The notes beneath the pieces were generated by a model. That model saw only the letters and a program-made list of their open reading frames with translations. It had not been told where the DNA came from and ran no database searches. Positions 1 through 61,486 of a stretch of 61,486 nucleotides of DNA are shown one piece after another. Numbering within the stretch: the stretch's first letter is position 1; each line of letters opens with the position of its first letter. The position numbers were made by a program, and so were the translations under genes. The stretch is from a virus. Lineage: Duplodnaviria > Caudoviricetes. The stretch covers positions 1 through 61,486 of IMG/VR virus record IMGVR_UViG_3300032215_000085; one strand, 5' to 3'.

Positions 1-1
1 C

Positions 2-1360
2 TCCGTTACCAGAACCACCTAGTAATATCAACGGATCTTTTACAGCTAAATTAGTTACATTAATATATTGTGTGCTACCGCTTACAGTTAAATTACCACT
101 AATAGTTGCATCACCCTGAGCAAAGATGTTTCCGGTGCGTACTGTGTTACTAGTCATATTGCCAACAAAATTAGCATTGCCAGTAGTCAATACACCATTT
201 ACATCAGTCAATATTGTAGTACCTAAACTAATACCATTTGCTGATACGTACAACTGATTCCATTTAAAATTATCACTACCTAAATCATATGTAGAATTAG
301 TAATTGGAATTAAATTTGATTTAACGTTATTCACAACTGTTAAGTTACCTGAACTTAAATTACCTAAATATGTAGGTAAATAACTCGAAACGTTGCTATT
401 ACTATATGTTGAAAAGGGATCACCATTACTATAATAAAATTGATTGGCAGAAATAGCTCCGATTATATTAGCACCTATACTAGAAACAGTGAGTATATTA
501 GCTGTACCAGCAATGCTTACAGTAAAGTTACCGTTTAAATCAACACTTGCATTACTTGAACCATTGCTGATATTAGCCGTGTTTAGTGATATGAACCCTA
601 AATTACCAGAACCATCTGTTACAATTGCTTGTCCAGGTAATCCGTCAACTGAGGGGTATTTAATTCCACTTGCAGTTAATCTATACGTATTTGTTCTTCC
701 ACTAACATTCATTGATTGAGCATTAGCATCAGTACTAATATTCAAAGAATAAACATTTGCGGCTCCACTAACAGTTAATGAATTTAATACACCTACACTA
801 GTAATACTTGGTTGAGTTGGTGTAGTTAATTGTCCGCCAACAAATGTACTTGTAATTTGAGATGCATTTATTGTTGATACTTGAAAGGATCCGTCTAATG
901 TTAATACATTAGCCAAATAGTCAAATTTGAGTGCGTCACTTGCACCGGCGTTACCTACATTGTTGTAAAGAATTGCAGTATCAGTTCCGGGTACAACAAT
1001 ATTACCAGATATATTTCCAACAACGTTACCTAAAAAGTACGCGGCTGTGATATTACCAGAAGCGGTAATTTTACCTTGAACATCAAGTGTATTTGTTATT
1101 GGATTGAATTTAAGATTATCGCTTGCGCCAAATCTTGGGGGTACTGCACCACTATTGATTTGAATTGCGTAAGGTGAGCCTGCAGGCTCGGAGAAGTTAT
1201 AAGGTACTCCGTTAGCATAGAAAAGATAATCAGTATAAACACCGCTGGTTGCCGAGACATTAGACGTTGTAATGTCGCCATTTGGTAATACAACAACATT
1301 AGCGATTTCTCCTACAGAGAAACCGCCCATTGAGTTAAACGCGGTAATTATTGCTGACAT
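2..1360 (-). CDS. Partial virion fibre/decoration-like protein (runs off the left window edge; absent from ORF track)
   Basis: ATG at 1360 opens MSAIITAFNSMGGFSVGEIANVVVLPNG...; no stop seen to the edge; G/N/T/S-rich beta-strand repeats (GNITA, GNLTV); N-terminus resembles ORF 1374..2054. Confidence 0.75.
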   Translation of the reverse strand, partial: MSAIITAFNSMGGFSVGEIANVVVLPNGDITTSNVSATSGVYTDYLFYANGVPYNFSEPAGSPYAIQINSGAVPPRFGASDNLKFNPITNTLDVQGKITASGNITAAYFLGNVVGNISGNIVVPGTDTAILYNNVGNAGASDALKFDYLANVLTLDGSFQVSTINASQITSTFVGGQLTTPTQPSITSVGVLNSLTVSGAANVYSLNISTDANAQSMNVSGRTNTYRLTASGIKYPSVDGLPGQAIVTDGSGNLGFISLNTANISNGSSNASVDLNGNFTVSIAGTANILTVSSIGANIIGAISANQFYYSNGDPFSTYSNSNVSSYLPTYLGNLSSGNLTVVNNVKSNLIPITNSTYDLGSDNFKWNQLYVSANGISLGTTILTDVNGVLTTGNANFVGNMTSNTVRTGNIFAQGDATISGNLTVSGSTQYINVTNLAVKDPLILLGGSGNG

Positions 1361-1373
1361 TTTTTATGCCTTA

Positions 1374-2054
1374 TTATTTGTATGTAGTAACCATTATTTT
1401 GTAACTGGCTGGGTTAGATAATAATGGTGAAACTGTTAATTCTATATTTCCAGTGTTGTATTGGACTTTAAAATCTCCCACACCCCCGTTGATATCAATG
1501 GTTCCAAATTCTGAATAAGCAATTTGTGTACCTAAAATACTTGCAAGTAATTTAGTTGTTTGCCTAGAGTTAGCAGTTACATCATCTGCTATAATCATAT
1601 ATTCTACTGCTGAATGATTAGTACCATTTATTGATTGTAACACTTGGTTTGCACCTGCACTGTTAGTACTTGCAAACAACATTTTTGTTGAACTAAATTC
1701 ATAAGCTCCTGCGCCCATTGTAAGAGAGTTAGCTATTAAATTTCCGTTTATAGTTACTAGATTGCTAACTTCATTGAATGTAAAATTTGTATTACCGGCT
1801 GCTATTCCGTTTTTTACAAAAGCGATAGTTGTATCAGGGGCGTCAATTTTAACATCAGCAACAATATTTCCTACTAAATTTCCATAAAAATTAGTTGCAG
1901 TTACATTTCCAACAGCAACAATATTTCTACCAACATTAATATTGCCGCTAATGTTTGCATAAGGTGCTGTTATATTTCCACTGTCATTGATAATTGATAC
2001 AGGGGGAATACCTACTGTGTATCCGCCTGCTGAGTTGAAGGGTTCTGCTGCCAT
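1374..2054 (-). CDS. Virion structural/fibre-like protein (226 aa)
   Basis: GNI/GNV repeats; late-promoter motif and AGGA RBS upstream; lies downstream of capsid genes. Confidence 0.6.
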   Translation of the reverse strand: MAAEPFNSAGGYTVGIPPVSIINDSGNITAPYANISGNINVGRNIVAVGNVTATNFYGNLVGNIVADVKIDAPDTTIAFVKNGIAAGNTNFTFNEVSNLVTINGNLIANSLTMGAGAYEFSSTKMLFASTNSAGANQVLQSINGTNHSAVEYMIIADDVTANSRQTTKLLASILGTQIAYSEFGTIDINGGVGDFKVQYNTGNIELTVSPLLSNPASYKIMVTTYK

Positions 2055-2076
2055 GTATTATCCTAGATTTATTATG

Positions 2077-2084
2077 TATTTATC
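2077..2084 (-). promoter_or_regulatory. gp55-type late promoter GATAAATA
   Basis: Variant of T4 late consensus TATAAATA, upstream of ATG 2054. Confidence 0.6.
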
Positions 2085-2108
2085 ATTATTAGCAAACAGA
2101 TGCCCAAC

Positions 2109-2132
2109 AAAAAAGGCTCCTAAGAGCCTTTT
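2109..2132 (-). terminator. Intrinsic terminator downstream of the desaturase
   Basis: Minus strand AAAAGGCTC-TTAG-GAGCCTTTTTT. Confidence 0.8.
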
Positions 2133-2165
2133 AAGTAACTTCCCATCCCACCGAGATAATAATAT

Positions 2166-2867
2166 TTATCTTATTTTTGCTAATCTTATCAAAGTAAATA
2201 ATCGTAACCAAATATAACCTAAATCTACTTCAAACCACCGTCTACTAAGTTTTGCTGAAGCAGGATTAAGATGATGATTGTTATGTAATTCTTCTCCACC
2301 TATCCATATACCAAAAGGTAAGATGTTAGTACTTTTATCACGTGTCTCACCGTTACGATATCCAAACCAATGACCTAAACCATTAATGATCCCGGCAGCC
2401 CAGAATGGTATCCAAAGCATTTGTACTCCCCAGATAATAAATCCTATGCCACCGAACAATGTTAAATTAATCCATAGCATTATTAATATACCTAAAAAGT
2501 TATAACGTGAATATACATTACGTTCTAACCAATCATTGGGTGTACCCTTGCCATATGTCAATATCATTCGTGCATCTTTAGCGGCTAGGTAGTAATAATA
2601 AACTCCTCTTGACAATATGTTTTTGATTCCAAAGACATGCGGGCTATGTGGATCACCTAGATTGTCTGAGTATTGATGATGTTTACGATGTATTGCTACC
2701 CATTGTTTAGTAATCATCCCTGTTGTTAACCATAACCAAAATCTCATAAAGTGACTTAGTATGGGATGAAATTCTATTGATTTGTGTGCTTGTCCTCTGT
2801 GCAAGAACAATGTCACACACATGATTGTAATCTGCGTGACTATTAGTGTGTAAATTACTGTATTCAT
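2166..2867 (-). CDS. Membrane fatty-acid (acyl-CoA/acyl-lipid) delta-9-type desaturase, auxiliary metabolic gene
   Basis: Three His boxes HRGQAH, HRKHH, HNNHH; DPHSP and GEELHNNHH motifs; hydrophobic helices. Confidence 0.9.
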   Translation of the reverse strand: MNTVIYTLIVTQITIMCVTLFLHRGQAHKSIEFHPILSHFMRFWLWLTTGMITKQWVAIHRKHHQYSDNLGDPHSPHVFGIKNILSRGVYYYYLAAKDARMILTYGKGTPNDWLERNVYSRYNFLGILIMLWINLTLFGGIGFIIWGVQMLWIPFWAAGIINGLGHWFGYRNGETRDKSTNILPFGIWIGGEELHNNHHLNPASAKLSRRWFEVDLGYIWLRLFTLIRLAKIR

Positions 2868-2880
2868 ATAGTATATAGCA

Positions 2881-2906
2881 AAAAAGGGCGCCGTAGCGCC
2901 CTTTTT
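2881..2906 (-). terminator. Intrinsic terminator after the major capsid gene
   Basis: AAAAAGGGCGC-cgta-GCGCCCTTTTT perfect hairpin with A/T tails. Confidence 0.9.
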
Positions 2907-2927
2907 GTCTTAAACCTACGTTGTAGA

Positions 2928-4124
2928 TTATTGGAATGTCAAGTTACTGACAGCGATTTCACCAACATAGTCAGCCGCGTTACCGAAGCTTGATGCTGTG
3001 TTTGTCAATTCGATGTAACCATAACGTGTCATGAACGATACGACTGGTTCGAATGTTGATGGATCTAGAACAACACCACTGCTCATCAATGGAATGTATG
3101 GGCAATAGAATGCTGCCGCATCTGTCTCGCTAGAACCTTTATATCCAACTAATACTGGTGTAGTATCAGGAGCATAAGAGTCAACGAATACACGCATAGC
3201 GCCATTCAATGTACCAACAAACTTAGTGTTTGTAGGAGCTTCGAATGTACCTTCTGTTGTACGTGCAAATGCAGATGTTGTAGCAGATTGTAGAACTGTT
3301 AAACTAGCAGATGAAACAACTGCCCAGTTACCAGCACCACGACGGGTACGTTGTGCAATCAAGTTAGCAACACGGTTGATAAGAACAGCTAAAGCAGCGT
3401 GTTCGTCACCAACGTAAGTAGCTGTACCACTTACTGTAGCTTGGTTGAATGTGTACTCAGTTGTTGCTAATGTACGTAGAGATAAAAGAATCTCTTGGTC
3501 GATTTCAGCAGTGATTTCTTGTGCAAGTGCTGCCATGATTTCTGCTTCTACGTCAATACCATGTTGAGACTGTGCATCTTGTGCTGCCTCAAATGTCCAA
3601 CGTGCTTGCAATTTACGTGATTTAGCTTCAACAGCTTGACGTAGAATTTGTACGGAGATTTGTTTACCGCCGTTACCTTCTAGTGTCGCTGTGTTGTTAC
3701 CAGTATAACCTGTAGATGGGCTACCATCTTTAGTCATTGTAGAATATGCTTGAGCAATTTTGAATGGGCTCAATGCTTCTTCACCAGCTTGAATGCTTGT
3801 GTTGGCTGCACTGTTGTCTGTTAAGCTAGAAGCATAACGTACACGCAATGTATGAATTTGACCAACTGGACCTGTCATTGGCTGAACGCCTACCAACTCG
3901 TTAGCAATAACTGTTGGCATTACACGACGGATAACTGGAAGAATAACACGATTAAGTGTTGCAATATTGCCTGCTGTGGTTGTACCAGCAACAGATTCTT
4001 TCAATAGTGACTTGCGAGTGTTTTCTAAGATAACACCCATTGTTGAGCGGCGAGTACCCTTAAGACCTTCAAGTAGGGCTTCTTTGGTCTCGTCCCAACG
4101 GCTTTCTAATAGAACTTGTGACAT
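2928..4124 (-). CDS. gp23: Major capsid protein, T4 gp23 family
   Basis: Motifs VGVQPMTGPVGQI, VEAKSRKLQARWT, AFYCPYIPL, FMTRYG. Confidence 0.95.
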   Translation of the reverse strand: MSQVLLESRWDETKEALLEGLKGTRRSTMGVILENTRKSLLKESVAGTTTAGNIATLNRVILPVIRRVMPTVIANELVGVQPMTGPVGQIHTLRVRYASSLTDNSAANTSIQAGEEALSPFKIAQAYSTMTKDGSPSTGYTGNNTATLEGNGGKQISVQILRQAVEAKSRKLQARWTFEAAQDAQSQHGIDVEAEIMAALAQEITAEIDQEILLSLRTLATTEYTFNQATVSGTATYVGDEHAALAVLINRVANLIAQRTRRGAGNWAVVSSASLTVLQSATTSAFARTTEGTFEAPTNTKFVGTLNGAMRVFVDSYAPDTTPVLVGYKGSSETDAAAFYCPYIPLMSSGVVLDPSTFEPVVSFMTRYGYIELTNTASSFGNAADYVGEIAVSNLTFQ

Positions 4125-4153
4125 GTTAATATTCTCCTAATAATGTCTTTTGT

Positions 4154-5254
4154 TTAGAGCCCTGCCAAACGTCTAAGGTCGATTACGTTATCACGGTCTT
4201 CAACTTCAACTTGTTTTGTGGCAGATTTATCACCTGTAACTGCTCTAACTGTTTCTGAAATCATAGTCTTTTTAGACTCTCTTTTTTCAGTAATGTTATT
4301 AAGCACTGCGGGTAGATACTTATCAAAGGCGGTCTTCAGACGAGGTGTTTGAGTGCCTTCTAGTAAGTTCTTCATCAATGAAGCTTTTTCTTCGTTTAAT
4401 GTAGCTAATAACTCGCCCATTATTCTTTCACGTTGATTAGATTCTTTGATAATACGAACTTCACGTTCTTTACTTTCAACCAATGCTTTTGCTTTCTTCA
4501 TTGATTGATAGGATTCAGCTAATTTCTGATCCTTTTCTTGAATTTGCATCATTAGATTACGTGTGTCAGCTTTCTCATTTAAATGAGTAGCACTGAACTC
4601 GCTTGCATATGATTCAAATATACGGCGACCAAAATCATTCTCACGTGCGATTTTGATATCTTCTTTCAATTGGCCGATTTCACCTTTAAGATGTGTGCTT
4701 ACAACTGTATTCATTCTCTTAGCTGATTCTGATACGAATTTTGCTTTTAGAGATTCTAGTTGTTTGCGACCTTCAGCAACTAACTTAACCTTAGCTTCAA
4801 CAACTGCTTGCTTGTCTTGTGCAAATTCTTTAATTTCGCGGGCAAGAGCATGAACGATAAATTGTTCTAATTTTTGTTGACTTTCTTTTTGAATTTGACG
4901 ATCGGTACGTAGTTCTTTAATTTCTTCGGCTAATTTTTCAACCATAAAATTATTGAATTTTCCTGCGCTTTCACGTAGTTTCATTTGTGCTTTAACACGG
5001 TCTTCATTCATTGCTTGTCTTTCATATTGAAATTCTTGAATTTCTTCTGATAGACCATTGGTAACCATCTTGTCAAGGGCTTCGACCATTACATCTTTAT
5101 CGTGTTCATAACGTTGTGCGAATTCTTCACGTAATTCAGCACGTACTTGTTCCTTAGCTTCATTCAATTTAGTTTCCCAAGCTTCGTTTATGGCGATGCT
5201 TGTTTCTTCATTGATAATTCCAGATTCAAGTAATGGTTTGATAGCATCTAGCAT
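4154..5254 (-). CDS. gp22: Prohead core scaffolding protein, gp22-like
   Basis: Long E/K-rich coiled coil between protease and capsid genes (T4 synteny). Confidence 0.8.
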   Translation of the reverse strand: MLDAIKPLLESGIINEETSIAINEAWETKLNEAKEQVRAELREEFAQRYEHDKDVMVEALDKMVTNGLSEEIQEFQYERQAMNEDRVKAQMKLRESAGKFNNFMVEKLAEEIKELRTDRQIQKESQQKLEQFIVHALAREIKEFAQDKQAVVEAKVKLVAEGRKQLESLKAKFVSESAKRMNTVVSTHLKGEIGQLKEDIKIARENDFGRRIFESYASEFSATHLNEKADTRNLMMQIQEKDQKLAESYQSMKKAKALVESKEREVRIIKESNQRERIMGELLATLNEEKASLMKNLLEGTQTPRLKTAFDKYLPAVLNNITEKRESKKTMISETVRAVTGDKSATKQVEVEDRDNVIDLRRLAGL

Positions 5255-5266
5255 ATCTTTTTCCCC

Positions 5267-5902
5267 TTATTTAATTTTGAGGTCTCTAATGAGGCGAGTT
5301 ACTTCCTCTTTTAGATATCTCTGAACCTTACTATTACTCTGTGCGTCTTTTGCTACATCTAACATTCTATGACCATTTCTCATATTCATAAGACCTTCAT
5401 AGATTGCTTTAGGATAAGCATTAGGTGCGCTCGGTTGAGCAACAATATCCACAGTGACTATTTCAAAGTCACTAACACGGCCACTACCATCGTCCACGTT
5501 ACCGCTTCCTCTGCTAGATACGCCTAGTTTGACACCACTCTCCAACATGGTAGACACTAACTGTCCCATTGGAGTTGGTAAAATTTTTAATTTGCCGAAG
5601 CCGTTTGGACCATCCATCCACATATTAGTAATCATATGTGACACACGGTCTAAATTGATTTTCAAATCATCTGGGTGATCCACTTCACCTAGAACTGAAT
5701 GACCTTCTTTGATTTGTTCATTTAGAGTATTAACAGCAGATTCAATTTCAGAAACAGGATACACACGCTCATTAGCGTTGCGTACCCCACCCTGGATAAA
5801 GATGCCTTTCATGTAAAGGCTCTTTAAACTACCTTCACCCGTACTTTCAACCACCATACTAGCACGGTCGAAAGTGAGGTTTTCTCTAAGATACAAAGCC
5901 AT
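5267..5902 (-). CDS. gp21: Prohead maturation protease, gp21 family
   Basis: GIFIQ..RNANERVYP, LGEVDHP, LGVSSRGSG, DIVAQPSAPNA. Confidence 0.95.
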   Translation of the reverse strand: MALYLRENLTFDRASMVVESTGEGSLKSLYMKGIFIQGGVRNANERVYPVSEIESAVNTLNEQIKEGHSVLGEVDHPDDLKINLDRVSHMITNMWMDGPNGFGKLKILPTPMGQLVSTMLESGVKLGVSSRGSGNVDDGSGRVSDFEIVTVDIVAQPSAPNAYPKAIYEGLMNMRNGHRMLDVAKDAQSNSKVQRYLKEEVTRLIRDLKIK

Positions 5903-5914
5903 TGCTCTCAGTCC

Positions 5915-6829
5915 TTATCTTCTTTTGATAACTTGTTTTGTAGACTTTTTAGATTCGCCTACAATAGATTTTGTATTTTGCCCGTCATCACCATGTTTTG
6001 GTTTAGGAGCTGCTTCACCTTTTTCACTGAAGTTCTTGCCGCCTGGAGCATTTTTATATGTACCAGGAATTGTTTTAGATGTTGGCTTTAATAGTCCACC
6101 TTGTGTACCACCCTTACCAGCTTCTTGACTTCCCAATGCGATTGGTTTAGCACCAGTTTGAATAATCTTTGGTTTTGTCAATGCAACACTTTTTGTGTTT
6201 ACACCGTTGTCACCACCGATGTTGCTGCCATATAAGCCAGGAACTTTCTTCAACTGAACTGATTCTTCTAGTTCGCTTTCAGGTACTTTTTCAGCATATA
6301 GATTTTCATCTAAATCTTCTTCGCCACCTTCTTCATCACCCATGTCGTCATCACTGCCCATGTCGTCATCACTACCCATGTCGTCATCGCCGCCTTCTTG
6401 ACCCATTAGTTCTTCGAACTCGGCCATCAACTCGTCTAGTTTATCTTCTAAATCAACAACACGGTCTTCTAAATCTTCTTCGCCGCCCATGTCCATGTCA
6501 TCATTGCCCATGTCATCATCTCCGCCCATGTCCATGTCATCATCGCCCATGTCATCGTCTGAACCGATATCAGCAAACTCATCTTCTTCTTCGGACATGC
6601 TTTGACCAGACATATCACCCTGGACTTCGTCCATCATATCATCAACTGCACCGCCTTCAGGCTGTTCTTCAACAGTAACAGTATAACCTTCTTCTAATTC
6701 TTCGTCCATCATTGATTCATAGATTTCGCGGCTTTTTTCAACTACAATATCATGAAACAATGCTTTAGCTTGTTCTTCGTTCTCATTGATAATCAAATCA
6801 ATAAGTTGTTCAAATTTTCTATTATCCAT
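5915..6829 (-). CDS. Highly acidic prohead core-like protein
   Basis: D/E-rich with DDDMG repeats; position between portal and protease, like T4 gp67/68. Confidence 0.55.
   Translation of the reverse strand: MDNRKFEQLIDLIINENEEQAKALFHDIVVEKSREIYESMMDEELEEGYTVTVEEQPEGGAVDDMMDEVQGDMSGQSMSEEEDEFADIGSDDDMGDDDMDMGGDDDMGNDDMDMGGEEDLEDRVVDLEDKLDELMAEFEELMGQEGGDDDMGSDDDMGSDDDMGDEEGGEEDLDENLYAEKVPESELEESVQLKKVPGLYGSNIGGDNGVNTKSVALTKPKIIQTGAKPIALGSQEAGKGGTQGGLLKPTSKTIPGTYKNAPGGKNFSEKGEAAPKPKHGDDGQNTKSIVGESKKSTKQVIKRR
6331..6560. repeat. Degenerate coding tandem repeats (15-24 bp) encoding DDDMG/DDMDMG
   Basis: CCCATGTCGTCATC-like units repeated in two clusters. Confidence 0.8.
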
Positions 6830-6950
6830 TGTTTGTTCTCCTATAAGAATGGCTTTGTAAGATTATTTAGTACGTGGGTACTAAAACAACCAATTAACTG
6901 CTGTTTTTTTACGTTTTTACTTTAGATAATAGATTTTTATGACAAATCTA

Positions 6951-7178
6951 TTACATTGCTGGCGCCGCAGGCTCTGCTGCCGGCTTATATTGTTTGCGTA
7001 CTTTTTTGAGATTTTGCGTTCTTTCATAGTCACGTACTTCACGCATTTTACGTAACTTTCTTATTTGACGTAAGGTTAGTTTAGTCTTACGGCTTTCTTT
7101 CCATTTAGGTTTGCTGTTATCATCCTTTTCGTCTTGATAACCCTGTATAGCTGGATCGAACATTTCAAATAATTTCAT
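6951..7178 (-). CDS. Small basic hypothetical protein in head module (start probably ATG 7178)
   Basis: RKTKLTLRQIRKLRKM; late motif GATAAATA at 7184-7191 just upstream. Confidence 0.65.
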   Translation of the reverse strand: MKLFEMFDPAIQGYQDEKDDNSKPKWKESRKTKLTLRQIRKLRKMREVRDYERTQNLKKVRKQYKPAAEPAAPAM

Positions 7179-7189
7179 ACAATTATTTA

Positions 7190-8968
7190 TCACATTGTTG
7201 GCATACCTGCCGGGGCGCCTGCACCACCTGGTGGCATTGATTCAGGACCACCTACTCCAGGAGCCGCAGTAGGATCCATTCCTTCAGGATTGTCTTCAGC
7301 ATCGGCAGCTTCTTCTTCGTCAGTATCCAAATCACTTGCACTGATGCCGATACTACGTAAATCACTACCCTTAACGTCAGTTTCTTCTGGCTCTTCACGC
7401 TCCTCTTCCCACATTTCTGCATTTTCTTTGAGTTCTTCTTCAGTCATACCCAAGAAACGTTTCATTGCAAAACGTTTACTAATATAAGGAAGTGCTTCAA
7501 TAGCTTGAAATGTAGCAACACGTGCAGTATCTATCTCACTTTGACGATAAGCGGCAAAGTTTTGTGGTTCATTGAAGCTAATATCAAATAAACTAGACTC
7601 AATATTGAATCCTCTCCAACGTAGGAATAACTTGAATTCTTCATCTAGCTTCTTACTAATATATTTTTGTAATCGTTTGCAATATTCATTAAATCTAAAT
7701 TCTTGAATCATTGCTGTTCCAACACGTCCATCATTTAATGGAGTTTGTCCATCATCAGGTCCAGTAGGTAAATAACTACTCGGAACACGTAATCCACGTG
7801 CTAATCTATTGTTAAAATACTTTAAATCGTCAATTTCACCAAGATTTTGCCCACCCTGTAACATAGTGACATCACTACCACGACCGTCTGCTGTGACTGG
7901 AAAGAAGTAATCTTCGTTAATACTTAATGGATTATAGCTTGCATCCATAATACTAGTGCCACCTTGTGTACTTGGTATACGTCTTTGATGAATTTCATTC
8001 TTAATACGGTCGACAAATGCCATAGCCATATGACTTGGCATGTTACCAACGTCAATTTTAAAGACTCTGCGCTCCGGAGCACGGCTTATACGATAGATTA
8101 AAATAGCATCTTCAAGCAATTCTTTTTGCTTGTAAACTTTGAAAATGTTTTCTAAAATACTTTGTCCAAACGGCCAAAAGCGGTCTAAGCCTTCTGTCAA
8201 ACTTAAATGCATAATATGTTTAGCATCAATTGCGGCTTCATTTAAGCCCAATGCAAAACGACTACCTGCTGTATTATTTGGTTGACTTGGAACTGAATAA
8301 CCACCGGAACTTCCTCCGCCACCTGTACCACCAAAACCTGTACTTGGGTTAGTTGCAAAGTCAGTAGAAACTTTCTGTGCTACTGTTAAATTTTGTAGAT
8401 TGATGTTGATATCTTTAAGAACATATTGCTCTGGAAGCTTACCTTCACTTTCGTTAACAATGACTTTTGTTACTTTAGTCATATCAACCCAATATAACTT
8501 GAAGTTTTCTGGATCACGTAAGAAAACCTGATCCCCGTACTTGATAGCGTTTCTAAAGATTTTAAATGCTCTAGTGTCAAATTCGTTTAATTTGCACCAT
8601 TGTTGTAATTGCTTTGTGATGATTTCAACTTCATGGGGAGTTGGATCTTCTTTGAATTCTATGTTAAATGGTGTGTTATTGTGTTCGTTTTTTTGAGTAC
8701 TAAACTCAGCGATGATGTCCAAACATGCATTAACTTCTGCATCAACGTCCATCATTTCATATTGATTATATCGTTCAATACGATTTGGGTGACCAGTATA
8801 AACTTCCGGTAAACGACTTTGATAGTTCTTGTACCCAAAGTCTTGATTATTGTAACCACCATCAGAGTTACCACCACCGTTCCAACTACCTTTATTACTG
8901 TTGTTTCCAGAAATAGGACTAAGAACACCGTTTGGATTAGGATCGGAAAAACGCTTTTTATATGCCAT
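7190..8968 (-). CDS. gp20: Portal vertex protein, T4 gp20 family
   Basis: LEDAILIYRISRAPERRVFKIDVGNMP, EDYFFP, GGQNLGEIDDLKYF, LRVPSS. Confidence 0.95.
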   Translation of the reverse strand: MAYKKRFSDPNPNGVLSPISGNNSNKGSWNGGGNSDGGYNNQDFGYKNYQSRLPEVYTGHPNRIERYNQYEMMDVDAEVNACLDIIAEFSTQKNEHNNTPFNIEFKEDPTPHEVEIITKQLQQWCKLNEFDTRAFKIFRNAIKYGDQVFLRDPENFKLYWVDMTKVTKVIVNESEGKLPEQYVLKDININLQNLTVAQKVSTDFATNPSTGFGGTGGGGSSGGYSVPSQPNNTAGSRFALGLNEAAIDAKHIMHLSLTEGLDRFWPFGQSILENIFKVYKQKELLEDAILIYRISRAPERRVFKIDVGNMPSHMAMAFVDRIKNEIHQRRIPSTQGGTSIMDASYNPLSINEDYFFPVTADGRGSDVTMLQGGQNLGEIDDLKYFNNRLARGLRVPSSYLPTGPDDGQTPLNDGRVGTAMIQEFRFNEYCKRLQKYISKKLDEEFKLFLRWRGFNIESSLFDISFNEPQNFAAYRQSEIDTARVATFQAIEALPYISKRFAMKRFLGMTEEELKENAEMWEEEREEPEETDVKGSDLRSIGISASDLDTDEEEAADAEDNPEGMDPTAAPGVGGPESMPPGGAGAPAGMPTM

Positions 8969-8983
8969 AAAGTATTTAGCTTT

Positions 8984-11578
8984 TTAAGCTGCCATGTATG
9001 TTTTTATACCATGTTGTAAGTCATTACTTTTATCCATGCTAGCAATAAGGTCGTCAAACTGTGCATCAATTGCATTTAATAACTCTAAATCTAACTCATC
9101 TTTTGTGTTATTATTTTGTTTTGGCATAGATGGTTGTCTAGTAATTTTAGGTTTTATTGTGCTCTTAATTTCAGAAAATGTATTTTCTTTAAAGTTCGGT
9201 GGTAAATTAATAGGAATAGTTCCATTGAACAATTCAATCAATGCTTCACGCCCGTGCATTTCAATTTCTTTACCTTGAATCATACTTTTACCAAATTTAG
9301 CCTTTTCAATGTGTACTGGGTCATTTCTGTATGGTCTTCTAAGTCCCATACGTTGCAGTAATCCCCGTCCCTCCATCCAATCTAATTGCTCTTTACTAAT
9401 GTCAATAGCAGTTGAACCCATGTGAGGAGTTTCTTTTACATCAGGATTTGCTGGAGTATTTACCATACCATGTCCAGTAACATTTACTGCAGGATTACTA
9501 GAGTTTCCACCTGCTTTAAGCCAACCTTGATACAATTCTTTTTGTTCTTCATATGAACGAAAAGATGATGTTAATGATAATTTTTTATTAGTTTGTTTAA
9601 AGTATTCTTGTGCTAACAATGTTACATTCTTAGCAAGTCCTGGATTTCGTCTTGACAAAACTGCCCAATGCTGTTCATCTCCTGAACCTGAATTAAATTG
9701 AATATACTTACCTGCATCTCCTAAATCAGTTTTTGTTATGTTTTCAAGAAGTTTTTGTTTGTCAACTTGTTCTTGTTCTTTTCTTTCTTCCCACTGTGCG
9801 GCAGTAGCTGATGTAGTAGCGGCTGTATAATGTGCACCAACATTACGTGAACGTTCTTCTAATTGATAGCGTTGACTTTCTAATTGCTCTACAGTCATTC
9901 CGCTTTGTTTTAAATTACGCTGTTCTTGTCTTTCATCTGATTCTGCCTGTTTAGCATTCTGCATTGTTCTACGTGCAGATTCTATTTGTGCAGGTGAGGA
10001 TCTAGTTTCACTAACACGATGAAATTCTGTTTCAGCCGCTTTTGATTTTTCAGCTAATTCTTTACTTCTTTTTTCTGGATTTTTAATCCTATCTATATTA
10101 GCATTAAGTTCTGCTAATTGTCCTTGAGCCTTATCTTTCATTTTACCAAGCTGACCCTGATCGCCAACAATCATCATAATTTTTTCAAGATTAGCATCAT
10201 ACTTTCCACCGTTAATACCCACAGCAAATTCAGCTAAATGAAACGTAGTGGTTTTTATAGTAGATATTAATCCGTTAAATACCATTAATGCAGCTGGTCG
10301 CATCGTAGCAGTGATTGCATCTTTAATCATGCCAACATCTCTTTCTGCATTAATCATTTCATTTACTGAATCTACTTTTTTATCACCTTTTTTTGCATTC
10401 TGTTCTATTAATGTTTTAGCATCTGCTTCAGATTTTATAGTTGATAATCTTTCAGTCTCCATCAATACTTTGCCATTGATGCCTGTTGCATTTTGTAAGT
10501 CTTTTGATACTGATAATACTTGTTTATTTTTATTAATGTATTTTTGATATTCTACTGCTACTGCTCTAGCTGCCTCAGCACCGGTCATTCGTCCTTCTTC
10601 AACATCTTTTGCAATTGTGGCTGCTTTGTCTCCCATAACAAGCATCATCTTTTTGCCTTCTACTGTAGTAGCTGAACCATTTGCAATAAAATCAGCCATA
10701 CCTTTTTTGAGTTCAGGGCTTACTCCGTCTAACAATAGCATTGTTTTTGATAATTCATCTGCACCTTTGCTATTTCCACCTTTGATTAGTTCTCGCATTT
10801 TTATTTGGTATGAGGTGTCCGTTTTTAATGCGGCAAGTTTAGATGCTACTTGGTCACGATTCTCCCCGGTTAACATACTCATAGTAGTTAAGGTATCAAC
10901 ATACGCTAGTGTGCTTTTACGTAATGCTCTATCATCTTCACCAATTTTTACTCCGTAACCGGTTAAAAATTTGACACCCTCTGCTTGGTGCCTCATTAAA
11001 TTTTCAGGAGTCAATCCTTGTTTTAGATATTTTAATTGGTCTTCTCTGTTATTGAATACTGTACTTAATCTTTCTACTGCTTTACCTGTATTAGGACCTA
11101 AAAAAGTTAATGATTCTCCTACAGCATTGAAGGACTCCATTAATTTATGAGCTTTATCTAGAGGATATCCTGCTTTTTTACCCATATCAACAAGGTCAGA
11201 TGTTGTTTTGGTTGCTGATACCCCTATTCCAGTTACACTTTCTTGTAACTTCATTGCATTATCAACAGATTTAAATACACTACCTACTAATGTATCTGCT
11301 ATTTTTAATATACCTTCAATAGCAAACATTACGTCTTTTGTATTTCCCTTGCCCCTAGTACCTATTGAATTTGTTATTGAACTAAATGAACTCAGTATTC
11401 CAAAGTTCCAATTGCTTACTGCCTCAGTAGAAGATTCTACTGCATTTAAGGTATTTCCAGTAAGTCTTGATAAATCTTTAAGAGTGGCTTTACCTAATTT
11501 TTTTGCAACTTTTACAAAGTCCTCTGTATTAGATGCTAAGTTTTGAGAACTTCCGCTAAATGAATCAAATGCTGACAT
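8984..11578 (-). CDS. Tape-measure/hub-like protein with C-terminal M15 (Zn D,D/L,D-peptidase) domain
   Basis: Helical A/K/G-rich body; SSFRSYEEQKELY...TPHMGSTAID...DPVHIE. Confidence 0.65.
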   Translation of the reverse strand: MSAFDSFSGSSQNLASNTEDFVKVAKKLGKATLKDLSRLTGNTLNAVESSTEAVSNWNFGILSSFSSITNSIGTRGKGNTKDVMFAIEGILKIADTLVGSVFKSVDNAMKLQESVTGIGVSATKTTSDLVDMGKKAGYPLDKAHKLMESFNAVGESLTFLGPNTGKAVERLSTVFNNREDQLKYLKQGLTPENLMRHQAEGVKFLTGYGVKIGEDDRALRKSTLAYVDTLTTMSMLTGENRDQVASKLAALKTDTSYQIKMRELIKGGNSKGADELSKTMLLLDGVSPELKKGMADFIANGSATTVEGKKMMLVMGDKAATIAKDVEEGRMTGAEAARAVAVEYQKYINKNKQVLSVSKDLQNATGINGKVLMETERLSTIKSEADAKTLIEQNAKKGDKKVDSVNEMINAERDVGMIKDAITATMRPAALMVFNGLISTIKTTTFHLAEFAVGINGGKYDANLEKIMMIVGDQGQLGKMKDKAQGQLAELNANIDRIKNPEKRSKELAEKSKAAETEFHRVSETRSSPAQIESARRTMQNAKQAESDERQEQRNLKQSGMTVEQLESQRYQLEERSRNVGAHYTAATTSATAAQWEERKEQEQVDKQKLLENITKTDLGDAGKYIQFNSGSGDEQHWAVLSRRNPGLAKNVTLLAQEYFKQTNKKLSLTSSFRSYEEQKELYQGWLKAGGNSSNPAVNVTGHGMVNTPANPDVKETPHMGSTAIDISKEQLDWMEGRGLLQRMGLRRPYRNDPVHIEKAKFGKSMIQGKEIEMHGREALIELFNGTIPINLPPNFKENTFSEIKSTIKPKITRQPSMPKQNNNTKDELDLELLNAIDAQFDDLIASMDKSNDLQHGIKTYMAA

Positions 11579-11580
11579 AC

Positions 11581-13911
11581 TTATCCTCTAGCGTGATCCA
11601 ACAATTCAGTTTGTAGATTGTTGTTAATTCTTATACGGTCTAATAACGTATCCAATTTACTAGTAATTGATTCTAAAGCCATAGATGATTTTCTATTACT
11701 TGTAGTAGTTTCACCTGTCATCATACTATCAGTTTCTTCAGAATCTTGTTTAAAAATATTAACTATTTCGGACATCATATCAGATATCTGAGTCATATCA
11801 GTTAATGGATTGGCTTTATTACCAGTTAAATCTGCTGGCATAGAAGCCATACTCATATCATTTTTAAATGATACTGGTATAGTATCTCCGCTAGGCAACG
11901 GTACAACAGCAAAATCTTTACCTTTTGGTAATTGTTTTCTATACCCAGACATAGGACCATCAAAAATTCCACCACCTGCTAACTTACTTGAAGTGTTACT
12001 AAAACCATCACCTGTTATCCCACCAAACTTAAATTCCGGTGCAGGTGCATCTTGATTTACTGTAGACGTTGCACTTTTAGCTTGTTTAGGATTAAGCTTA
12101 CTGTTTCTTGTAGACGGTTTAGCAGGAGTTGTAGTGGCCGCATTAGTGTTTGTAGTAGCATTAGGTTTAGTTGGCATTGCTGTTACGGGTTGTACACCTC
12201 TGCTCTTTGCTTCATCTTGCCAAAATTTTAAATCTTCTCTGATTTTTTCAAGTTCTGACTTCATCCCATCTATTGCTAATTTTGTTCCGCCAGGTATATT
12301 AGCTGAAGGTAATTTACTTGCTTCATCAATTTGTTTTTGTTTTTCGTCAAGCTTATGCAAGAAGTATATTTGTTTATCTTGTAATTCATCGCTATCAGTC
12401 ATTGAAGTAAGAAGATTATCAAAGTTCATTCCTAATATTTTAGCCATTGGACTTTCCATAAACCCTACTGCTAATTGGCGTACAGTTTTCATCAACCATT
12501 TAAATGCATCCATTACTAACGGATCAATTAATTTCAAAAGTTCATCCATCATTTTAGCAAACTGATCGGTGGTGTTCTTTACTGTATTTGCAAAATTTAC
12601 ATATGGATCAATATGTTTACTTTTTTCTTCGATTGCCTTTCGTGTTGCGTCTAATGTACCTTCAGCATAACTCTTTGCAGTGTTTTCAACTGTTCTAGTT
12701 GTCATACCCGTCATATCTCTAAGTTCACCACTTGCTTTTAATGCGGCACCCATGCTTTGTAGCATAGCATCTCCGCTTTCATTTAATTTATTAATGAAAT
12801 CTTCGGGGCTTAATTTACCACTCTTAAATTCATTTGTCCAAGTAACAAATGCACCTTGTGTTCTAGTAGACAATGCAATTGCCTCACTTGTTACTGCGGC
12901 ACCATTTGCATATACACTCATAAAGGCTTTTTTAGCAGTTTCGTCAACATTAGATCCAATAAGAGTTGACATGTTTTGAACTAACTCACGTTGTTTCTTA
13001 CCAGCTGCATCATCGCCCAATTGACGCAATGATACATTGAATGCAAAATCTTCTAAATCTTTTTCTCTGGATGCTTTGATTGCGTCATTGGACTCACCAG
13101 TTAATGCACTTAACATTGACAAGTTTTTAGTATAATTTAGTGATTGGTCAACTAACGTTTTATCAACTTGTTTTCTACCAAGTCCTAATGACCCTTGTTC
13201 TTTCATAAAAGCGGCTTGTGCGCTTACTAATTTTTCTTGACTAAAACCTAAATTAGCAAATTCATTACGTATTTTTTGTTGGTCAGCTTGGATATCACTA
13301 TTAAAACTTGCTAACTGAGCAAATTTCTTTATACCATCACCCGATGTTTGTCCTAACTTTGTTAAATTACTACCAAGACCCTCAATAGTCTTGACCATGA
13401 TTTGAGATTGACCATTGAATGTATTAAATCCTGCATCATTAAACATGCCTTCAAGTTCACCTGATGTAAACTGTGCGGCGGCTCCCAACTCACCTAATTT
13501 ATTAAAGTTAGATATAATCTTATCATTTTGTTTTAAATCAGCTTGTACTAATGCAGAGAATGCTTTAACTGCCAATCCAATAACTGTTCCAAAAGGAAGA
13601 ATTGCACTAGCTAACGCGGCTAATCCATCACCGGCAGATTGGATAGCTCCATTGTATTTTGCCATGCTATCATCATTTTGAGATAGAGCTTTCCCAAAAT
13701 GTAAAGCACTTTGTCCTAGTGACCTAAATCCTGCTTCTGCTTGTGAAATAGATGAGCTTATAGCCGAATCAGCATCTTTTAAGTCGTCGGCAGCCCTACC
13801 CATACGTGAGGCTACAGCCTGAGTAGAGTCGCTGGCTGACCGTGAGCCGGCCTCAATACGCTGTTCTGCTTCCTGAATTCTGCGTTCTGATTCTTCTGGA
13901 TTTGTTGCCAT
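11581..13911 (-). CDS. Tape-measure/hub-like protein, paralogue of 8984..11578 (start probably ATG 13911)
   Basis: Helical body; shared blocks LTGE, ANG, TIPV; GGIFDGPMSGY motif. Confidence 0.6.
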   Translation of the reverse strand: MATNPEESERRIQEAEQRIEAGSRSASDSTQAVASRMGRAADDLKDADSAISSSISQAEAGFRSLGQSALHFGKALSQNDDSMAKYNGAIQSAGDGLAALASAILPFGTVIGLAVKAFSALVQADLKQNDKIISNFNKLGELGAAAQFTSGELEGMFNDAGFNTFNGQSQIMVKTIEGLGSNLTKLGQTSGDGIKKFAQLASFNSDIQADQQKIRNEFANLGFSQEKLVSAQAAFMKEQGSLGLGRKQVDKTLVDQSLNYTKNLSMLSALTGESNDAIKASREKDLEDFAFNVSLRQLGDDAAGKKQRELVQNMSTLIGSNVDETAKKAFMSVYANGAAVTSEAIALSTRTQGAFVTWTNEFKSGKLSPEDFINKLNESGDAMLQSMGAALKASGELRDMTGMTTRTVENTAKSYAEGTLDATRKAIEEKSKHIDPYVNFANTVKNTTDQFAKMMDELLKLIDPLVMDAFKWLMKTVRQLAVGFMESPMAKILGMNFDNLLTSMTDSDELQDKQIYFLHKLDEKQKQIDEASKLPSANIPGGTKLAIDGMKSELEKIREDLKFWQDEAKSRGVQPVTAMPTKPNATTNTNAATTTPAKPSTRNSKLNPKQAKSATSTVNQDAPAPEFKFGGITGDGFSNTSSKLAGGGIFDGPMSGYRKQLPKGKDFAVVPLPSGDTIPVSFKNDMSMASMPADLTGNKANPLTDMTQISDMMSEIVNIFKQDSEETDSMMTGETTTSNRKSSMALESITSKLDTLLDRIRINNNLQTELLDHARG

Positions 13912-13925
13912 GTGTTTTTTGACCA

Positions 13926-13949
13926 ATAAATATCTGTAATTGTATTTAG
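13926..13949. promoter_or_regulatory. Face-to-face late promoters (+ ATAAATA 13926-13932; - CTAAATA 13943-13949)
   Basis: Two late motifs at the strand switch, each upstream of a structural gene. Confidence 0.55.
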
Positions 13950-13979
13950 TGTATAAAAACTACCATTTTAGGAGAAATA

Positions 13980-14810
13980 ATGAGTATAGCTAACAACCCT
14001 TTAAAACAGTATTTCCGTCGCCCGGGTATTTACTTAAAGTTACCCAGCGGGGGATTAGGATATGAACCCGGCGTAATAGAATTCCCGGAAACAGGTGATT
14101 TACCTGTTTATCCAATGACAGCAATTGATGAAATCACTAGCAAAACCCCAGACTCACTCTATAACGGAAGTGCAGTGGTAGAAATCATTTCTAGTTGCAT
14201 TCCTGCTATTAAACAACCATGGAAAATTACTTCAATTGATTTAGATGCTATTCTAGTTGCAATCAAAATTGCAACCAATGGCACTGAAATGGATATTGAA
14301 ACTACATGTAATCAATGTGAAGAAACTTCAAAGTTTGGTGTTAATTTGAGCATTGTACTGAATAATTTTAAACCCGGTGACTATGAAAGTGGATTGATAA
14401 TAGACCAATTAAAAATTAAATTTCGCCCACTAAATTATAAATCGTTGTCTGCTAGCAGTATAAAACAGTTTGAAATACAAAAAAGTATTATCTTACTTAA
14501 CAGTATGACTGAAGGACCCGAAAGAGATACAAAATCTACTGAAATATTAAAGACAATTACTGACTCAACTATAGAAATTCTTGTTGATACAATTGATTGT
14601 ATTATTACTCCGGAATCAATCGTAAATGATAGAGCATTTATTATAGAATTCATAATGAATACCGATAAGAAAACATTTGAAGCTATCAGAGACCATAGTG
14701 TAAAATTACGTGAGAGCACTCAAACACAACCTTTACACATAACATGCACACATTGCAATAATGAGTACGACCAGCCCTTTACATTGAATATAAGCGATTT
14801 TTTCGCTTAA
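13980..14810 (+). CDS. gp26: Baseplate hub assembly protein, gp26-like
   Basis: IYLKLPS, DLDAILVAIKIAT, two CxxC pairs, C-terminal SDFFA. Confidence 0.75.
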   Translation: MSIANNPLKQYFRRPGIYLKLPSGGLGYEPGVIEFPETGDLPVYPMTAIDEITSKTPDSLYNGSAVVEIISSCIPAIKQPWKITSIDLDAILVAIKIATNGTEMDIETTCNQCEETSKFGVNLSIVLNNFKPGDYESGLIIDQLKIKFRPLNYKSLSASSIKQFEIQKSIILLNSMTEGPERDTKSTEILKTITDSTIEILVDTIDCIITPESIVNDRAFIIEFIMNTDKKTFEAIRDHSVKLRESTQTQPLHITCTHCNNEYDQPFTLNISDFFA

Positions 14811-14857
14811 GGCTTCTATACCTTGACCCCGAAGGTATCGGGAAGCTGATAGATGGT

Positions 14858-15034
14858 ATGGATAGGGATATAAAGGCTATTAAGAAGAACTCTGCACGTA
14901 TAGCCTGGTATATGCGCGGAGCTTTAACCTATGAAGATGTCCTTAACCTTAGTCCAGACGAATTAAAATCAGTTAATGAAATCATAGAAGAAAACTTAGA
15001 GACTACTAAGAAAACACAAATGCCGTTCTTCTAA
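14858..15034 (+). CDS. Small gp51-like hub assembly protein (58 aa, not in ORF track); possibly made as a -1 frameshift fusion to gp26
   Basis: MDRDIKAIKKNSARIAWYMRGALTYEDVLNLSPDELKSVNEIIEENLETTKKTQMPFF; frame is open back to the slippery site at 14798. Confidence 0.7.
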   Translation: MDRDIKAIKKNSARIAWYMRGALTYEDVLNLSPDELKSVNEIIEENLETTKKTQMPFF

Positions 15035-15184
15035 TCCATGGTGTTTCATTTGATATACTAACGGTTATTATTGTAGTCATTCATTGGGAGATGAACGCAG
15101 TTCATCTAAGTACTCGCTATCGCTCGTCCTTAATTGTTTTACGGTCTCTTAGTTTAATTAATTGTAATTTGTTTATTTGTATTT

Positions 15185-15552
15185 AGGACTATATTGCCGC
15201 TTTGAAGCCATGGTAGTGCTATTCAGCACTACCAATGGTAAAGGTATGTTTGCCATGCCCGTCGTCCATAGTCATCTATTCCCCGAATAATCAACTCTTT
15301 TCTGTTATTATTCGCCACCGGTTGCTCTGTAGGGTTTTTGGGACTGTAGTTGAAGCTATTAGGTTCTGCCTAATTCTTCAGCAACGCATGTTACATATTC
15401 GCAAGATAAAGTAAAATATGTACTCATTGAAGGTTCGCTTTGACGAGAGCCTTCTCGGTGTTCCATGTTATTGCTAACATGCATACTCCAGAATCCAACG
15501 GCACAGCACAATCTGTACAGTCTCAAGGAGGACTTGCAACCAAGCCTACGAA
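15185..15552 (-). ncRNA. Candidate large structured non-coding RNA, family unknown
   Basis: No ORF in track; more GC-rich than flanks; at least six hairpins, including CATGTTA-GCAA-TAACATG and TGGTAGTGCT-GAAT-AGCACTACCA. Confidence 0.55.
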
Positions 15553-15555
15553 TTT

Positions 15556-16122
15556 TTAAATGTTAATAGTAAGTGTGGACTTTGTGTCTGTATTTTCAAT
15601 TGACTTTGTGTCTGCTGAATATGTTTGTACTAATTTGGTATTGTGTTTAAAGAATAAATCAAATTCCATGATGTACCAATCACCGTACTTTTCGCTTCCG
15701 TAAAAGAAAAAAGTATCAGTGATCCATGTTAGCTTGCATTGCACAGCAACATAACGACCCTTACGATTAAACTTCATAAACAGAATGTTTAAATCGTCTG
15801 GATCGGCTACATCAAGTAGTTGTTCTAACCAAGAATCCAATATTTTGTGTTCACCTGATAATAATAAGTGAAAGGGAAAATCAGCGTAAAACTTGCATTC
15901 TACGTTCATCTTCGGAAAGCTTTGTCCGGGCACAATATCACCCTTAAAGCTACGAATCTGACCTTCATGTAGAATCTGTGTTCTAGATTGATTCTTGCCA
16001 CCAACGTAAGCACCGGAACCAGGGGCACGAATAAAGCTTTCACTATATTTTTCGCTTAGATATTTTGCGATTTCTCGCTCAAACCCTGATCCTTTGTTCT
16101 TACTCGGTGATGGCATAGACAT
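15556..16122 (-). CDS. Holliday junction resolvase, Hjc-like PD-(D/E)XK nuclease
   Basis: KNKGSGFEREIA, KGDIV, VECKFY; adjacent to gp46/47. Confidence 0.75.
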   Translation of the reverse strand: MSMPSPSKNKGSGFEREIAKYLSEKYSESFIRAPGSGAYVGGKNQSRTQILHEGQIRSFKGDIVPGQSFPKMNVECKFYADFPFHLLLSGEHKILDSWLEQLLDVADPDDLNILFMKFNRKGRYVAVQCKLTWITDTFFFYGSEKYGDWYIMEFDLFFKHNTKLVQTYSADTKSIENTDTKSTLTINI

Positions 16123-16152
16123 ATACTTATCTCTTGTGTGCAACTTTCAAAA

Positions 16153-18225
16153 TTATTCTACGTCTACTGCTGTACTATATGTGGTAAAGCCATTTTCTTT
16201 CACGACTTTCAATACGCTAGGAACTCGTCCGGCTAATTCTTCACGATGACTAACAAGCCAAATAGACTTATGTCGTCTACGTGACATGTCCTTAAGAATA
16301 GCAATAGCGTTTTCAACACCCATTGTGTCTAGCCCACTGTCAATCAATTCGTCAATAAACAATGTATTGATTGGTGCATATAAGTTCTCCCAAACATCAC
16401 GAAAAGCAAAACTCAAGCCTAGAATCAACCGATTACGTTCACCACGACTTAAATTGTCAAAGTCAAGTTCACGGCCCAACTCAGTAATTTCAACTGTTAA
16501 ATCATTTTGAAATACTACTTGATGTGGTAATCCAATCTTATCTAAGTAATGTGTTAATCTGCTATTCAAGTATGACAGATTTTGGTCAATGATTTTCTTA
16601 CGTACAAAACTATCTTTGCTAGTTAAAATATCTAACAAAAACTTTTGATGTTCCATAGTCTTAGTTAGTTTATTGATTGCTTCAAAATCAATTGCTTGCA
16701 ACGCATTACTTTCCATCTCTGTAACCTGTTCAGCATATGGATCAGACTCAGCAGCCTTAGTTTCAATTTGCTGTAACAACCCTGATACTTTGCTACGATG
16801 TTCAATCGCTTGTGCTTCTGTATCATAATGCGTAACTGGCATAGGACCCACTTCAACTGATGTAAGTTCTGCTAGTTGTTCACTATATGGATCAACTTCT
16901 TTTTCTTTCTCAAGTATCTTTGTGCGAATGTTTTCTGCATCACTACCATGACGAATTGCTTCTGCTTCTGTCTTGTAATGTGTCTTAGGCTTATCTCCCA
17001 ATACAATGTCTTTATCGTTTAATTCTTTTAATTGATTCAACAGTGTAGTAACATGAAATTGTGCATCTTCTAGCATCTTTTCTTTATCTGCTAGAACCTT
17101 AGCGTGTTGTTCGTCATGGAAATCTTGACCGCAAGCATAACATTGATGTGCTAACAACTTTATAATTTCAACATTTAATTTCTCAATTAACTTGTTTTCT
17201 TTATCAATGTCCTTATTGATTCGTGCAACTTCTTTGTCTCTGTCTGCAATTTCTTTTGACTTGTTATTATACTCAACCAAGGCACGATGTGCTAAGATTT
17301 CTTGTACGATATCTATTCTGGTTAGTTTTTCTGCTTGATTTAATAAGTCAGTAACATCTTTATCTTGCTTTTGCTTCCAAGCAGTTTGTCTAGCCAATAA
17401 TGCATTATATGTATCTTGTTGTTTCTTCTTTTGATTCCAGATTACTAACTCTTTATGTGCTAGTAATTCACTATCAATATCAATTTGTGACAGTTCATCA
17501 TATTGTGCAACTAAGTATGCTAAGTCATTTTCATGTTTCTTTTGCCAAAGCCCTTGTCTGCGCTTTAAACTTTCTATTTGTTCTTTGACACGCTTATTGG
17601 CTTCTTCAACTGCTTTGACTTTGAATTCTTCGCTTTGTATTCCATCTTTAGTTTCTTTCAACAATATTTTTATTGTTTCAGCTTTTTCAGATAATAATGT
17701 GATACCCAATAACTGTTCAATGATTTCACGTTGTTCGTTATTTTTTAATGCTAAGAATGGTTCTGAATATGTATTCAATGCTACGATATGACGAAACATG
17801 CTACTAGACATACACAATACTTTTTCAATTGCTACTTGTGTTTCTTTGTTCTCACCCTGTGCATCGTCCGTACCTTTTTGTAAATCATTATTTACATAAA
17901 ATCGTAATAGATTTGGCTTACGACCACGCTCAATCTTATAGTCAATACCACCCACACTAAACTCAAGTGTAACTAGCATACCCTTTCCATTTGTACGATT
18001 AACTAAATTATCTTTTCTGATTGAGTTAATGGGTACACCGAACAATGCATAGCTCAGACCTTGAATAAGACTAGTCTTACCTGTACCATTACGAGCACCG
18101 TCACCACCTAAGTCTAAGTTCTCACCTAGAATAAGTGTTAAGTCTTGTCGGTTAAAGTCAACTGCTTGTGTGACTTGACCAATTGATAGAAAGTTTCGTA
18201 ATGTAATGTTCTTTAATAATATCAT
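16153..18225 (-). CDS. gp46: Recombination endonuclease ATPase subunit (gp46/SbcC/Rad50)
   Basis: Walker A NGTGKTS, Zn hook CYAC, signature LSRGE, Walker B LFIDE, LVSH. Confidence 0.95.
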   Translation of the reverse strand: MILLKNITLRNFLSIGQVTQAVDFNRQDLTLILGENLDLGGDGARNGTGKTSLIQGLSYALFGVPINSIRKDNLVNRTNGKGMLVTLEFSVGGIDYKIERGRKPNLLRFYVNNDLQKGTDDAQGENKETQVAIEKVLCMSSSMFRHIVALNTYSEPFLALKNNEQREIIEQLLGITLLSEKAETIKILLKETKDGIQSEEFKVKAVEEANKRVKEQIESLKRRQGLWQKKHENDLAYLVAQYDELSQIDIDSELLAHKELVIWNQKKKQQDTYNALLARQTAWKQKQDKDVTDLLNQAEKLTRIDIVQEILAHRALVEYNNKSKEIADRDKEVARINKDIDKENKLIEKLNVEIIKLLAHQCYACGQDFHDEQHAKVLADKEKMLEDAQFHVTTLLNQLKELNDKDIVLGDKPKTHYKTEAEAIRHGSDAENIRTKILEKEKEVDPYSEQLAELTSVEVGPMPVTHYDTEAQAIEHRSKVSGLLQQIETKAAESDPYAEQVTEMESNALQAIDFEAINKLTKTMEHQKFLLDILTSKDSFVRKKIIDQNLSYLNSRLTHYLDKIGLPHQVVFQNDLTVEITELGRELDFDNLSRGERNRLILGLSFAFRDVWENLYAPINTLFIDELIDSGLDTMGVENAIAILKDMSRRRHKSIWLVSHREELAGRVPSVLKVVKENGFTTYSTAVDVE

Positions 18226-18443
18226 TTTAATTTTCTAAAAAAACTGTCTTTGGCTAATTTCTCAGCCTTCACTGTTCGTTCTATTATGCCTTCTAATTTT
18301 AGTTTAACTGAAATCAAACTTTTTTGTTCTCTTAAACTACCTATATAGGAATGAGTATGAGTTAATTCAGATAAAGCAATACCCAGATGTTTGTTTACTT
18401 TAATTAATGATTCTAATTCTCTAACTTCTCTGGGTATCTTCAT
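18222..18443 (-). CDS. Hypothetical protein (73 aa) between gp47 and gp46
   Basis: 4-nt start/stop overlaps with both neighbours (translational coupling). Confidence 0.6.
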   Translation of the reverse strand: MKIPREVRELESLIKVNKHLGIALSELTHTHSYIGSLREQKSLISVKLKLEGIIERTVKAEKLAKDSFFRKLK

Positions 18444-19453
18444 AGGTTATTGTAAATCTCTAATAGGATTCGTTTGTCAAATGTGTTTGATTCAATGCTG
18501 TTAATCTGGTCGATGACAATCTGGTCTACACTTTCAAACTTAAGACCATCAAATCCTTGATTTTCTTTTTGTTCGACCTTCATAGGTATCAATGTCATCT
18601 CACGTAGTTTGTGTTCTGGTATCATGGTTTCACGTATAAAGTTTGCTTCTTCATAGCTAATATCAATGTCAAGATGTACTCTAACATGACTGTCAATTAA
18701 TAGCAACCCTTCAGGGTTTTCTAAGATATCACTAAGTTTATGTACTCTAAATATGGGCTGTCTTGGCCAACTATGAAAGACTGGTTCAACTCCCCATTCC
18801 AATATCATCATGCCACGTGCATCATCACCTGCATCAGCATAGTTATGTGGGAAAGCATTACCGATATACCAAATGTTTTTCTTTGCTTGTCGTTTATGAA
18901 AATGCCCACTGAATACTTTATCAAAGCCAGTAAAATGTTCACTACTAATTTCACCGTGATCGGGCATCTCTACCATAGCATTCATGTAAAAACTTGGTAA
19001 TTCAAAATGACCGAACATATATTTACCAGATAACTTTTGAACTTTCTTATAGTCATCTTGTACAAGCCAAGGTGCAATAACAACATCACCTTGACTAAAC
19101 CAATCATTAACGATTGTCACGTTAGGTAAATGTCGAGCCCATTCAACTGAATGAATGTCTCGCTTGTCTCTATAATAAAGGTCATGATTGCCGGGTATAA
19201 AGAATACTTGGTCAAATGAAGCACTTAATTTCTCAAGTGCTTGTAGACCAAAGGTCAATGTGTGAATATTAATACTAGCACGGTGATGATTGTAATCACC
19301 TAAAAAGAAACAGGTTTCACAACCCTCTTCTTTTGCTTTTTTAATAAACCAGTCTACGAAATTAGCACAGTCTTGATTGTGCTGTAAACTGTTGCTCTTA
19401 AGTCCAAAATGAATGTCAGTAAAAACTGCGGCTTTTTTAAAAAGGTTAGTCAT
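18440..19453 (-). CDS. gp47: Recombination endonuclease nuclease subunit (gp47/SbcD/Mre11); start probably ATG 19453
   Basis: Metallophosphoesterase motifs TDIHFG, LGD, GNHD, GHFH. Confidence 0.92.
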   Translation of the reverse strand: MTNLFKKAAVFTDIHFGLKSNSLQHNQDCANFVDWFIKKAKEEGCETCFFLGDYNHHRASINIHTLTFGLQALEKLSASFDQVFFIPGNHDLYYRDKRDIHSVEWARHLPNVTIVNDWFSQGDVVIAPWLVQDDYKKVQKLSGKYMFGHFELPSFYMNAMVEMPDHGEISSEHFTGFDKVFSGHFHKRQAKKNIWYIGNAFPHNYADAGDDARGMMILEWGVEPVFHSWPRQPIFRVHKLSDILENPEGLLLIDSHVRVHLDIDISYEEANFIRETMIPEHKLREMTLIPMKVEQKENQGFDGLKFESVDQIVIDQINSIESNTFDKRILLEIYNNL

Positions 19454-19459
19454 TCGTAT

Positions 19460-19489
19460 ATTATATAGGAAACGGAGGTGCAAAAGCAA
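19460..19489 (-). promoter_or_regulatory. Sigma70-type promoter TTGCTT-18-TATAAT for gp47
   Basis: -35 at 19484-19489, -10 at 19460-19465, ATG 6 nt downstream. Confidence 0.55.
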
Positions 19490-19503
19490 CTCCGTTGGTT
19501 AAA

Positions 19504-20409
19504 TTATTCTTCGTAGACGGTAGAACTAGTTCCAACACCCTGGCGTGACCAGCTTGGATTAAGCCCATTCATTTCCAAAATATCATCACGGATATTTTGA
19601 TTGCGCTTTTCGGTGTTTAATACACGACAGAAACTATTAGTAATAGCCGCTGTATAATATGCAAATGGATTTGCCGATTTAGCTTCATTGAAACGTAAGC
19701 CGACATATGTAAGTTGAAGAATAGCTGAATTACGCATTTCATCATTGTATGTGTACCCGCGCCAATTAAATTTCATTGCGTATTTTTCACATAACATAAT
19801 GTACATACGTGCAAGCTTGTTGGTGATATTTCCATGATCCTTACCAAACTCACCGTTTTCTAAATCACCTTTCCAATGACTTTTTCCGATAACTCTGAAA
19901 GTGTTTGTGCTATCTAAGCGGAAGTGCTGAAACGGCGGGAAGTTGACTTTAACATGTACCATATCGTCAACTTCTTTAGCAGTAGTAGGATCTTCTAAGT
20001 CAGCAAAAATCTCATCAGCATCGCCCTCGTATTCAAAGATATCTTTAGCAGTTTTCTTTTTGTCTACCTTACGTGGTTGTTTGGGTGCAACCGGAATATG
20101 ATCCCAAGTCATTACTCTAAACACTAAGTCTGTTGTAGGAATAGATATTGGATCAGTCGTACCTTTAGCAATACCCTGCTCAACATCCATTCTTTCAGCA
20201 CGATTTTCACGTGCTAATTGAATGTTCTCTGGTTTATATGCATACTCTAAACTTTGAGGGATGCTAGCTTGCGGCATATCCACAATAAAATCATATCTAT
20301 GGTCTGTGTCTACTAGAAAAGTGCAATATGAGTTTTTACTACTGTGAATCTCTTTTAAAATGTCTTTGTTATTTAAATAATTTACTGGTTTTTTAGTTAT
20401 GATAGTCAT
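19504..20409 (-). CDS. gp55: Late-transcription sigma factor, gp55-like
   Basis: NYLNNKDIL N-terminus; NWRGYTYNDEM, RFNEAKSANPFAYYT, EKRNQNIRD. Confidence 0.85.
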   Translation of the reverse strand: MTIITKKPVNYLNNKDILKEIHSSKNSYCTFLVDTDHRYDFIVDMPQASIPQSLEYAYKPENIQLARENRAERMDVEQGIAKGTTDPISIPTTDLVFRVMTWDHIPVAPKQPRKVDKKKTAKDIFEYEGDADEIFADLEDPTTAKEVDDMVHVKVNFPPFQHFRLDSTNTFRVIGKSHWKGDLENGEFGKDHGNITNKLARMYIMLCEKYAMKFNWRGYTYNDEMRNSAILQLTYVGLRFNEAKSANPFAYYTAAITNSFCRVLNTEKRNQNIRDDILEMNGLNPSWSRQGVGTSSTVYEE

Positions 20410-20434
20410 ACGTGGTTAATGTTTCCTTGTTACA

Positions 20435-20463
20435 ATTGTAACAGAATTGTAGACAAAAAGCAA
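20435..20463 (-). promoter_or_regulatory. Sigma70-type promoter TTGCTT-17-(TG)TACAAT for gp55
   Basis: Same -35 hexamer as the gp47 promoter; extended -10. Confidence 0.6.
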
Positions 20464-20506
20464 CTATTTTTTTTAGGAAAAGGTAAAAATAGCACTTTTT
20501 AGTAGC

Positions 20507-20514
20507 GATAAATA
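20507..20514 (+). promoter_or_regulatory. Late promoter GATAAATA heading the baseplate operon
   Basis: 20 nt upstream of ATG 20535. Confidence 0.65.
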
Positions 20515-20534
20515 TATTTAGCAAAGGTTTAAAC

Positions 20535-21749
20535 ATGGCAACAACATTAGGTGGACAATACATTCCGGCAACAATTGATCCGGGACAAGAAGCATTAGCA
20601 CAAACACAGGCTAGTGTTCTGACTACTATACAGGCAACCCCAGTATCAGCCCCTGCTCCTATATCAGATACTGCGGCTAAGATTGGCATATTTTCTAACC
20701 CAACCTATCCTGAGCCTCCTGTGGTATCAACTCCAGCAAATCCAGAAACTCCGGCAGCCGGTATTGCATTTAATCAAGGGGGTCTAGGATCTAGGGCTAC
20801 CGATCAAGTAGCTGGATTGACAACTGAACAACTTGCACCCGGAGATACCCCTGCACCAAGTACTTGGTCTGGCATGGGAGCGGCAGTGGCAGCTGCTGGT
20901 GGCACATCAACCACTCAAAATAATACTCAACCGGAGCCGGTCACTCCCCCTAGCACTGACTGGAGAGTTAAACTAACATTAGCTGATAAAGCTTATTTTT
21001 TATATATGGCATCTGATCCAGGAATTCTTGCACCACTACAAGAAACTAAGGGTGTGATTTTCCCGTACACACCTAGTATTAACATGAGTTATGCTGCCAA
21101 TTACGACCCAGTTGATGTTGCACATAATAACTATAAAATCTTTCAATATAAAAATAGTAACGTGGGTGATATTTCAATAACCGCTGACTTTACAGCGCAG
21201 GATACTAATGAAGCAAATTATTTGTTAGCAGTAATTCATTTCTTTAGATCCGCTACAAAAATGTTTTATGGACAAGACACTAACCCGCCTAACGGAACTC
21301 CTCCTCCGTTATTATATCTTAGTGGTTACGGTCAATTTCAATTTGATAAACATCCGGTAGTGATATCTAGTTTTAGTTATCATCTACCACAAGACGTTGA
21401 TTACATTAAAGCTGGAGTTTTATCAGGTCCGGCAGCAAACAATGTACCAGGAAAAAAACAAGAAGAAAAAACAAAACCTGAAAACATATTTCAAAAAGCT
21501 AAATCATTTCTTAGCTCAATGTTACGATTAGAAGGGTCTAACTTAAATAAAGGAGCAGTTGTAAACAACCCGCAATTTAAAACAAATCAAATAGCAACAC
21601 CCACATATGTTCCTACTAAGATTAGTTTAACCATAACATTATTGCCAATAGTATCACGTGGTGATATGAGTCAACGGTTTAGTTTAAAAGACTATGCAAA
21701 TGGAAAATTATACAGTGGCACTGCATCAAAACATAAAGGAATGTGGTAA
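20535..21749 (+). CDS. Baseplate/tail-tube initiator-like protein (gp48/gp54-like)
   Basis: GVIFPYTP, PPPLLYLSGYG, PVVISSFSY, VPTKISLTITL; first gene of baseplate cluster. Confidence 0.55.
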   Translation: MATTLGGQYIPATIDPGQEALAQTQASVLTTIQATPVSAPAPISDTAAKIGIFSNPTYPEPPVVSTPANPETPAAGIAFNQGGLGSRATDQVAGLTTEQLAPGDTPAPSTWSGMGAAVAAAGGTSTTQNNTQPEPVTPPSTDWRVKLTLADKAYFLYMASDPGILAPLQETKGVIFPYTPSINMSYAANYDPVDVAHNNYKIFQYKNSNVGDISITADFTAQDTNEANYLLAVIHFFRSATKMFYGQDTNPPNGTPPPLLYLSGYGQFQFDKHPVVISSFSYHLPQDVDYIKAGVLSGPAANNVPGKKQEEKTKPENIFQKAKSFLSSMLRLEGSNLNKGAVVNNPQFKTNQIATPTYVPTKISLTITLLPIVSRGDMSQRFSLKDYANGKLYSGTASKHKGMW

Positions 21750-22051
21750 TGGCTTTATATAACGCAAACAGTCCTTATTACAACACGGATGTTGTTAACA
21801 GACAATTTTTAGATATAATGATTGATAGACCTATATCAAAAGACCCGATGGATATATATTGGCAAATCACACAAACATATTCGTTGCGTCCGGATTTACT
21901 TGCATATGACTTGTACAATGACGGCAGCTTGTGGTGGGTATTTGCACAACGTAATCCAAATCGTATTAAAGATCCGTTATTTGATTTTGTTGCTGGTACA
22001 TGGATTTTCTTACCACAACTAACAAATCTAAAAACTGCGTTAGGTATATAA
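21749..22051 (+). CDS. Baseplate wedge protein, gp53/LysM-like
   Basis: RPDLLAYDLYNDGSLWWVFAQRN; TAATG overlap with upstream gene. Confidence 0.75.
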   Translation: MALYNANSPYYNTDVVNRQFLDIMIDRPISKDPMDIYWQITQTYSLRPDLLAYDLYNDGSLWWVFAQRNPNRIKDPLFDFVAGTWIFLPQLTNLKTALGI

Positions 22052-22052
22052 G

Positions 22053-24389
22053 ATGGCAACAGTAAGCACTACACAGGATGATTATACTGCACCAAAATCT
22101 AATCAAAATAAAAATACAGTATCTGAAGCTGAGGTAGTACCACCAACTAACTCAAACACAAGTACAAACACACAACAAAAGAGTGCGCCAGGAGCAAGAA
22201 CCTTCAATCCATTATCAATGTTCAGTAGCTATACGTATCATATAACATTGTATATGATTACTCCTTATTCGTATAATAAATTTATTGAACAAGGTAATAA
22301 AGGTATATCTCCTAAAGATATGTTTGTTGTCGCTGAGTCAGGTGGAACAAATGTTAATGGTAAAAATCAACGACTATTTGATTTAGATTTCTACATTGAC
22401 GACTTTAGTTTTCAAACTTATTTGAGTACAAATGCAAATAAGGGAGCAAGTGTCGATTCTTTGTCATTTAGTTTTAAAATTGTTGAACCGTATGGTTTTA
22501 GCTTTATGTCTGCACTAAAAGCCGCGGCATTGAAAGTAGTAGGAAAAAGTGATTTGCCCGGACATGAGAAAGCAAAACACCACTTACAACAACTATATAT
22601 GATTGGCATCAAGTTCTATGGATATGACGCTGATGGTAATTTGGTAACAGATGATACAACTAATCAACTTATACCAAATACAGATAACGGTAGTTCAAAT
22701 GATACATTTGCAGATAATGGAGTATTTGCTAGATATTTCCCAATCAATATTACTGAAATGCAATTTAGATTAGATGGTAAAGCAACTGTTTATAACTTTA
22801 AAGCAATCAATGTATCAGTCAACACGGGTAATGGTGTTAAGCATAATCAAATTAAAACTAGCCAAGCTTTAACAGGAAAAACAGTTGAAGAATTGTTATC
22901 TACTGGAGAAAACAGTTTAGAAAAATTATTGAACAAAATTCAAGAAGACCAATTTCCTAAAGATATTTCTGTTAAAAACGTTTTTAAAATTAAGTTTAAT
23001 AAGGGTGAGAATAGTAAAATTAAAAATTCAATTATAACTAGAGGAAAAGCATCGGATAGAAATAAATCAGCAATGAGTGGTAGTGCTAACGTCACTGACT
23101 CATCTAAAGCAAATGATAAAACTGCACAATCTGCAAAACCGGACAACAATACTCGCACATTTGAAATCCCGGCAGGAACTTCTATTACTCAAGCAATAGA
23201 AAGAGTTATTGCACAAAGCGCATACATTACTGACGCATTAACAGCAAAAGGTAATGAAGATATGGAAGATTGGAGTGATGAAGCTAAGGCAGCAGAAAGA
23301 ACAAGACTTCAGTGGTTTGTAATTACCCCTGTATGTAAAATGTTAGCGTTTGATCCAAAAGTAAATGATTTTGCATATGAAATTACATACATAATCAATG
23401 AATATAAAATTCCAAGAGTTAGGTCAGCTTATGTGTCTGAACCAACTCCCTATCACGGAGCACATAAAATTTATGAATACTGGTATACTGGAAAGAATAG
23501 TGAAGTATTGAGTTACGAACAAAAATATAATGGTCTATTCTATATGGATGCATTAGATAATCCAAATCCAAATGAACCTTTTCCAAACTCAAGTGGTCTG
23601 ACAGTACCGATTAAACCTTTCTCAAAACAAAATGCAGATGATTCTGCGTTGTTTGATAAAGCTGGTCAAATGATAGCAAGTGTGCGTACAAGTTTGTATA
23701 GTCCCGGTGAACAAGCAATGGCAACAATACAAATATTAGGTGATCCTGATTTTATTTGTACTACAGTAGGAATGAATTACAATGTCTATGATGAAAATTA
23801 TGGACCTGATAAATCAGTCGATCCACACGCTGGTCAAGTTTTTGTACAAATTGTATTTAATGAGGGTGTTGATTATGACCATGATGTTGGTATAATGAAT
23901 CTTAAAACTAATATAATGTTGTATGATTATCCTAAATATCTTAAAGACACAAAAGGTATAATTTATTCTGCAACAGATGTTGTATCTACATTCTCAAAAG
24001 GTAGATTTACACAAGAACTACACCTAGTAATGTATAGTCCTCCACCAGACAAACCTGATAGTAAATCTGAAACAGCAAGAGAAGTTGATTCATTGGCAGC
24101 ACGACATCCCGCACCAACAAAAGGACTTACACCAGATGATGCGGCTAAGACTAATGAACCTACTGTTGAATCTGCATCTGCTATTGGTCCCCCTCAGTCT
24201 TATTCTGCTGATTTAAATTCTACTAATAGCAGTGTGTTAGGTGCAATAACCGGTGGTAGAGTTAAAGTAGCAAATCAAACAACTCTTTCTGCTACTAACC
24301 CCCAGAATGTAGTACAAGGACCAAATGATGATAATCCTGGGGTAACAGTATCAACTAACATTCAAAATGAAGGTAGGACATTTGCATGA
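22053..24389 (+). CDS. Baseplate hub protein (gp27/VgrG-head-like)
   Basis: FKIVEPYG, ATIQILGDP, STFSKGRFTQEL; lies between gp53-like and gp5-like genes. Confidence 0.55.
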   Translation: MATVSTTQDDYTAPKSNQNKNTVSEAEVVPPTNSNTSTNTQQKSAPGARTFNPLSMFSSYTYHITLYMITPYSYNKFIEQGNKGISPKDMFVVAESGGTNVNGKNQRLFDLDFYIDDFSFQTYLSTNANKGASVDSLSFSFKIVEPYGFSFMSALKAAALKVVGKSDLPGHEKAKHHLQQLYMIGIKFYGYDADGNLVTDDTTNQLIPNTDNGSSNDTFADNGVFARYFPINITEMQFRLDGKATVYNFKAINVSVNTGNGVKHNQIKTSQALTGKTVEELLSTGENSLEKLLNKIQEDQFPKDISVKNVFKIKFNKGENSKIKNSIITRGKASDRNKSAMSGSANVTDSSKANDKTAQSAKPDNNTRTFEIPAGTSITQAIERVIAQSAYITDALTAKGNEDMEDWSDEAKAAERTRLQWFVITPVCKMLAFDPKVNDFAYEITYIINEYKIPRVRSAYVSEPTPYHGAHKIYEYWYTGKNSEVLSYEQKYNGLFYMDALDNPNPNEPFPNSSGLTVPIKPFSKQNADDSALFDKAGQMIASVRTSLYSPGEQAMATIQILGDPDFICTTVGMNYNVYDENYGPDKSVDPHAGQVFVQIVFNEGVDYDHDVGIMNLKTNIMLYDYPKYLKDTKGIIYSATDVVSTFSKGRFTQELHLVMYSPPPDKPDSKSETAREVDSLAARHPAPTKGLTPDDAAKTNEPTVESASAIGPPQSYSADLNSTNSSVLGAITGGRVKVANQTTLSATNPQNVVQGPNDDNPGVTVSTNIQNEGRTFA

Positions 24390-27300
24390 GTGAAAACGTA
24401 GGAAAAATATCAGGCACAACAGCCGCTAATAAACCGGACGCCGGCGGTAAGATAAGTGTTAACTATCCAGTTAAAGGAATAGTCAAAAATACTATTGATG
24501 CTAACCGTGCCGGTAGAATTCAAGTATATGTTGCTGATTTTGGTGGTACTGAAGATGATAACAAAAGCTGGACAACAGTTCAGTATATGAGCCCTTTCTT
24601 TGGAATGACTGAGGGTGATAATGCACCCGGCAGCAACAATGACGGTACATTCAAAACTAATCATCACAGTTATGGATTATGGGCTACGCCCCCTGATATA
24701 GGTAGTGAAGTTATTTGTATTTTCTTAAATGGTAAAAAAGACTTTGGATACTATATCGGTGGAGTTCCCAAAACAGGTTCTCATCATATGGTTCCTGGTA
24801 TTGGGGCATCAAACAACATCACTGCCAAAGAAACTGAAGCCGATAGTTATGGTGGCGCACTTGTACTACCTGTAGTCGAGTGGAACGAGATTGGTAAAGA
24901 ACAAGAAAGTGCCTTTATTGATGTTCCTAGACCAGTACATAGCGCACTTGCTGGACAACTACATCAACAGGGATTATTGCGTGATCCAATTAGAGGAGCA
25001 ATATCAAGTTCTAGTATGCGTGAATCACCTTCACGTGTATTTGGTATATCAACTCCGGGAAGACCTATATACAAAGGTGGGTTAGGCTCTGGATCAAATG
25101 ATACTGCTATTGCCCAAGGTTTATCAGGTGAGTCTGATTCAAAACTAAAAATTACTGCACGTAGGGGCGGTCATAGTTTTGTAATGGATGACGGAGACAT
25201 TCAGGGTCAAAATCAATTAGTAAGATTACGTACAAGTTCCGGTCATCAAATTACAATGAGTGATGATGGACAAACATTGTTCATTGTACATGCTAATGGT
25301 CAAAGTTATGTTGAGTTGGGCAAAGAAGGTACAGTTGACATATACGCAATGAATAGTTTTAATGTTCGTTCACAGGGTGATATTAATTTTCATGCAGACA
25401 ACAACATTAACATTCATGCCGAAAAGAAATTAAACATTTACTCAGAAGAAATCAATATACAAAGCGATAAAAAAACTAATATAAGAGTTGGAGATGATTT
25501 TACTCAGTATACTGTTGGTAATAATACACTTAAAGTTGATAAGGGCATGAGTGCAAAATCAAGCGATGCCGCAAGTTTTGAATCAGGCTCAGCTACATAC
25601 ATTAATGGTAGTAGTGTTAATTTGAATTCTGGTTCATCATCATTGAGTCCAGAAAAAATAAAATCATACAACAAAACAACACATATTGATACATTGTTTG
25701 ATAGTGTAAAGGGTTGGATAGCAACTCCGGGCAAATTATCTAGTATAGTAAATCGTGCACCTGCTCACTCGCCGTGGGTAAATTCTAACATGGGCGTAGA
25801 TGTTGAAGTTAAAACATCAGCAGATGACGCATTGCCTAAACCAGCTTCTAAAGCAGTTCAAGCAGTAAACAATTCAACACCTGATGCACCAAAGAATCCT
25901 ACAACCTCTTCAGTGGCAGCAACAGTCCCGCCGGCAGCTCCTGTAGGAAATATAGATAAGAGTACAACACAGACAGTTGTTTCGCAACAAGCAGTTAGTG
26001 CGGCAACAAATCCAGCAACAACTACTGCTGTAGCAAATGGATCAGGAGTGGTAGATATTAACGGAACAAAACAAGCAGTACTTGGTAAATTAGCACAGAC
26101 ACCTGCACAACTAGAACAAGCCGGAGTACTTAAACCCGGTAGTGCCGCGTTAGCAGATTCTTTAGTGGCAAAAGGTAAATCAATAAATGAAGCATTACCT
26201 AGTAATATGTTTACTGGGCAAGGTGGTATCAACAGTGTATCTGATTTTGTAAACAATCCGCAAGCACAAGTAGGAACTGCGTCTACATTAATGCAACAGG
26301 GATATGATGGATTAAAATCTGCCGGAGTTATTACTGGCAATGAAAGTGCAGGTAGTATTAGTGGTTTGGTATCAAGTGCGGCAACAAATGGTGTGGCTGC
26401 AACTACTACATTTGTTAAAGGTATTGGGGGTAATTTACCTAGCACATCAGGCTCTGGTGTAGTAAACCCACTTAGTGGAGTGGGTTCAAAAGTTGGTACG
26501 AGTATAAGTGAAGGTAACTTTGCCGCATCAATGGGACAAAAATCAACAGGCTCATTGGGAGATTCAATTAAAGAAGGAATTACATCTGCTGTAGACAGTG
26601 TAAAATCAGCAGCCGCAAAAGGATTCGATGCTGTTAAATCGGTCTTTAAGAAACTAGAAGCAAATAAACCAGTTAATCTAACAGTAGCGGCATCAGAAAG
26701 TGATCCTAGCTATAAACCACCTGCAACATTAAAAGAAGCAGTAAATACGTTGAATGAAAAACCTAGCGGAGCTCCTGATTTAAAAACCATGGCAGCAACA
26801 GTTACTGGTTCTACTCCGACTACTAGTTCAGGTTCACCTCCTACAATAGCTGATGTTAAAACCGGTGTCCCAGCAATGACAGACGCGGCATCTAAGTTAG
26901 GGGTAACTATTCCTGGAGCATCTATTGCTACTGAATCAGCCAACAATTTAAAATCGTTACCAAGCGGAGCACCGGATCTATCATCGTTGTCCGGCATGCC
27001 TAGTGCGGCATCATTGCCTCCTGCTTTACCACCATGTGCTGTAGTAGCATTTGCAAAACCAAAACCTCCTACTGGAACAACCGCCGCTAGTGTAGTACCT
27101 CCTGGTATGGGATTAGGGGCATTTAAAGACGGAATAGCATCTCTAGGGTCGTTTGTTAACAAAGCAAATGCAGGAACTTCTAAACCTAACTTAGATGCAA
27201 TACCAAAAGGTGGAGAAGGGTCTACTATATTACCTACATTTGCAGTAGATACAGTCGATAGAACTAGTATGAATGCGTCAGCAGCCTCACTATTAGGTCC

Positions 27301-27568
27301 GGGTATAGCGTTACCAATCACATCAGGTGGCGCACTGAATGTTCAACCATTAAATCCAGACTCAATTAAACAATATGATACACTCAAAAAAGAATTAGAT
27401 GAGTTAGATAAGAATAAAAAGTGGGATTTGCAGACAGAAAAGAATAAAGCAGATAAAAAATACGGTTCTGATAGTACTGAATATAAGACTGCCCTACAGA
27501 ATTATAAAGATTGCTTAATGCGTATTGAAGAAATACGAAAAGAAATGTACGAACTAACAAAGGGATAA
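24386..27568 (+). CDS. gp5: Baseplate central spike, gp5/VgrG-like, with long C-terminal extension
   Basis: OB-fold GIVKNTID..RAGRIQV, PPDIGSEV; RTSSGHQITMSD and beta-helix repeats. Confidence 0.75.
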   Translation: MSENVGKISGTTAANKPDAGGKISVNYPVKGIVKNTIDANRAGRIQVYVADFGGTEDDNKSWTTVQYMSPFFGMTEGDNAPGSNNDGTFKTNHHSYGLWATPPDIGSEVICIFLNGKKDFGYYIGGVPKTGSHHMVPGIGASNNITAKETEADSYGGALVLPVVEWNEIGKEQESAFIDVPRPVHSALAGQLHQQGLLRDPIRGAISSSSMRESPSRVFGISTPGRPIYKGGLGSGSNDTAIAQGLSGESDSKLKITARRGGHSFVMDDGDIQGQNQLVRLRTSSGHQITMSDDGQTLFIVHANGQSYVELGKEGTVDIYAMNSFNVRSQGDINFHADNNINIHAEKKLNIYSEEINIQSDKKTNIRVGDDFTQYTVGNNTLKVDKGMSAKSSDAASFESGSATYINGSSVNLNSGSSSLSPEKIKSYNKTTHIDTLFDSVKGWIATPGKLSSIVNRAPAHSPWVNSNMGVDVEVKTSADDALPKPASKAVQAVNNSTPDAPKNPTTSSVAATVPPAAPVGNIDKSTTQTVVSQQAVSAATNPATTTAVANGSGVVDINGTKQAVLGKLAQTPAQLEQAGVLKPGSAALADSLVAKGKSINEALPSNMFTGQGGINSVSDFVNNPQAQVGTASTLMQQGYDGLKSAGVITGNESAGSISGLVSSAATNGVAATTTFVKGIGGNLPSTSGSGVVNPLSGVGSKVGTSISEGNFAASMGQKSTGSLGDSIKEGITSAVDSVKSAAAKGFDAVKSVFKKLEANKPVNLTVAASESDPSYKPPATLKEAVNTLNEKPSGAPDLKTMAATVTGSTPTTSSGSPPTIADVKTGVPAMTDAASKLGVTIPGASIATESANNLKSLPSGAPDLSSLSGMPSAASLPPALPPCAVVAFAKPKPPTGTTAASVVPPGMGLGAFKDGIASLGSFVNKANAGTSKPNLDAIPKGGEGSTILPTFAVDTVDRTSMNASAASLLGPGIALPITSGGALNVQPLNPDSIKQYDTLKKELDELDKNKKWDLQTEKNKADKKYGSDSTEYKTALQNYKDCLMRIEEIRKEMYELTKG

Positions 27569-27570
27569 AA

Positions 27571-28020
27571 ATGACAATATACAAAGGTTTCTCTACACAA
27601 AACGTTAATGCTACACGTTCAATTAACATTCCTACCGGACTAGTTGACTATACTACTAATACTGGTCGTTCAGCAGTATCCTCAACCAAATATGCAGTTA
27701 CAGATGATGAAGCTGTTATATTAAATTTCTTAAACGCACTCAATATCCCTCAAGGTTCTAAGCCTGGTAAACCCTCGTATGGCACAAATCTTTGGAACTT
27801 TATTTTTGAACCCAATGACCAAGAAACGGTGACACAGTTAAAAGAAGAATTGATTCGTGTTGCTAGGGCAGATCCTAGACTTATTCTTAATAGTATAGAA
27901 ATTTATGCTAAAGAAAACGGAATTGTAGCATCAATTGAGTTAGCAGTCAGCCCGGCAAATCTAGTTAGAGATATTGCTATCCTATTCAATCAAGAAACAA
28001 ATACTGCATCAATGGCTTAA
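27571..28020 (+). CDS. gp25: Baseplate wedge subunit gp25
   Basis: YKGFST, GSKPGKPSYGTNLWNFIFEP, DPRL. Confidence 0.85.
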   Translation: MTIYKGFSTQNVNATRSINIPTGLVDYTTNTGRSAVSSTKYAVTDDEAVILNFLNALNIPQGSKPGKPSYGTNLWNFIFEPNDQETVTQLKEELIRVARADPRLILNSIEIYAKENGIVASIELAVSPANLVRDIAILFNQETNTASMA

Positions 28021-28068
28021 AAACCGGTATTTTTACAACGATAAATATATTAAAGAGATACTAAATTT

Positions 28069-31000
28069 ATGGCCACAAGTTCAAGACAATCAACAATATT
28101 TGGTTCCAATGATTGGAAAACCATCTATAAAACCTTTAGTCAGGCTGATTTTCAAAGCTACGACTATGAAACCCTACGTAAATCATTTGTAGATTATTTA
28201 AAAACATACTATCCTGAGACATTCAACGACTATGTTGAATCTAGTGAGTATATTGCATTGTTAGATATAATTGCCTTCATGGGTCAAAGTTTAAGTTTCC
28301 GTGATGATTTGAACACCCGTGAGAATTTTATAGACACCGCAGAACGCCGTGACAGTGTTATCAAATTGGCTAACCTAGTAGGATATAGTCCAAAACGTAA
28401 TTTGTCTGCTCAGGGCTTTCTAAAAGTAGTTAGCATAGCAACAACAGAAAATATTAATGATATTAATGGTGTAAATCTTAGTGGAACAACAGTGTTGTGG
28501 AATGACCCATCAAATAGTAATTGGCAAGAACAATTCAATACAGTGCTGAATGCGGCACTAGTGACTTCACAACGTATTGGGCGCCCAGGAAATACTAAAA
28601 CTGTATTGGGCGTAAAGACAAGTGAATATAGCTTAAAGATCCCTACCAATGTATTGCCTGCAATTGGATTTACTCAAAATATTAATGGTAATGGAATGAA
28701 CTTTGAACTAGTAAGTTCAAGTAGTGCGGGTGAAGATTATGTATATGAAATGTCCCCAAAAGCAAACGGTATATTTAATGTTCTATATAGAAATGATAAC
28801 TTGGGTTATGGTAGTGCAAATACAGGATTCTTTATGTACTTTAAACAAGGTACGTTAAAAAATCAATCTTTCTCGTTGACGCAAAAGATATCTAACCAAG
28901 TAGTGGACATTAATATTGAAGGTATTAACGATACTGATACTTGGTTGTTTAAAGTTGACTCCGTTACGGGAGCATTAACTGAATGGATTAAAGTAGACAG
29001 TATCTATAATAATGCATTAACAGAAATGAATATATTCTCAGTTGATTCACGCTTCAATGACCAAGTTAGTTATGTATTTGGTGATGGTGTATTTGGTGAA
29101 ATTCCAATTGGCAACTTTAGAGCATATTATAGAACAGGCAATGCACTACAATATAATATTGATCCAAGTGACATTCAAGGAACTACTGTTTCATTTAGTT
29201 ATGTTAGTAAAACTGCTAGAGTTGAAACATTAACCATAACATTGCAATTGACACAACCCGTGACTAATGCACAATCACGTGAAAGTATTGCTGATATTAA
29301 ACTACGTGCACCAACAAGATTCTATTCTCAGAATCGTATGGTTAACGGTGAAGATTATAATGTATTCCCAAAGACATTATACAGTAGTATATTAAAAAGT
29401 AAGGCATTAAATCGTAGTAGCATTGGCACTTCACGTAATTTTGATTTGCTTGATCCAACTGCAAAGTACTCAAGCGTAAATTCATTTGCAGAAGATGGCG
29501 CATTATATTTTAAACAAGATGATGAATTTCAGCCTCTTAACCTAGATAGAGGTACAACTAGTGTTATTAGTTTCTTAACCAATAAATTACTATCTATTTT
29601 GTCTAGTCGTAGAATGCAACAATACTACGTTACTAACGCACCTAGATATACAGTGACCGATACTATTTGGAAGCAAACTTCTTTTAATTCAACTAATATC
29701 ACCGGATACTTTAAATTGTTAAGTTTGAGCACCGCTATTCCTGTAGGAATATACAGTGCAACTAATATGAAATATGCAACAACTGGAGCATTAATTAAGT
29801 TTGTCGCACCCGGTGGCTTTGTGTTTCAAAATAATAGGTTAGTACCAAAGTTACCAGGACCCGGTGACTTGACATACATCTGGACATCAGTAGTTAACGT
29901 TGTAGAAGATGGATATAACGGCGGTGTTGGTAATTTATATAACGGTTTAGGACCGGTGACCCTTAGTCATAATATTCCTACAGGAGCATTGGTATCAATT
30001 GTTATTCCGGTATTTGATAATATTGTACCTAGTGCTATCATTCAAAATGCTATTGCACGATGCACAAACAATCAAAGTTTCTCATTGAATTATGTCAATT
30101 CGTTATCATTGGCTGACACAAGACGCTGGTCAATTTCTGATTATGACGCAAATAATTTCTTAGTCAACTTCAAAAGTATGGGAGATGGAATATATTCAGT
30201 AACTAATAAAGCGTTAGCTTATTATTTTGGTAGCGCAAATGATACTAGATTCTCATTTGATAGAAGTAAAATCATTTATGACCCTTTGTCAGGAAAGTCA
30301 TTATATGATACAGTCAAAGTATTAAAAACAAATACATTACCTAGTTCAAATGCAAACTTTGGTGATGATATTATGTTAGCTGTAGTTGGTCAACCAGTAG
30401 AAGCTGACGGATATGTTGATGATTACTCAATTGAAGTAAGTGTTATTGACCCCGCTAATAATAGGATTATAAGCAATCCAGATTTCTTTAATTATGTAAC
30501 TGGGTATAGCCAAGGTCTAAAAAATTATGTGTTTGTTGAAAAGATTATAGATAGTAATTTATTAAACAAATTTAGAATTATACCTAGCACTGAAATCATA
30601 ACTACATTTAAAAATAAAGTAGAAATTCAATCAATTAAATATGAATTCCCAATTGGGCAAAAATTCTATGCAACTGATGACAAGGTATTTTATCAATCAG
30701 TTAATGATGCAACATCTGCAAATGTATTAAAATTAAATGTTCTAACAAGCATTAGTACATATTCGGGACGCCAAGGACTGTATTTTCAATACAAGCATAA
30801 CAGCAGTAATACAGGTAGAATCAATCCGGCTACTACAAATATTATTGATATGTATCTAGTCACACAATCATACTACACACAATATCGTCAATGGATCACT
30901 GACACTACAGGTAAAGTAAATGAACCAGCCATGCCTACTATTAACGAATTGTCACAATCTTATGGTAAGATTGAGGATTATAAAATGTTAAGTGATAGTG

Positions 31001-31398
31001 TTATATTAAACAGTGTTAAATTTAAACCGTTGTTTGGATCTAAAGCAGACCCTCAATTACAAGCTATTATTAAAGTTATTAAAGCAAGTAAAACCACAGC
31101 AAGTGATAGTGAGATAAGTATTGCTGTAGTAAATGCAATTAACAAATATTTTGATATAAGTAATTGGGATTTTGGAGACATATTCTATTTCAGCGAACTA
31201 AGTGCATATTTGCACAGTGAATTGGGTGATTTAATAGGATCAGCTATATTGATCCCAAAAGACCCAACGTTAAAATTTGGGGATTTATATGAAATTCGTA
31301 GCGCACCAAATGAAATCTTCGTAAGTGCGTTACAAGTATCAGATATACAGGTAATAACTTCATTGACAGCAAATGAATTTCAAACAATTAGCGGATAA
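28069..31398 (+). CDS. gp6: Baseplate wedge subunit gp6
   Basis: DYETLRKS, ENFIDTAERRDSV..LA...GYSP, FGDGVFG, ESIADIKLRAP, QNRMVNGEDY. Confidence 0.88.
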   Translation: MATSSRQSTIFGSNDWKTIYKTFSQADFQSYDYETLRKSFVDYLKTYYPETFNDYVESSEYIALLDIIAFMGQSLSFRDDLNTRENFIDTAERRDSVIKLANLVGYSPKRNLSAQGFLKVVSIATTENINDINGVNLSGTTVLWNDPSNSNWQEQFNTVLNAALVTSQRIGRPGNTKTVLGVKTSEYSLKIPTNVLPAIGFTQNINGNGMNFELVSSSSAGEDYVYEMSPKANGIFNVLYRNDNLGYGSANTGFFMYFKQGTLKNQSFSLTQKISNQVVDINIEGINDTDTWLFKVDSVTGALTEWIKVDSIYNNALTEMNIFSVDSRFNDQVSYVFGDGVFGEIPIGNFRAYYRTGNALQYNIDPSDIQGTTVSFSYVSKTARVETLTITLQLTQPVTNAQSRESIADIKLRAPTRFYSQNRMVNGEDYNVFPKTLYSSILKSKALNRSSIGTSRNFDLLDPTAKYSSVNSFAEDGALYFKQDDEFQPLNLDRGTTSVISFLTNKLLSILSSRRMQQYYVTNAPRYTVTDTIWKQTSFNSTNITGYFKLLSLSTAIPVGIYSATNMKYATTGALIKFVAPGGFVFQNNRLVPKLPGPGDLTYIWTSVVNVVEDGYNGGVGNLYNGLGPVTLSHNIPTGALVSIVIPVFDNIVPSAIIQNAIARCTNNQSFSLNYVNSLSLADTRRWSISDYDANNFLVNFKSMGDGIYSVTNKALAYYFGSANDTRFSFDRSKIIYDPLSGKSLYDTVKVLKTNTLPSSNANFGDDIMLAVVGQPVEADGYVDDYSIEVSVIDPANNRIISNPDFFNYVTGYSQGLKNYVFVEKIIDSNLLNKFRIIPSTEIITTFKNKVEIQSIKYEFPIGQKFYATDDKVFYQSVNDATSANVLKLNVLTSISTYSGRQGLYFQYKHNSSNTGRINPATTNIIDMYLVTQSYYTQYRQWITDTTGKVNEPAMPTINELSQSYGKIEDYKMLSDSVILNSVKFKPLFGSKADPQLQAIIKVIKASKTTASDSEISIAVVNAINKYFDISNWDFGDIFYFSELSAYLHSELGDLIGSAILIPKDPTLKFGDLYEIRSAPNEIFVSALQVSDIQVITSLTANEFQTISG

Positions 31399-31403
31399 TA
31401 ATA

Positions 31404-34400
31404 ATGGCAAATAGAGTTAGAACACTTGACTTTCTTCCTGAGATTTTTAGAACAGAGACTAATAATCAATTTTTAGGTGCTACCCTAGACCAATTAATTA
31501 CGCTTCCTAAATTAGATAAGATTGAGGGATATATTGGTCGCAAATTTGAGTATGGGTTAACCGCTAGTGACAGTTATATAGTAGAACCAAATAAAGTTAG
31601 ACAACAATACCAATTTGAACCAGGTGTAGTATTTACTAAAACTAATACTAGTACCGCGGTTGACTTTTTAACGTATCCTGGATTAGTGGATGCACTAGCC
31701 GCTGAGAACGGATCGGTAATTAATCATTCTAAATTGTTTGCAAATCAATTCTACTCATGGGATAGTTTTGTTGACTTAGATAAACTTGTTAACTTCAGTC
31801 AATACTATTGGTTGCCTGATGGTCCTGACGTAGTAGATGTAAAAACAAGTTTGTTATATAATAAACTTGATTATGTAGTAACAAATCAATCAATTGACTA
31901 TCAAATTTCCGCAAACGATATTAGCTTGGGTAAGAATCCGATCATATCGCTATTGCGTGGCGGTACGTACACGTTCAATATATCACAACCAAATAAGTTT
32001 TACATTCAAACTAGTCCTGGCACTTCAGGTAAAAACCCATCACGTACTAATTTAAGCAACAGAGAGATTTATGGAGTAGATAACAACGGGATTAATTCTG
32101 GGTTCATGACATTTACTGTTCCTTATGCAACTGACCAAGATAATATTAGATATCCTGGTAATAACCCGGTTGATATTGTAACTACTTTACCGTTTGAAAA
32201 GATACACGGCATGCCTTTAAGTAAGCTTAAAGATATTGATGGTGTTAATTCATTGCGTAATAGAACGTTAATGTTTTATGGATTTAAACCAGGCACAACT
32301 GCTAAACTTACTAACTTCTATGATAATGTAGCATTTGATGAGGTTACTTACGATGGCGGTGATTTAACTGTAATTACAAATAATTTCTACAAAATTAATT
32401 ATGTCAGTGAGGACGGCGGTGACCCGGTAATTATATTAACCGAACACAAAGTTATTCCAACCAATCAAAAAATTACTGCAATCTTTGGTGAGACATTTAT
32501 TAGCAGAGACTTTGTAAAAAATCAATTAGGTGAGATTGTTAAATTAGCTCAGATTACTGCTGACCTAGATACTTTATATTATCAAGATGCAGTTGATCCA
32601 TTAAAGACAGGTCTTATAAAGTTAGTTGAAGATAATGTATCTCATAAAATCAATGTTGAGACAGATATTTTAGGTAAAAAAACATACAAAAGCCCGTTTG
32701 GTGTAGTATTCACGAATGGAATGAAAATTAACTTTGTAGGCTCAATATTACCGGAATCGTACCGAGATAAAAAATATTATGTAGAAGGCGTTGGAACCGG
32801 CATTCAGTTAATTCCGGAGACCGATGTATTAGTTCCAGAAACATTCAGTCAAATTGTCTATAAGTCATATGACAATGAAGGGTTTGATACTTCAACATTC
32901 AGTGAACGATTGAATGTTCCTGTAGTTAAGGATTACATTACTATTAGTAGAAATGCTAGAAATAGAAACGCATGGAGTCGTAGTAATCGCTGGTTTCATA
33001 TTGATGTACTGAAAGCTACCGCTTTATATTCAAGTGGAAAGATATCTAATGCCGCATTGAATAACGCAGACAACCGTGCCAAAAGACCAATCATTGAGTT
33101 TTATCCAAATTTAAAATTGTTTAACAGTGGTACCGTACACAAGACGTTTGTTGATTTTATTGATACTACAACAACAAATGCTAATACCCAAGTATCAGGT
33201 AAAACATCATATATACCTGACGGTAGCTTACCGTTATTTGATGGTGCAACAATCGTCTTTACTGCTGATACTGATATTGAAGTGCGAAACAAGATATTCA
33301 CTGTTAAATTTCAGTCAATTACTGGATTTGGTACACCGGTAATTACATTAACCAATGCAAATAAAGATGTTATTCTTGCAAATGAACAAGTAGTTTCAAA
33401 ACGCGGAACTAACAATGTTGGTAAAACATATTACTTTAGTGGTTCAACTTGGACATATGCACAAGCAAAAACGTTGATAAATCAACCTCCTATATTTGAT
33501 GTATTTGATATTAATGGTATAAGTTTCAATAACCAATCATATTATCAAGGTAGTGACTTTAAAGGAAGCAAGTTATTTTCATATGCTACTGGTACTGGTA
33601 CTGATGATACAGTATTAGGGTTTCCAATAAAATATAGTTCAGTTGCTAATATTGGTGATATTAATTTTAATGTTGATTTTAACAGCGATACATTTAATTT
33701 TATTAAAAACTTTGTTTCTACCACGTATAAAATTACTGATGGATATGTCCATAACTATACATCACGTACAGGATACAGTAGAAAAATAGGTTGGGAAACT
33801 GCGGTTGGAGAAAGTTTTCAGTATCAGGCATTTGAATTTCAATATCAAATTGGTGTTACTACACCATCAATAAAATTCAATATTTTACCTGTTACAGGTA
33901 GTCCGTGGCCAACAGTTAGAGTATTTGCTGATAGCACAGAACTTACTACGTCACAATTTACTGTCACTACCTCTACAAAGTTAAACCAAACAGTTATTAC
34001 ATTGTTATATCCTCCTACAGTTAATACAATGATGCAGGTGTTGATATACAGCAATGATCCACTTGATTCAAAAGCATATTTTACAATACCAAGTAACTTA
34101 TCTAATAACCCATTCAACGTTGATATCCCTGAATTAAGTTTAGGTGATTTACGTGGGCATTATCAAAGCATTTATAAAAATAGCAGAAAAGTTACCGGTG
34201 ATGTATTTGGTGCAAATAACTTCAGAGATGCCGGAAACTTAATTTCATATTCTACTAAAATAATTAGAAACAGTGCCCCAATGGTTAATTTGGCAGCATT
34301 CATGCGTCATAATGAATACAATCTAATAGATTCATTGTCGTTTAACGCACAAGAGTATGTTAAATTTAAACAATTAATGTTGTCAACAGTTGACCAATCA

Positions 34401-37400
34401 GAATATATTCCAACTATGTCTGGCGCACAAATGCTAGATGATGTGTTACAACAGATTGCGTCATACAAACAAGAAAGCGATAGTTTCTTTTGGTCAGATA
34501 TGTTGCCGGCAAGAGCACCGTATATCTCTAAGACCTATACATTTAACGCATTTATTGACACCAGTTTTTTCCCGTTAAGTAAGATATACGATTTTAAAAA
34601 TGCAAACTATAATTCAATTTTAGTTTACAGTAAAAATACAATTAGTGGAATTGATAGATACACTCAACTTATTAAAGATTTAGATTATACAATAAGCAGT
34701 ACACAACCTAAATTACAAATTACTAAAGATTTGGTTGCAGGCGACACTATTATTATAAATGAATTTAATACAACTTATGGTAGTTATGTACCAAGTACTC
34801 CTAGTAAGTTGGGTTTATATCCTGCAAGTCGCCCTAGCATTGTGTTAGACAACAGTTATCTAATCCCTACATATTTTATTAAAGGTCATGACGGATCATT
34901 AACTAAGTTATATGGTGCCTATAATAATGGATACCTAGAAGATTTCAAAGATAAAGTTTTACTAGAGTTTGAAACTCGTATTTACAATAATATCAAAGTA
35001 AGTTCTCCTATACCAATTAATGAAGATGAAATTATTCCGGGATATTTCAGAAGTACTGGTAACTCACTTACAGAAGTTCAAAATATTTATTCTGCTAATT
35101 TTTTGGACTGGGCTGGTAAAAATAATATTGATTTTGCAAATAATTTCTATTCAACAAGCGAAAAATTTACTTGGAATTACAAAGATTCTACCGACAAAAA
35201 CAATAAAGTTATAACTCAGGGTTTTTGGAGAGGTATATATTTGTGGTACTATGATACTACGACCCCTCATTCAACACCATGGGAAATGTTAGGATTATCA
35301 GATAAGCCTTCTTGGTGGGATTCTCGTTATGGTGAAGCACCTTATACAAGTGACAACGCAGTATTGTGGTCAGACATTGAAGCCGGGAGAGTTAACGGTG
35401 CAGTTAATTCACGCAGAACAAGACCGGGATTATCTAAAATATTACCAGTTGATTCATACGGTAATTTAAAGAATCCATTTAACACAATGATTCGTGACTA
35501 TAGTAAGTCAGTGTTTAATACTGCATGGGATGTAGGTGATGTGGGTCCTGCGGAATATAGTTATAGAAGAAGCAGTAACTGGCCATTTGATTTAATGAAG
35601 ATAATTGCATTATTAAAGCCGGCAAAGTTCTTCTCATTGTCACAAGACATAGATTTATATACGTATAGTCCAGAATTTAATCAATTCCTGCTAGATGGAT
35701 TCCTACATGAAAACAAAATTCCATTATTATATGGTAGTGGAACAGCACAGCATAGTTATATGAATTGGATCGTTGATTATGTGCAACGTACGGGTCATGT
35801 AGGATATGATAATGTTACAACATTATTAAACAATTTAGATGTTAGATTAATTTATAGAATTGCTGGATTTACAGATAAAGAATATTTAAATTTTTACCTA
35901 GAAAAAACAAGCACTAACTCAAATAACGTGTCATTGTTGTTACCTAGCGAAAGTTACAATGTAATATTGTATCAAAATCAACCTGAATTTACTATTCGCT
36001 ATAGTAGTATAATTATACAAAGAACACTTAATGGATATTCAGTTACTGGTAATAATCAGACTCGTTCATATTTTATGACGTATACTTCTGATCCAGACGG
36101 TACGTATAAAGAAATTGAAGTTAATGGTATAAAAGTAAATATACCTAATAATTATAATACTAAAATTAAATATGTCCCCTATGGCAACGTGTTTGCTACG
36201 GCACAAGCCTTAGGTGAGTTTATCATTAATTATGGTAGATATTTAACTGACCAAGGAATTCAATTTGATAACCAAGAAAATGGATTTATATTAAATTGGG
36301 ATCAAATGGTTGCTGAGGCACTATATTGGGTAGGAGCTAATTGGGAAGTTGGAAGTTTGATTAGTATTAACCCAATTGCAAATCGTTTAGTAATTGACAA
36401 AGATAGTTTAATTGTTCAACCATTATCTGCACAAGATAAGAATTTTATTCTAAATCAAAATTTATATGCAATTCATACAAGTGATTTGGCAATATTAAGA
36501 GATGATACTAGATTTGAAGTTAGACCGTTAAACGACGGTGATACTATTTCGTATTTTACTGCAAGTTTAAATTCATTAGAACATGGTATTGTATTTGATA
36601 ACGTGTCATTGTTTAACGATACTATATTCAATAAACTTACCGGATTGCGTCAGAATAGATTATTCTTGCGTGGACAAAAAACTGCTGAATGGAATGGTAC
36701 ATTAAATGCTCAAGGATTTATATTAAATCAGGACAATATTGAAAATTGGTCAGCCAATGTAAAATATGTTAAGGGCTCTATTATAACATATCAAAACAAA
36801 TATTGGATGGCAAATAAAACAGTATTGGCATCACTTACATTCAATACAAATGATTGGATTGAAACCGATTACGAAAAAATTCAAAAAGGTCTATTACCTA
36901 ATGCAAGCACACGGGCATCAGAAAGTGCATTGTATTATGATACCAAAACTGCTAATCTAAAGAATGACGGAGACCTGTTAGGGTTCTCGCTGATTGGGTA
37001 TAGACCTAGAGAGTACTTATCTGCTAGTGACCTATCAGATATTTCACAAGTTAACTTATTCAAAAGTTTTATTGGTGAAAAGGGAACTAAGAATGCAGTT
37101 AATATTGCTCAAAACATTACATTAGATGTTGGACAAATAAAGTATGATGTATACGAAAACTGGGCTATTAAAACTGCTGAATACGGCGGAATAACTAACC
37201 ACAATTTTATTGAATTTAAACTCAGTAAAACTCAATTAACTGGTAATCCTAACATTATTGGTATAGTAAATGATACACCTGAACCAGGACTATTACAAAC
37301 TGTTCCTTTGTATGGGTTAACTAACTTTGGATCAGTAATAGCAGATATTAATATTTTACCTAGAAAACCTCTTGATTATTTTGAAAAATTACCAAGTGCA

Positions 37401-40400
37401 GGATATGTTAACTTCAATGACATTAAGATGTATAGTTTCTCATTTGATAGATTGTGTGTAGGTACACTGACTGCAAATGACATATATCAGGGTGATTATA
37501 TCTGGATTGCAGATGACTATGGTAATTGGAAAGTAATTACACCAATTCCAATGGGTACAATTGAAAAACATGTCAATGTCATCAATGTAAATAATAATTT
37601 TAATGGTACTGTTACATTTGAATTTGATTTCCCGCATGGATTGGTTAAAAATGATACATTCATGATTGTTAACTATGATTCTTCTATTGACGGATTTTAT
37701 AGAGTTAATACTGTAGGTGGACTAACAACGGTGACAGTAGATTTATCATTGCCATCGGAGATCACCGTTATTACTAGTTTGGGTATTGCGTCTAAATTTC
37801 AAACACAACGCATAACAACTACAAAAGAATTATCTAACTTATTATTAATGAATGACGGCGCCAGCCAACAGAAAATATGGATTGACACCGATCAAAATGG
37901 TAAGTGGGCAGTATACCAGAAAGATTTAAGTTACAAATATACTAATTTATTGAAGAAATCAGGTACACAGAATTTTGGTAACGCGGTAATATTTGATAAA
38001 GATTTAGGTGTATATGTAGGAGATCCGGGAGCAAAAACAATTTATAGATATGCATATGCTAAAGCAGGAACGTATGGTGTAACTTCACTTAATGCAAACA
38101 CATATGAATATAAAGAATCGGTTTATGTTAATACAACTGGATTTGGAACTGCAATGGCTAAGTCAGATGATATCATTGTAATTACTTCACCTGATGCGGC
38201 AAACAGTTATATCTATATTGGTGTATTACATCCAAGTTCTCATAAATCTTTTGTAGTTCAACAATTAATTACTATTGCTGGTAAGCGTGTTGGTGATGCA
38301 GTAGCGTTATCCGGTGACAAGAAATGGTTATATTTAAATTCATTAGCAGAAGCAAAAGTATATGTATACCGTCTTGATGATAATCCTAATCGCATATCTG
38401 CTGGATTTGTACTTTCATCTCCAATTGACCTTTATGCAACCGGTTTCATTGTTGCCGGAGATCAATCCGATGGATTAGGTCACGGAGACAAGATTTCTTT
38501 TACCAATGCAATTAAAGCAGAAACATATATCATTGAAACCGCTGAATACGATCTTGGTACAAACAAAACTACTTTTTATATTCAAGGTAATTTTAAATCA
38601 CCTGTGGTTAATGGAACTACAGTTTATAAAGTAACATATAATTATTCAAGTGTAACAACATTAGATGTATCAGATGTTATTCCTGCTTGGTCAGGCTCTA
38701 CCTCCTACAGTGTAGGTGCAGTTGTATATTATAGTGGTAACACATACATAGCAGTAGGCGGCAGCACTAACCAAAATCCAAGAACCCAGACAGTATACTG
38801 GAAAGTATCTAACACTGGCTTTGGTACTACACTCTCTACTAACTATGATGGAAGTAAAGTTTTTATCAGTGCTCCTGCATTAGATTTTACACCAACACTA
38901 TTCAATATGGGTGCAGTGTATGTGTATACTAGAATTGTTCAGAACATTACCTATGTAAGAGATTCTTTAGACTGGACAGACTTAACTACTAAGCTAGCAT
39001 GGGCTCCATTTAATGGTATTTCTGTAATCCATAATGGAAATTTACTAGTTCCTAATATAGATTATACTACAACATCTAATTTGGTTACATTCAAATACCC
39101 GTTTAGAGTTGGGGCAGGTGATCTCGTTAATATTAGTTCGGGTGATTTTATCTTTACACAAACATTGACTCCGTATGATTATAGAACAAGTATCAGATCC
39201 GGTATTGCATTTGGAACAGGATTAGACACCAATAGATTTGGTAATGATGTTCTTGTTGGTGCACCGTTTGATATATCACCTGAAAACTATGAAGGTGCAG
39301 TTTATAGATATACACATGAAGGTAAAAAATACGGAACAGTTACTGGAATTAGGCCAGTTACCCTATCGTATGGAGCTGTTATTTTTATTAATGGATTTGC
39401 TGTCCCAATACCAGGCACCGGTGTTACTGATATAGTAAAAGCAATCAATGGCTTAGGACTTTCCCCCGATCAGTCTTTAAACGTGGGTGCCACTGAAATG
39501 CCTGGTGGAATATTACGCCTTTACTTAATTGACAATACTCTTGGTAAATTGAATGACAAATTAACAATTTCCGCATTCTATAAGTCAGTACTTGATGATT
39601 TAGGAATAGCAGAATATACTCAAACACAAACTATTCGTGAAGTACACAGTACAACGCATCCAACTCAATTTGGTTATTCTATAAAGTTCAACGAATATAA
39701 TTCTGTAGCAATTAGTGCGCCCGTAGCTAATAGATTTGCCGCAACAACGTTTGATTTTATTGATGATAGTAAATCAAATAATGATACATATTTTGATAAT
39801 AACTTCACACGATTTGTTGACTCGTTTGCAAACGCCGGTGCAGTATTTGTTTATGACTATATTGCGGAATACAATGAAAGTCTAACTAACTTAGGTAGTT
39901 ACGTGTTTGCACAATCATGCAATGATTTAATTACTAACGTTGGACCTAATGCATTCTATGGAAAGAAACTAGCATTTAGCGAATATAATTTGGTAGTGGG
40001 TATACCTGACAATTTGTCAGGAGATGGATTTAATGGTAGAGTAATTGTATATAGAAATAGTACAAACAAACCAAATTGGAATATCTTTAGAAAGTCAAAC
40101 GTAATAGTTGATATTGATAAATTATCCGGAGTACAAATATACAACAACGATACTAATGAACGTATTCAATCATTGGATTATATTGATCCTTTACAAGGTA
40201 AATTGTTGGGTGTTGTATTAGAAAATTTAGATTATATTGATAGCATTGATCCTGCAGGATATAATACAGATGTTAGAAATCACAACTTAGTTTGGTCTAG
40301 TGAACATGTTGGTAAACTGTGGTTTGACACATCGTCAACACGTTTTGTAAACTATCACCAAGAAGATAATGTGTATAATAGTAAATACTGGGGTACAGTT

Positions 40401-43400
40401 TTCCCTGACAGTACTGTAAGTGTATATACTTGGGTTGAAAGCGATGTCACCCCTGTTAACTATGCAGGAACAGGAAGACCTTATGATTTAGAATCATATA
40501 CAACAACAGTTGAAGTAGACAGTGCCGGATCATTGGTATTGAAATACTATTACTGGGTCAAGAATACTAACGTTATTCAAATTGTTAAAGGTAAAACTTT
40601 ATCCGACACAATCTTGGAGTTGTATATTGCAAATCCAATAACATCAGGTGTACCGTTCTTTGCGGCATATAAACCTAATGTGTTTGGTCTATACAGTGCT
40701 AGTGAATTTATTACAGACGTAACTTCTAGTTTATATATAGGATTTAGTTCTGGTAGTAATGAAACACCTGCATACAATGAATATAAATTAATTCGTGCAG
40801 GTTATGAAGATGACTTCATCTCAGGTATCCCCTCAATGTATACCGAGCATACTGAACCGGAAGCAATGTATGAAAAATTACTAGACAGCCTAGCTGGTAT
40901 GGACAGTCAAGGTCGTGTAGTTCCCGACATTTATTTACCTAAATTGATGCAAACAGGAACAGCGTATAGACCTAGACAAAGTATGTTTAAGAATAGATTG
41001 AAAGCATTGTCTAACTATTTTGGATATGCTAATAATGTATTGAAGCAATACCCTATTGCTGAGTTTAAAACTCCTAGTTTGTTAGGTTCAAGTAATAGCG
41101 CAAGTAGCACAGTAAGAGCACCAACATTCTTTACAATCACCGGTATTGATTTTGATACAACTAAGTACTGGGAATATACGTATTGGTGGGCAGAAGGATA
41201 TAGTGTTAATACTAAGATTGATGTTGAAGTTTCTAAATATTATGGTCTTGCCACACTAATTCCAAATACAGGTACGATTGCCGGCGTCACTGCAAATAGT
41301 GAAGGTAAGCGTGAAGTATATGTTTACAACGGAAAATCTTGGGATAGAATTGGATTAGAACAAGGAACAATTCAAATTAAAGAATCACTGTGGAATTATT
41401 CTGGAAACAAAATTGGTTTTGACAGTAATTTCTTTGACTTAGATGCATATGATTCATATCCTTCAATGGAAACTCGTTATATTATTCGTGCATTAAATGA
41501 ACAGATTTACACAGAAACATTGCGTATTCACCGTAATAAAAGTTTAATATTGTTATTTGAATATATTGTAAGTGAGAATACAACCTCGCAAAATAATTTG
41601 ACTTGGTTGAATAAAACATCACTAGTAGATGTACAACATACCTTGCGTGAATTGGCTCAGGACAAAAATTATAAGCGTGATAATCAAGTGTTCTTAGAAG
41701 GCTTTATTAATGAAGTTAAACCTTATCGTGTAGTAATTAAAGAATTCTTATTGAAATATACTAAATCAGAATCTTACACAGGACAAGTCACTGACTTTGA
41801 TTTACCAGGTAGATATAACCCTACTATTGATAGATTTATAACACCTAATTTAGTTTTTGACTCAGTAAAAGCTACTGGGCAAGTACTACCTACTAACACT
41901 ATTTGGACTGATAGTTTATACTCTGATTGGTATAATAATTATGGTATATCATTAACAGGAAAAGCTAATACACCTATTACATCTTTGGCAGTATATTTAG
42001 ATACTATTAGTGCTGTCTTGTATGTTAATGATGCATTTGGACTACCAATAACAGGTAGAATTAAAATTGATGATGAGTATATTGATTATTCTCAGATTAA
42101 CAGGGAAAAAGGTAAATTATATAGTCTAACCCGCGGCGCCGGCAATAGCGATATTGCAGAGCATATTCCGGGAACAACCGTATATATTGATTTACCTGGA
42201 GTAGTGTTATTAGATTCCGGTAGAGACTATATTGACCCTCCTCAAATCAGTGCAGTAGTTGACACAACAATTTATCCAGCACCAACTAGACCTGCTACTC
42301 TTGTACCAATTATGTCAAGTGGTAAAGTAATTGATATTGTTGTAACTGATCCGGGATTAGGGTATACAACTAAACCGGATATTGTAATTCAAGCATCTGT
42401 CACTGTATTATTTGATAGTGCAGATATTAACTATGTAGATAATACTATTAACATTAACGCAGTTTCATTAATAACAGGAGACGCAATAAAATATACTAAA
42501 GGATTAACAAGTCTTGGAATCTCTGGATTACAAAACAAAAAATATTACTATGTGCGTGTGATTAGTAGCGATAACTTGTTTCATAAAAAATCAGTTATAG
42601 CATTGTACACTACCAAAAATAATGCAATGATAGATTCACATCGAGTGAATTTAGCTGAAAGTGTAAACAGTATTAATAACAGATTGGAAGTTTCTGCAAG
42701 GGCAGTACCTATAATATCTAACACACCAACCAGAGAATTAACTTCTACATTAAAATTTGATAGAACAAGTTATAGAACCAAAGTTGAAGATTGGATTTCT
42801 GGTGAATATTATGGTAGTTTAGTAACAAATAATGGTACAGAAAGTAGTTTAGACTTACCGGTAAACTACGCCATACCTTATCCAGGAGTTACTGGTGTGG
42901 CAACTCATCCAGGTAGACTAACAGACGGTGCAGGCGCAATATTTAATATATATAATATTTTATTTGGTCTAATCTATGATGCTGAAATTACTTTTGAAGG
43001 AACATCGTATGATGTTGGAGATATTGTTACTATTGCAGGTGCTAATTTAGGCGGAACAACACCCACAAATAACTGTCGGTTAACAGTTACTGCAATTAGT
43101 AACGTTGGGGGAATCACTGCTGTAACAGTAGCAGGCACTCCCTCAACAGTAACACGTGCTAGTATTCAGCAAGCAATATTACCAATAACATCAGTTGGCT
43201 CTGTAAATGCAACAATTGCGTCTACTACTGCCGGTAGTATATTTGGTAACCAGTTTGTAGCCTCTGGTACAATACAAGGGCTGTTTATTCCAGGCATGAT
43301 TTTAAGCGGCGGAACTATCCCTGCATACTCAGTGTATATTACTGAAGTTGTAACTGCTAAATTTACTGCTGAAATATTTGGAACTAGTACTGTTAAAATA

Positions 43401-46400
43401 CTTACTGGAAATACGCCAAAGTTTGGTATGTTAGTTACCGGTTACTCAATACCAGCAAATACTTTTGTTATTGGGGTGTCTGGTGAGTATGTATCATTGT
43501 CTAATATTGTTAGAAAAACTCCGCAGGTGCAATTTGTAGATTTTACTGGTGTAATTTATAATCTTAATACAAGACTAAATCAGGGTACAACTACTATTAC
43601 TGGTACTTCAGGTGATACGTCAATCGCTTTGAATTATTCAGTCACTAACTTACAGCCAGGACAAATCAAAGGACTACAATTATATTTCTACAAAATAATT
43701 AATCCATATACATATGTTGACCCAAGATCAGGTGGTGCAACTATCAAAGTATTCAAGCCAAACTTTGCAGTACAAAGCATAACAGATGAATATTTTATTC
43801 AAATTATTGATCCTGGTACTATTTACACGGGCGGAGACACTATTGTAATTAAAGGTAGTAATTTGGGAGGTGTTGACGGTGTTAATGATGCTAAGATAAC
43901 AGTAAATATGGCTGATAGTCATGGTGGAATAAACGTATATGAATTGCACGGGGTAGCAGTACATGTGTTTGCACAATATTATGTTAAACCAATAAGTCAA
44001 ACACAAGTGGCATTATTCTACGATGCCGCACTGTTGAGACCTGTACCAAATAATGCCTTTACATTCCATAGTGGTGATTACGCATATATCCCAGAACCAA
44101 TCTATATTACATCTGGGCACACTCGTAGTCCTTATAGTTTAGTAAACTATAATAACACTTTGTATCGTTGTATTACAAGTAATCACGACATTACATTTGA
44201 TTTTAACAAATGGGAAGAAGTACGCAGTGATGAATTTGATTTGAATGCATTAGATAGAATCATGGGGTTCTATAACCCAACAGATAATATGCCAGGTAAA
44301 AATTTACCAATGTTAGTTTCTGGTATTGATTATCCAAACAATACTTATTTTGGTCAATCTTTTAATGATTTAGTAAATGAACTAGACACTATATTAAAGG
44401 ATCAAATATTCTACCCTAGCAATATTAATTTATACGGTATTATAGTAACTGACCAGAATGTTTTGGTTGCAATCGGTGATACCGAATCGTATTCTATTAT
44501 AATGTTGAGTTACGACACCGGAGTTACTTGGACTATTAAACAAATCAGTAAAAACGTATTAAATGTACAAGATATTATATATGACGAAGGACATTATGTT
44601 ATCGTAACAGGCAACATACATTCACCAATACTTACTAGTAACGATTTAGAACATTGGGTATCAGTGGGTGATTTTACACCATATGATACTACTAAGTTTG
44701 ATGATACAGGATACGATAGTTCCTCAATCTCTGCACCAAAAGACAAACTGCATAGTGTAATTTATAATAACAATTTCTATATTGCTGTAGGTGATGAGTT
44801 ATTGGTTAGTACAGATAGTTATACTTGGAACGTTCAATATAGCTTTCAAAGTCAATTGCCTCAACAATTTAACCGTGTAGCATATGTATCATCTGCGTTC
44901 TTTGATGGTTATATTGCTACTGGTCTTGGTACAATTACAAATACTACTGTTAATGGTTATACATCATTAGTTTCTACTTCTAAAACCTTCAGAAGTTTGA
45001 ATGGTTTGGATTGGCAAGAAATACTACCAAGAGTAGTAACAACTGGATTGAATGTAATATTGTCATCAGGAACTATAATAATTTTAGCTGGTGATAATTA
45101 TAAGGTATTTACATCAACTAACTCACATGCATGGGATCCGGCAGCAATTAATGGAGCCGCAAAAACATCAAACTTGTTGAACGGATTATATGCTAATGGA
45201 ATGTTTATTATTGTAGGTGATGATGGTACCATTATAACTAGTTCAGATGGAATTAACTGGAGTGAGGTAGAATCTAATACTACTAAATCATTGTTTGCAG
45301 TCACATACACCAATAATCATTGGATTATTGTTGGTGCTGATGCTACTATTTTACGTAGTAATGATGCTGTTATTTGGGAAAATGTATCATTGATTAAGAC
45401 AGAAGAAAACTTCTATCAAATCAAAGGTGATCCGTTTATATCTGGTTATGGTCCAGAAGAATTAGTGCCAAGCGTATTGACAGATACATTGACTATGACA
45501 GTAACTACACGTCCAGGAAGTACGTGGGCAGTTGAAGATTACCCATTCAATGGATTTACAGTTAAAACATTTACAAATGCACTTACTAGTTTACCAATTG
45601 ATTTTTCAATGGTTACTGAAAATCCCGCACAACTTGCAGTGTACTTAATGGACTCTTCTACCAATTTAGGACTTAGAATCTATGAAGATATTACACCTAC
45701 ATCAACTAATAGCTATTCATATTCTATTGATTGGATTAAACAATCAATCACACTAAGTACATTGGATAGTATAAGTTTATACGATGATACTAAACATTTG
45801 CAAATTGAAGTCTATGAATTTGGTAATGGTAATCAAGAAACAAGAAGCAATTCACAGAATATGCCATTACGTATTGACTCGGTGACTGGTCATAGCGAAA
45901 TATGGTTAGGTTTTGCATATGCACCAACTGTGTACGCTACACCGATTGTCTACCTAAACGGTAAGCCTTTAATATACTTAGATGACTATGTAATTTCTAC
46001 TACTGCATCTAAGCAAGCTAAATTGTTGTTCAATACAACATATCATCCTGAAAATGATTATTTAAGTTTTGTAATAATGGGTACACCAGTAAACTTTAAA
46101 CAAAATAGTTTTAGTGTACCGCAAACACAAATATTTGAAGTTGCACCTTCTATAACTAGTTTGACGTTAGATAATTTTGTTGGTTTACCCTCAGGCGGAT
46201 ATACAAATGATGTGGATGCTATCGTAGAATATAACGGTTCACGTTTAATTTCTACTGTAGACTATACTATCGCAGTTGATACTGGTACAGAAATTGGTAC
46301 AGTGACATTGTTGTTCAATCCAGCATCTGATGAAGATTTAATTAGTGTCACTACATTCCATGACACACATGACCAATACTTGTTAACAGAAAATATTAAC

Positions 46401-47525
46401 ACACTACAAATAACTCCATTAGTATATGTCAATACTGATAAGGGTGATTTGACATTGATTGTTACTTCAACCCCTGAGTTTATTACCGGTGACTTGATAA
46501 CAGTTGATGGAATAGTAGGTACTACCCAGTTAAATGGCAACAAATATTATGCTAGATTATTGGATTCGGTAACAGAAGGTTCAATCACATATCAACCAAT
46601 TAAATTATTTTATGATTCTTTATTAGCAAAACCAGTAACTGGAAAAGTATTAACAAAGTATGTTTCTGGCGGATACGTTTGGAAATCTTCTAATACATAC
46701 GTAATAAATCAACCTAGTTTAACGTTAACTAATATCAATAGATTATTTGTAACGGTTAATGGATACAGAGTTGATAATAGTAGATTAAAATTAAAGAGCG
46801 GAAACAAACTTAACATATTGGAAGCAATCAATATTGGTGACAAAGTTGTAATCACTAGCATGATTTCTAACCCTACACCAAATCAAATGGTATATGTAAA
46901 TCATATTGATAAAAACGGTGAACAGTTAATATACCGTGCTAATTCGGGTGTAAGAACTTGGTTAGCAAAAGATTTAGAAGTACTAGATAGCCAAATATAT
47001 GTTGATAATGTTGCTAAGTTATTAGATTTAGTTAAGGAAAAAGTAGTTGCAGTTGTTGTAAATGATACTGTTGCATGTTTTGTTAACTATGCAGTTGAGA
47101 CTATTAAAGAAATTTCTGTATATAATATCTCTACACTAACTCAAATTAGTCCTGAAAATATTACTTTGTCTATTAGAAATTCTAGACCAGTAATCTATAT
47201 AGCTAAGGGGGCTTCTGAATCTGATAATTTAGAAGTTTCTTTGCGCTTAGGTAATACTATTAATATTGATGGGGAAATTATTACTTTTAAGAAGGTTAAT
47301 ACTAAAACTAACATCATCTCAGGAATTACCCGAGGAGTTAATGGATCTGGTGCTAGAAAAATGCACACTGAATATACTATGGTTTATGGAGTTAAGTTGA
47401 CTAACACATTGTTCAATTACTACTACAACCGTACTTGGAACAGTGAGGAATACTCAGCAGAGGGTGATCCATTACAAATTAGTGACAGCTTCCCGGCTAA
47501 CTTCTTACAGGTCGGTACAGAATAA
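31404..47525 (+). CDS. Giant (5373 aa) multidomain baseplate/receptor-binding structural protein in the gp7 position
   Basis: Uninterrupted 16.1-kb ORF after gp6; FG-GAP-like repeats, CBM5/12-like segments, Asp-box repeats. Confidence 0.75.
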   Translation: MANRVRTLDFLPEIFRTETNNQFLGATLDQLITLPKLDKIEGYIGRKFEYGLTASDSYIVEPNKVRQQYQFEPGVVFTKTNTSTAVDFLTYPGLVDALAAENGSVINHSKLFANQFYSWDSFVDLDKLVNFSQYYWLPDGPDVVDVKTSLLYNKLDYVVTNQSIDYQISANDISLGKNPIISLLRGGTYTFNISQPNKFYIQTSPGTSGKNPSRTNLSNREIYGVDNNGINSGFMTFTVPYATDQDNIRYPGNNPVDIVTTLPFEKIHGMPLSKLKDIDGVNSLRNRTLMFYGFKPGTTAKLTNFYDNVAFDEVTYDGGDLTVITNNFYKINYVSEDGGDPVIILTEHKVIPTNQKITAIFGETFISRDFVKNQLGEIVKLAQITADLDTLYYQDAVDPLKTGLIKLVEDNVSHKINVETDILGKKTYKSPFGVVFTNGMKINFVGSILPESYRDKKYYVEGVGTGIQLIPETDVLVPETFSQIVYKSYDNEGFDTSTFSERLNVPVVKDYITISRNARNRNAWSRSNRWFHIDVLKATALYSSGKISNAALNNADNRAKRPIIEFYPNLKLFNSGTVHKTFVDFIDTTTTNANTQVSGKTSYIPDGSLPLFDGATIVFTADTDIEVRNKIFTVKFQSITGFGTPVITLTNANKDVILANEQVVSKRGTNNVGKTYYFSGSTWTYAQAKTLINQPPIFDVFDINGISFNNQSYYQGSDFKGSKLFSYATGTGTDDTVLGFPIKYSSVANIGDINFNVDFNSDTFNFIKNFVSTTYKITDGYVHNYTSRTGYSRKIGWETAVGESFQYQAFEFQYQIGVTTPSIKFNILPVTGSPWPTVRVFADSTELTTSQFTVTTSTKLNQTVITLLYPPTVNTMMQVLIYSNDPLDSKAYFTIPSNLSNNPFNVDIPELSLGDLRGHYQSIYKNSRKVTGDVFGANNFRDAGNLISYSTKIIRNSAPMVNLAAFMRHNEYNLIDSLSFNAQEYVKFKQLMLSTVDQSEYIPTMSGAQMLDDVLQQIASYKQESDSFFWSDMLPARAPYISKTYTFNAFIDTSFFPLSKIYDFKNANYNSILVYSKNTISGIDRYTQLIKDLDYTISSTQPKLQITKDLVAGDTIIINEFNTTYGSYVPSTPSKLGLYPASRPSIVLDNSYLIPTYFIKGHDGSLTKLYGAYNNGYLEDFKDKVLLEFETRIYNNIKVSSPIPINEDEIIPGYFRSTGNSLTEVQNIYSANFLDWAGKNNIDFANNFYSTSEKFTWNYKDSTDKNNKVITQGFWRGIYLWYYDTTTPHSTPWEMLGLSDKPSWWDSRYGEAPYTSDNAVLWSDIEAGRVNGAVNSRRTRPGLSKILPVDSYGNLKNPFNTMIRDYSKSVFNTAWDVGDVGPAEYSYRRSSNWPFDLMKIIALLKPAKFFSLSQDIDLYTYSPEFNQFLLDGFLHENKIPLLYGSGTAQHSYMNWIVDYVQRTGHVGYDNVTTLLNNLDVRLIYRIAGFTDKEYLNFYLEKTSTNSNNVSLLLPSESYNVILYQNQPEFTIRYSSIIIQRTLNGYSVTGNNQTRSYFMTYTSDPDGTYKEIEVNGIKVNIPNNYNTKIKYVPYGNVFATAQALGEFIINYGRYLTDQGIQFDNQENGFILNWDQMVAEALYWVGANWEVGSLISINPIANRLVIDKDSLIVQPLSAQDKNFILNQNLYAIHTSDLAILRDDTRFEVRPLNDGDTISYFTASLNSLEHGIVFDNVSLFNDTIFNKLTGLRQNRLFLRGQKTAEWNGTLNAQGFILNQDNIENWSANVKYVKGSIITYQNKYWMANKTVLASLTFNTNDWIETDYEKIQKGLLPNASTRASESALYYDTKTANLKNDGDLLGFSLIGYRPREYLSASDLSDISQVNLFKSFIGEKGTKNAVNIAQNITLDVGQIKYDVYENWAIKTAEYGGITNHNFIEFKLSKTQLTGNPNIIGIVNDTPEPGLLQTVPLYGLTNFGSVIADINILPRKPLDYFEKLPSAGYVNFNDIKMYSFSFDRLCVGTLTANDIYQGDYIWIADDYGNWKVITPIPMGTIEKHVNVINVNNNFNGTVTFEFDFPHGLVKNDTFMIVNYDSSIDGFYRVNTVGGLTTVTVDLSLPSEITVITSLGIASKFQTQRITTTKELSNLLLMNDGASQQKIWIDTDQNGKWAVYQKDLSYKYTNLLKKSGTQNFGNAVIFDKDLGVYVGDPGAKTIYRYAYAKAGTYGVTSLNANTYEYKESVYVNTTGFGTAMAKSDDIIVITSPDAANSYIYIGVLHPSSHKSFVVQQLITIAGKRVGDAVALSGDKKWLYLNSLAEAKVYVYRLDDNPNRISAGFVLSSPIDLYATGFIVAGDQSDGLGHGDKISFTNAIKAETYIIETAEYDLGTNKTTFYIQGNFKSPVVNGTTVYKVTYNYSSVTTLDVSDVIPAWSGSTSYSVGAVVYYSGNTYIAVGGSTNQNPRTQTVYWKVSNTGFGTTLSTNYDGSKVFISAPALDFTPTLFNMGAVYVYTRIVQNITYVRDSLDWTDLTTKLAWAPFNGISVIHNGNLLVPNIDYTTTSNLVTFKYPFRVGAGDLVNISSGDFIFTQTLTPYDYRTSIRSGIAFGTGLDTNRFGNDVLVGAPFDISPENYEGAVYRYTHEGKKYGTVTGIRPVTLSYGAVIFINGFAVPIPGTGVTDIVKAINGLGLSPDQSLNVGATEMPGGILRLYLIDNTLGKLNDKLTISAFYKSVLDDLGIAEYTQTQTIREVHSTTHPTQFGYSIKFNEYNSVAISAPVANRFAATTFDFIDDSKSNNDTYFDNNFTRFVDSFANAGAVFVYDYIAEYNESLTNLGSYVFAQSCNDLITNVGPNAFYGKKLAFSEYNLVVGIPDNLSGDGFNGRVIVYRNSTNKPNWNIFRKSNVIVDIDKLSGVQIYNNDTNERIQSLDYIDPLQGKLLGVVLENLDYIDSIDPAGYNTDVRNHNLVWSSEHVGKLWFDTSSTRFVNYHQEDNVYNSKYWGTVFPDSTVSVYTWVESDVTPVNYAGTGRPYDLESYTTTVEVDSAGSLVLKYYYWVKNTNVIQIVKGKTLSDTILELYIANPITSGVPFFAAYKPNVFGLYSASEFITDVTSSLYIGFSSGSNETPAYNEYKLIRAGYEDDFISGIPSMYTEHTEPEAMYEKLLDSLAGMDSQGRVVPDIYLPKLMQTGTAYRPRQSMFKNRLKALSNYFGYANNVLKQYPIAEFKTPSLLGSSNSASSTVRAPTFFTITGIDFDTTKYWEYTYWWAEGYSVNTKIDVEVSKYYGLATLIPNTGTIAGVTANSEGKREVYVYNGKSWDRIGLEQGTIQIKESLWNYSGNKIGFDSNFFDLDAYDSYPSMETRYIIRALNEQIYTETLRIHRNKSLILLFEYIVSENTTSQNNLTWLNKTSLVDVQHTLRELAQDKNYKRDNQVFLEGFINEVKPYRVVIKEFLLKYTKSESYTGQVTDFDLPGRYNPTIDRFITPNLVFDSVKATGQVLPTNTIWTDSLYSDWYNNYGISLTGKANTPITSLAVYLDTISAVLYVNDAFGLPITGRIKIDDEYIDYSQINREKGKLYSLTRGAGNSDIAEHIPGTTVYIDLPGVVLLDSGRDYIDPPQISAVVDTTIYPAPTRPATLVPIMSSGKVIDIVVTDPGLGYTTKPDIVIQASVTVLFDSADINYVDNTININAVSLITGDAIKYTKGLTSLGISGLQNKKYYYVRVISSDNLFHKKSVIALYTTKNNAMIDSHRVNLAESVNSINNRLEVSARAVPIISNTPTRELTSTLKFDRTSYRTKVEDWISGEYYGSLVTNNGTESSLDLPVNYAIPYPGVTGVATHPGRLTDGAGAIFNIYNILFGLIYDAEITFEGTSYDVGDIVTIAGANLGGTTPTNNCRLTVTAISNVGGITAVTVAGTPSTVTRASIQQAILPITSVGSVNATIASTTAGSIFGNQFVASGTIQGLFIPGMILSGGTIPAYSVYITEVVTAKFTAEIFGTSTVKILTGNTPKFGMLVTGYSIPANTFVIGVSGEYVSLSNIVRKTPQVQFVDFTGVIYNLNTRLNQGTTTITGTSGDTSIALNYSVTNLQPGQIKGLQLYFYKIINPYTYVDPRSGGATIKVFKPNFAVQSITDEYFIQIIDPGTIYTGGDTIVIKGSNLGGVDGVNDAKITVNMADSHGGINVYELHGVAVHVFAQYYVKPISQTQVALFYDAALLRPVPNNAFTFHSGDYAYIPEPIYITSGHTRSPYSLVNYNNTLYRCITSNHDITFDFNKWEEVRSDEFDLNALDRIMGFYNPTDNMPGKNLPMLVSGIDYPNNTYFGQSFNDLVNELDTILKDQIFYPSNINLYGIIVTDQNVLVAIGDTESYSIIMLSYDTGVTWTIKQISKNVLNVQDIIYDEGHYVIVTGNIHSPILTSNDLEHWVSVGDFTPYDTTKFDDTGYDSSSISAPKDKLHSVIYNNNFYIAVGDELLVSTDSYTWNVQYSFQSQLPQQFNRVAYVSSAFFDGYIATGLGTITNTTVNGYTSLVSTSKTFRSLNGLDWQEILPRVVTTGLNVILSSGTIIILAGDNYKVFTSTNSHAWDPAAINGAAKTSNLLNGLYANGMFIIVGDDGTIITSSDGINWSEVESNTTKSLFAVTYTNNHWIIVGADATILRSNDAVIWENVSLIKTEENFYQIKGDPFISGYGPEELVPSVLTDTLTMTVTTRPGSTWAVEDYPFNGFTVKTFTNALTSLPIDFSMVTENPAQLAVYLMDSSTNLGLRIYEDITPTSTNSYSYSIDWIKQSITLSTLDSISLYDDTKHLQIEVYEFGNGNQETRSNSQNMPLRIDSVTGHSEIWLGFAYAPTVYATPIVYLNGKPLIYLDDYVISTTASKQAKLLFNTTYHPENDYLSFVIMGTPVNFKQNSFSVPQTQIFEVAPSITSLTLDNFVGLPSGGYTNDVDAIVEYNGSRLISTVDYTIAVDTGTEIGTVTLLFNPASDEDLISVTTFHDTHDQYLLTENINTLQITPLVYVNTDKGDLTLIVTSTPEFITGDLITVDGIVGTTQLNGNKYYARLLDSVTEGSITYQPIKLFYDSLLAKPVTGKVLTKYVSGGYVWKSSNTYVINQPSLTLTNINRLFVTVNGYRVDNSRLKLKSGNKLNILEAINIGDKVVITSMISNPTPNQMVYVNHIDKNGEQLIYRANSGVRTWLAKDLEVLDSQIYVDNVAKLLDLVKEKVVAVVVNDTVACFVNYAVETIKEISVYNISTLTQISPENITLSIRNSRPVIYIAKGASESDNLEVSLRLGNTINIDGEIITFKKVNTKTNIISGITRGVNGSGARKMHTEYTMVYGVKLTNTLFNYYYNRTWNSEEYSAEGDPLQISDSFPANFLQVGTE

Positions 47526-47542
47526 ATGATAAATAAACTATT

Positions 47543-47680
47543 ATGAACGAAAAACCAGAAAAAACGGAAGAAAAAGAAGTAAAACCTAATGAACAAAGCG
47601 GGTTTTTATTCAGTTCCTTTCTTAAAATAACTGATCCCAATACTAAGGAAATACTAGTGCAAGTCAGGGGTGATAACTAA
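47543..47680 (+). CDS. Small protein (45 aa, not in ORF track)
   Basis: MNEKPEK...LKITDPNTKEILVQVRGDN; late motif GATAAATA at 47528; TAATG coupling to next gene. Confidence 0.65.
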   Translation: MNEKPEKTEEKEVKPNEQSGFLFSSFLKITDPNTKEILVQVRGDN

Positions 47681-48297
47681 TGTCAATTCAAAACGTGTTA
47701 AAAATTGAAGGATTTGTCAAACTGACAGACCCTAATACGGGTGAAGTCTTACTAGATAAGAAGAATGCTATCCATTATGAGAACATTTCGCAAGCTATTG
47801 CAGATGCACTTAGCAATCGTGGCTATGGTGGAATCTATAAAATGGCGTTTGGTAATGGTGGAACCAGTGTTGATGACACCGGTATTATTACATATTTGCC
47901 ACCAAATACAGTGGGTATTAATGCTAGTTTGTACAATCAGACTTACGCTAAGATTGTAGATGATACTAGTATTTTAAATACTGACCCTTCAAGAAATAAA
48001 ATGATTATCAGTCACGTTACTGGTAAAGTTTATACCGACATTATCGTGCAGTGTTTACTAGACTTTGGTGAACCCAACGGACAAACAGCGTTTGATAATG
48101 GTACTCAGACAGAATCATTGTACACCTTTGACGAAATGGGTATTTTAGCTGGATATGGAATGGATTCGTCTGGTAATGAGCAGACAAGATTATTAACTCA
48201 TGTGATTTTTCACCCCGTTCAAAAAAGTTTGAACAGACAAATTCAATTGGACTACACAATCAGGATTCAAAGCTTGACAAACGTAGTGACAATTTAA
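47680..48297 (+). CDS. Baseplate/tail-fibre attachment-like structural protein
   Basis: MAFGNGG, FDEMG, HVIFHPVQKS, YTIRI; late operon context. Confidence 0.55.
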   Translation: MSIQNVLKIEGFVKLTDPNTGEVLLDKKNAIHYENISQAIADALSNRGYGGIYKMAFGNGGTSVDDTGIITYLPPNTVGINASLYNQTYAKIVDDTSILNTDPSRNKMIISHVTGKVYTDIIVQCLLDFGEPNGQTAFDNGTQTESLYTFDEMGILAGYGMDSSGNEQTRLLTHVIFHPVQKSLNRQIQLDYTIRIQSLTNVVTI

Positions 48298-48331
48298 GAT
48301 AAATATTTAAAGACTCTGGAGCAACAAGCAA

Positions 48332-49543
48332 ATGGCATATACAATTATTAGAAGTAACGGTAGTACGTTAACTACTATTCAAGATGGTACAATCAATACT
48401 ACTAGTACCTCATTATCACTACCCGGTCGTAGCTGGTCAGGATATGGACAAGCGTTTGATACAAACTTTGTTCGTATTACTGAAAACTTTGCTGCTGGTA
48501 GCCCTCCTGCTAACCCAATGAAGGGTCAGTTATGGTTTAATACATCAACAAATACATTGAATGTATGCCCAGCAGATGGTACACTCACTGCAAGTTCTTG
48601 GTTGACATTGACTTCAACTAGTACTTCAGGAACTGCCACACTTGCTAACGTTACAGTTACTGGTAACTTATCTGCTAATAATATTAGCGTGGGTAATGTA
48701 ATCAGCGGCGATATTCTTAATGTTCGTTTAGCTAACGTATCTGGTACAATGACTGCTACTACAGGTACTATCACTACAGGTACGATTAGTACACTAACAA
48801 CTCGTACAATTACAACAGGTGGTGCAACAACTACTGGAACATTGACCGGTTCATGGTCAGTATATGGTAATACTTCAGGCAACGCTCTTGCCATTGTTAA
48901 CGGTAATCTTTCTTTTGCGTCTAGTAGTGTTAATGGTATTCGTTGCGACAACTATATGTATGCTAACGGTGTGCAATTTAATCCATCGGGTACATACACA
49001 AATGCAAACGTTGCTGACTATCTGACAGGTGCAAACAGTATTGCACAATTTACAGGTAACATTGCCCCAAGACAAATTACTACAACTCGTTTAGCAGGTG
49101 GCGGAACAGTTGCAGGTATATGGACATTAGAAACTGGTGCAAGATTCCAAGCAACATTCGCTGACTTGGCAGAACGTTATGCGGCTGATTCATATTATGA
49201 TGTTGGAACTGTAGTTCAATTAGGCGGAGACAAAGAAGTTACTGCTGTCCAAGAAGATTTAAGTTCAGACGTGTTTGGTGTTGTATCTAATAGCTATGCT
49301 TATTTGTTGAATCAGGCTGCAGGCGGTGACGATACTCATCCTCCAATCGCATTAGTCGGTCGTGTTCCAGTTAAAGTTCAAGGTCAAGTTAGAAAAGGTG
49401 ACCGCTTAGTAAGTGCAGGAAACGGACACGCACGTGCAGCCAAACTTGAAGAAGTTACTGCATATAATACTATTGGTAGAAGTTTAGCTAATAAAGAAAC
49501 CGATGGTTCTGGTACGGTAGAAGCAGTTGTAAGCATAAGATAA
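48332..49543 (+). CDS. Tail-fibre-like protein with C-terminal intramolecular-chaperone-like domain
   Basis: T/G/N-rich shaft; FADLAERY...GVVS...PIALVGRVPVKV..GDRLVS. Confidence 0.7.
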   Translation: MAYTIIRSNGSTLTTIQDGTINTTSTSLSLPGRSWSGYGQAFDTNFVRITENFAAGSPPANPMKGQLWFNTSTNTLNVCPADGTLTASSWLTLTSTSTSGTATLANVTVTGNLSANNISVGNVISGDILNVRLANVSGTMTATTGTITTGTISTLTTRTITTGGATTTGTLTGSWSVYGNTSGNALAIVNGNLSFASSSVNGIRCDNYMYANGVQFNPSGTYTNANVADYLTGANSIAQFTGNIAPRQITTTRLAGGGTVAGIWTLETGARFQATFADLAERYAADSYYDVGTVVQLGGDKEVTAVQEDLSSDVFGVVSNSYAYLLNQAAGGDDTHPPIALVGRVPVKVQGQVRKGDRLVSAGNGHARAAKLEEVTAYNTIGRSLANKETDGSGTVEAVVSIR

Positions 49544-49555
49544 GGGATACAGGAA

Positions 49556-50551
49556 ATGTCATATCAATCAACTGGATTAATCCAATCTTCAGATTACAAT
49601 AAATATTTAGGTAGTGTAACTGGAGTAGATCCGAACACAATTAACGGGTTCTTCGGAACGGGCACCAGTAGATACGGATATGGTCAAGCTGCATTGTCGC
49701 AAGTAGGTCCTACAAATAAGATTACTTCTGCACTTTGGTTAAGTTTAATTAATAATATAGTTGCCGCATCCAATCACCAGGGTACAAGTGTAACAACAAT
49801 TCCAGCAACTGATTATGAAGTGGGTGACACCATTATAACTAGTTTGCAAGGTGGAACATCAAACAGTATTTTTGCAGTTGATATTGCAACATTATTTAAT
49901 AATATGAATAATGCGGCTACTCAAGGAAGTACAACTACATACAGTTCGACAAGTCCTTCAAGTTGGAGTACTCAAATGACTGCATTATTTACAGTTACCT
50001 TTGCATCGGCTGATGCTACACGCTATTTCTTTAATGCGGGTGGACAAATTGCAATTAACTTAGCACATCCTGCAGGCGCAGGCATTAATTCACTATGGAA
50101 TAATTTATGTTTACAAGTAGGTACGTTAGTTTTAAGCGCACCTGATTCAGGTACTGTACGTATTGCTGGTACAAACTACAATGGATTTCAAAAAGTAGGA
50201 GGATCCGGTTCTCCGGTAATTACTGCATCTAATACTGGTTACTATGGATTAAGCAGTACATGGGCAACAATGTATAAACAAACTGCAAGTTCTGGTATTT
50301 CAAATTATCTACAAAGCTATTTAAGTATCAGTATGAAAACAAACGGAACTCGTGGCTCATATGGTGATAAGGGAAATATCATCTATATTGCTGTAAAATT
50401 TGACCAAGTTCCCGATGGTGGTTCGACACTATTGAGTGCAGTAGGAACTACTGCTAGCCTTACAGTTAGATCACCGTCTAGCACATATATTACTAATACA
50501 TGGGGAACGCCTTCAGTTACTTATGTAATGGGTAGTAATATTGGTTATTAA
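49556..50551 (+). CDS. Virion structural protein (fibre-associated)
   Basis: S/T/G-rich; RYFFNAGGQI motif; late operon. Confidence 0.55.
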   Translation: MSYQSTGLIQSSDYNKYLGSVTGVDPNTINGFFGTGTSRYGYGQAALSQVGPTNKITSALWLSLINNIVAASNHQGTSVTTIPATDYEVGDTIITSLQGGTSNSIFAVDIATLFNNMNNAATQGSTTTYSSTSPSSWSTQMTALFTVTFASADATRYFFNAGGQIAINLAHPAGAGINSLWNNLCLQVGTLVLSAPDSGTVRIAGTNYNGFQKVGGSGSPVITASNTGYYGLSSTWATMYKQTASSGISNYLQSYLSISMKTNGTRGSYGDKGNIIYIAVKFDQVPDGGSTLLSAVGTTASLTVRSPSSTYITNTWGTPSVTYVMGSNIGY

Positions 50552-50575
50552 AATAAAACAATAAATTTTTATCCC

Positions 50576-50583
50576 TATAAATA
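50576..50583 (+). promoter_or_regulatory. Late promoter TATAAATA (perfect T4 consensus)
   Basis: Followed by GGAGGA RBS and ATG 50602. Confidence 0.75.
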
Positions 50584-50601
50584 CTTGGAGGAGTATTTAC
50601 T

Positions 50602-50907
50602 ATGGATATCGGAAATTTAATCATATCGGCTAGAACTAGATTCAATCATAACTCAGCCAAAAAATATCTAAAACAAAAATACGACAATAAGTTAATTATT
50701 GCCGAGCAAGGTGGACTTTGGAAAATAACGCCTGAATTGATTGCAGTATTAGCAATATATCCATCTAAAACATTGATACTCAATGATATCTACGATAACC
50801 CCATAACAGTTAACAAAAATGCTTTTTTAAGCAAGGCTAGCTCAGTATATGATTCTGTAATGACTGAGTACCAAAAAGAATGGGAAGAATTAAAGAATAA
50901 CAGATGA
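50602..50907 (+). CDS. Hypothetical protein
   Basis: Strong RBS; coupled to downstream gene. Confidence 0.7.
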   Translation: MDIGNLIISARTRFNHNSAKKYLKQKYDNKLIIAEQGGLWKITPELIAVLAIYPSKTLILNDIYDNPITVNKNAFLSKASSVYDSVMTEYQKEWEELKNNR

Positions 50908-51710
50908 GTAAGGGTGCATTACTATTTGCCTTTAATACTGACTCAGTAGATTATTTCAGTATGGCTGCTTACACGGCAAAACGAATTAATCATTTTTTGG
51001 ATTTGCCTGTAACAGTAGTAACTGATAATATTGAAAACAGCCTCAATACCAATTATCAATTTGATAATATCATATACACCTCTAGCGACCATACAAATTT
51101 TAAAGATAATAAAGTTTGGTTGAACAAAGGTAGATATCAAGCGTTTGATGATAGTCCATATGATGAAACATTGTTATTAGATACAGACTATGTGGTAAAT
51201 TCAAATAGATTGTTATCTTTGTTTTCTTACTATGATGATTTTTGTTGTCATAACTCAACTAGCTATATTTTAAATTCAAATGAACCACAAGAGACTATTG
51301 GTAAATATGGTTTCAATTCGTTATGGGCAACAGTCATGTTATTTAAAAAGACTGAAAGGGTAAAGCAGATATTTGGATGTATGAAAATGGTTCAAGAAAA
51401 TTATGACCATTACATAAAACTATATGGTATGTATAAACCTATATATCGTAATGATTATTCATTAGGGATAGCACAACATATAGTTAATGGGCATCTTGAT
51501 GTTGTATCTGATTATATACCATGGGACCTGCAACATGTGGGCAAGAATGTAACGGTTAAGAAAAATACTGATGATTTGTTTAACACTGCATACACAATGT
51601 CATATAAATTAGATGAACCTGATAATCAAAAGAATGAATATATAATTGTAAAAGACTTTGATTTTCATATGCTTGACAAAGACAATTTCAGTGAGGTAAT
51701 CAATGAATAA
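50904..51710 (+). CDS. GT-A-fold glycosyltransferase-like protein
   Basis: SPYDETLLLDTDY (DxD), RND, HMLDK. Confidence 0.6.
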   Translation: MSKGALLFAFNTDSVDYFSMAAYTAKRINHFLDLPVTVVTDNIENSLNTNYQFDNIIYTSSDHTNFKDNKVWLNKGRYQAFDDSPYDETLLLDTDYVVNSNRLLSLFSYYDDFCCHNSTSYILNSNEPQETIGKYGFNSLWATVMLFKKTERVKQIFGCMKMVQENYDHYIKLYGMYKPIYRNDYSLGIAQHIVNGHLDVVSDYIPWDLQHVGKNVTVKKNTDDLFNTAYTMSYKLDEPDNQKNEYIIVKDFDFHMLDKDNFSEVINE

Positions 51711-52467
51711 AGGCTTTGTGATAATGGCACAAAATACAAAGTCAGTGAATTATGTAAAATGTGCAAACGTATTATCTGATAGCATATTAAGAGTTATGCC
51801 AGACGCCAATGTAACAATTATAACTGCTAAGATGTTACCCTACGGAGACTTAGCACCCAAAAGTACTTGGAAGTTAATCAATGATTGGCAAGTTTATGAA
51901 GCTAGCCCATATGAACACACTATTAAATTAGAAGCAGATATGATTATACCGACAAATATTGATTATTGGTGGGATATACTATCACTGAAAGATGTTGTAG
52001 TATGTAATACTATTCGCAATTTTAAAGGGAACATATCAGATACTAAGTTCTATCGTAAATTTATATATGACAATGAACTACCTGATGTTTATAATGCTAT
52101 TACTTATTTCAAAAAATCTGAGTTTGCAGAGACTTTTTACAAAACTGTAAGAACAATATTTGAAAACTGGGAAGAAGTTAAGCAAACACTTAAATGTAAC
52201 ATAAACGAACCTGCCACAACAGATTGGGTATATGCATTAGCTTGTCATATACACGGAGTAGAGAATACAACTATCCCTGTATTTACTGACATGAGTATGG
52301 TACATATGAAACAACATATCAATGGCTTGTCAACTGAAGATTGGACAAACGAATTAGTATATGAGATACTACCTGATTGTGTACGTATCAACACATTTGT
52401 TCAAAGTTATCCATTTCACTATCACGTCAAGAAATTTTCAAGTATAATAGAGAAGTCTTATGGTTGA
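51703..52467 (+). CDS. GT-A-fold glycosyltransferase-like protein, paralogue of previous gene
   Basis: SPYEHTIKLEADM, TTDW, MVHMK. Confidence 0.55.
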   Translation: MNKGFVIMAQNTKSVNYVKCANVLSDSILRVMPDANVTIITAKMLPYGDLAPKSTWKLINDWQVYEASPYEHTIKLEADMIIPTNIDYWWDILSLKDVVVCNTIRNFKGNISDTKFYRKFIYDNELPDVYNAITYFKKSEFAETFYKTVRTIFENWEEVKQTLKCNINEPATTDWVYALACHIHGVENTTIPVFTDMSMVHMKQHINGLSTEDWTNELVYEILPDCVRINTFVQSYPFHYHVKKFSSIIEKSYG

Positions 52468-52747
52468 GTTTAGATTATACCACAACAATGGAAAGTTTCT
52501 ACGCTATTCTTGTGAAGAATTAGAAGGTGAGTATATTGTCATAGATGCAGAAACGTATGCATTGGGTGATCCGCATGTTGAAGTAATAAATGGTAAGATT
52601 GAACCGTTATCTTTTGGTATAGAGTTGTATAAATTATCTAAAAGCAAAAAAGGTACTATTTGCCCAATAGAAGATATAGCAATTGTAGTAGATAAATCCT
52701 ACAAAGGCAAGACAAACAAGTATTCATATGAGCAAATTAAAAATTGA
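52460..52747 (+). CDS. Hypothetical protein
   Basis: Overlaps both neighbours in a packed operon. Confidence 0.6.
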   Translation: MVEFRLYHNNGKFLRYSCEELEGEYIVIDAETYALGDPHVEVINGKIEPLSFGIELYKLSKSKKGTICPIEDIAIVVDKSYKGKTNKYSYEQIKN

Positions 52748-53675
52748 TATAGCAGATTTAGATTGTATCTATCTAAGTTATGATGAACCACAGAAAGAAG
52801 AATTCTGGGTCAAGATTAAAAACATGGTACCCTGGGCACGTAGAGTAGATGGAGTCAAGGGTAGTGATGCCGCACATAAAGCTGCCGCACAAGCAAGTGA
52901 TACAGAACGTTTCATATTAATTGATGGTGACAATATGCCTAATATGGAGTTCTTTAATCTTACATTAGACTTTACTGATAAAGAAGAAGATTTCCAACAT
53001 GCACAGTATCGTTGGAGAGCAGTCAATGCTATCAATGGGTTGCGTTATGGCAATGGCGGCATGAGTAGTTGGACTAAGGAGTATGTAATGAACATGCGTA
53101 CACATGAAGCCAGTGACGGCAATGATACACATACGATTGACTTTTGTTTAGACTACAGTAACAGTTTGTACTGGAGTATGTATGACTGCTATTCAACTAC
53201 ATATCCTAACTATACTCCCTTTCAAGCATGGCGTGCTGGATTCCGTGAAGGTGTGAAAATGTGTCTAATCAATGGTAAGAAACCAGACATAGAAGATTTC
53301 AAACAAAGTGTACCAGGACGTAACTTCAACAATTTAACTATATGGCACAACGTTGGTCTAGATGTAGACAACGGTGATTGGGCAATATATGGGGCAAGAT
53401 ATGGTACTTATATGACAATGCTAGAACATTGGAATGCAAAAGATGTTCAATGGTTCGATAATCTTACTAAACTATGGGAAAATATAAAAGATGTAAACCC
53501 TAGACAAAATGCAGAAAGCATTGGTGGACAATTAAGAGATAAATTAGGACTACCAATTTGTACAATGAGTGCTGAACAAAGTAAGTTCTTTAAGCGTCAT
53601 TATAACAGTGACAAACACAATCTAGGTCCTCTAGTACGTGAGATAGATGTAATACGAAAAATAGAAGGCTGGTAA
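52728..53675 (+). CDS. Glycosyltransferase-like (GT-A) protein
   Basis: IYLSYDEP, RVDGVKGSDAAH, FILIDGDN, AWRAGFREGVKM. Confidence 0.55.
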   Translation: MSKLKIDIADLDCIYLSYDEPQKEEFWVKIKNMVPWARRVDGVKGSDAAHKAAAQASDTERFILIDGDNMPNMEFFNLTLDFTDKEEDFQHAQYRWRAVNAINGLRYGNGGMSSWTKEYVMNMRTHEASDGNDTHTIDFCLDYSNSLYWSMYDCYSTTYPNYTPFQAWRAGFREGVKMCLINGKKPDIEDFKQSVPGRNFNNLTIWHNVGLDVDNGDWAIYGARYGTYMTMLEHWNAKDVQWFDNLTKLWENIKDVNPRQNAESIGGQLRDKLGLPICTMSAEQSKFFKRHYNSDKHNLGPLVREIDVIRKIEGW

Positions 53676-53676
53676 T

Positions 53677-55092
53677 ATGACAGAAGAAGAAAAATATGCA
53701 CAGCATATTAAAAATACACGTGATGAATTAAATGAAGTTAGTCCTAGTTACTGTGTAGCTAAATGGAAACAAGTAACCATGCACTTACAAAATGGACATA
53801 CACATAGTTGTCACCACCCACGCACACATTTAGTTCCTATTGAAGAATTAAAGAGTAATTACAAAGCACTTCACAATACTTCATATAAGAAACAACAACG
53901 TAAGTTGATGTTAGAAGGTGTCCGTCCGAGTGAATGTGACTATTGCTGGCGTGCAGAAGACGCCGGTAACATAAGTGACAGAACATACAAAAGTGCTGAC
54001 CATTCATGGGCATATGGTCACTTAAAAGAATTACCTAAACAAGAATGGGATGTTGATATTGATCCTAGTTATGTTGAGATTAGTTTTAGTAGCGTGTGTA
54101 ACTTTAAATGTAGTTATTGCAGTCCAAACATTAGTAGTCAATGGATGGAAGAAATTGAACGATATGGCGCTTATCCAACAAGTAACAAATTCAATAATCT
54201 ACAGTGGTTTCAACAGAATGACCAAATACCTATACCTAATAATCAAGACAATCCATATGTAGATGCGTTCTGGAAATGGTGGCCTACTATGTATACAGAA
54301 CTAAAGCAGTTTAGAATTACCGGTGGCGAACCTTTGTTGAGCAAAAATACATTCAAAGTACTTGACTATATTATTGATAATCCTGCAAACATACATTTGA
54401 CATTCAGCGTAAACACAAACATGAATGTACCTGATGAATTATATAGCAAATTCATTGAAAAGCTAAAGATTATTCAAGACCAAGGTAAGATTGGTCATTT
54501 GCAAATTTTTACAAGTGCAGAAGCACATGGAACACAAGCAGAATATATACGTAACGGTATGAATTATGAACAGTGGCTAAAGAATCTGCATCGCATGATT
54601 AATGAAGTACCTAGAGTAGCAATTACTATTATGAGTACTTATAATATCTTAAGTATCCCAAGTTATCAACAATTCTTGCAGGACATGCTTGACATTAGAT
54701 TACAGTATAGAGACATTGCATACAAAAACAACAGAAATCCCGTGACAATAGATATGCCATATTTGCGACATCCACCGCATCAAGCAAGTTTTATTATACC
54801 TGAATACTTGTTGCATTTTGTAGAAGAACAAATTAAATTTATGGAGGCAAATACTGAGCCAAGTACACCTGGGCAAGAATATACAGGCTTCTATGAAAAT
54901 GAAATATACAAGCTACGTAGAATTTATAATATCATTAAAGCAGAAATTGATTCCGGTAATGATAACACAACTAATCGTAAAGATTTTGTATTGTTTGTAG
55001 ATGAACATGACCGTAGACGCGGTACTAATTTTTTAGAAACATATCCTCAACTAACACAGATGTATAACGAATGGAAAAATTTATTGACATAA
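53677..55092 (+). CDS. Radical SAM enzyme with N-terminal auxiliary Cys cluster
   Basis: CNFKCSYC, ITGGEP, VNTN; N-terminal CVAKW..SCHH..ECDYCW. Confidence 0.9.
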   Translation: MTEEEKYAQHIKNTRDELNEVSPSYCVAKWKQVTMHLQNGHTHSCHHPRTHLVPIEELKSNYKALHNTSYKKQQRKLMLEGVRPSECDYCWRAEDAGNISDRTYKSADHSWAYGHLKELPKQEWDVDIDPSYVEISFSSVCNFKCSYCSPNISSQWMEEIERYGAYPTSNKFNNLQWFQQNDQIPIPNNQDNPYVDAFWKWWPTMYTELKQFRITGGEPLLSKNTFKVLDYIIDNPANIHLTFSVNTNMNVPDELYSKFIEKLKIIQDQGKIGHLQIFTSAEAHGTQAEYIRNGMNYEQWLKNLHRMINEVPRVAITIMSTYNILSIPSYQQFLQDMLDIRLQYRDIAYKNNRNPVTIDMPYLRHPPHQASFIIPEYLLHFVEEQIKFMEANTEPSTPGQEYTGFYENEIYKLRRIYNIIKAEIDSGNDNTTNRKDFVLFVDEHDRRRGTNFLETYPQLTQMYNEWKNLLT

Positions 55093-57410
55093 AACGCCGT
55101 AAAGAATTGTTTGACCAAGGGTACTGGGAAGTACCTGATGGATTGAACACTGTTAACTTTGATTTTAGTTGGCGTCCCGACCCTATGGATAGACCTTATA
55201 TCCATCAGTTTGGCACACAATGGCAAAAGACCGGAGGTCCGCGATTTGTTATACCGGAGAATGAAGGTGTAAAATATCAAGACCATCAGATAGCAATACA
55301 TCTTTCTAATCATAACAATCGTTGCTGGAGACAAATCTTAGCAAACTGTACGATTGATTTTAGCTGGCACCCAGATGACACAGAGCCACCATTCATATAT
55401 GTGTTCTATAATCAATGGCATGACTCTCCTACATATCAATATCGTGTGCCCGGTGCCACTGATAAAAAATATATTACTAATCTTAAAGCATATCTACTAC
55501 CAGAGAAAGAATATTGGGGAATACCTGACGATATTGATGAAAGTAAGTTTGACTTTAGCTGGAGACCAAACCCTGATGAACCACCTTTTATACATCAATT
55601 TGGTACGCAATGGCAAAAGACAGGCGGACCTAGATATATTGTTGAAGGTGCAACAGAAGTAAAATATGTTGACACATTGAAAGCAATCAAATTACCTGAT
55701 ATGCGTAAGTGGCGCATACTAGAAGAAATTGATACAGATAAGTTTGACTTTAGTTGGCATCCAGACGATACTGAACCACCCATGATGTATGAGTTTGGAA
55801 CACAATGGCAACCAGCAGGTGGTCCGATATACGTTACAAACGGCAGCACACAGAAGAAATACTGTAGTGACCAAGTTGCTATACGAATAGCAAAAGAAGA
55901 TAGATGCTATAGACCATTAGTATCAAATCTACAGTTTGATTATAGCTGGCATCCCGATCCTAATGAACCACCATACATATATGTGTTTGGTAATCAATGG
56001 TATGATGCAGAAGTAATGCCCACACTATTATATCGGGTGAAAGATGCAACTGAAAAGAAATACGTAACAGATGTAAAAGCCAGACTAACTGAAAAGATGG
56101 ATAACTGGGTTACTCCCGACGATGTAGATTATACTGTATTTGATTATAGCTGGTGCCCTCATCCCGGCGAGCCTCCATTAATACATCAGTTTGGCACTCA
56201 GTGGCAACGCAGTGGAGGACCTTCATATGTTGCAAAAGACGCAACTGCTATAAAATACGAAGATGTTATTAAATCAGTTAAGAAACCTAATATACGCAAC
56301 TGGCGCATTATAGAACCTATTGACAAAAATACATTTGACCTTAGCTGGCATCCTGATATTACTGAAGAAAATTATAATCATGTGTTTGGTACTAAGTTTC
56401 ATAAGCCTGAAGTATTACCTGCGTTGATGTATCGAGGGCATGATGATGCTAGAAACAACAAATACTGTAATGATTTGCAAGCAGATTTGCAGATTGAAAA
56501 GGTTATCTATGAGGACAGTATCTTTGACGCATGTAAAAATCATAAGTTCTCTACTGCATATGTACATTTTATTAAGAATACAAATAGTAACTACTTACAT
56601 GAATTGATTAAGGCTGATAATGTAAGTGTGCATTTGTTCCCTAGTGAAGCCATTGTTCCAAGAGATGCAGTTCAATATATGTATGACAAACTATTGGATT
56701 ATGATTATGTGGTCAATCATAAATTTGATGAGACAGTTGAACCATTAGATGTTATATTTGTTAGTAACGGTGAAGTATGCGCCGAAGAAAACTATGAACA
56801 TCTATTATCGCTTGGTATTTTAAATAGAATCATACGTATTGATGGCGTAAAGGGTCGTGTGGCAAGTCAACATGCGGCTGCTAATGCTAGTAACACACCG
56901 TGGTATTTCTTAGTCAATGCTAAACTAAAAGTCAGAGAAAATTTCAATTTTAATTGGCAACCCAACATACATAAGTCACGCAGACATTATATTTTTACTG
57001 CCACCAATCCTGTAAATAAATTAGAATATGGACATCAAGCAATAGTAGCAAACAATAAAAAGTTAACATTGAATACCGTTGTTCGTGGATTAGACTACAC
57101 AATGGATAGTAAGACAGAAGTGTTGTCAGTTAATTCTGGCATCAGCACATTTAACACAAGCCCCTGGGATACATGGCGCACTGCATTCAGAGAAGTTATT
57201 AAATTGAAACACTATACTGATGTTGATTCTAAGCGTAGATTAGATGTTTGGTTAACTATTAGAAATGAGTTGTTTGGTGATTATAGTATCAAAGGTGCAA
57301 ATGATGCTGTTAAATACTATGATGAAGTTGATGGTGATATGGATAAACTTATGTTATCCTATGATTGGGAATGGTTGGAGCAAAGATATTACAAATGTTT
57401 AAAAAATTAG
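55071..57410 (+). CDS. Seven ~65-aa tandem repeats plus a C-terminal degenerate GT-like domain
   Basis: Repeat FD(F/Y)SW(H/R)P...PP.I..FG.QW; C-terminus similar to 52728..53675. Confidence 0.8.
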   Translation: MEKFIDIKRRKELFDQGYWEVPDGLNTVNFDFSWRPDPMDRPYIHQFGTQWQKTGGPRFVIPENEGVKYQDHQIAIHLSNHNNRCWRQILANCTIDFSWHPDDTEPPFIYVFYNQWHDSPTYQYRVPGATDKKYITNLKAYLLPEKEYWGIPDDIDESKFDFSWRPNPDEPPFIHQFGTQWQKTGGPRYIVEGATEVKYVDTLKAIKLPDMRKWRILEEIDTDKFDFSWHPDDTEPPMMYEFGTQWQPAGGPIYVTNGSTQKKYCSDQVAIRIAKEDRCYRPLVSNLQFDYSWHPDPNEPPYIYVFGNQWYDAEVMPTLLYRVKDATEKKYVTDVKARLTEKMDNWVTPDDVDYTVFDYSWCPHPGEPPLIHQFGTQWQRSGGPSYVAKDATAIKYEDVIKSVKKPNIRNWRIIEPIDKNTFDLSWHPDITEENYNHVFGTKFHKPEVLPALMYRGHDDARNNKYCNDLQADLQIEKVIYEDSIFDACKNHKFSTAYVHFIKNTNSNYLHELIKADNVSVHLFPSEAIVPRDAVQYMYDKLLDYDYVVNHKFDETVEPLDVIFVSNGEVCAEENYEHLLSLGILNRIIRIDGVKGRVASQHAAANASNTPWYFLVNAKLKVRENFNFNWQPNIHKSRRHYIFTATNPVNKLEYGHQAIVANNKKLTLNTVVRGLDYTMDSKTEVLSVNSGISTFNTSPWDTWRTAFREVIKLKHYTDVDSKRRLDVWLTIRNELFGDYSIKGANDAVKYYDEVDGDMDKLMLSYDWEWLEQRYYKCLKN

Positions 57411-57949
57411 ACTTCACATTAGATATAGATTTTGAAAAAATAAAAAATGACCAAATGATGGAATCATATGGTGGGACTTTCTTTAGCTATGCAATAAAAG
57501 ACATGGAATATTTTAATAGTATTTTAAAAAAGAATGTTAAATTTAATATCACTCCTTTCTCAATAAACTATACTGAAATTTCAAAAGAGGGAGCACAGCC
57601 TCATACTGATGGACCTTTAGTTGCATTAAACTACTATTTGCAAACCAACGGTGATGCCACGTTATTTTGGGAATCAACTACCCCTGATATAAAAATCTTA
57701 CCACCTAATCAAGGATTTGACGGTGGACCTGTTAATGAAAATTCAACAGTATTAGGTTATGATGCAACTAAATTAAAATTAGTTAATTATTTTATAGCTA
57801 AAGACAATGATGCCTATTTGTTTGATGTGTCAAAAATACACTCAATTTCTGGCAAGGATTATAATTTTGTGAGAAGATTTATTAGAATCTTTTGGGAAAA
57901 TGTAACATTTGACGAAGTATTAAACAGCATTGAAATACTCCCAAAATAG
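57395..57949 (+). CDS. Putative 2OG-Fe(II) oxygenase/cupin-fold protein
   Basis: PHTD...ALNYY...KIHSI...R pattern (HxD...H...R). Confidence 0.5.
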   Translation: MFKKLDFTLDIDFEKIKNDQMMESYGGTFFSYAIKDMEYFNSILKKNVKFNITPFSINYTEISKEGAQPHTDGPLVALNYYLQTNGDATLFWESTTPDIKILPPNQGFDGGPVNENSTVLGYDATKLKLVNYFIAKDNDAYLFDVSKIHSISGKDYNFVRRFIRIFWENVTFDEVLNSIEILPK

Positions 57950-57978
57950 TTGACCATAACTAAATACTATGATACAAT
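57950..57978 (+). promoter_or_regulatory. Nested promoter: sigma70 TTGACC-17-(TG)TACAAT with late motif CTAAATA in the spacer
   Basis: -35 at 57950-55, late motif at 57960-66, -10 at 57973-78. Confidence 0.6.
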
Positions 57979-57988
57979 AGGAACTGTT

Positions 57989-58144
57989 ATGGAACTAGTA
58001 CGATACAGAGATGCGGGTATGAATACATATACTTGGTTTTATGTAAATGACAAAAAACATTGTATTAGCCCATTTTTTGACACAGAGGAAGAAGCCAAAG
58101 ATTGGTTTCAAAAAGTGTTTGACGGTGATAAGGAATTAAAATGA
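57989..58144 (+). CDS. Small hypothetical protein
   Basis: ATG 57989 with AGGA RBS after the promoter; SPFFDTEEEAKDW. Confidence 0.6.
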   Translation: MELVRYRDAGMNTYTWFYVNDKKHCISPFFDTEEEAKDWFQKVFDGDKELK

Positions 58145-58443
58145 AAAAAGTATTATTCGCATTGTTGTTAGTATCTGGTTCGGCATTTGCCCAACATAAT
58201 GATTACTATAGACATGAACATCATGGTTATTGGCAACGTGACGTTGATCTCGGATGGATGTGGGTAGCACCCACAATCATCGGCGGTGTTATTGGATATG
58301 AGATTGCAAGAAATCAACCACCGGTTATAGTTCAACAACCACCAGTGATAGTTCAAAATCCTCCACCTAAAGTATGCAGTCCTTGGACTGAGGTACAAAA
58401 TTCGGATGGAACGATTACACGTACACGTACTTGTAATCAGTAA
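58141..58443 (+). CDS. Secreted/membrane protein with signal peptide and Pro-rich repeat
   Basis: MKKVLFALLLVSGSAFA signal; IIGGVIGYEIA; QPPVIVQ x2. Confidence 0.75.
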   Translation: MKKVLFALLLVSGSAFAQHNDYYRHEHHGYWQRDVDLGWMWVAPTIIGGVIGYEIARNQPPVIVQQPPVIVQNPPPKVCSPWTEVQNSDGTITRTRTCNQ

Positions 58444-58449
58444 GTTTTT

Positions 58450-58551
58450 ATGTTTGAAAATTGGCATTGGGTTTATATGTGGGGCATATTAGTTGTAGTT
58501 AACTATATGTTCTGGATAGTAAAAAGTCTTTTTGACAACGTGAAAGAGTAA
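58450..58551 (+). CDS. 33-aa single-TM small protein (not in track)
   Basis: MFENWHWVYMWGILVVVNYMFWIVKSLFDNVKE; fills the gap up to the tmRNA. Confidence 0.45.
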   Translation: MFENWHWVYMWGILVVVNYMFWIVKSLFDNVKE

Positions 58552-58618
58552 GTTATTGCTGTATGAAGCAAAGAGAAATGTGTTCTGGACGGGGGTGCGA
58601 ATCCCCCCAGGTCCACCA
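58552..58618 (+). ncRNA. ssrA: Permuted tmRNA, acceptor piece (3' part; 5' boundary approximate)
   Basis: TGTTCTGGAC, T-arm GGGGG-TGCGAAT-CCCCC, acceptor strand CAGGTCC-A-CCA ending at 58618. Confidence 0.9.
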
Positions 58619-58629
58619 TAAGGAAGTTT

Positions 58630-58818
58630 GTGAAAAGTAAAAGTAAGTTCAGTCGTTATAATCTTAAAGGCAACATTATGTGGTGCCTAAATTTGCGTAA
58701 CGGATGGATAAGAATATACAATCATCATATTCGTTGGAATACAGATTGGACGCCAAATTATACATACTTTTTAGTAGAACAGATAAAAGTTTCTTTAATA
58801 AGGAAGTTTTATGAGTAA
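58630..58818 (+). CDS. Small ORF 1 inside the tmRNA intervening segment
   Basis: GTG start after AAGGAAG; 62 aa. Confidence 0.45.
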   Translation: MKSKSKFSRYNLKGNIMWCLNLRNGWIRIYNHHIRWNTDWTPNYTYFLVEQIKVSLIRKFYE

Positions 58819-58993
58819 AGTTTTAAAAGATATTGACCAGCTAATCCTAGATTATGCAGGTCTTCCCGAATATGTATATTCCACTCGTATTTTGGAGGCT
58901 GCTAAATCGGAAATAATTCGGTTGAAAAATTCTGAATCCGAAGCTGAATATTTTAGAACTTTATGCGAAGGGTACGAAAAAACTTCTTTATGA
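58811..58993 (+). CDS. Small ORF 2 inside the tmRNA intervening segment
   Basis: ATG after AAGGAAG; 60 aa, helical-looking; stop lies 1 nt before tmRNA G1. Confidence 0.6.
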   Translation: MSKVLKDIDQLILDYAGLPEYVYSTRILEAAKSEIIRLKNSESEAEYFRTLCEGYEKTSL

Positions 58994-58994
58994 T

Positions 58995-59153
58995 GGGCCT
59001 GCATAGTTTCGACAGGGCAACTAGTAACAGAGTGGACAGCACGGTAGGCGATGACCGTTAATCAAGCAAAAAAAGTAACCGCAAACGACTCACAGTTCGC
59101 ATTAGCAGCCTAAACACTGCTTAGGGTAAGACATACCTCGTAACAGAAAATCA
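58995..59153 (+). ncRNA. ssrA: Permuted tmRNA, coding piece (5' part) with tag ANDSQFALAA* at 59081-59113 (3' boundary approximate)
   Basis: GGGCCTG pairs with CAGGTCC including G3-U; D-loop-like CATAGTTTCGAC; CAGGGCA pairs with TGTTCTG; pk1-like ACGGT/ACCGT stem; resume codon GCA. Confidence 0.92.
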
Positions 59154-59221
59154 GAAAAGGCTCTTTGGAGCCTTTTTCTTTGGCATAATTTTTCTAATAA
59201 ATACTATATTAAATAGGATAA
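59139..59221 (+). repeat. 83-bp direct repeat, copy 1 (tmRNA tail + terminator + late promoter + RBS)
   Basis: Identical to 61404-61486. Confidence 0.95.
59155..59177 (+). terminator. Intrinsic terminator after the tmRNA
   Basis: AAAAGGCTC-TTTG-GAGCCTTTTT. Confidence 0.85.
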
Positions 59222-59224
59222 ATT

Positions 59225-61408
59225 ATGTCAGATAGATATTGGGTCGGGGGTACAGGCACCTGGGATGCCTCAACCACAACAAATTGGAGTACTGCTTCAG
59301 GTGGTGCATCGGGAGCAAGTGTGCCCACATCAGTTGACAGCGTGTTCTTTAATGTAAACTCCAATGTGGGAACAGGTACATTTACAGTTACAATAGCAAC
59401 AGGTACTCGATCTTGCTTGGACTTCACAGCATCGGGTCTTGATGGGGCCATGACTTTGGCCGTAACAGGCGGTGTGTCTGTTTATGGTAATTGGTCAACC
59501 CCGGCCGCAAACTTTTCTACAAGCGGTGTTGGTACTGTCGATTTTCTTACACCCACTGGTGCCAGCAATACTATAAACACATCTGATATATCTCTTGGTT
59601 CGATTGGTATTCTGTTTGGGTTTAGTGTAACAAGCACAGGGACTATCACACTAGCAAGTTCATTGACAACAACTGGTACATTAACTTTGACTTCTGGAAC
59701 ATTGGCCACCGCAGGATTTGCGGTATCTGCGGTCGGCATGCAGCACACCAGCGGAACTTTTGTACTAAATCTTGGAGCATCAACAGTCACATTAACTGGA
59801 ACTACTCCAGTTAATGTGACTGGCGCTGGGTTAACCATAAACGCAGGTACTTCTACTATTACTTGTAATAACACTGCTAGTACTACTTTTCTCCTGTATG
59901 CGGCCACAACATTTTATAATGTTGCATTTACAGGTGCAAACCAAGGTGTAACATTTAACGGTGCAACAACGCTGGTCAATACCCTGGTATTTAATAATTT
60001 ATCATTCTCTACTGGACCCACAACCGCAGGTCGAAAATCATTGAGTTTCTATGCTGGTTGTTCTTGCACCATCAATGGCACGTTGACAATAGCAGGTGGT
60101 GTGGATGCAAGATTTCGAAATAGTTTTGGTGCAGTAAATATTACGTATCTACAAATGTCTCTAACCTGCAATACATACGCCATTTCAAATGTTGATTTTA
60201 TAAATTGCGCTGTGTCTGGTACCACAGCAACTGGTACCAGCATTGGTGATGCAGGGGGCAATTCTAATATCACATTTACAACACCCAAAACTGTGTATTG
60301 GAGTCTGCTAACGGGCGGTGTAATTACTGGAACAGCGTATGCCACATCATCGGGTGGTACTCCAGCAAATGCAAATTTTCCACTGCCGCAAGACACACTG
60401 ATTTTTGATAACACCGGGTTGAATACCAGTGCCACAGTCACTTGGTCAACATCATATTATCTACCAGCAATAGATGCAAGTACAAGAACAAATGCAATGA
60501 CCATATCTTTTGGTACAACCACAAGTTATATCTGCGGTAATGTCAGTCTACCATCGAATGTAATAATAACCGCCTCAACTGGTTCTTTGGCCTTGCAAAC
60601 AATTGGATCAAATACAACAAACACCATTAGTATGGCCAGCTTCTCTGGGTTACAACTTGTTATCAATGGTTTCAATAATGGAACCATAAAACTTTTAAGA
60701 AATCTAACTCATAGTACCGTTGCCAACTCCCCTACTTCTCAGTACAGAGGAACATTTGATTTAAATGGATTTACTTTCATTTGTCCTTATTATACAGTGG
60801 TATCGGGAGTAGGATTCACTATGACATGTGTAATGGCGTTTGGCTCAGGAGGATCAATTGCAGTCAAGGCAACCCAATCAAATGCTTTTATAATTAACAA
60901 CGCAAACACTAGCTGGAGTTATACTGGTACTGGAACCATTAAAGGTAGTCTTTCGACTACCCCTGTGTTTACTATAAACAATCCAGCAGGACAGTCTTTG
61001 CCAACCATAGGACTCAATGGTACCGCTACAGTAACTATTTTAAATAGTTGTACTATTGCTGACGTAGCTGTTGTCACCGCAGGTGTAGCATGTGCATTGA
61101 AACTGACCAGCGGAATTACAGTAACAGCCACCAGCTTTACTCTAACTGGTTCTGCTGGGTTTTTAGCAAGTATCAGTGCTGTAACAGCAGGATCACGGGC
61201 CACACTGACCAAAGCAGACGGCAGAGTCAGCAGTGATTATTTGAGCATACAAGATATCGCAGCCACTGGTGGCGTCACATGGTATGCAGGTGCAAACAGT
61301 ACCAGCGTATCAAACAACACAGGATGGACATTCACAGCACCACCGCCACTAGTAGTTGGTAGTGGTATTATTGTTGGTGAAGGTATTAACTTCGTTACAA
61401 TCCCGTAA
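59225..61408 (+). CDS. Adhesin/tail-fibre-like beta-helical protein (727 aa)
   Basis: RYWVGGTGTWD..NWS..SGG N-terminus; T/G/S-rich; late promoter AATAAATA at 59196-59203. Confidence 0.7.
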   Translation: MSDRYWVGGTGTWDASTTTNWSTASGGASGASVPTSVDSVFFNVNSNVGTGTFTVTIATGTRSCLDFTASGLDGAMTLAVTGGVSVYGNWSTPAANFSTSGVGTVDFLTPTGASNTINTSDISLGSIGILFGFSVTSTGTITLASSLTTTGTLTLTSGTLATAGFAVSAVGMQHTSGTFVLNLGASTVTLTGTTPVNVTGAGLTINAGTSTITCNNTASTTFLLYAATTFYNVAFTGANQGVTFNGATTLVNTLVFNNLSFSTGPTTAGRKSLSFYAGCSCTINGTLTIAGGVDARFRNSFGAVNITYLQMSLTCNTYAISNVDFINCAVSGTTATGTSIGDAGGNSNITFTTPKTVYWSLLTGGVITGTAYATSSGGTPANANFPLPQDTLIFDNTGLNTSATVTWSTSYYLPAIDASTRTNAMTISFGTTTSYICGNVSLPSNVIITASTGSLALQTIGSNTTNTISMASFSGLQLVINGFNNGTIKLLRNLTHSTVANSPTSQYRGTFDLNGFTFICPYYTVVSGVGFTMTCVMAFGSGGSIAVKATQSNAFIINNANTSWSYTGTGTIKGSLSTTPVFTINNPAGQSLPTIGLNGTATVTILNSCTIADVAVVTAGVACALKLTSGITVTATSFTLTGSAGFLASISAVTAGSRATLTKADGRVSSDYLSIQDIAATGGVTWYAGANSTSVSNNTGWTFTAPPPLVVGSGIIVGEGINFVTIP

Positions 61409-61486
61409 CAGAAAATCAGAAAAGGCTCTTTGGAGCCTTTTTCTTTGGCATAATTTTTCTAATAAATACTATATTAAATAGGATAA
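61404..61486 (+). repeat. 83-bp direct repeat, copy 2 (reaches the window end)
   Basis: Identical to 59139-59221; contains the stop codon of the 727-aa gene. Confidence 0.95.

Follow-up and report, generated by a model that had tools for sequence, protein, structure and literature searches.

A conserved structured RNA beside a PDDEXK nuclease gene in a clade of uncultured jumbo phages

Comparison of viral relatives shows that the minus strand at positions 15192-15548 of the window carries what its conservation marks as a non-coding structured RNA, strongly conserved, single-copy and fixed in place. The window is the whole stretch of DNA analysed here, a virus record of 61,486 bases that is rated 18% complete. 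We put at roughly 70% the probability that this region represents an unclassified family of large folded non-coding RNA, which would be made at the 3′ end of a nuclease operon and would serve as a protein- or ribosome-binding scaffold or as a ribozyme. Clean covariation, a single copy, fixed synteny and conservation as good as or better than that of the adjacent genes make it very likely that the RNA is functional. The original prediction of a minus-strand structured RNA immediately following a 'resolvase' (PDDEXK) gene is upheld, at a length of about 360-370 nt, by the covariation and the asymmetry of G-U pairs described below.

The RNA sits inside a 521-nt gap (15035-15555) that separates two convergent transcription units. 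The gap and its neighbours are laid out as follows.

13980-14810, plus strand: baseplate-hub gene (PF12322, phrog_150)
14858-15034, plus strand: conserved 58-aa ORF after the baseplate-hub gene, convergent with the RNA and downstream of it (tblastn in relatives)
15192-15548, minus strand: conserved core of the structured RNA, about 357 nt, from blastn, nhmmer and covariation; its 5′ end is at the high coordinate
15556-16143, minus strand: gene for a 195-aa PDDEXK_15 protein or 'RusA-like Holliday junction resolvase' (Pfam PF24608, 4.1e-24; phrog_244, 6e-20)
16153-18225, minus strand: SbcC/gp46-like gene, upstream of the PDDEXK gene
18440-19489, minus strand: SbcD/gp47-like gene, upstream of the SbcC/gp46-like gene

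The G+C content is 0.399 in the gap and 0.418 in the core, against 0.349 and 0.352 in the flanking genes and 0.356 in the window, which agrees with the original description of a region more GC-rich than its flanks. That description had also named this the largest gene-free gap, a rank that belongs instead to 781 nt at 58444-59224 around a permuted tmRNA; the 781-nt figure sets aside two short ORFs (62 and 60 aa, 58630-58993, greedy caller) inside the tmRNA match. Every one of the six frames over the RNA region contains four or more stops, of two or more kinds. Reassigning a single stop codon would leave every frame closed, and the region is therefore non-coding, as had been proposed. ORFs of 59 and 55 aa do overlap it, but neither has a Pfam or PHROG match, and by eye the alignments of relatives contain indels that are not multiples of three and a stop right after GGAG. 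We give virtually no credence to a coding gene that a frameshift or an alternative genetic code would conceal.

Elsewhere around this locus, one row of a motif scan placed TATAAAAACT at 13952-13961 on the plus strand, roughly 20 nt ahead of the start codon of the baseplate-hub gene, and we take it to resemble the T4 late-promoter box TATAAATA. At the start of the window, 1-443 and 720-1095 had no ORF of at least 45 aa in a greedy ORF call; these stretches may be further non-coding sequence, or a gene truncated at the edge of the window.

Relatives were fetched from IMG/VR through the PDDEXK protein, for which 309 of 310 candidate stretches encode a relative. In the best 80 of these 309, the gap sequence was matched by blastn in every locus (80/80, 69-95% identity), and the match runs from the nuclease stop codon for about 370-470 nt. 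IMG/VR was also scanned with a 16-base motif from an invariant hairpin of the RNA, which gave at least 120 viral loci; among the matches listed, the whole RNA was present in 114 of 120 (nhmmer). The same motif in 185,579 prokaryote genomes led to the RNA in none of 120 loci among the matches listed; by our own arithmetic those 596 Gb of prokaryote DNA should contain about 800 matches to a 16-base pattern by chance. One copy of the RNA is present in each of five large related records (5/5), of which two, at 352 and 360 kb, are rated complete. As far as the collections examined show, the RNA is confined to an uncultured clade of jumbo phages whose genomes measure about 350 kb. Relatives of the RNA-bearing phages turn up in freshwater RNA libraries.

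Synteny was counted in the viral loci selected by the motif, a set free of bias from neighbouring genes. In all 87 loci with room for it, the PDDEXK gene lies just upstream of the RNA on the same strand, and the 58-aa ORF follows on the opposite strand in all 101 loci with room (tblastn), at a distance of 71-1048 nt (median 143). The six largest spacings are due to extra genes inserted on the other strand. Two relatives have 165-aa ORFs beginning MTIYLYKKTHNITGLKYLGKT between the RNA and the 58-aa ORF, on the strand opposite the RNA; by a sequence motif they are putative GIY-YIG homing endonucleases. Three further relatives have different ORFs of 203-283 aa in the same 3′ flank. All of these were seen in the 1200 nt downstream of the RNA, and this flank is an insertion hot spot. 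Median identity over the length of the core was 78.8%. Among the flanking sequences it was 66.4% for the PDDEXK gene, 57.3% for the 58-aa ORF and 25.9% for the hub gene, and the last 600 nt of the SbcC gene reached 78.2%.

For the structural analysis, 176 full-length copies were reduced to 87 representatives less than 95% identical. RNAalifold on 64 distinct sequences gave 78 pairs, 45 of them with compensatory changes. Mutual-information and stem searches were run on the 64 and then on the 87 representatives, and two pseudoknots were added. In the resulting 77-pair model, 96.3% of 6575 cells across the 87 sequences are standard pairs. When partners were shuffled, 81.6% of cells were paired (0 of 500 shuffles reached the observed value), and when they were slid by 1-3 columns, 31-43% were. 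Both sides have changed with pairing kept in 55 of the 77 pairs, and the covariation score was 0.439 compared with 0.166 for shuffled and at most 0.088 for slid partners. Compensatory changes thus exceed phylogeny-aware controls, the generic criterion for a structured non-coding RNA. Covariation among homologues was the check that the original prediction had named for itself.

Within the helices, G-U cells outnumber A-C cells by 305 to 41, which places the RNA on the minus strand. On the plus strand the helix pairings would therefore break up, and in duplex DNA they would not matter. Folded as a single sequence, the region gave z = -1.84 for the minus strand, a fold matched by 2 of 100 shuffles, and z = -3.68 for the plus strand; such folding is weak evidence for structure and was left out of the choice of strand since thermodynamics favours the wrong one. 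The same tolerance of G-U and not of A-C bears on a function at the level of DNA, as a replication origin, a packaging site or a set of protein-binding palindromes. No covariation is seen in the invariant inverted repeat GGTAGTGC..GCACTACC, which could serve as a dimer-binding site, and the region does lie between convergent operons, but long-range and pseudoknot pairings that covary are not explained by a DNA function, and the wobble asymmetry is the signature of an RNA read from one strand. A DNA-level element is highly improbable. A replication-origin RNA, which had been offered as one identity for the region, found no evidence, the G-U asymmetry pointing to selection on a one-strand RNA.

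The fold shown by the comparison of relatives has a domain of hairpins at the 5′ end, a four-way junction formed by Pe, Pc, Pa and Pf, two pseudoknots, a triple-like contact and a hairpin of invariant sequence. From 5′ to 3′ the order is H1, P2 enclosing P3, Pd, the Pe/Pc/Pa/Pf junction, Pb, Pinv and a 3′ tail. The elements, with the share of cells paired and the pairs changed on both sides, are these.

15550-15561, minus strand: A-rich motif, consensus ATAAAAATT, at the 5′ edge of the RNA and overlapping the PDDEXK stop codon
15531-15546, minus strand: H1, the 5′ hairpin, GGCUUG/CAAGUC in the window (covariation)
15486-15530, minus strand: P2-P3 domain, CUCC at 15527-15530 with GGAG at 15486-15489, enclosing P3
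15513-15518 with 15501-15506, minus strand: P3 hairpin, 91.6% paired, double changes in 5 of 6 pairs
15464-15481, minus strand: Pd hairpin (CATGTTA-GCAA-TAACATG), double changes in 4 of 4 pairs
15456-15460 with 15316-15320, minus strand: Pe, long-range helix closing the four-way junction (covariation)
15429-15454, minus strand: Pc hairpin, GAAGG/CCUUC and UCG/CGA, 100% and 99.6% paired, 6 of 8 pairs double-changed
15388-15427, minus strand: Pa hairpin (ACATATT/AATATGT, extended), 11 pairs, 10 double-changed, 99.5% paired
15380-15385 with 15321-15326, minus strand: Pf, long-range helix (GTTGC/GCAAC; covariation)
15284-15314, minus strand: Pb hairpin (CGAATAAT/ATTATTCG), 11 pairs, 10 double-changed, 95.2% paired
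15404-15409 with 15272-15277, minus strand: pseudoknot PK1, UUAUCU in the Pa loop with AGAUGA, 6 pairs, 5 double-changed, 97.1% paired
15341-15343 with 15280-15282, minus strand: pseudoknot PK2, UCC in the joining strand with GGA, 3 of 3 pairs double-changed, 98.8% paired
15212-15233, minus strand: Pinv, sequence-invariant 8-bp hairpin GGUAGUGC / GCACUACC, source of the motif used to scan the collections
15192-15211, minus strand: conserved 3′ tail AUGGCUUCAAAGCGGCAAU, after Pinv
15089-15133, minus strand: pair of conserved hairpins 3′ of the core, in the space that separates the convergent units; the 64-sequence alignment has some double changes here

The A-rich motif is kept in most alignment rows and is a possible promoter or processing signal. 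In H1, which covaries cleanly in the 64-sequence alignment, 5 of 6 pairs change on both sides; only 78% of its cells are paired across the 87 sequences because the alignment is gappy there. P2 (invariant CUCC/GGAG) is 100% paired, with three of its four pairs lacking any variation, and the P2-P3 domain holds an invariant anti-Shine-Dalgarno-like CCUCCUUGAG. The loop of Pd is of the GNRA type in 49 of 87 representatives, and some relatives have large insertions at Pd. Pe is 99.3% paired and Pf 100%, each with double changes in 3 of 5 pairs; Pf gains an extra pair (columns 301/378, CG 30, UA 27) and encloses a variable hairpin (15351-15379) together with a conserved joining strand, ACUACAGUCC...UACAG. 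By inspection of the alignment, a hairpin stands at the place of the variable one in most relatives; 64.2% of its cells are paired in the register tested, a value limited by the alignment, and one isolated pair (columns 304-336) covaries. In Pinv, 7 of 8 pairs are identical in 87 of 87 sequences and the eighth is A-U or G-U.

Identity covariation was found at two places. The 5′ base of the outer Pe pair follows C15333 (column 371 against 213/388: UU 56, CC 13, AA 6). The isostery of U.A-U and C.G-C major-groove triples gives identity covariation of this kind, and the contact would be triple-like. The unpaired G15258 and G15200, 58 nt apart, also covary in identity (columns 454/522: GG 47, UU 26, CC 2, AA 2), and by eye their state flips between closely similar sequences in the alignment. 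No third column pairing with both 454 and 522 was found in the 87 sequences. These two nucleotides may form a tertiary contact. A candidate closing helix, UUGAG/UUCAA, is paired in 88.7% of cells with one-sided changes only. Downstream of the core, the double changes at 15089-15133 concern pairs 575-595 and pair 546/562 of the 64-sequence alignment, and read on the plus strand the second hairpin is followed in the consensus by a T-run. The two hairpins are likely a bidirectional terminator pair and are perhaps the 3′ end of the RNA.

The six local inverted repeats and two long-range complements from which the RNA was predicted are all present in the sequence. Five of the six hairpins are kept in relatives, one of them, the variable hairpin, by inspection only. 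Covariation bore out those now called Pd, Pa and Pb, and the long-range GTTGC/GCAAC (now Pf) is likewise kept with covariation. The hairpin TGGTAGTGCT/AGCACTACCA is also kept; it is invariant, so covariation is impossible there. The sixth, CGAGA/TCTCG, gave way to Pc: it is 67.4% paired, and its inner two pairs fail in 72 and 64 of the 87 sequences. The other long-range complement, GACTAT/ATAGTC, was not kept either, with 40.6% of cells paired across the 87 sequences.

Judged by SbcC DNA and PDDEXK protein, the nearest cultured kin of the window are jumbo phages with 36-46% protein identity: PA5oct-like phages, Salicola phage SCTP-2, Phosso, Atu_ph07 and RsoM2USA. In SCTP-2, PA5oct and Phosso another gene directly follows the PDDEXK homologue. 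A covariance model of the central domain (84 positions, 18 pairs), which scores the RNA of the window at 99.2 bits, had no credible match in the complete genomes of SCTP-2, PA5oct, Phosso, Atu_ph07 and RsoM2USA (0/5; best 13.6 bits, E 0.79), and the full profile gave nothing below E 7 in the loci of these five phages (nhmmer). Against 50,697 cultured phage records, among which close kin of the window's own genome may be missing, blastn of the gap had no match at 1e-5 and, at E≤5, only chance matches of 26-30 nt in 3 records. The RNA is thus absent from cultured phages that do have a PDDEXK homologue. The nuclease can do without it, which argues against a strict functional link between the two.

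Unannotated gaps do occur near the PDDEXK homologues of the Ralstonia phage RsoM2USA (3901-5301, 1401 nt), the Sinorhizobium phage Phosso (1990-3003, 1014 nt) and PA5oct (1479-2141, 663 nt); no relative of the RNA was found in these three. The central-domain model also matched the window itself weakly at 47754-47816 on the plus strand (17.2 bits, E 0.035 by a rough calibration), probably by chance.

Traces of expression were sought in public data. Small shares of sampled words from the stretch occurred in 24 public runs, 21 of them recorded as RNA. Four runs from four studies with freshwater or aquatic labels all contained contigs 80-99% like the locus. In each of the four (4/4), 15253-15570 is covered by contigs from relatives, and pieces also span the nuclease genes. 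The 5′ part of the RNA is joined to the PDDEXK gene of a relative in one RNA-library contig of 637 nt; since such contigs show no strand, ends or level and DNA carry-over is possible, this is a hint only. Co-transcription of the RNA with the nuclease gene is plausible. The plus-strand baseplate genes at about 14300-15200 had no contig cover in the four runs, and contigs cannot rank expression. A promoter test with WATAAAAATT (up to one mismatch) gave 64 matches in the window against 58.5 expected, which is no enrichment, and a consensus scan found no sigma-70 sites near the RNA and no terminator-like sites.

We suggest that the RNA would form the 3′ end of the transcription unit of the gp47-gp46-PDDEXK recombination nucleases, or alternatively would start at the conserved A-rich motif at its 5′ edge; it would end, probably, at the hairpins at 15089-15133 and would then act as a stand-alone folded RNA. 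Such a position would also suit a cis-acting 3′-UTR element of the same operon that protects the upstream mRNA from 3′ exonucleases, directs its processing or insulates the convergent baseplate operon, with no role in trans. The RNA always abuts the PDDEXK 3′ end on the same strand between convergent units (87/87), a contig of a relative joins it to the gene, and neither the consensus scan nor the A-rich motif count found a separate promoter. Simple 3′ protection, however, needs stable hairpins only, whereas here dozens of unpaired nucleotides, two pseudoknots and the triple-like contact are conserved; the RNA core is better conserved than the PDDEXK gene that it would shield (78.8% versus 66.4%), and the PDDEXK homologues of SCTP-2, PA5oct and Phosso do without it. 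A 3′-UTR stabiliser thus accounts for the position and not for the architecture, and we regard it as rather unlikely.

For the stand-alone RNA, the mechanism that we prefer is a specific protein- or ribosome-binding scaffold or decoy. Many unpaired nucleotides of the RNA are invariant and so are the sequences of the helices P2 and Pinv, which suggests specific contacts with a partner or an active site. From these patterns of conservation we infer that a scaffold or decoy would be favoured over a ribozyme; a new ribozyme is the main alternative within the preferred explanation, possible but doubtful.

The window also carries, at 58557-59113 on the plus strand, a permuted (two-piece) tmRNA (RF04321, 109.7 bits against a cut-off of 47) that ARAGORN did not call. 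RF04321 is above its cut-off in 4 of 5 large related viral records as well, and the phage clade therefore carries its own tmRNA. Giant phages with a tmRNA are known for interfering with translation and RNA metabolism in their hosts. The RNA could, as a possible if doubtful further step, be the founding member of a new class of large RNA of freshwater jumbo phages of about 350 kb, either a ribozyme or an RNA subunit or cofactor of a phage protein. One candidate partner is the always-adjacent PDDEXK nuclease. Another is the translation apparatus, given the invariant anti-Shine-Dalgarno-like CCUCCUU paired to GGAG and the phage's own tmRNA. To our knowledge, large RNAs with ribozyme-grade architecture are rare, and each of the classes RNase P, group I and II introns, tmRNA, GOLLD, ROOL and OLE has proved informative. 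A partner or activity of the RNA could reveal a new phage strategy or RNA catalyst. Its size of about 360 nt is good for cryo-EM; no cultured phage among those searched carries it, so work must begin in vitro or from metatranscriptomes.

Rfam 15 (4227 families) was scanned for known relatives. At gathering level the whole window gave a single match, the permuted tmRNA, and none on the RNA. At E≤10 over 14800-15900 there were two sub-threshold matches, both outside the core, and at E≤5 eight diverse relatives gave four weak matches, none in the RNA. The original prediction could assign no known family, and this still holds with Rfam 15. GOLLD, ROOL, OLE, HEARO and raiA had no covariance-model match in the window or the eight relatives. 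An identity as tmRNA was set aside: ARAGORN reported nothing in the window and the Rfam tmRNA lies far from the RNA.

The complexity of the fold is of ribozyme grade, and GGAAUACCG ... ACAGAGCAACCGGUA presumably recalls, as a short motif likeness, the P4 strands of RNase P. Membership of a known large ribozyme family, as a divergent group I intron or RNase P RNA, is nevertheless very unlikely, as the Rfam ribozyme models gave no score in either the window (E≤10) or the eight relatives (E≤5). The group I model (RF00028) was without a match, and the RNA lies between the stop codons of two convergent genes with no exon context. The predicted resemblance to the P7/S element of group I introns fell with GACTAT/ATAGTC, the P7-like pairing, which is not kept; there is no interrupted exon, and the supported helix order differs from the P3/P7 topology that defines the group I core. 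The bacterial, archaeal and nuclear RNase P models likewise gave no score in the window or the eight relatives; with a helix order that also differs from theirs, the RNA was not filed as RNase P RNA.

The literature searched does not describe this RNA. More than 10,000 candidate structured RNAs from IMG/VR are listed by Fremin et al. 2023 (PMC10690425), some of them 'upstream of RusA' and 'upstream of resolvase genes'. The main text of that paper names no such motif, and a listing in its supplementary tables is possible. The family, or at least a partial motif of it, may already be among those candidates without a name.

Several known systems invite comparison. Like RNase P RNA, the RNA has a long-range helix flanked by conserved purine-rich strands, one or more GNRA hairpins and invariant junction nucleotides, at a similar size. 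It differs in having no terminal P1-type helix shown, in helix order and in the lack of a covariance-model match; the 3′ strand of P4 lies near the 3′ end of RNase P RNA, whereas here about 125 nt still follow Pe. With group I introns it shares a pseudoknotted fold of a few hundred nt, a GNRA loop and a T4-like gene neighbourhood, but it is intergenic and without exons, no model matches it and its P7-like pairing is not conserved. The omega-RNAs of TnpB and IscB are guide RNAs abutting a nuclease gene, and they too are structured RNAs of a few hundred nt whose fixed place is the end of a small nuclease gene, on the strand of that gene. The RNA described here differs in that it has no unpaired hypervariable guide-like end, its variable parts being base-paired hairpins, and in its nuclease, which is PDDEXK resolvase-like, with homologues in cultured phages that lack the RNA, rather than RuvC/HNH. 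GOLLD and ROOL are larger, roughly 580 and 800 nt against about 360 nt, and adjoin tRNA genes, whereas ARAGORN found 0 tRNA genes in the window. Their Rfam models match the RNA neither in sequence nor in structure, and here the synteny with a nuclease gene is fixed. GOLLD and ROOL are reported to form multimeric cages (bioRxiv 10.1101/2024.12.08.627333). What it has in common with GOLLD and ROOL is that of a large, pseudoknotted and conserved non-coding RNA, carried by phages, standing alone rather than as a 5′ leader, and found by comparative genomics.

What the first reader, a model, noticed from the sequence alone, without database searches (positions are those of the whole stretch)
58617..58994. 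tmRNA intervening segment carries protein-coding cassettes, each closed by its own inverted repeat
Seen: the 376-nt spacer is filled by two ORFs. Both start right after an identical 12-mer, ATAAGGAAGTTT (58618-29 and 58798-809), which doubles as the RBS. Each unit ends in a complementary arm: AAGTTTCTTTA (58787-97; 11 bp with 3 G-U) and AAAACTTCTTTAT (58979-91; 13 bp with 1 G-U). The outermost arms can also pair, juxtaposing CCA and G1. Inference: genes can be stacked in the spacer without disturbing tRNA-like folding, and tmRNA maturation would release them as an abundant mini-mRNA whose RBS is gated by the helix. This looks like an expandable cassette array inside an RNA gene, an arrangement I do not recognise as described.
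Basis: partly seen in the sequence, partly recalled or inferred. Interest (0 to 1): 0.9.

Follow-up and report, generated by a model that had tools for sequence, protein, structure and literature searches.

The report
Two genes stacked inside phage tmRNA spacer
A lake phage's two-piece ribosome-rescue RNA (tmRNA) gene carries two real small protein genes, one behind the other, in the spacer that is cut out when the RNA matures; each gene sits alone in the same spacer of related phages, so this "throw-away" stretch acts as a swappable and occasionally stackable gene slot.

Summary
Rfam finds a permuted tmRNA at 58557-59113 (109.7 bits). Its 376-nt intervening segment (IVS, 58619-58994) holds ORF1 (58630-58818) and ORF2 (58811-58993), each behind an exact ATAAGGAAGTTT, with the stated complementary arms.

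Both ORFs are real genes. Free-standing homologues lie in ordinary operons of other phages, and dN/dS is about 0.13-0.3. Near-identical tmRNA alleles carry ORF1 alone (183-189 nt IVS) or ORF2 alone (196 nt); they differ from the window by clean 193- and 180-nt indels bounded by the repeated arms.

The outer arms are the family's conserved closing helix of about 11 bp: 89% of cells pair across 88 distinct IVS, against 41-59% when slid. The inner arms are the leftover helix halves of two fused single-gene spacers.

It is not an assembly chimera. Contigs from three runs in two studies bridge the junction, in three sequence variants.

"Expandable array, each cassette with its own repeat" is overstated. 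Only 3 of 88 IVS hold two ORFs, none holds three, and the other two-ORF spacers lack inner arms.

Expression as a released mini-mRNA is untested. I found no paper describing protein genes in a tmRNA spacer. This scan has found single-gene cases before, on other DNA.

The parts
58440..58551 (+). 'Unit 0': a 33-aa small hydrophobic ORF (58450-58551, MFENWH...) just upstream of the tmRNA. It keeps relics of an IVS-type 5' arm and 3' arm.
   Evidence: One search lists the ORF; it aligns, flanks included, with the whole 98-nt IVS of L024 and L105, where the same gene lies inside the tmRNA spacer.
58557..58618 (+). tmRNA acceptor piece (T arm plus 3' half of the acceptor stem), ending in CCA at 58616-58618.
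   Evidence: Rfam RF04321 alignment. The 32-nt core matches at least 120 viral contigs exactly. 61 of 62 nt are identical to L014.
58619..58994 (+). Intervening segment (IVS), 376 nt, removed on maturation in two-piece tmRNAs.
   Evidence: It equals the 183-nt ORF1-type IVS plus the 196-nt ORF2-type IVS, minus the junction bases.
58618..58629 (+). 12-mer copy 1: outer 5' arm of the closing helix. It contains the Shine-Dalgarno sequence (AAGGA) of ORF1.
   Evidence: An SD-like motif lies in the first 10 nt of 36 of 40 ORF-bearing IVS, against 2 of 48 ORF-less IVS.
58630..58818 (+). ORF1, GTG start, 62 aa. This is the native 56 aa ending ...KVSL plus 6 codons read through the second 12-mer. A Trp-rich small protein of unknown function.
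   Evidence: It lies alone in the IVS of L013/L042, L014/L039, L015, L016 and L017, and is free-standing in L018-L020. dN/dS is 0.29 against L013 and 0.13 against L018.
58785..58797 (+). Inner 3' arm (arm A): the former closing arm of the ORF1-type IVS. It encodes the ORF1 tail K-V-S-L and forms the 5' half of the junction hairpin.
   Evidence: (repeat D3).
58798..58810 (+). 12-mer copy 2 plus T: inner 5' arm, carrying the Shine-Dalgarno sequence of ORF2. It forms the 3' half of the junction hairpin.
   Evidence: The native hairpin 58784-58812 folds at -6.8 kcal/mol.
58811..58993 (+). ORF2, ATG start, 60 aa, a predicted helical hairpin of unknown function. Its stop is the conserved TGA at 58991-58993.
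   Evidence: 98% identical to the sole IVS gene of L002/L003. Free-standing homologues of 81-83 aa lie in L004-L012. AlphaFold2 mean pLDDT 87.8.
58979..58994 (+). Outer 3' arm (arm B) plus the conserved TGAT leader just before G1.
   Evidence: I1, I3. Covariation of the helix.
58995..59150 (+). tmRNA coding piece. G1 is at 58995, with a G3-U pair. The tag reading frame is 59081-59113 (ANDSQFALAA, stop TAA). The 3' end is approximate.
   Evidence: ARAGORN reports the tag ANDSQFALAA on L002 and L014. 99.4% identical to L002 up to 59127.
59155..59176 (.). GC-rich hairpin, a terminator-like site behind the tmRNA. It lies inside an 83-bp repeat.

Best explanation
The locus is a working two-piece (circularly permuted) tmRNA gene of an uncultured freshwater myovirus. 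Its excised spacer carries a two-gene mini-operon.

Shown:
- In this phage tmRNA family the spacer always ends in a closing helix of about 11 bp that lengthens the acceptor stem.
- In gene-bearing spacers the 5' arm doubles as the Shine-Dalgarno sequence. The 3' arm often supplies the last codons and the TGA stop.
- ORF1 and ORF2 are real, selected small protein genes.
- Each fills the spacer alone in close tmRNA alleles.
- The window's spacer is those two complete single-gene spacers joined head to tail.

Inferred origin: the resident was an ORF1-only allele of a syntenic phage (L014 type). It took up the ORF2 spacer plus coding piece from an unrelated phage's allele (L002 type, 99.4% identical). 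One crossover was homologous, in the conserved coding piece. The other was an illegitimate join between the end of arm A and the start of the donor's 5' arm. The conserved mature pieces on both sides of the spacer serve as homology arms. That explains why cargo is swapped so freely in the family.

The inner arms are therefore a fusion scar that still has uses. Arm A encodes the tail of ORF1. Copy 2 of the 12-mer is the RBS of ORF2. Together they form a hairpin that hides that RBS.

Inferred expression:
- The precursor, or the excised spacer, is translated.
- Ribosomes must open the outer helix to start ORF1.
- Ribosomes finishing ORF1 (stop at 58816-58818, 5 nt past the ORF2 ATG) melt the junction hairpin and so couple ORF2 to ORF1.
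- The repeated arms (12 of 12 and 11 of 13 bases) also make the pair prone to losing either unit by recombination.
For: tmRNA identity:
- RF04321 scores 109.7 bits over all 213 model positions.
- The same gene with only ORF2 scores 131.8 bits.
- ARAGORN reports the tag ANDSQFALAA on those alleles.

Family:
- Of 128 records with an acceptor piece, 119 had both pieces and 9 were cut by contig ends.
- They give 88 distinct IVS of 25-491 nt.

Helix:
- IVS position i pairs with position L-4-i in 925 of 1045 cells (89%), against 41-59% when slid by 1-3 bases.
- Several compensatory pair types occur at positions 4-11.

Genes in the spacer:
- 37 of 57 distinct IVS of at least 80 nt hold one ORF that starts in the first 30 nt and covers at least 70%. 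Shuffled interiors give 6.0 +/- 2.2, with a maximum of 12 in 200 shuffles.
- 17 of the 37 end on the conserved TGA.
- An SD-like motif is present in 36 of 40 gene-bearing IVS against 2 of 48 others.
- The arms of gene-bearing IVS are weaker: -5.7 against -8.2 kcal/mol.
- Cargo elsewhere includes proteins above the Pfam cut-offs: CxxCxxCC and GNAT.

ORF1 and ORF2 are real:
- Free-standing homologues lie in tight operons without a tmRNA.
- ORF1 dN/dS is 0.074/0.257 against L013 and 0.31/2.36 against L018. Substitutions in ORF2 homologues are biased to the third codon position.
- ORF2 folds confidently, mean pLDDT 87.8.

Single-unit alleles:
- L002/L003 lack exactly 180 nt, bounded by the 12-mer.
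- L014 is syntenic: 85% over 55325-58124, 94.4% over 58439-58797 and 98% over 58978-59229. It lacks the ORF2 unit.
- L002 matches only 58798-59127 (99.4%) and the acceptor piece (93.4%).

Not a chimera:
- X1: a 413-nt contig matches 58601-59013 exactly.
- X2: a 414-nt contig with 12 substitutions and 6 gaps.
- X3, from another study in 2017: a 400-nt contig with 11 substitutions and 8 gaps.
- All three bridge 58797/58798.

Folds: nested -154.8 against side-by-side -137.1 kcal/mol; junction hairpin -6.8 kcal/mol.
Against: - There is no expression evidence for this allele. I have none for transcription, translation, or the processing sites.
- The left join shows no microhomology, so its mechanism is unknown. 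The direction of change (two singles fused, or singles derived from the double by deletion between the repeated arms) rests on parsimony and on the greater diversity of ORF1-only alleles, not on a rooted tree.
- ORF1's structure model is poor (pLDDT 59), and neither protein has a known family.
- Few database proteins match either ORF: 4 for ORF1 and 2 for ORF2.
- X1 may be the window's own source sample, and X2 is from the same study as X1.
Confidence: 0.75

Rival explanations
1. A dedicated cassette system. The arm pairs are recombination sites, comparable to attC sites. Single-gene units are cut out and inserted, so the spacer is a truly expandable array served by an enzyme encoded elsewhere.
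For: - Unit boundaries are clean. They fall on an exact 12-mer repeat and on an 11-of-13 repeat of the 3' arm.
- The same 5' arm, TAAGGAAGTTT, precedes six different cargoes.
- Identical cargo sits in unrelated phage backbones.
- An arm-bounded unit also lies outside the spacer.
- About twenty cargo families share one slot.
Against: - No tyrosine or serine recombinase was found in the 61.5-kb fragment. This is only about 18% of the genome, so the result is weak.
- The arms covary freely and differ between cargoes, so no conserved core site exists.
- The other two-ORF spacers have no inner arms.
- No spacer holds more than two ORFs among 88 distinct IVS.
- The junction motif was not found inside any other tmRNA among 79 viral-contig hits.
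- Homologous recombination in the conserved flanking tmRNA pieces explains the swapping without any special enzyme.
Confidence: 0.12
2. The stacked spacer is an assembly chimera of two co-occurring alleles, one ORF1-only and one ORF2-only.
For: - Both single alleles exist, and an ORF1-only form co-occurs in run X2 (joint 58790 to 58984).
- The junction 30-mer is absent from other IMG/VR contigs and from JGI metagenome contigs.
Against: - Contigs of three runs from two studies (2017 and 2022) bridge the junction. They come in three different sequence variants, one with an extra TA at the join.
- The shared 12-mer is shorter than assembler word sizes, so the novel junction must exist in reads.
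Confidence: 0.02
3. The ORFs are not expressed from the tmRNA transcript in a meaningful way. The spacer merely tolerates inserted DNA, and the genes are decaying passengers.
For: - There is no direct expression evidence.
- The RBS of each ORF is sequestered in a helix.
- ORF1 has lost its native stop in the window.
Against: - Purifying selection acts on ORF1 within IVS-borne copies (dN/dS 0.2-0.3).
- ORFs are strongly enriched over shuffles.
- The SD motif is specific to gene-bearing arms, 36 of 40 against 2 of 48.
- 17 of 37 ORFs use the conserved TGA in frame as their stop.
- The X3 variant restores a TAA directly after ...KVSL.
Confidence: 0.06

Closest known systems
Circularly permuted two-piece tmRNA genes (Rfam RF04321, RF01849-51), including those of aquatic myophages such as OM43 phage Melnitz and pelagimyophages (PMC9004378, passages read; PMC11915505, passages read)
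   Same: Gene order of acceptor piece, intervening sequence, coding piece. T arm, G3-U acceptor stem, CCA and an ANDxxxALAA-type tag are present. The transcript is expected to be cut by tRNA-processing enzymes. Two-piece tmRNAs are known to be common in aquatic phages.
   Different: In the passages I read, described intervening sequences are short and non-coding. Here the spacer is 376 nt and holds two protein genes. Its closing helix doubles as the RBS and as the stop region.
Cargo in tmRNA intervening sequences noted in the 2025 tmRNA database paper (PMC11915505, passages read): a tRNA-Ala gene, called a 'unique feature', and a repetitive element in the longest gene (1152 bp)
   Same: Foreign functional sequence is tolerated inside the IVS of a permuted tmRNA gene.
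   Different: Those cargoes are an RNA gene and a repeat. Protein-coding cargo is not mentioned in the main text ('ORF' occurs 0 times). The supplementary tables could not be opened.
Group I introns with LAGLIDADG homing endonuclease genes in the tmRNA T-loop (PMC11915505, passages read)
   Same: A protein gene lies inside a stretch that is removed from the tmRNA precursor.
   Different: No intron is present: the only Rfam match in the window is the tmRNA itself. Removal would be by end-processing, not self-splicing. The cargo is not a homing enzyme, and the site is the permutation gap rather than the T-loop.
[quoted passage not shown]
   Same: In myoviruses, small ORFan genes are gained, lost and swapped between short conserved sequence blocks that also carry expression signals. 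Recombination between repeated blocks can delete or move units.
   Different: Here the flanking blocks are the halves of an RNA gene and its closing helix (RBS and stop). They are not promoter-terminator modules. Mini-circles were not looked for.
Integron gene cassettes with attC sites (recalled, no call)
   Same: Promoterless single-gene units, each ending in an imperfect inverted repeat, stacked head to tail at one site.
   Different: No integrase was found, there is no conserved core site, at most two units occur, and inner repeats are absent from the other two-ORF spacers.

Membership tests
Permuted (two-piece) tmRNA, Rfam RF04321 | Covariance-model score above the gathering threshold over the whole tRNA-like domain | tested here: met
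   109.7 bits against a gathering score of 47, model positions 1-213 (repeated).
Permuted (two-piece) tmRNA, Rfam RF04321 | Order of acceptor piece ending in CCA, then IVS, then coding piece starting at G1, with a G3-U pair in the acceptor stem | tested here: met
   CCA at 58616-58618. GGGCCUG at 58995 pairs with CAGGUCC at 58608-58614, with G3 opposite U.
Permuted (two-piece) tmRNA, Rfam RF04321 | Tag reading frame with a resume codon and a stop | tested here: met
   The frame at 59081-59113 reads ANDSQFALAA then TAA. ARAGORN reports the same tag on alleles L002 and L014. ARAGORN itself misses the window.
Permuted (two-piece) tmRNA, Rfam RF04321 | Processing into two RNAs, and function in trans-translation | not testable with these tools
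   Only contigs of one RNA run were laid. They cannot show RNA ends.
Integron-like cassette array | A site-specific recombinase associated with the array | tested here: not met
   PF00589 and PF00239 give 0 matches in the 61.5-kb record. The record is about 18% of the genome by CheckV, so absence is not proven.
Integron-like cassette array | Every cassette bounded by its own conserved recombination site | tested here: not met
   Inner arms occur only in this lineage. L078 and the L052 type have plain junctions. The arms covary rather than keep a core.
PeSL-type modular shuffling cassettes of T4-type phages | Units flanked by repeated sigma-70-like promoter plus terminator stem-loop modules | tested here: not met
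   Within the IVS, the promoter-like and terminator-like sites were no more frequent than in shuffles. The repeats here are RBS and stop arms. An 83-bp terminator-containing repeat does bracket the next gene.
Group I intron with homing endonuclease in tmRNA | Group I intron fold interrupting the T-loop | tested here: not met
   The Rfam gathering search of the whole window returns only the tmRNA. The T-loop is uninterrupted in the alignment.

The most novel reading that the evidence does not exclude
The spacer of this phage tmRNA family is an evolved, portable expression slot.

- tRNA-type end-processing would release a stem-closed mini-mRNA whose RBS and stop are built into the closing helix.
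- Units of arm, gene and arm can be stacked. They can also be lost again by recombination between the repeated arms, moved between unrelated phages, and parked outside the RNA gene (unit 0).
- Translation of the cargo and maturation of the tmRNA would regulate each other, because a ribosome reading through the 3' arm must melt the helix that presents the RNase P site.
Probability: 0.2. Interest if true: 0.85.

Novelty: new variant of a known kind. Interest (0 to 1): 0.62.

Why it matters
tmRNA spacers are treated as disposable. The 2025 tmRNA database paper calls a tRNA inside one a unique feature. Here 40 of 88 distinct spacers carry ORFs, so a stable-RNA precursor probably also serves as a messenger.

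This window adds a natural before-and-after series:
- the same tmRNA with gene A alone;
- the same tmRNA with gene B alone;
- the same tmRNA with A plus B, with the join preserved to the base.

The series shows how the slot is filled. It also gives ready-made constructs for testing whether helix opening, translation and RNase P processing are coupled.

There is a practical point too. ARAGORN missed all 5 alleles tested with spacers of 256 nt or more, the window included. It found all 6 with spacers of 196 nt or less. Such genes and their cargo are therefore under-annotated.

Tried and rejected
- BLASTN of 58540-59190 against 50,697 deposited phage genomes gave one short hit: 71 nt at 77.5% in Xanthomonas phage BUDD. 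No cultured relative was found.
- ARAGORN on the window found nothing.
- Pfam and PHROGs gave no family for ORF1 or ORF2.
- The ESM Atlas gave only unnamed clusters: 0.91 at low recognition for ORF1, 0.86 for ORF2.
- Foldseek of the ORF2 model against BFVD gave 0 matches at E <= 0.001.
- The ORF1 model was too poor to search (pLDDT 59).
- The wide protein search gave only 4 hits for ORF1 and 2 for ORF2. Some ORF1 hits are gene-caller artefacts that start in the acceptor piece or run into the tag frame.
- The junction 30-mer was not found in viral contigs. A gapped junction pattern was not found in JGI metagenome contigs.
- A looser arm-junction pattern hit 79 viral contigs. None lay in a tmRNA of this family by nhmmer.
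- The acceptor core matched only 2 of 185,579 species genomes. Both are 20-23-kb contigs in Bacteroidota MAGs that look like binned phage DNA. Neither a bacterial source of this tmRNA nor a host can be named.
- RNA run X15: its contigs lie only over the mature pieces (58448-58632 and 58966-59150), and none lies inside this IVS. Some RNA contigs join the two pieces across other, unknown spacers, and one loose end resembles the L088-type spacer. DNA can be present in such a library, so I draw nothing from it.
- Promoter-like sites: 6 found against 4.8 +/- 2.1 in shuffles. The recalled T4 late motif TATAAATA occurs once, 8 kb away. The promoter of the tmRNA is not identified.
- Complex prediction was not used, because no claim is made that ORF1 and ORF2 bind each other.
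- Supplementary tables of PMC11915505 and PMC9004378 could not be opened. They may list phage tmRNAs with long spacers.

Passages were read. None describes such genes.
Full report
**What is there**

The window is an IMG/VR virus record of 61,486 bases, estimated 18% complete. It carries myovirus genes: major head protein, portal, baseplate wedge and an SbcC-like nuclease.

Rfam's permuted-tmRNA model RF04321 matches 58557-59113 on the + strand at 109.7 bits (gathering score 47), over all 213 model positions. A long insertion sits where the intervening sequence (IVS) belongs. ARAGORN finds nothing in the window.

The main landmarks are these:
- The acceptor piece ends in CCA at 58616-58618.
- The coding piece starts at G58995 and forms a G3-U pair with the acceptor strand.
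- The tag frame at 59081-59113 reads ANDSQFALAA then a stop. ARAGORN calls the same tag on sister alleles.
- The IVS is 58619-58994, 376 nt.

**The observation**

- the exact 12-mer at 58618 and 58798;
- ORF1 at 58630-58818 (GTG start, 62 aa);
- ORF2 at 58811-58993 (ATG start, 60 aa);
- the 11-bp and 13-bp complementary arms;
- an outer 22-bp helix that continues the acceptor stem.

Judged within the window alone, the repeats are only mildly unusual: 3 matches against 0.86 expected, with 4 of 100 shuffles as good. Their meaning comes from comparison with other phages.

**A large family of phage tmRNAs with variable spacers**

With the loci found through ORF1 and ORF2, 128 records held an acceptor piece. 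Of these, 119 also held the coding piece and 9 were cut by contig ends. They give 88 distinct IVS of 25-491 nt.

Numbering from the two ends, IVS position i pairs with position L-4-i.
- Over the first 12 positions, 925 of 1045 cells form standard pairs (89%). With the partner slid by 1-3 bases the figure is 41-59%.
- Positions 4-11 show many compensatory pair types. Position 5, for example, has GC 30, CG 21, AT 14, TA 10 and GU 10.

So a closing helix of about 11 bp that prolongs the acceptor stem is a conserved feature of the precursor, with or without cargo. The window's outer arms are this helix.

**Genes in the spacer are the rule for long spacers**

- 37 of the 57 distinct IVS of 80 nt or more hold a single ORF that starts within 30 nt of CCA and covers at least 70% of the IVS. 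Shuffling the interiors gives 6.0 +/- 2.2, with a maximum of 12 in 200 shuffles.
- 17 of the 37 stop on the conserved TGA three bases before G1.
- Adding the three two-ORF spacers gives 40 gene-bearing IVS. Of these, 36 have an SD-like motif in their first 10 nt, against 2 of 48 of the rest.
- The arms of gene-bearing IVS are weaker: mean -5.7 against -8.2 kcal/mol, and 1.9 against 1.0 G-U pairs.
- A crude clustering gives about twenty cargo families (23 clusters, a few of them spurious).
- Cargo includes proteins above Pfam cut-offs: CxxCxxCC (26.6 bits, cut-off 23) and GNAT (PF13508 28.5 bits, cut-off 27; PF00583 26.6 bits, cut-off 20.7).

**ORF1 and ORF2 are real genes**

ORF1 homologues fill the IVS alone in L013/L042, L014/L039, L015 and L016 (183 nt) and in L017 (189 nt). 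ORF1 also occurs as an ordinary 52-56-aa gene in tightly packed operons of other phages (L018-L020), where nhmmer finds no tmRNA.

Selection on ORF1:
- dN/dS is 0.074/0.257 against L013.
- dN/dS is 0.31/2.36 against L018.
- 21 residues are invariant in 9 sequences.

ORF2 is 98% identical to the only IVS gene of L002/L003. It is homologous to free-standing 81-83-aa genes in L004-L012 (about 37% identity over 56 codons). Those genes themselves evolve with dN/dS of about 0.1-0.2. AlphaFold2 models ORF2 as a helical hairpin with mean pLDDT 87.8. The ORF1 model is poor, at 59. Neither protein has a known family or fold match. Their functions are unknown.

The last residues of the IVS-borne proteins are dictated by the 3' arm (...KVSL...KTSL). 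The free-standing homologues end differently.

**The window is two single-gene spacers fused**

Against L002/L003 the window has exactly 180 extra bases, bounded by the 12-mer. The rest of the tmRNA gene is about 99% identical, and the flanks outside it are unrelated.

Against L014, which is a syntenic phage, the matches are as follows:
- 85% over 55325-58124;
- 94.4% over 58439-58797;
- 98% over 58978-59229;
- the window has 193 extra bases, bounded by the 11-of-13 repeat of the 3' arm.

L002 matches only 58798-59127 (99.4%) and the acceptor piece (93.4%). The window's acceptor piece is 61 of 62 identical to L014, against 57 of 62 to L002.

The simplest history is this. An L014-like resident allele acquired the ORF2 spacer plus coding piece from an L002-like allele of another phage. 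One crossover fell in the conserved coding piece. The other was an illegitimate join, ...CTTTA | ATAAGG..., which removed only the TGAT leader and the donor's acceptor piece.

The direction is inferred, not proven. Deletion between the repeated arms could equally regenerate either single form. More generally, the conserved mature pieces that flank every spacer are ready-made homology arms. That is enough to explain the free exchange of cargo.

**The inner arms**

With the outer helix enforced, the precursor folds at -154.8 kcal/mol and the inner arms form a local hairpin. The native stretch 58784-58812 folds at -6.8 kcal/mol. Enforcing "each unit closed by its own arms" gives -137.1 kcal/mol. 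The unit-1 closure is weak, at -4.4 kcal/mol with a test loop.

Both inner arms have other jobs. Arm A encodes the tail of ORF1, and copy 2 of the 12-mer is the RBS of ORF2. Because TGAT was lost at the join, ORF1 reads six codons further. It stops at 58816-58818, 5 nt past the ATG of ORF2. This layout suggests translational coupling through the hairpin, but that is inference.

The other two-ORF spacers are L078 (256 nt) and the L052 type (215 nt). The second gene of L078 occurs alone in L043/L051. Both spacers join their ORFs by a plain stop/SD sequence, without an inner 3' arm. No spacer with three ORFs was seen, and no recombinase lies in the fragment. "Array of self-closed cassettes" therefore describes this one lineage, not the family.

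**Not an assembly artefact**

Logan contigs bridge the join at 58797/58798 in three runs:
- X1: 413 nt, identical to the window. This may be the source sample.
- X2: 414 nt, 12 substitutions and 6 gaps. Same study as X1.
- X3: 400 nt, 11 substitutions and 8 gaps. A different study, from 2017.

The X3 form has an extra TA at the join. That gives ORF1 its native ...KVSL end followed by TAA TAA. An ORF1-only allele co-occurs in X2. The junction was not found in other IMG/VR or JGI contigs.

**Expression**

Expression is untested. Contigs of the one RNA run laid (X15) cover only the mature pieces of this and related tmRNAs.

**A third unit**

The 33-aa ORF just upstream of the tmRNA (58450-58551) aligns with the complete 98-nt spacer of L024 and L105. 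The alignment includes degraded copies of a 5' and a 3' arm. The same small gene therefore lies inside the slot in some phages and beside it in this one.

**What is known**

Two-piece tmRNAs in aquatic phages are described (PMC9004378, passages read). The 2025 tmRNA database paper mentions a tRNA gene and a repetitive element in intervening sequences, and homing endonuclease genes in T-loop introns. It does not mention protein genes in spacers: "ORF" occurs 0 times in its main text (PMC11915505). Five full-text searches and two further tmRNA papers gave nothing on this. Supplements were closed.

ARAGORN found all 6 tested alleles with spacers of 196 nt or less. It missed all 4 tested with spacers of 256 nt or more, and also the window. 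This may explain the silence in print.

The nearest process in print is PeSL-mediated modular shuffling in T4-type phages (PMC2839356, abstract read).

This scan has reported single protein genes in phage tmRNA spacers several times on other DNA. A word search for stacked units returned only arrays behind tRNA, tmRNA, rRNA or protein-coding genes, not inside the spacer.

**Verdict**

This is a new variant of a known kind: a two-piece tmRNA gene with a two-gene cargo. Its single-gene parent forms are preserved in nature. Interest 0.62.

Noticed in passing
window 58440-58551: A 33-aa hydrophobic ORF (MFENWH...) lies directly upstream of the tmRNA. It is homologous, arm relics included, to the complete spacer cargo of other phages' tmRNAs (L024, L053, L060, L070, L105). 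A spacer-type unit is thus parked outside the RNA gene.
   Followed up: partly
window 59139-59221 and 61404-61486: An exact 83-bp repeat starts in the tmRNA tail. It contains the terminator-like hairpin and brackets the 727-aa repeat-rich ORF at 59225-61408. The second copy ends exactly at the contig end, so it may also mark an assembly break. L014 has one copy (98.8%).
   Followed up: partly
window 58125-58438: The 100-aa ORF at 58141-58443 is absent from the syntenic relative L014, whose homology jumps from 58124 to 58439. This is another small indel next to the tmRNA locus.
   Followed up: no
L075, L083, L078, L036 and the window: ARAGORN misses permuted tmRNAs once the spacer reaches 256 nt or more (5 of 5 missed). 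It finds those with spacers of 196 nt or less (6 of 6). Long-spacer alleles will be unannotated in most phage records.
   Followed up: yes
P0003 (ENA protein, 98 aa); also L029, L045 and L024: In some alleles the spacer ORF has no stop before G1. As called, it runs on into the coding piece; in P0003 it runs on into the tag frame, ending ...ANDELYAMAA. It is unclear whether this is a gene-caller artefact or real read-through.
   Followed up: no
L142 (Crocinitomicaceae MAG) and L143 (Haliscomenobacter MAG): These are the only 2 of 185,579 species genomes with this acceptor core. Both hits are 20-23-kb contigs in Bacteroidota MAGs, probably binned phage DNA. At most this is a weak hint at the host phylum.
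   Followed up: partly
window 31404-47525: A single ORF of 5373 aa lies in the structural region of the phage.
   Followed up: no
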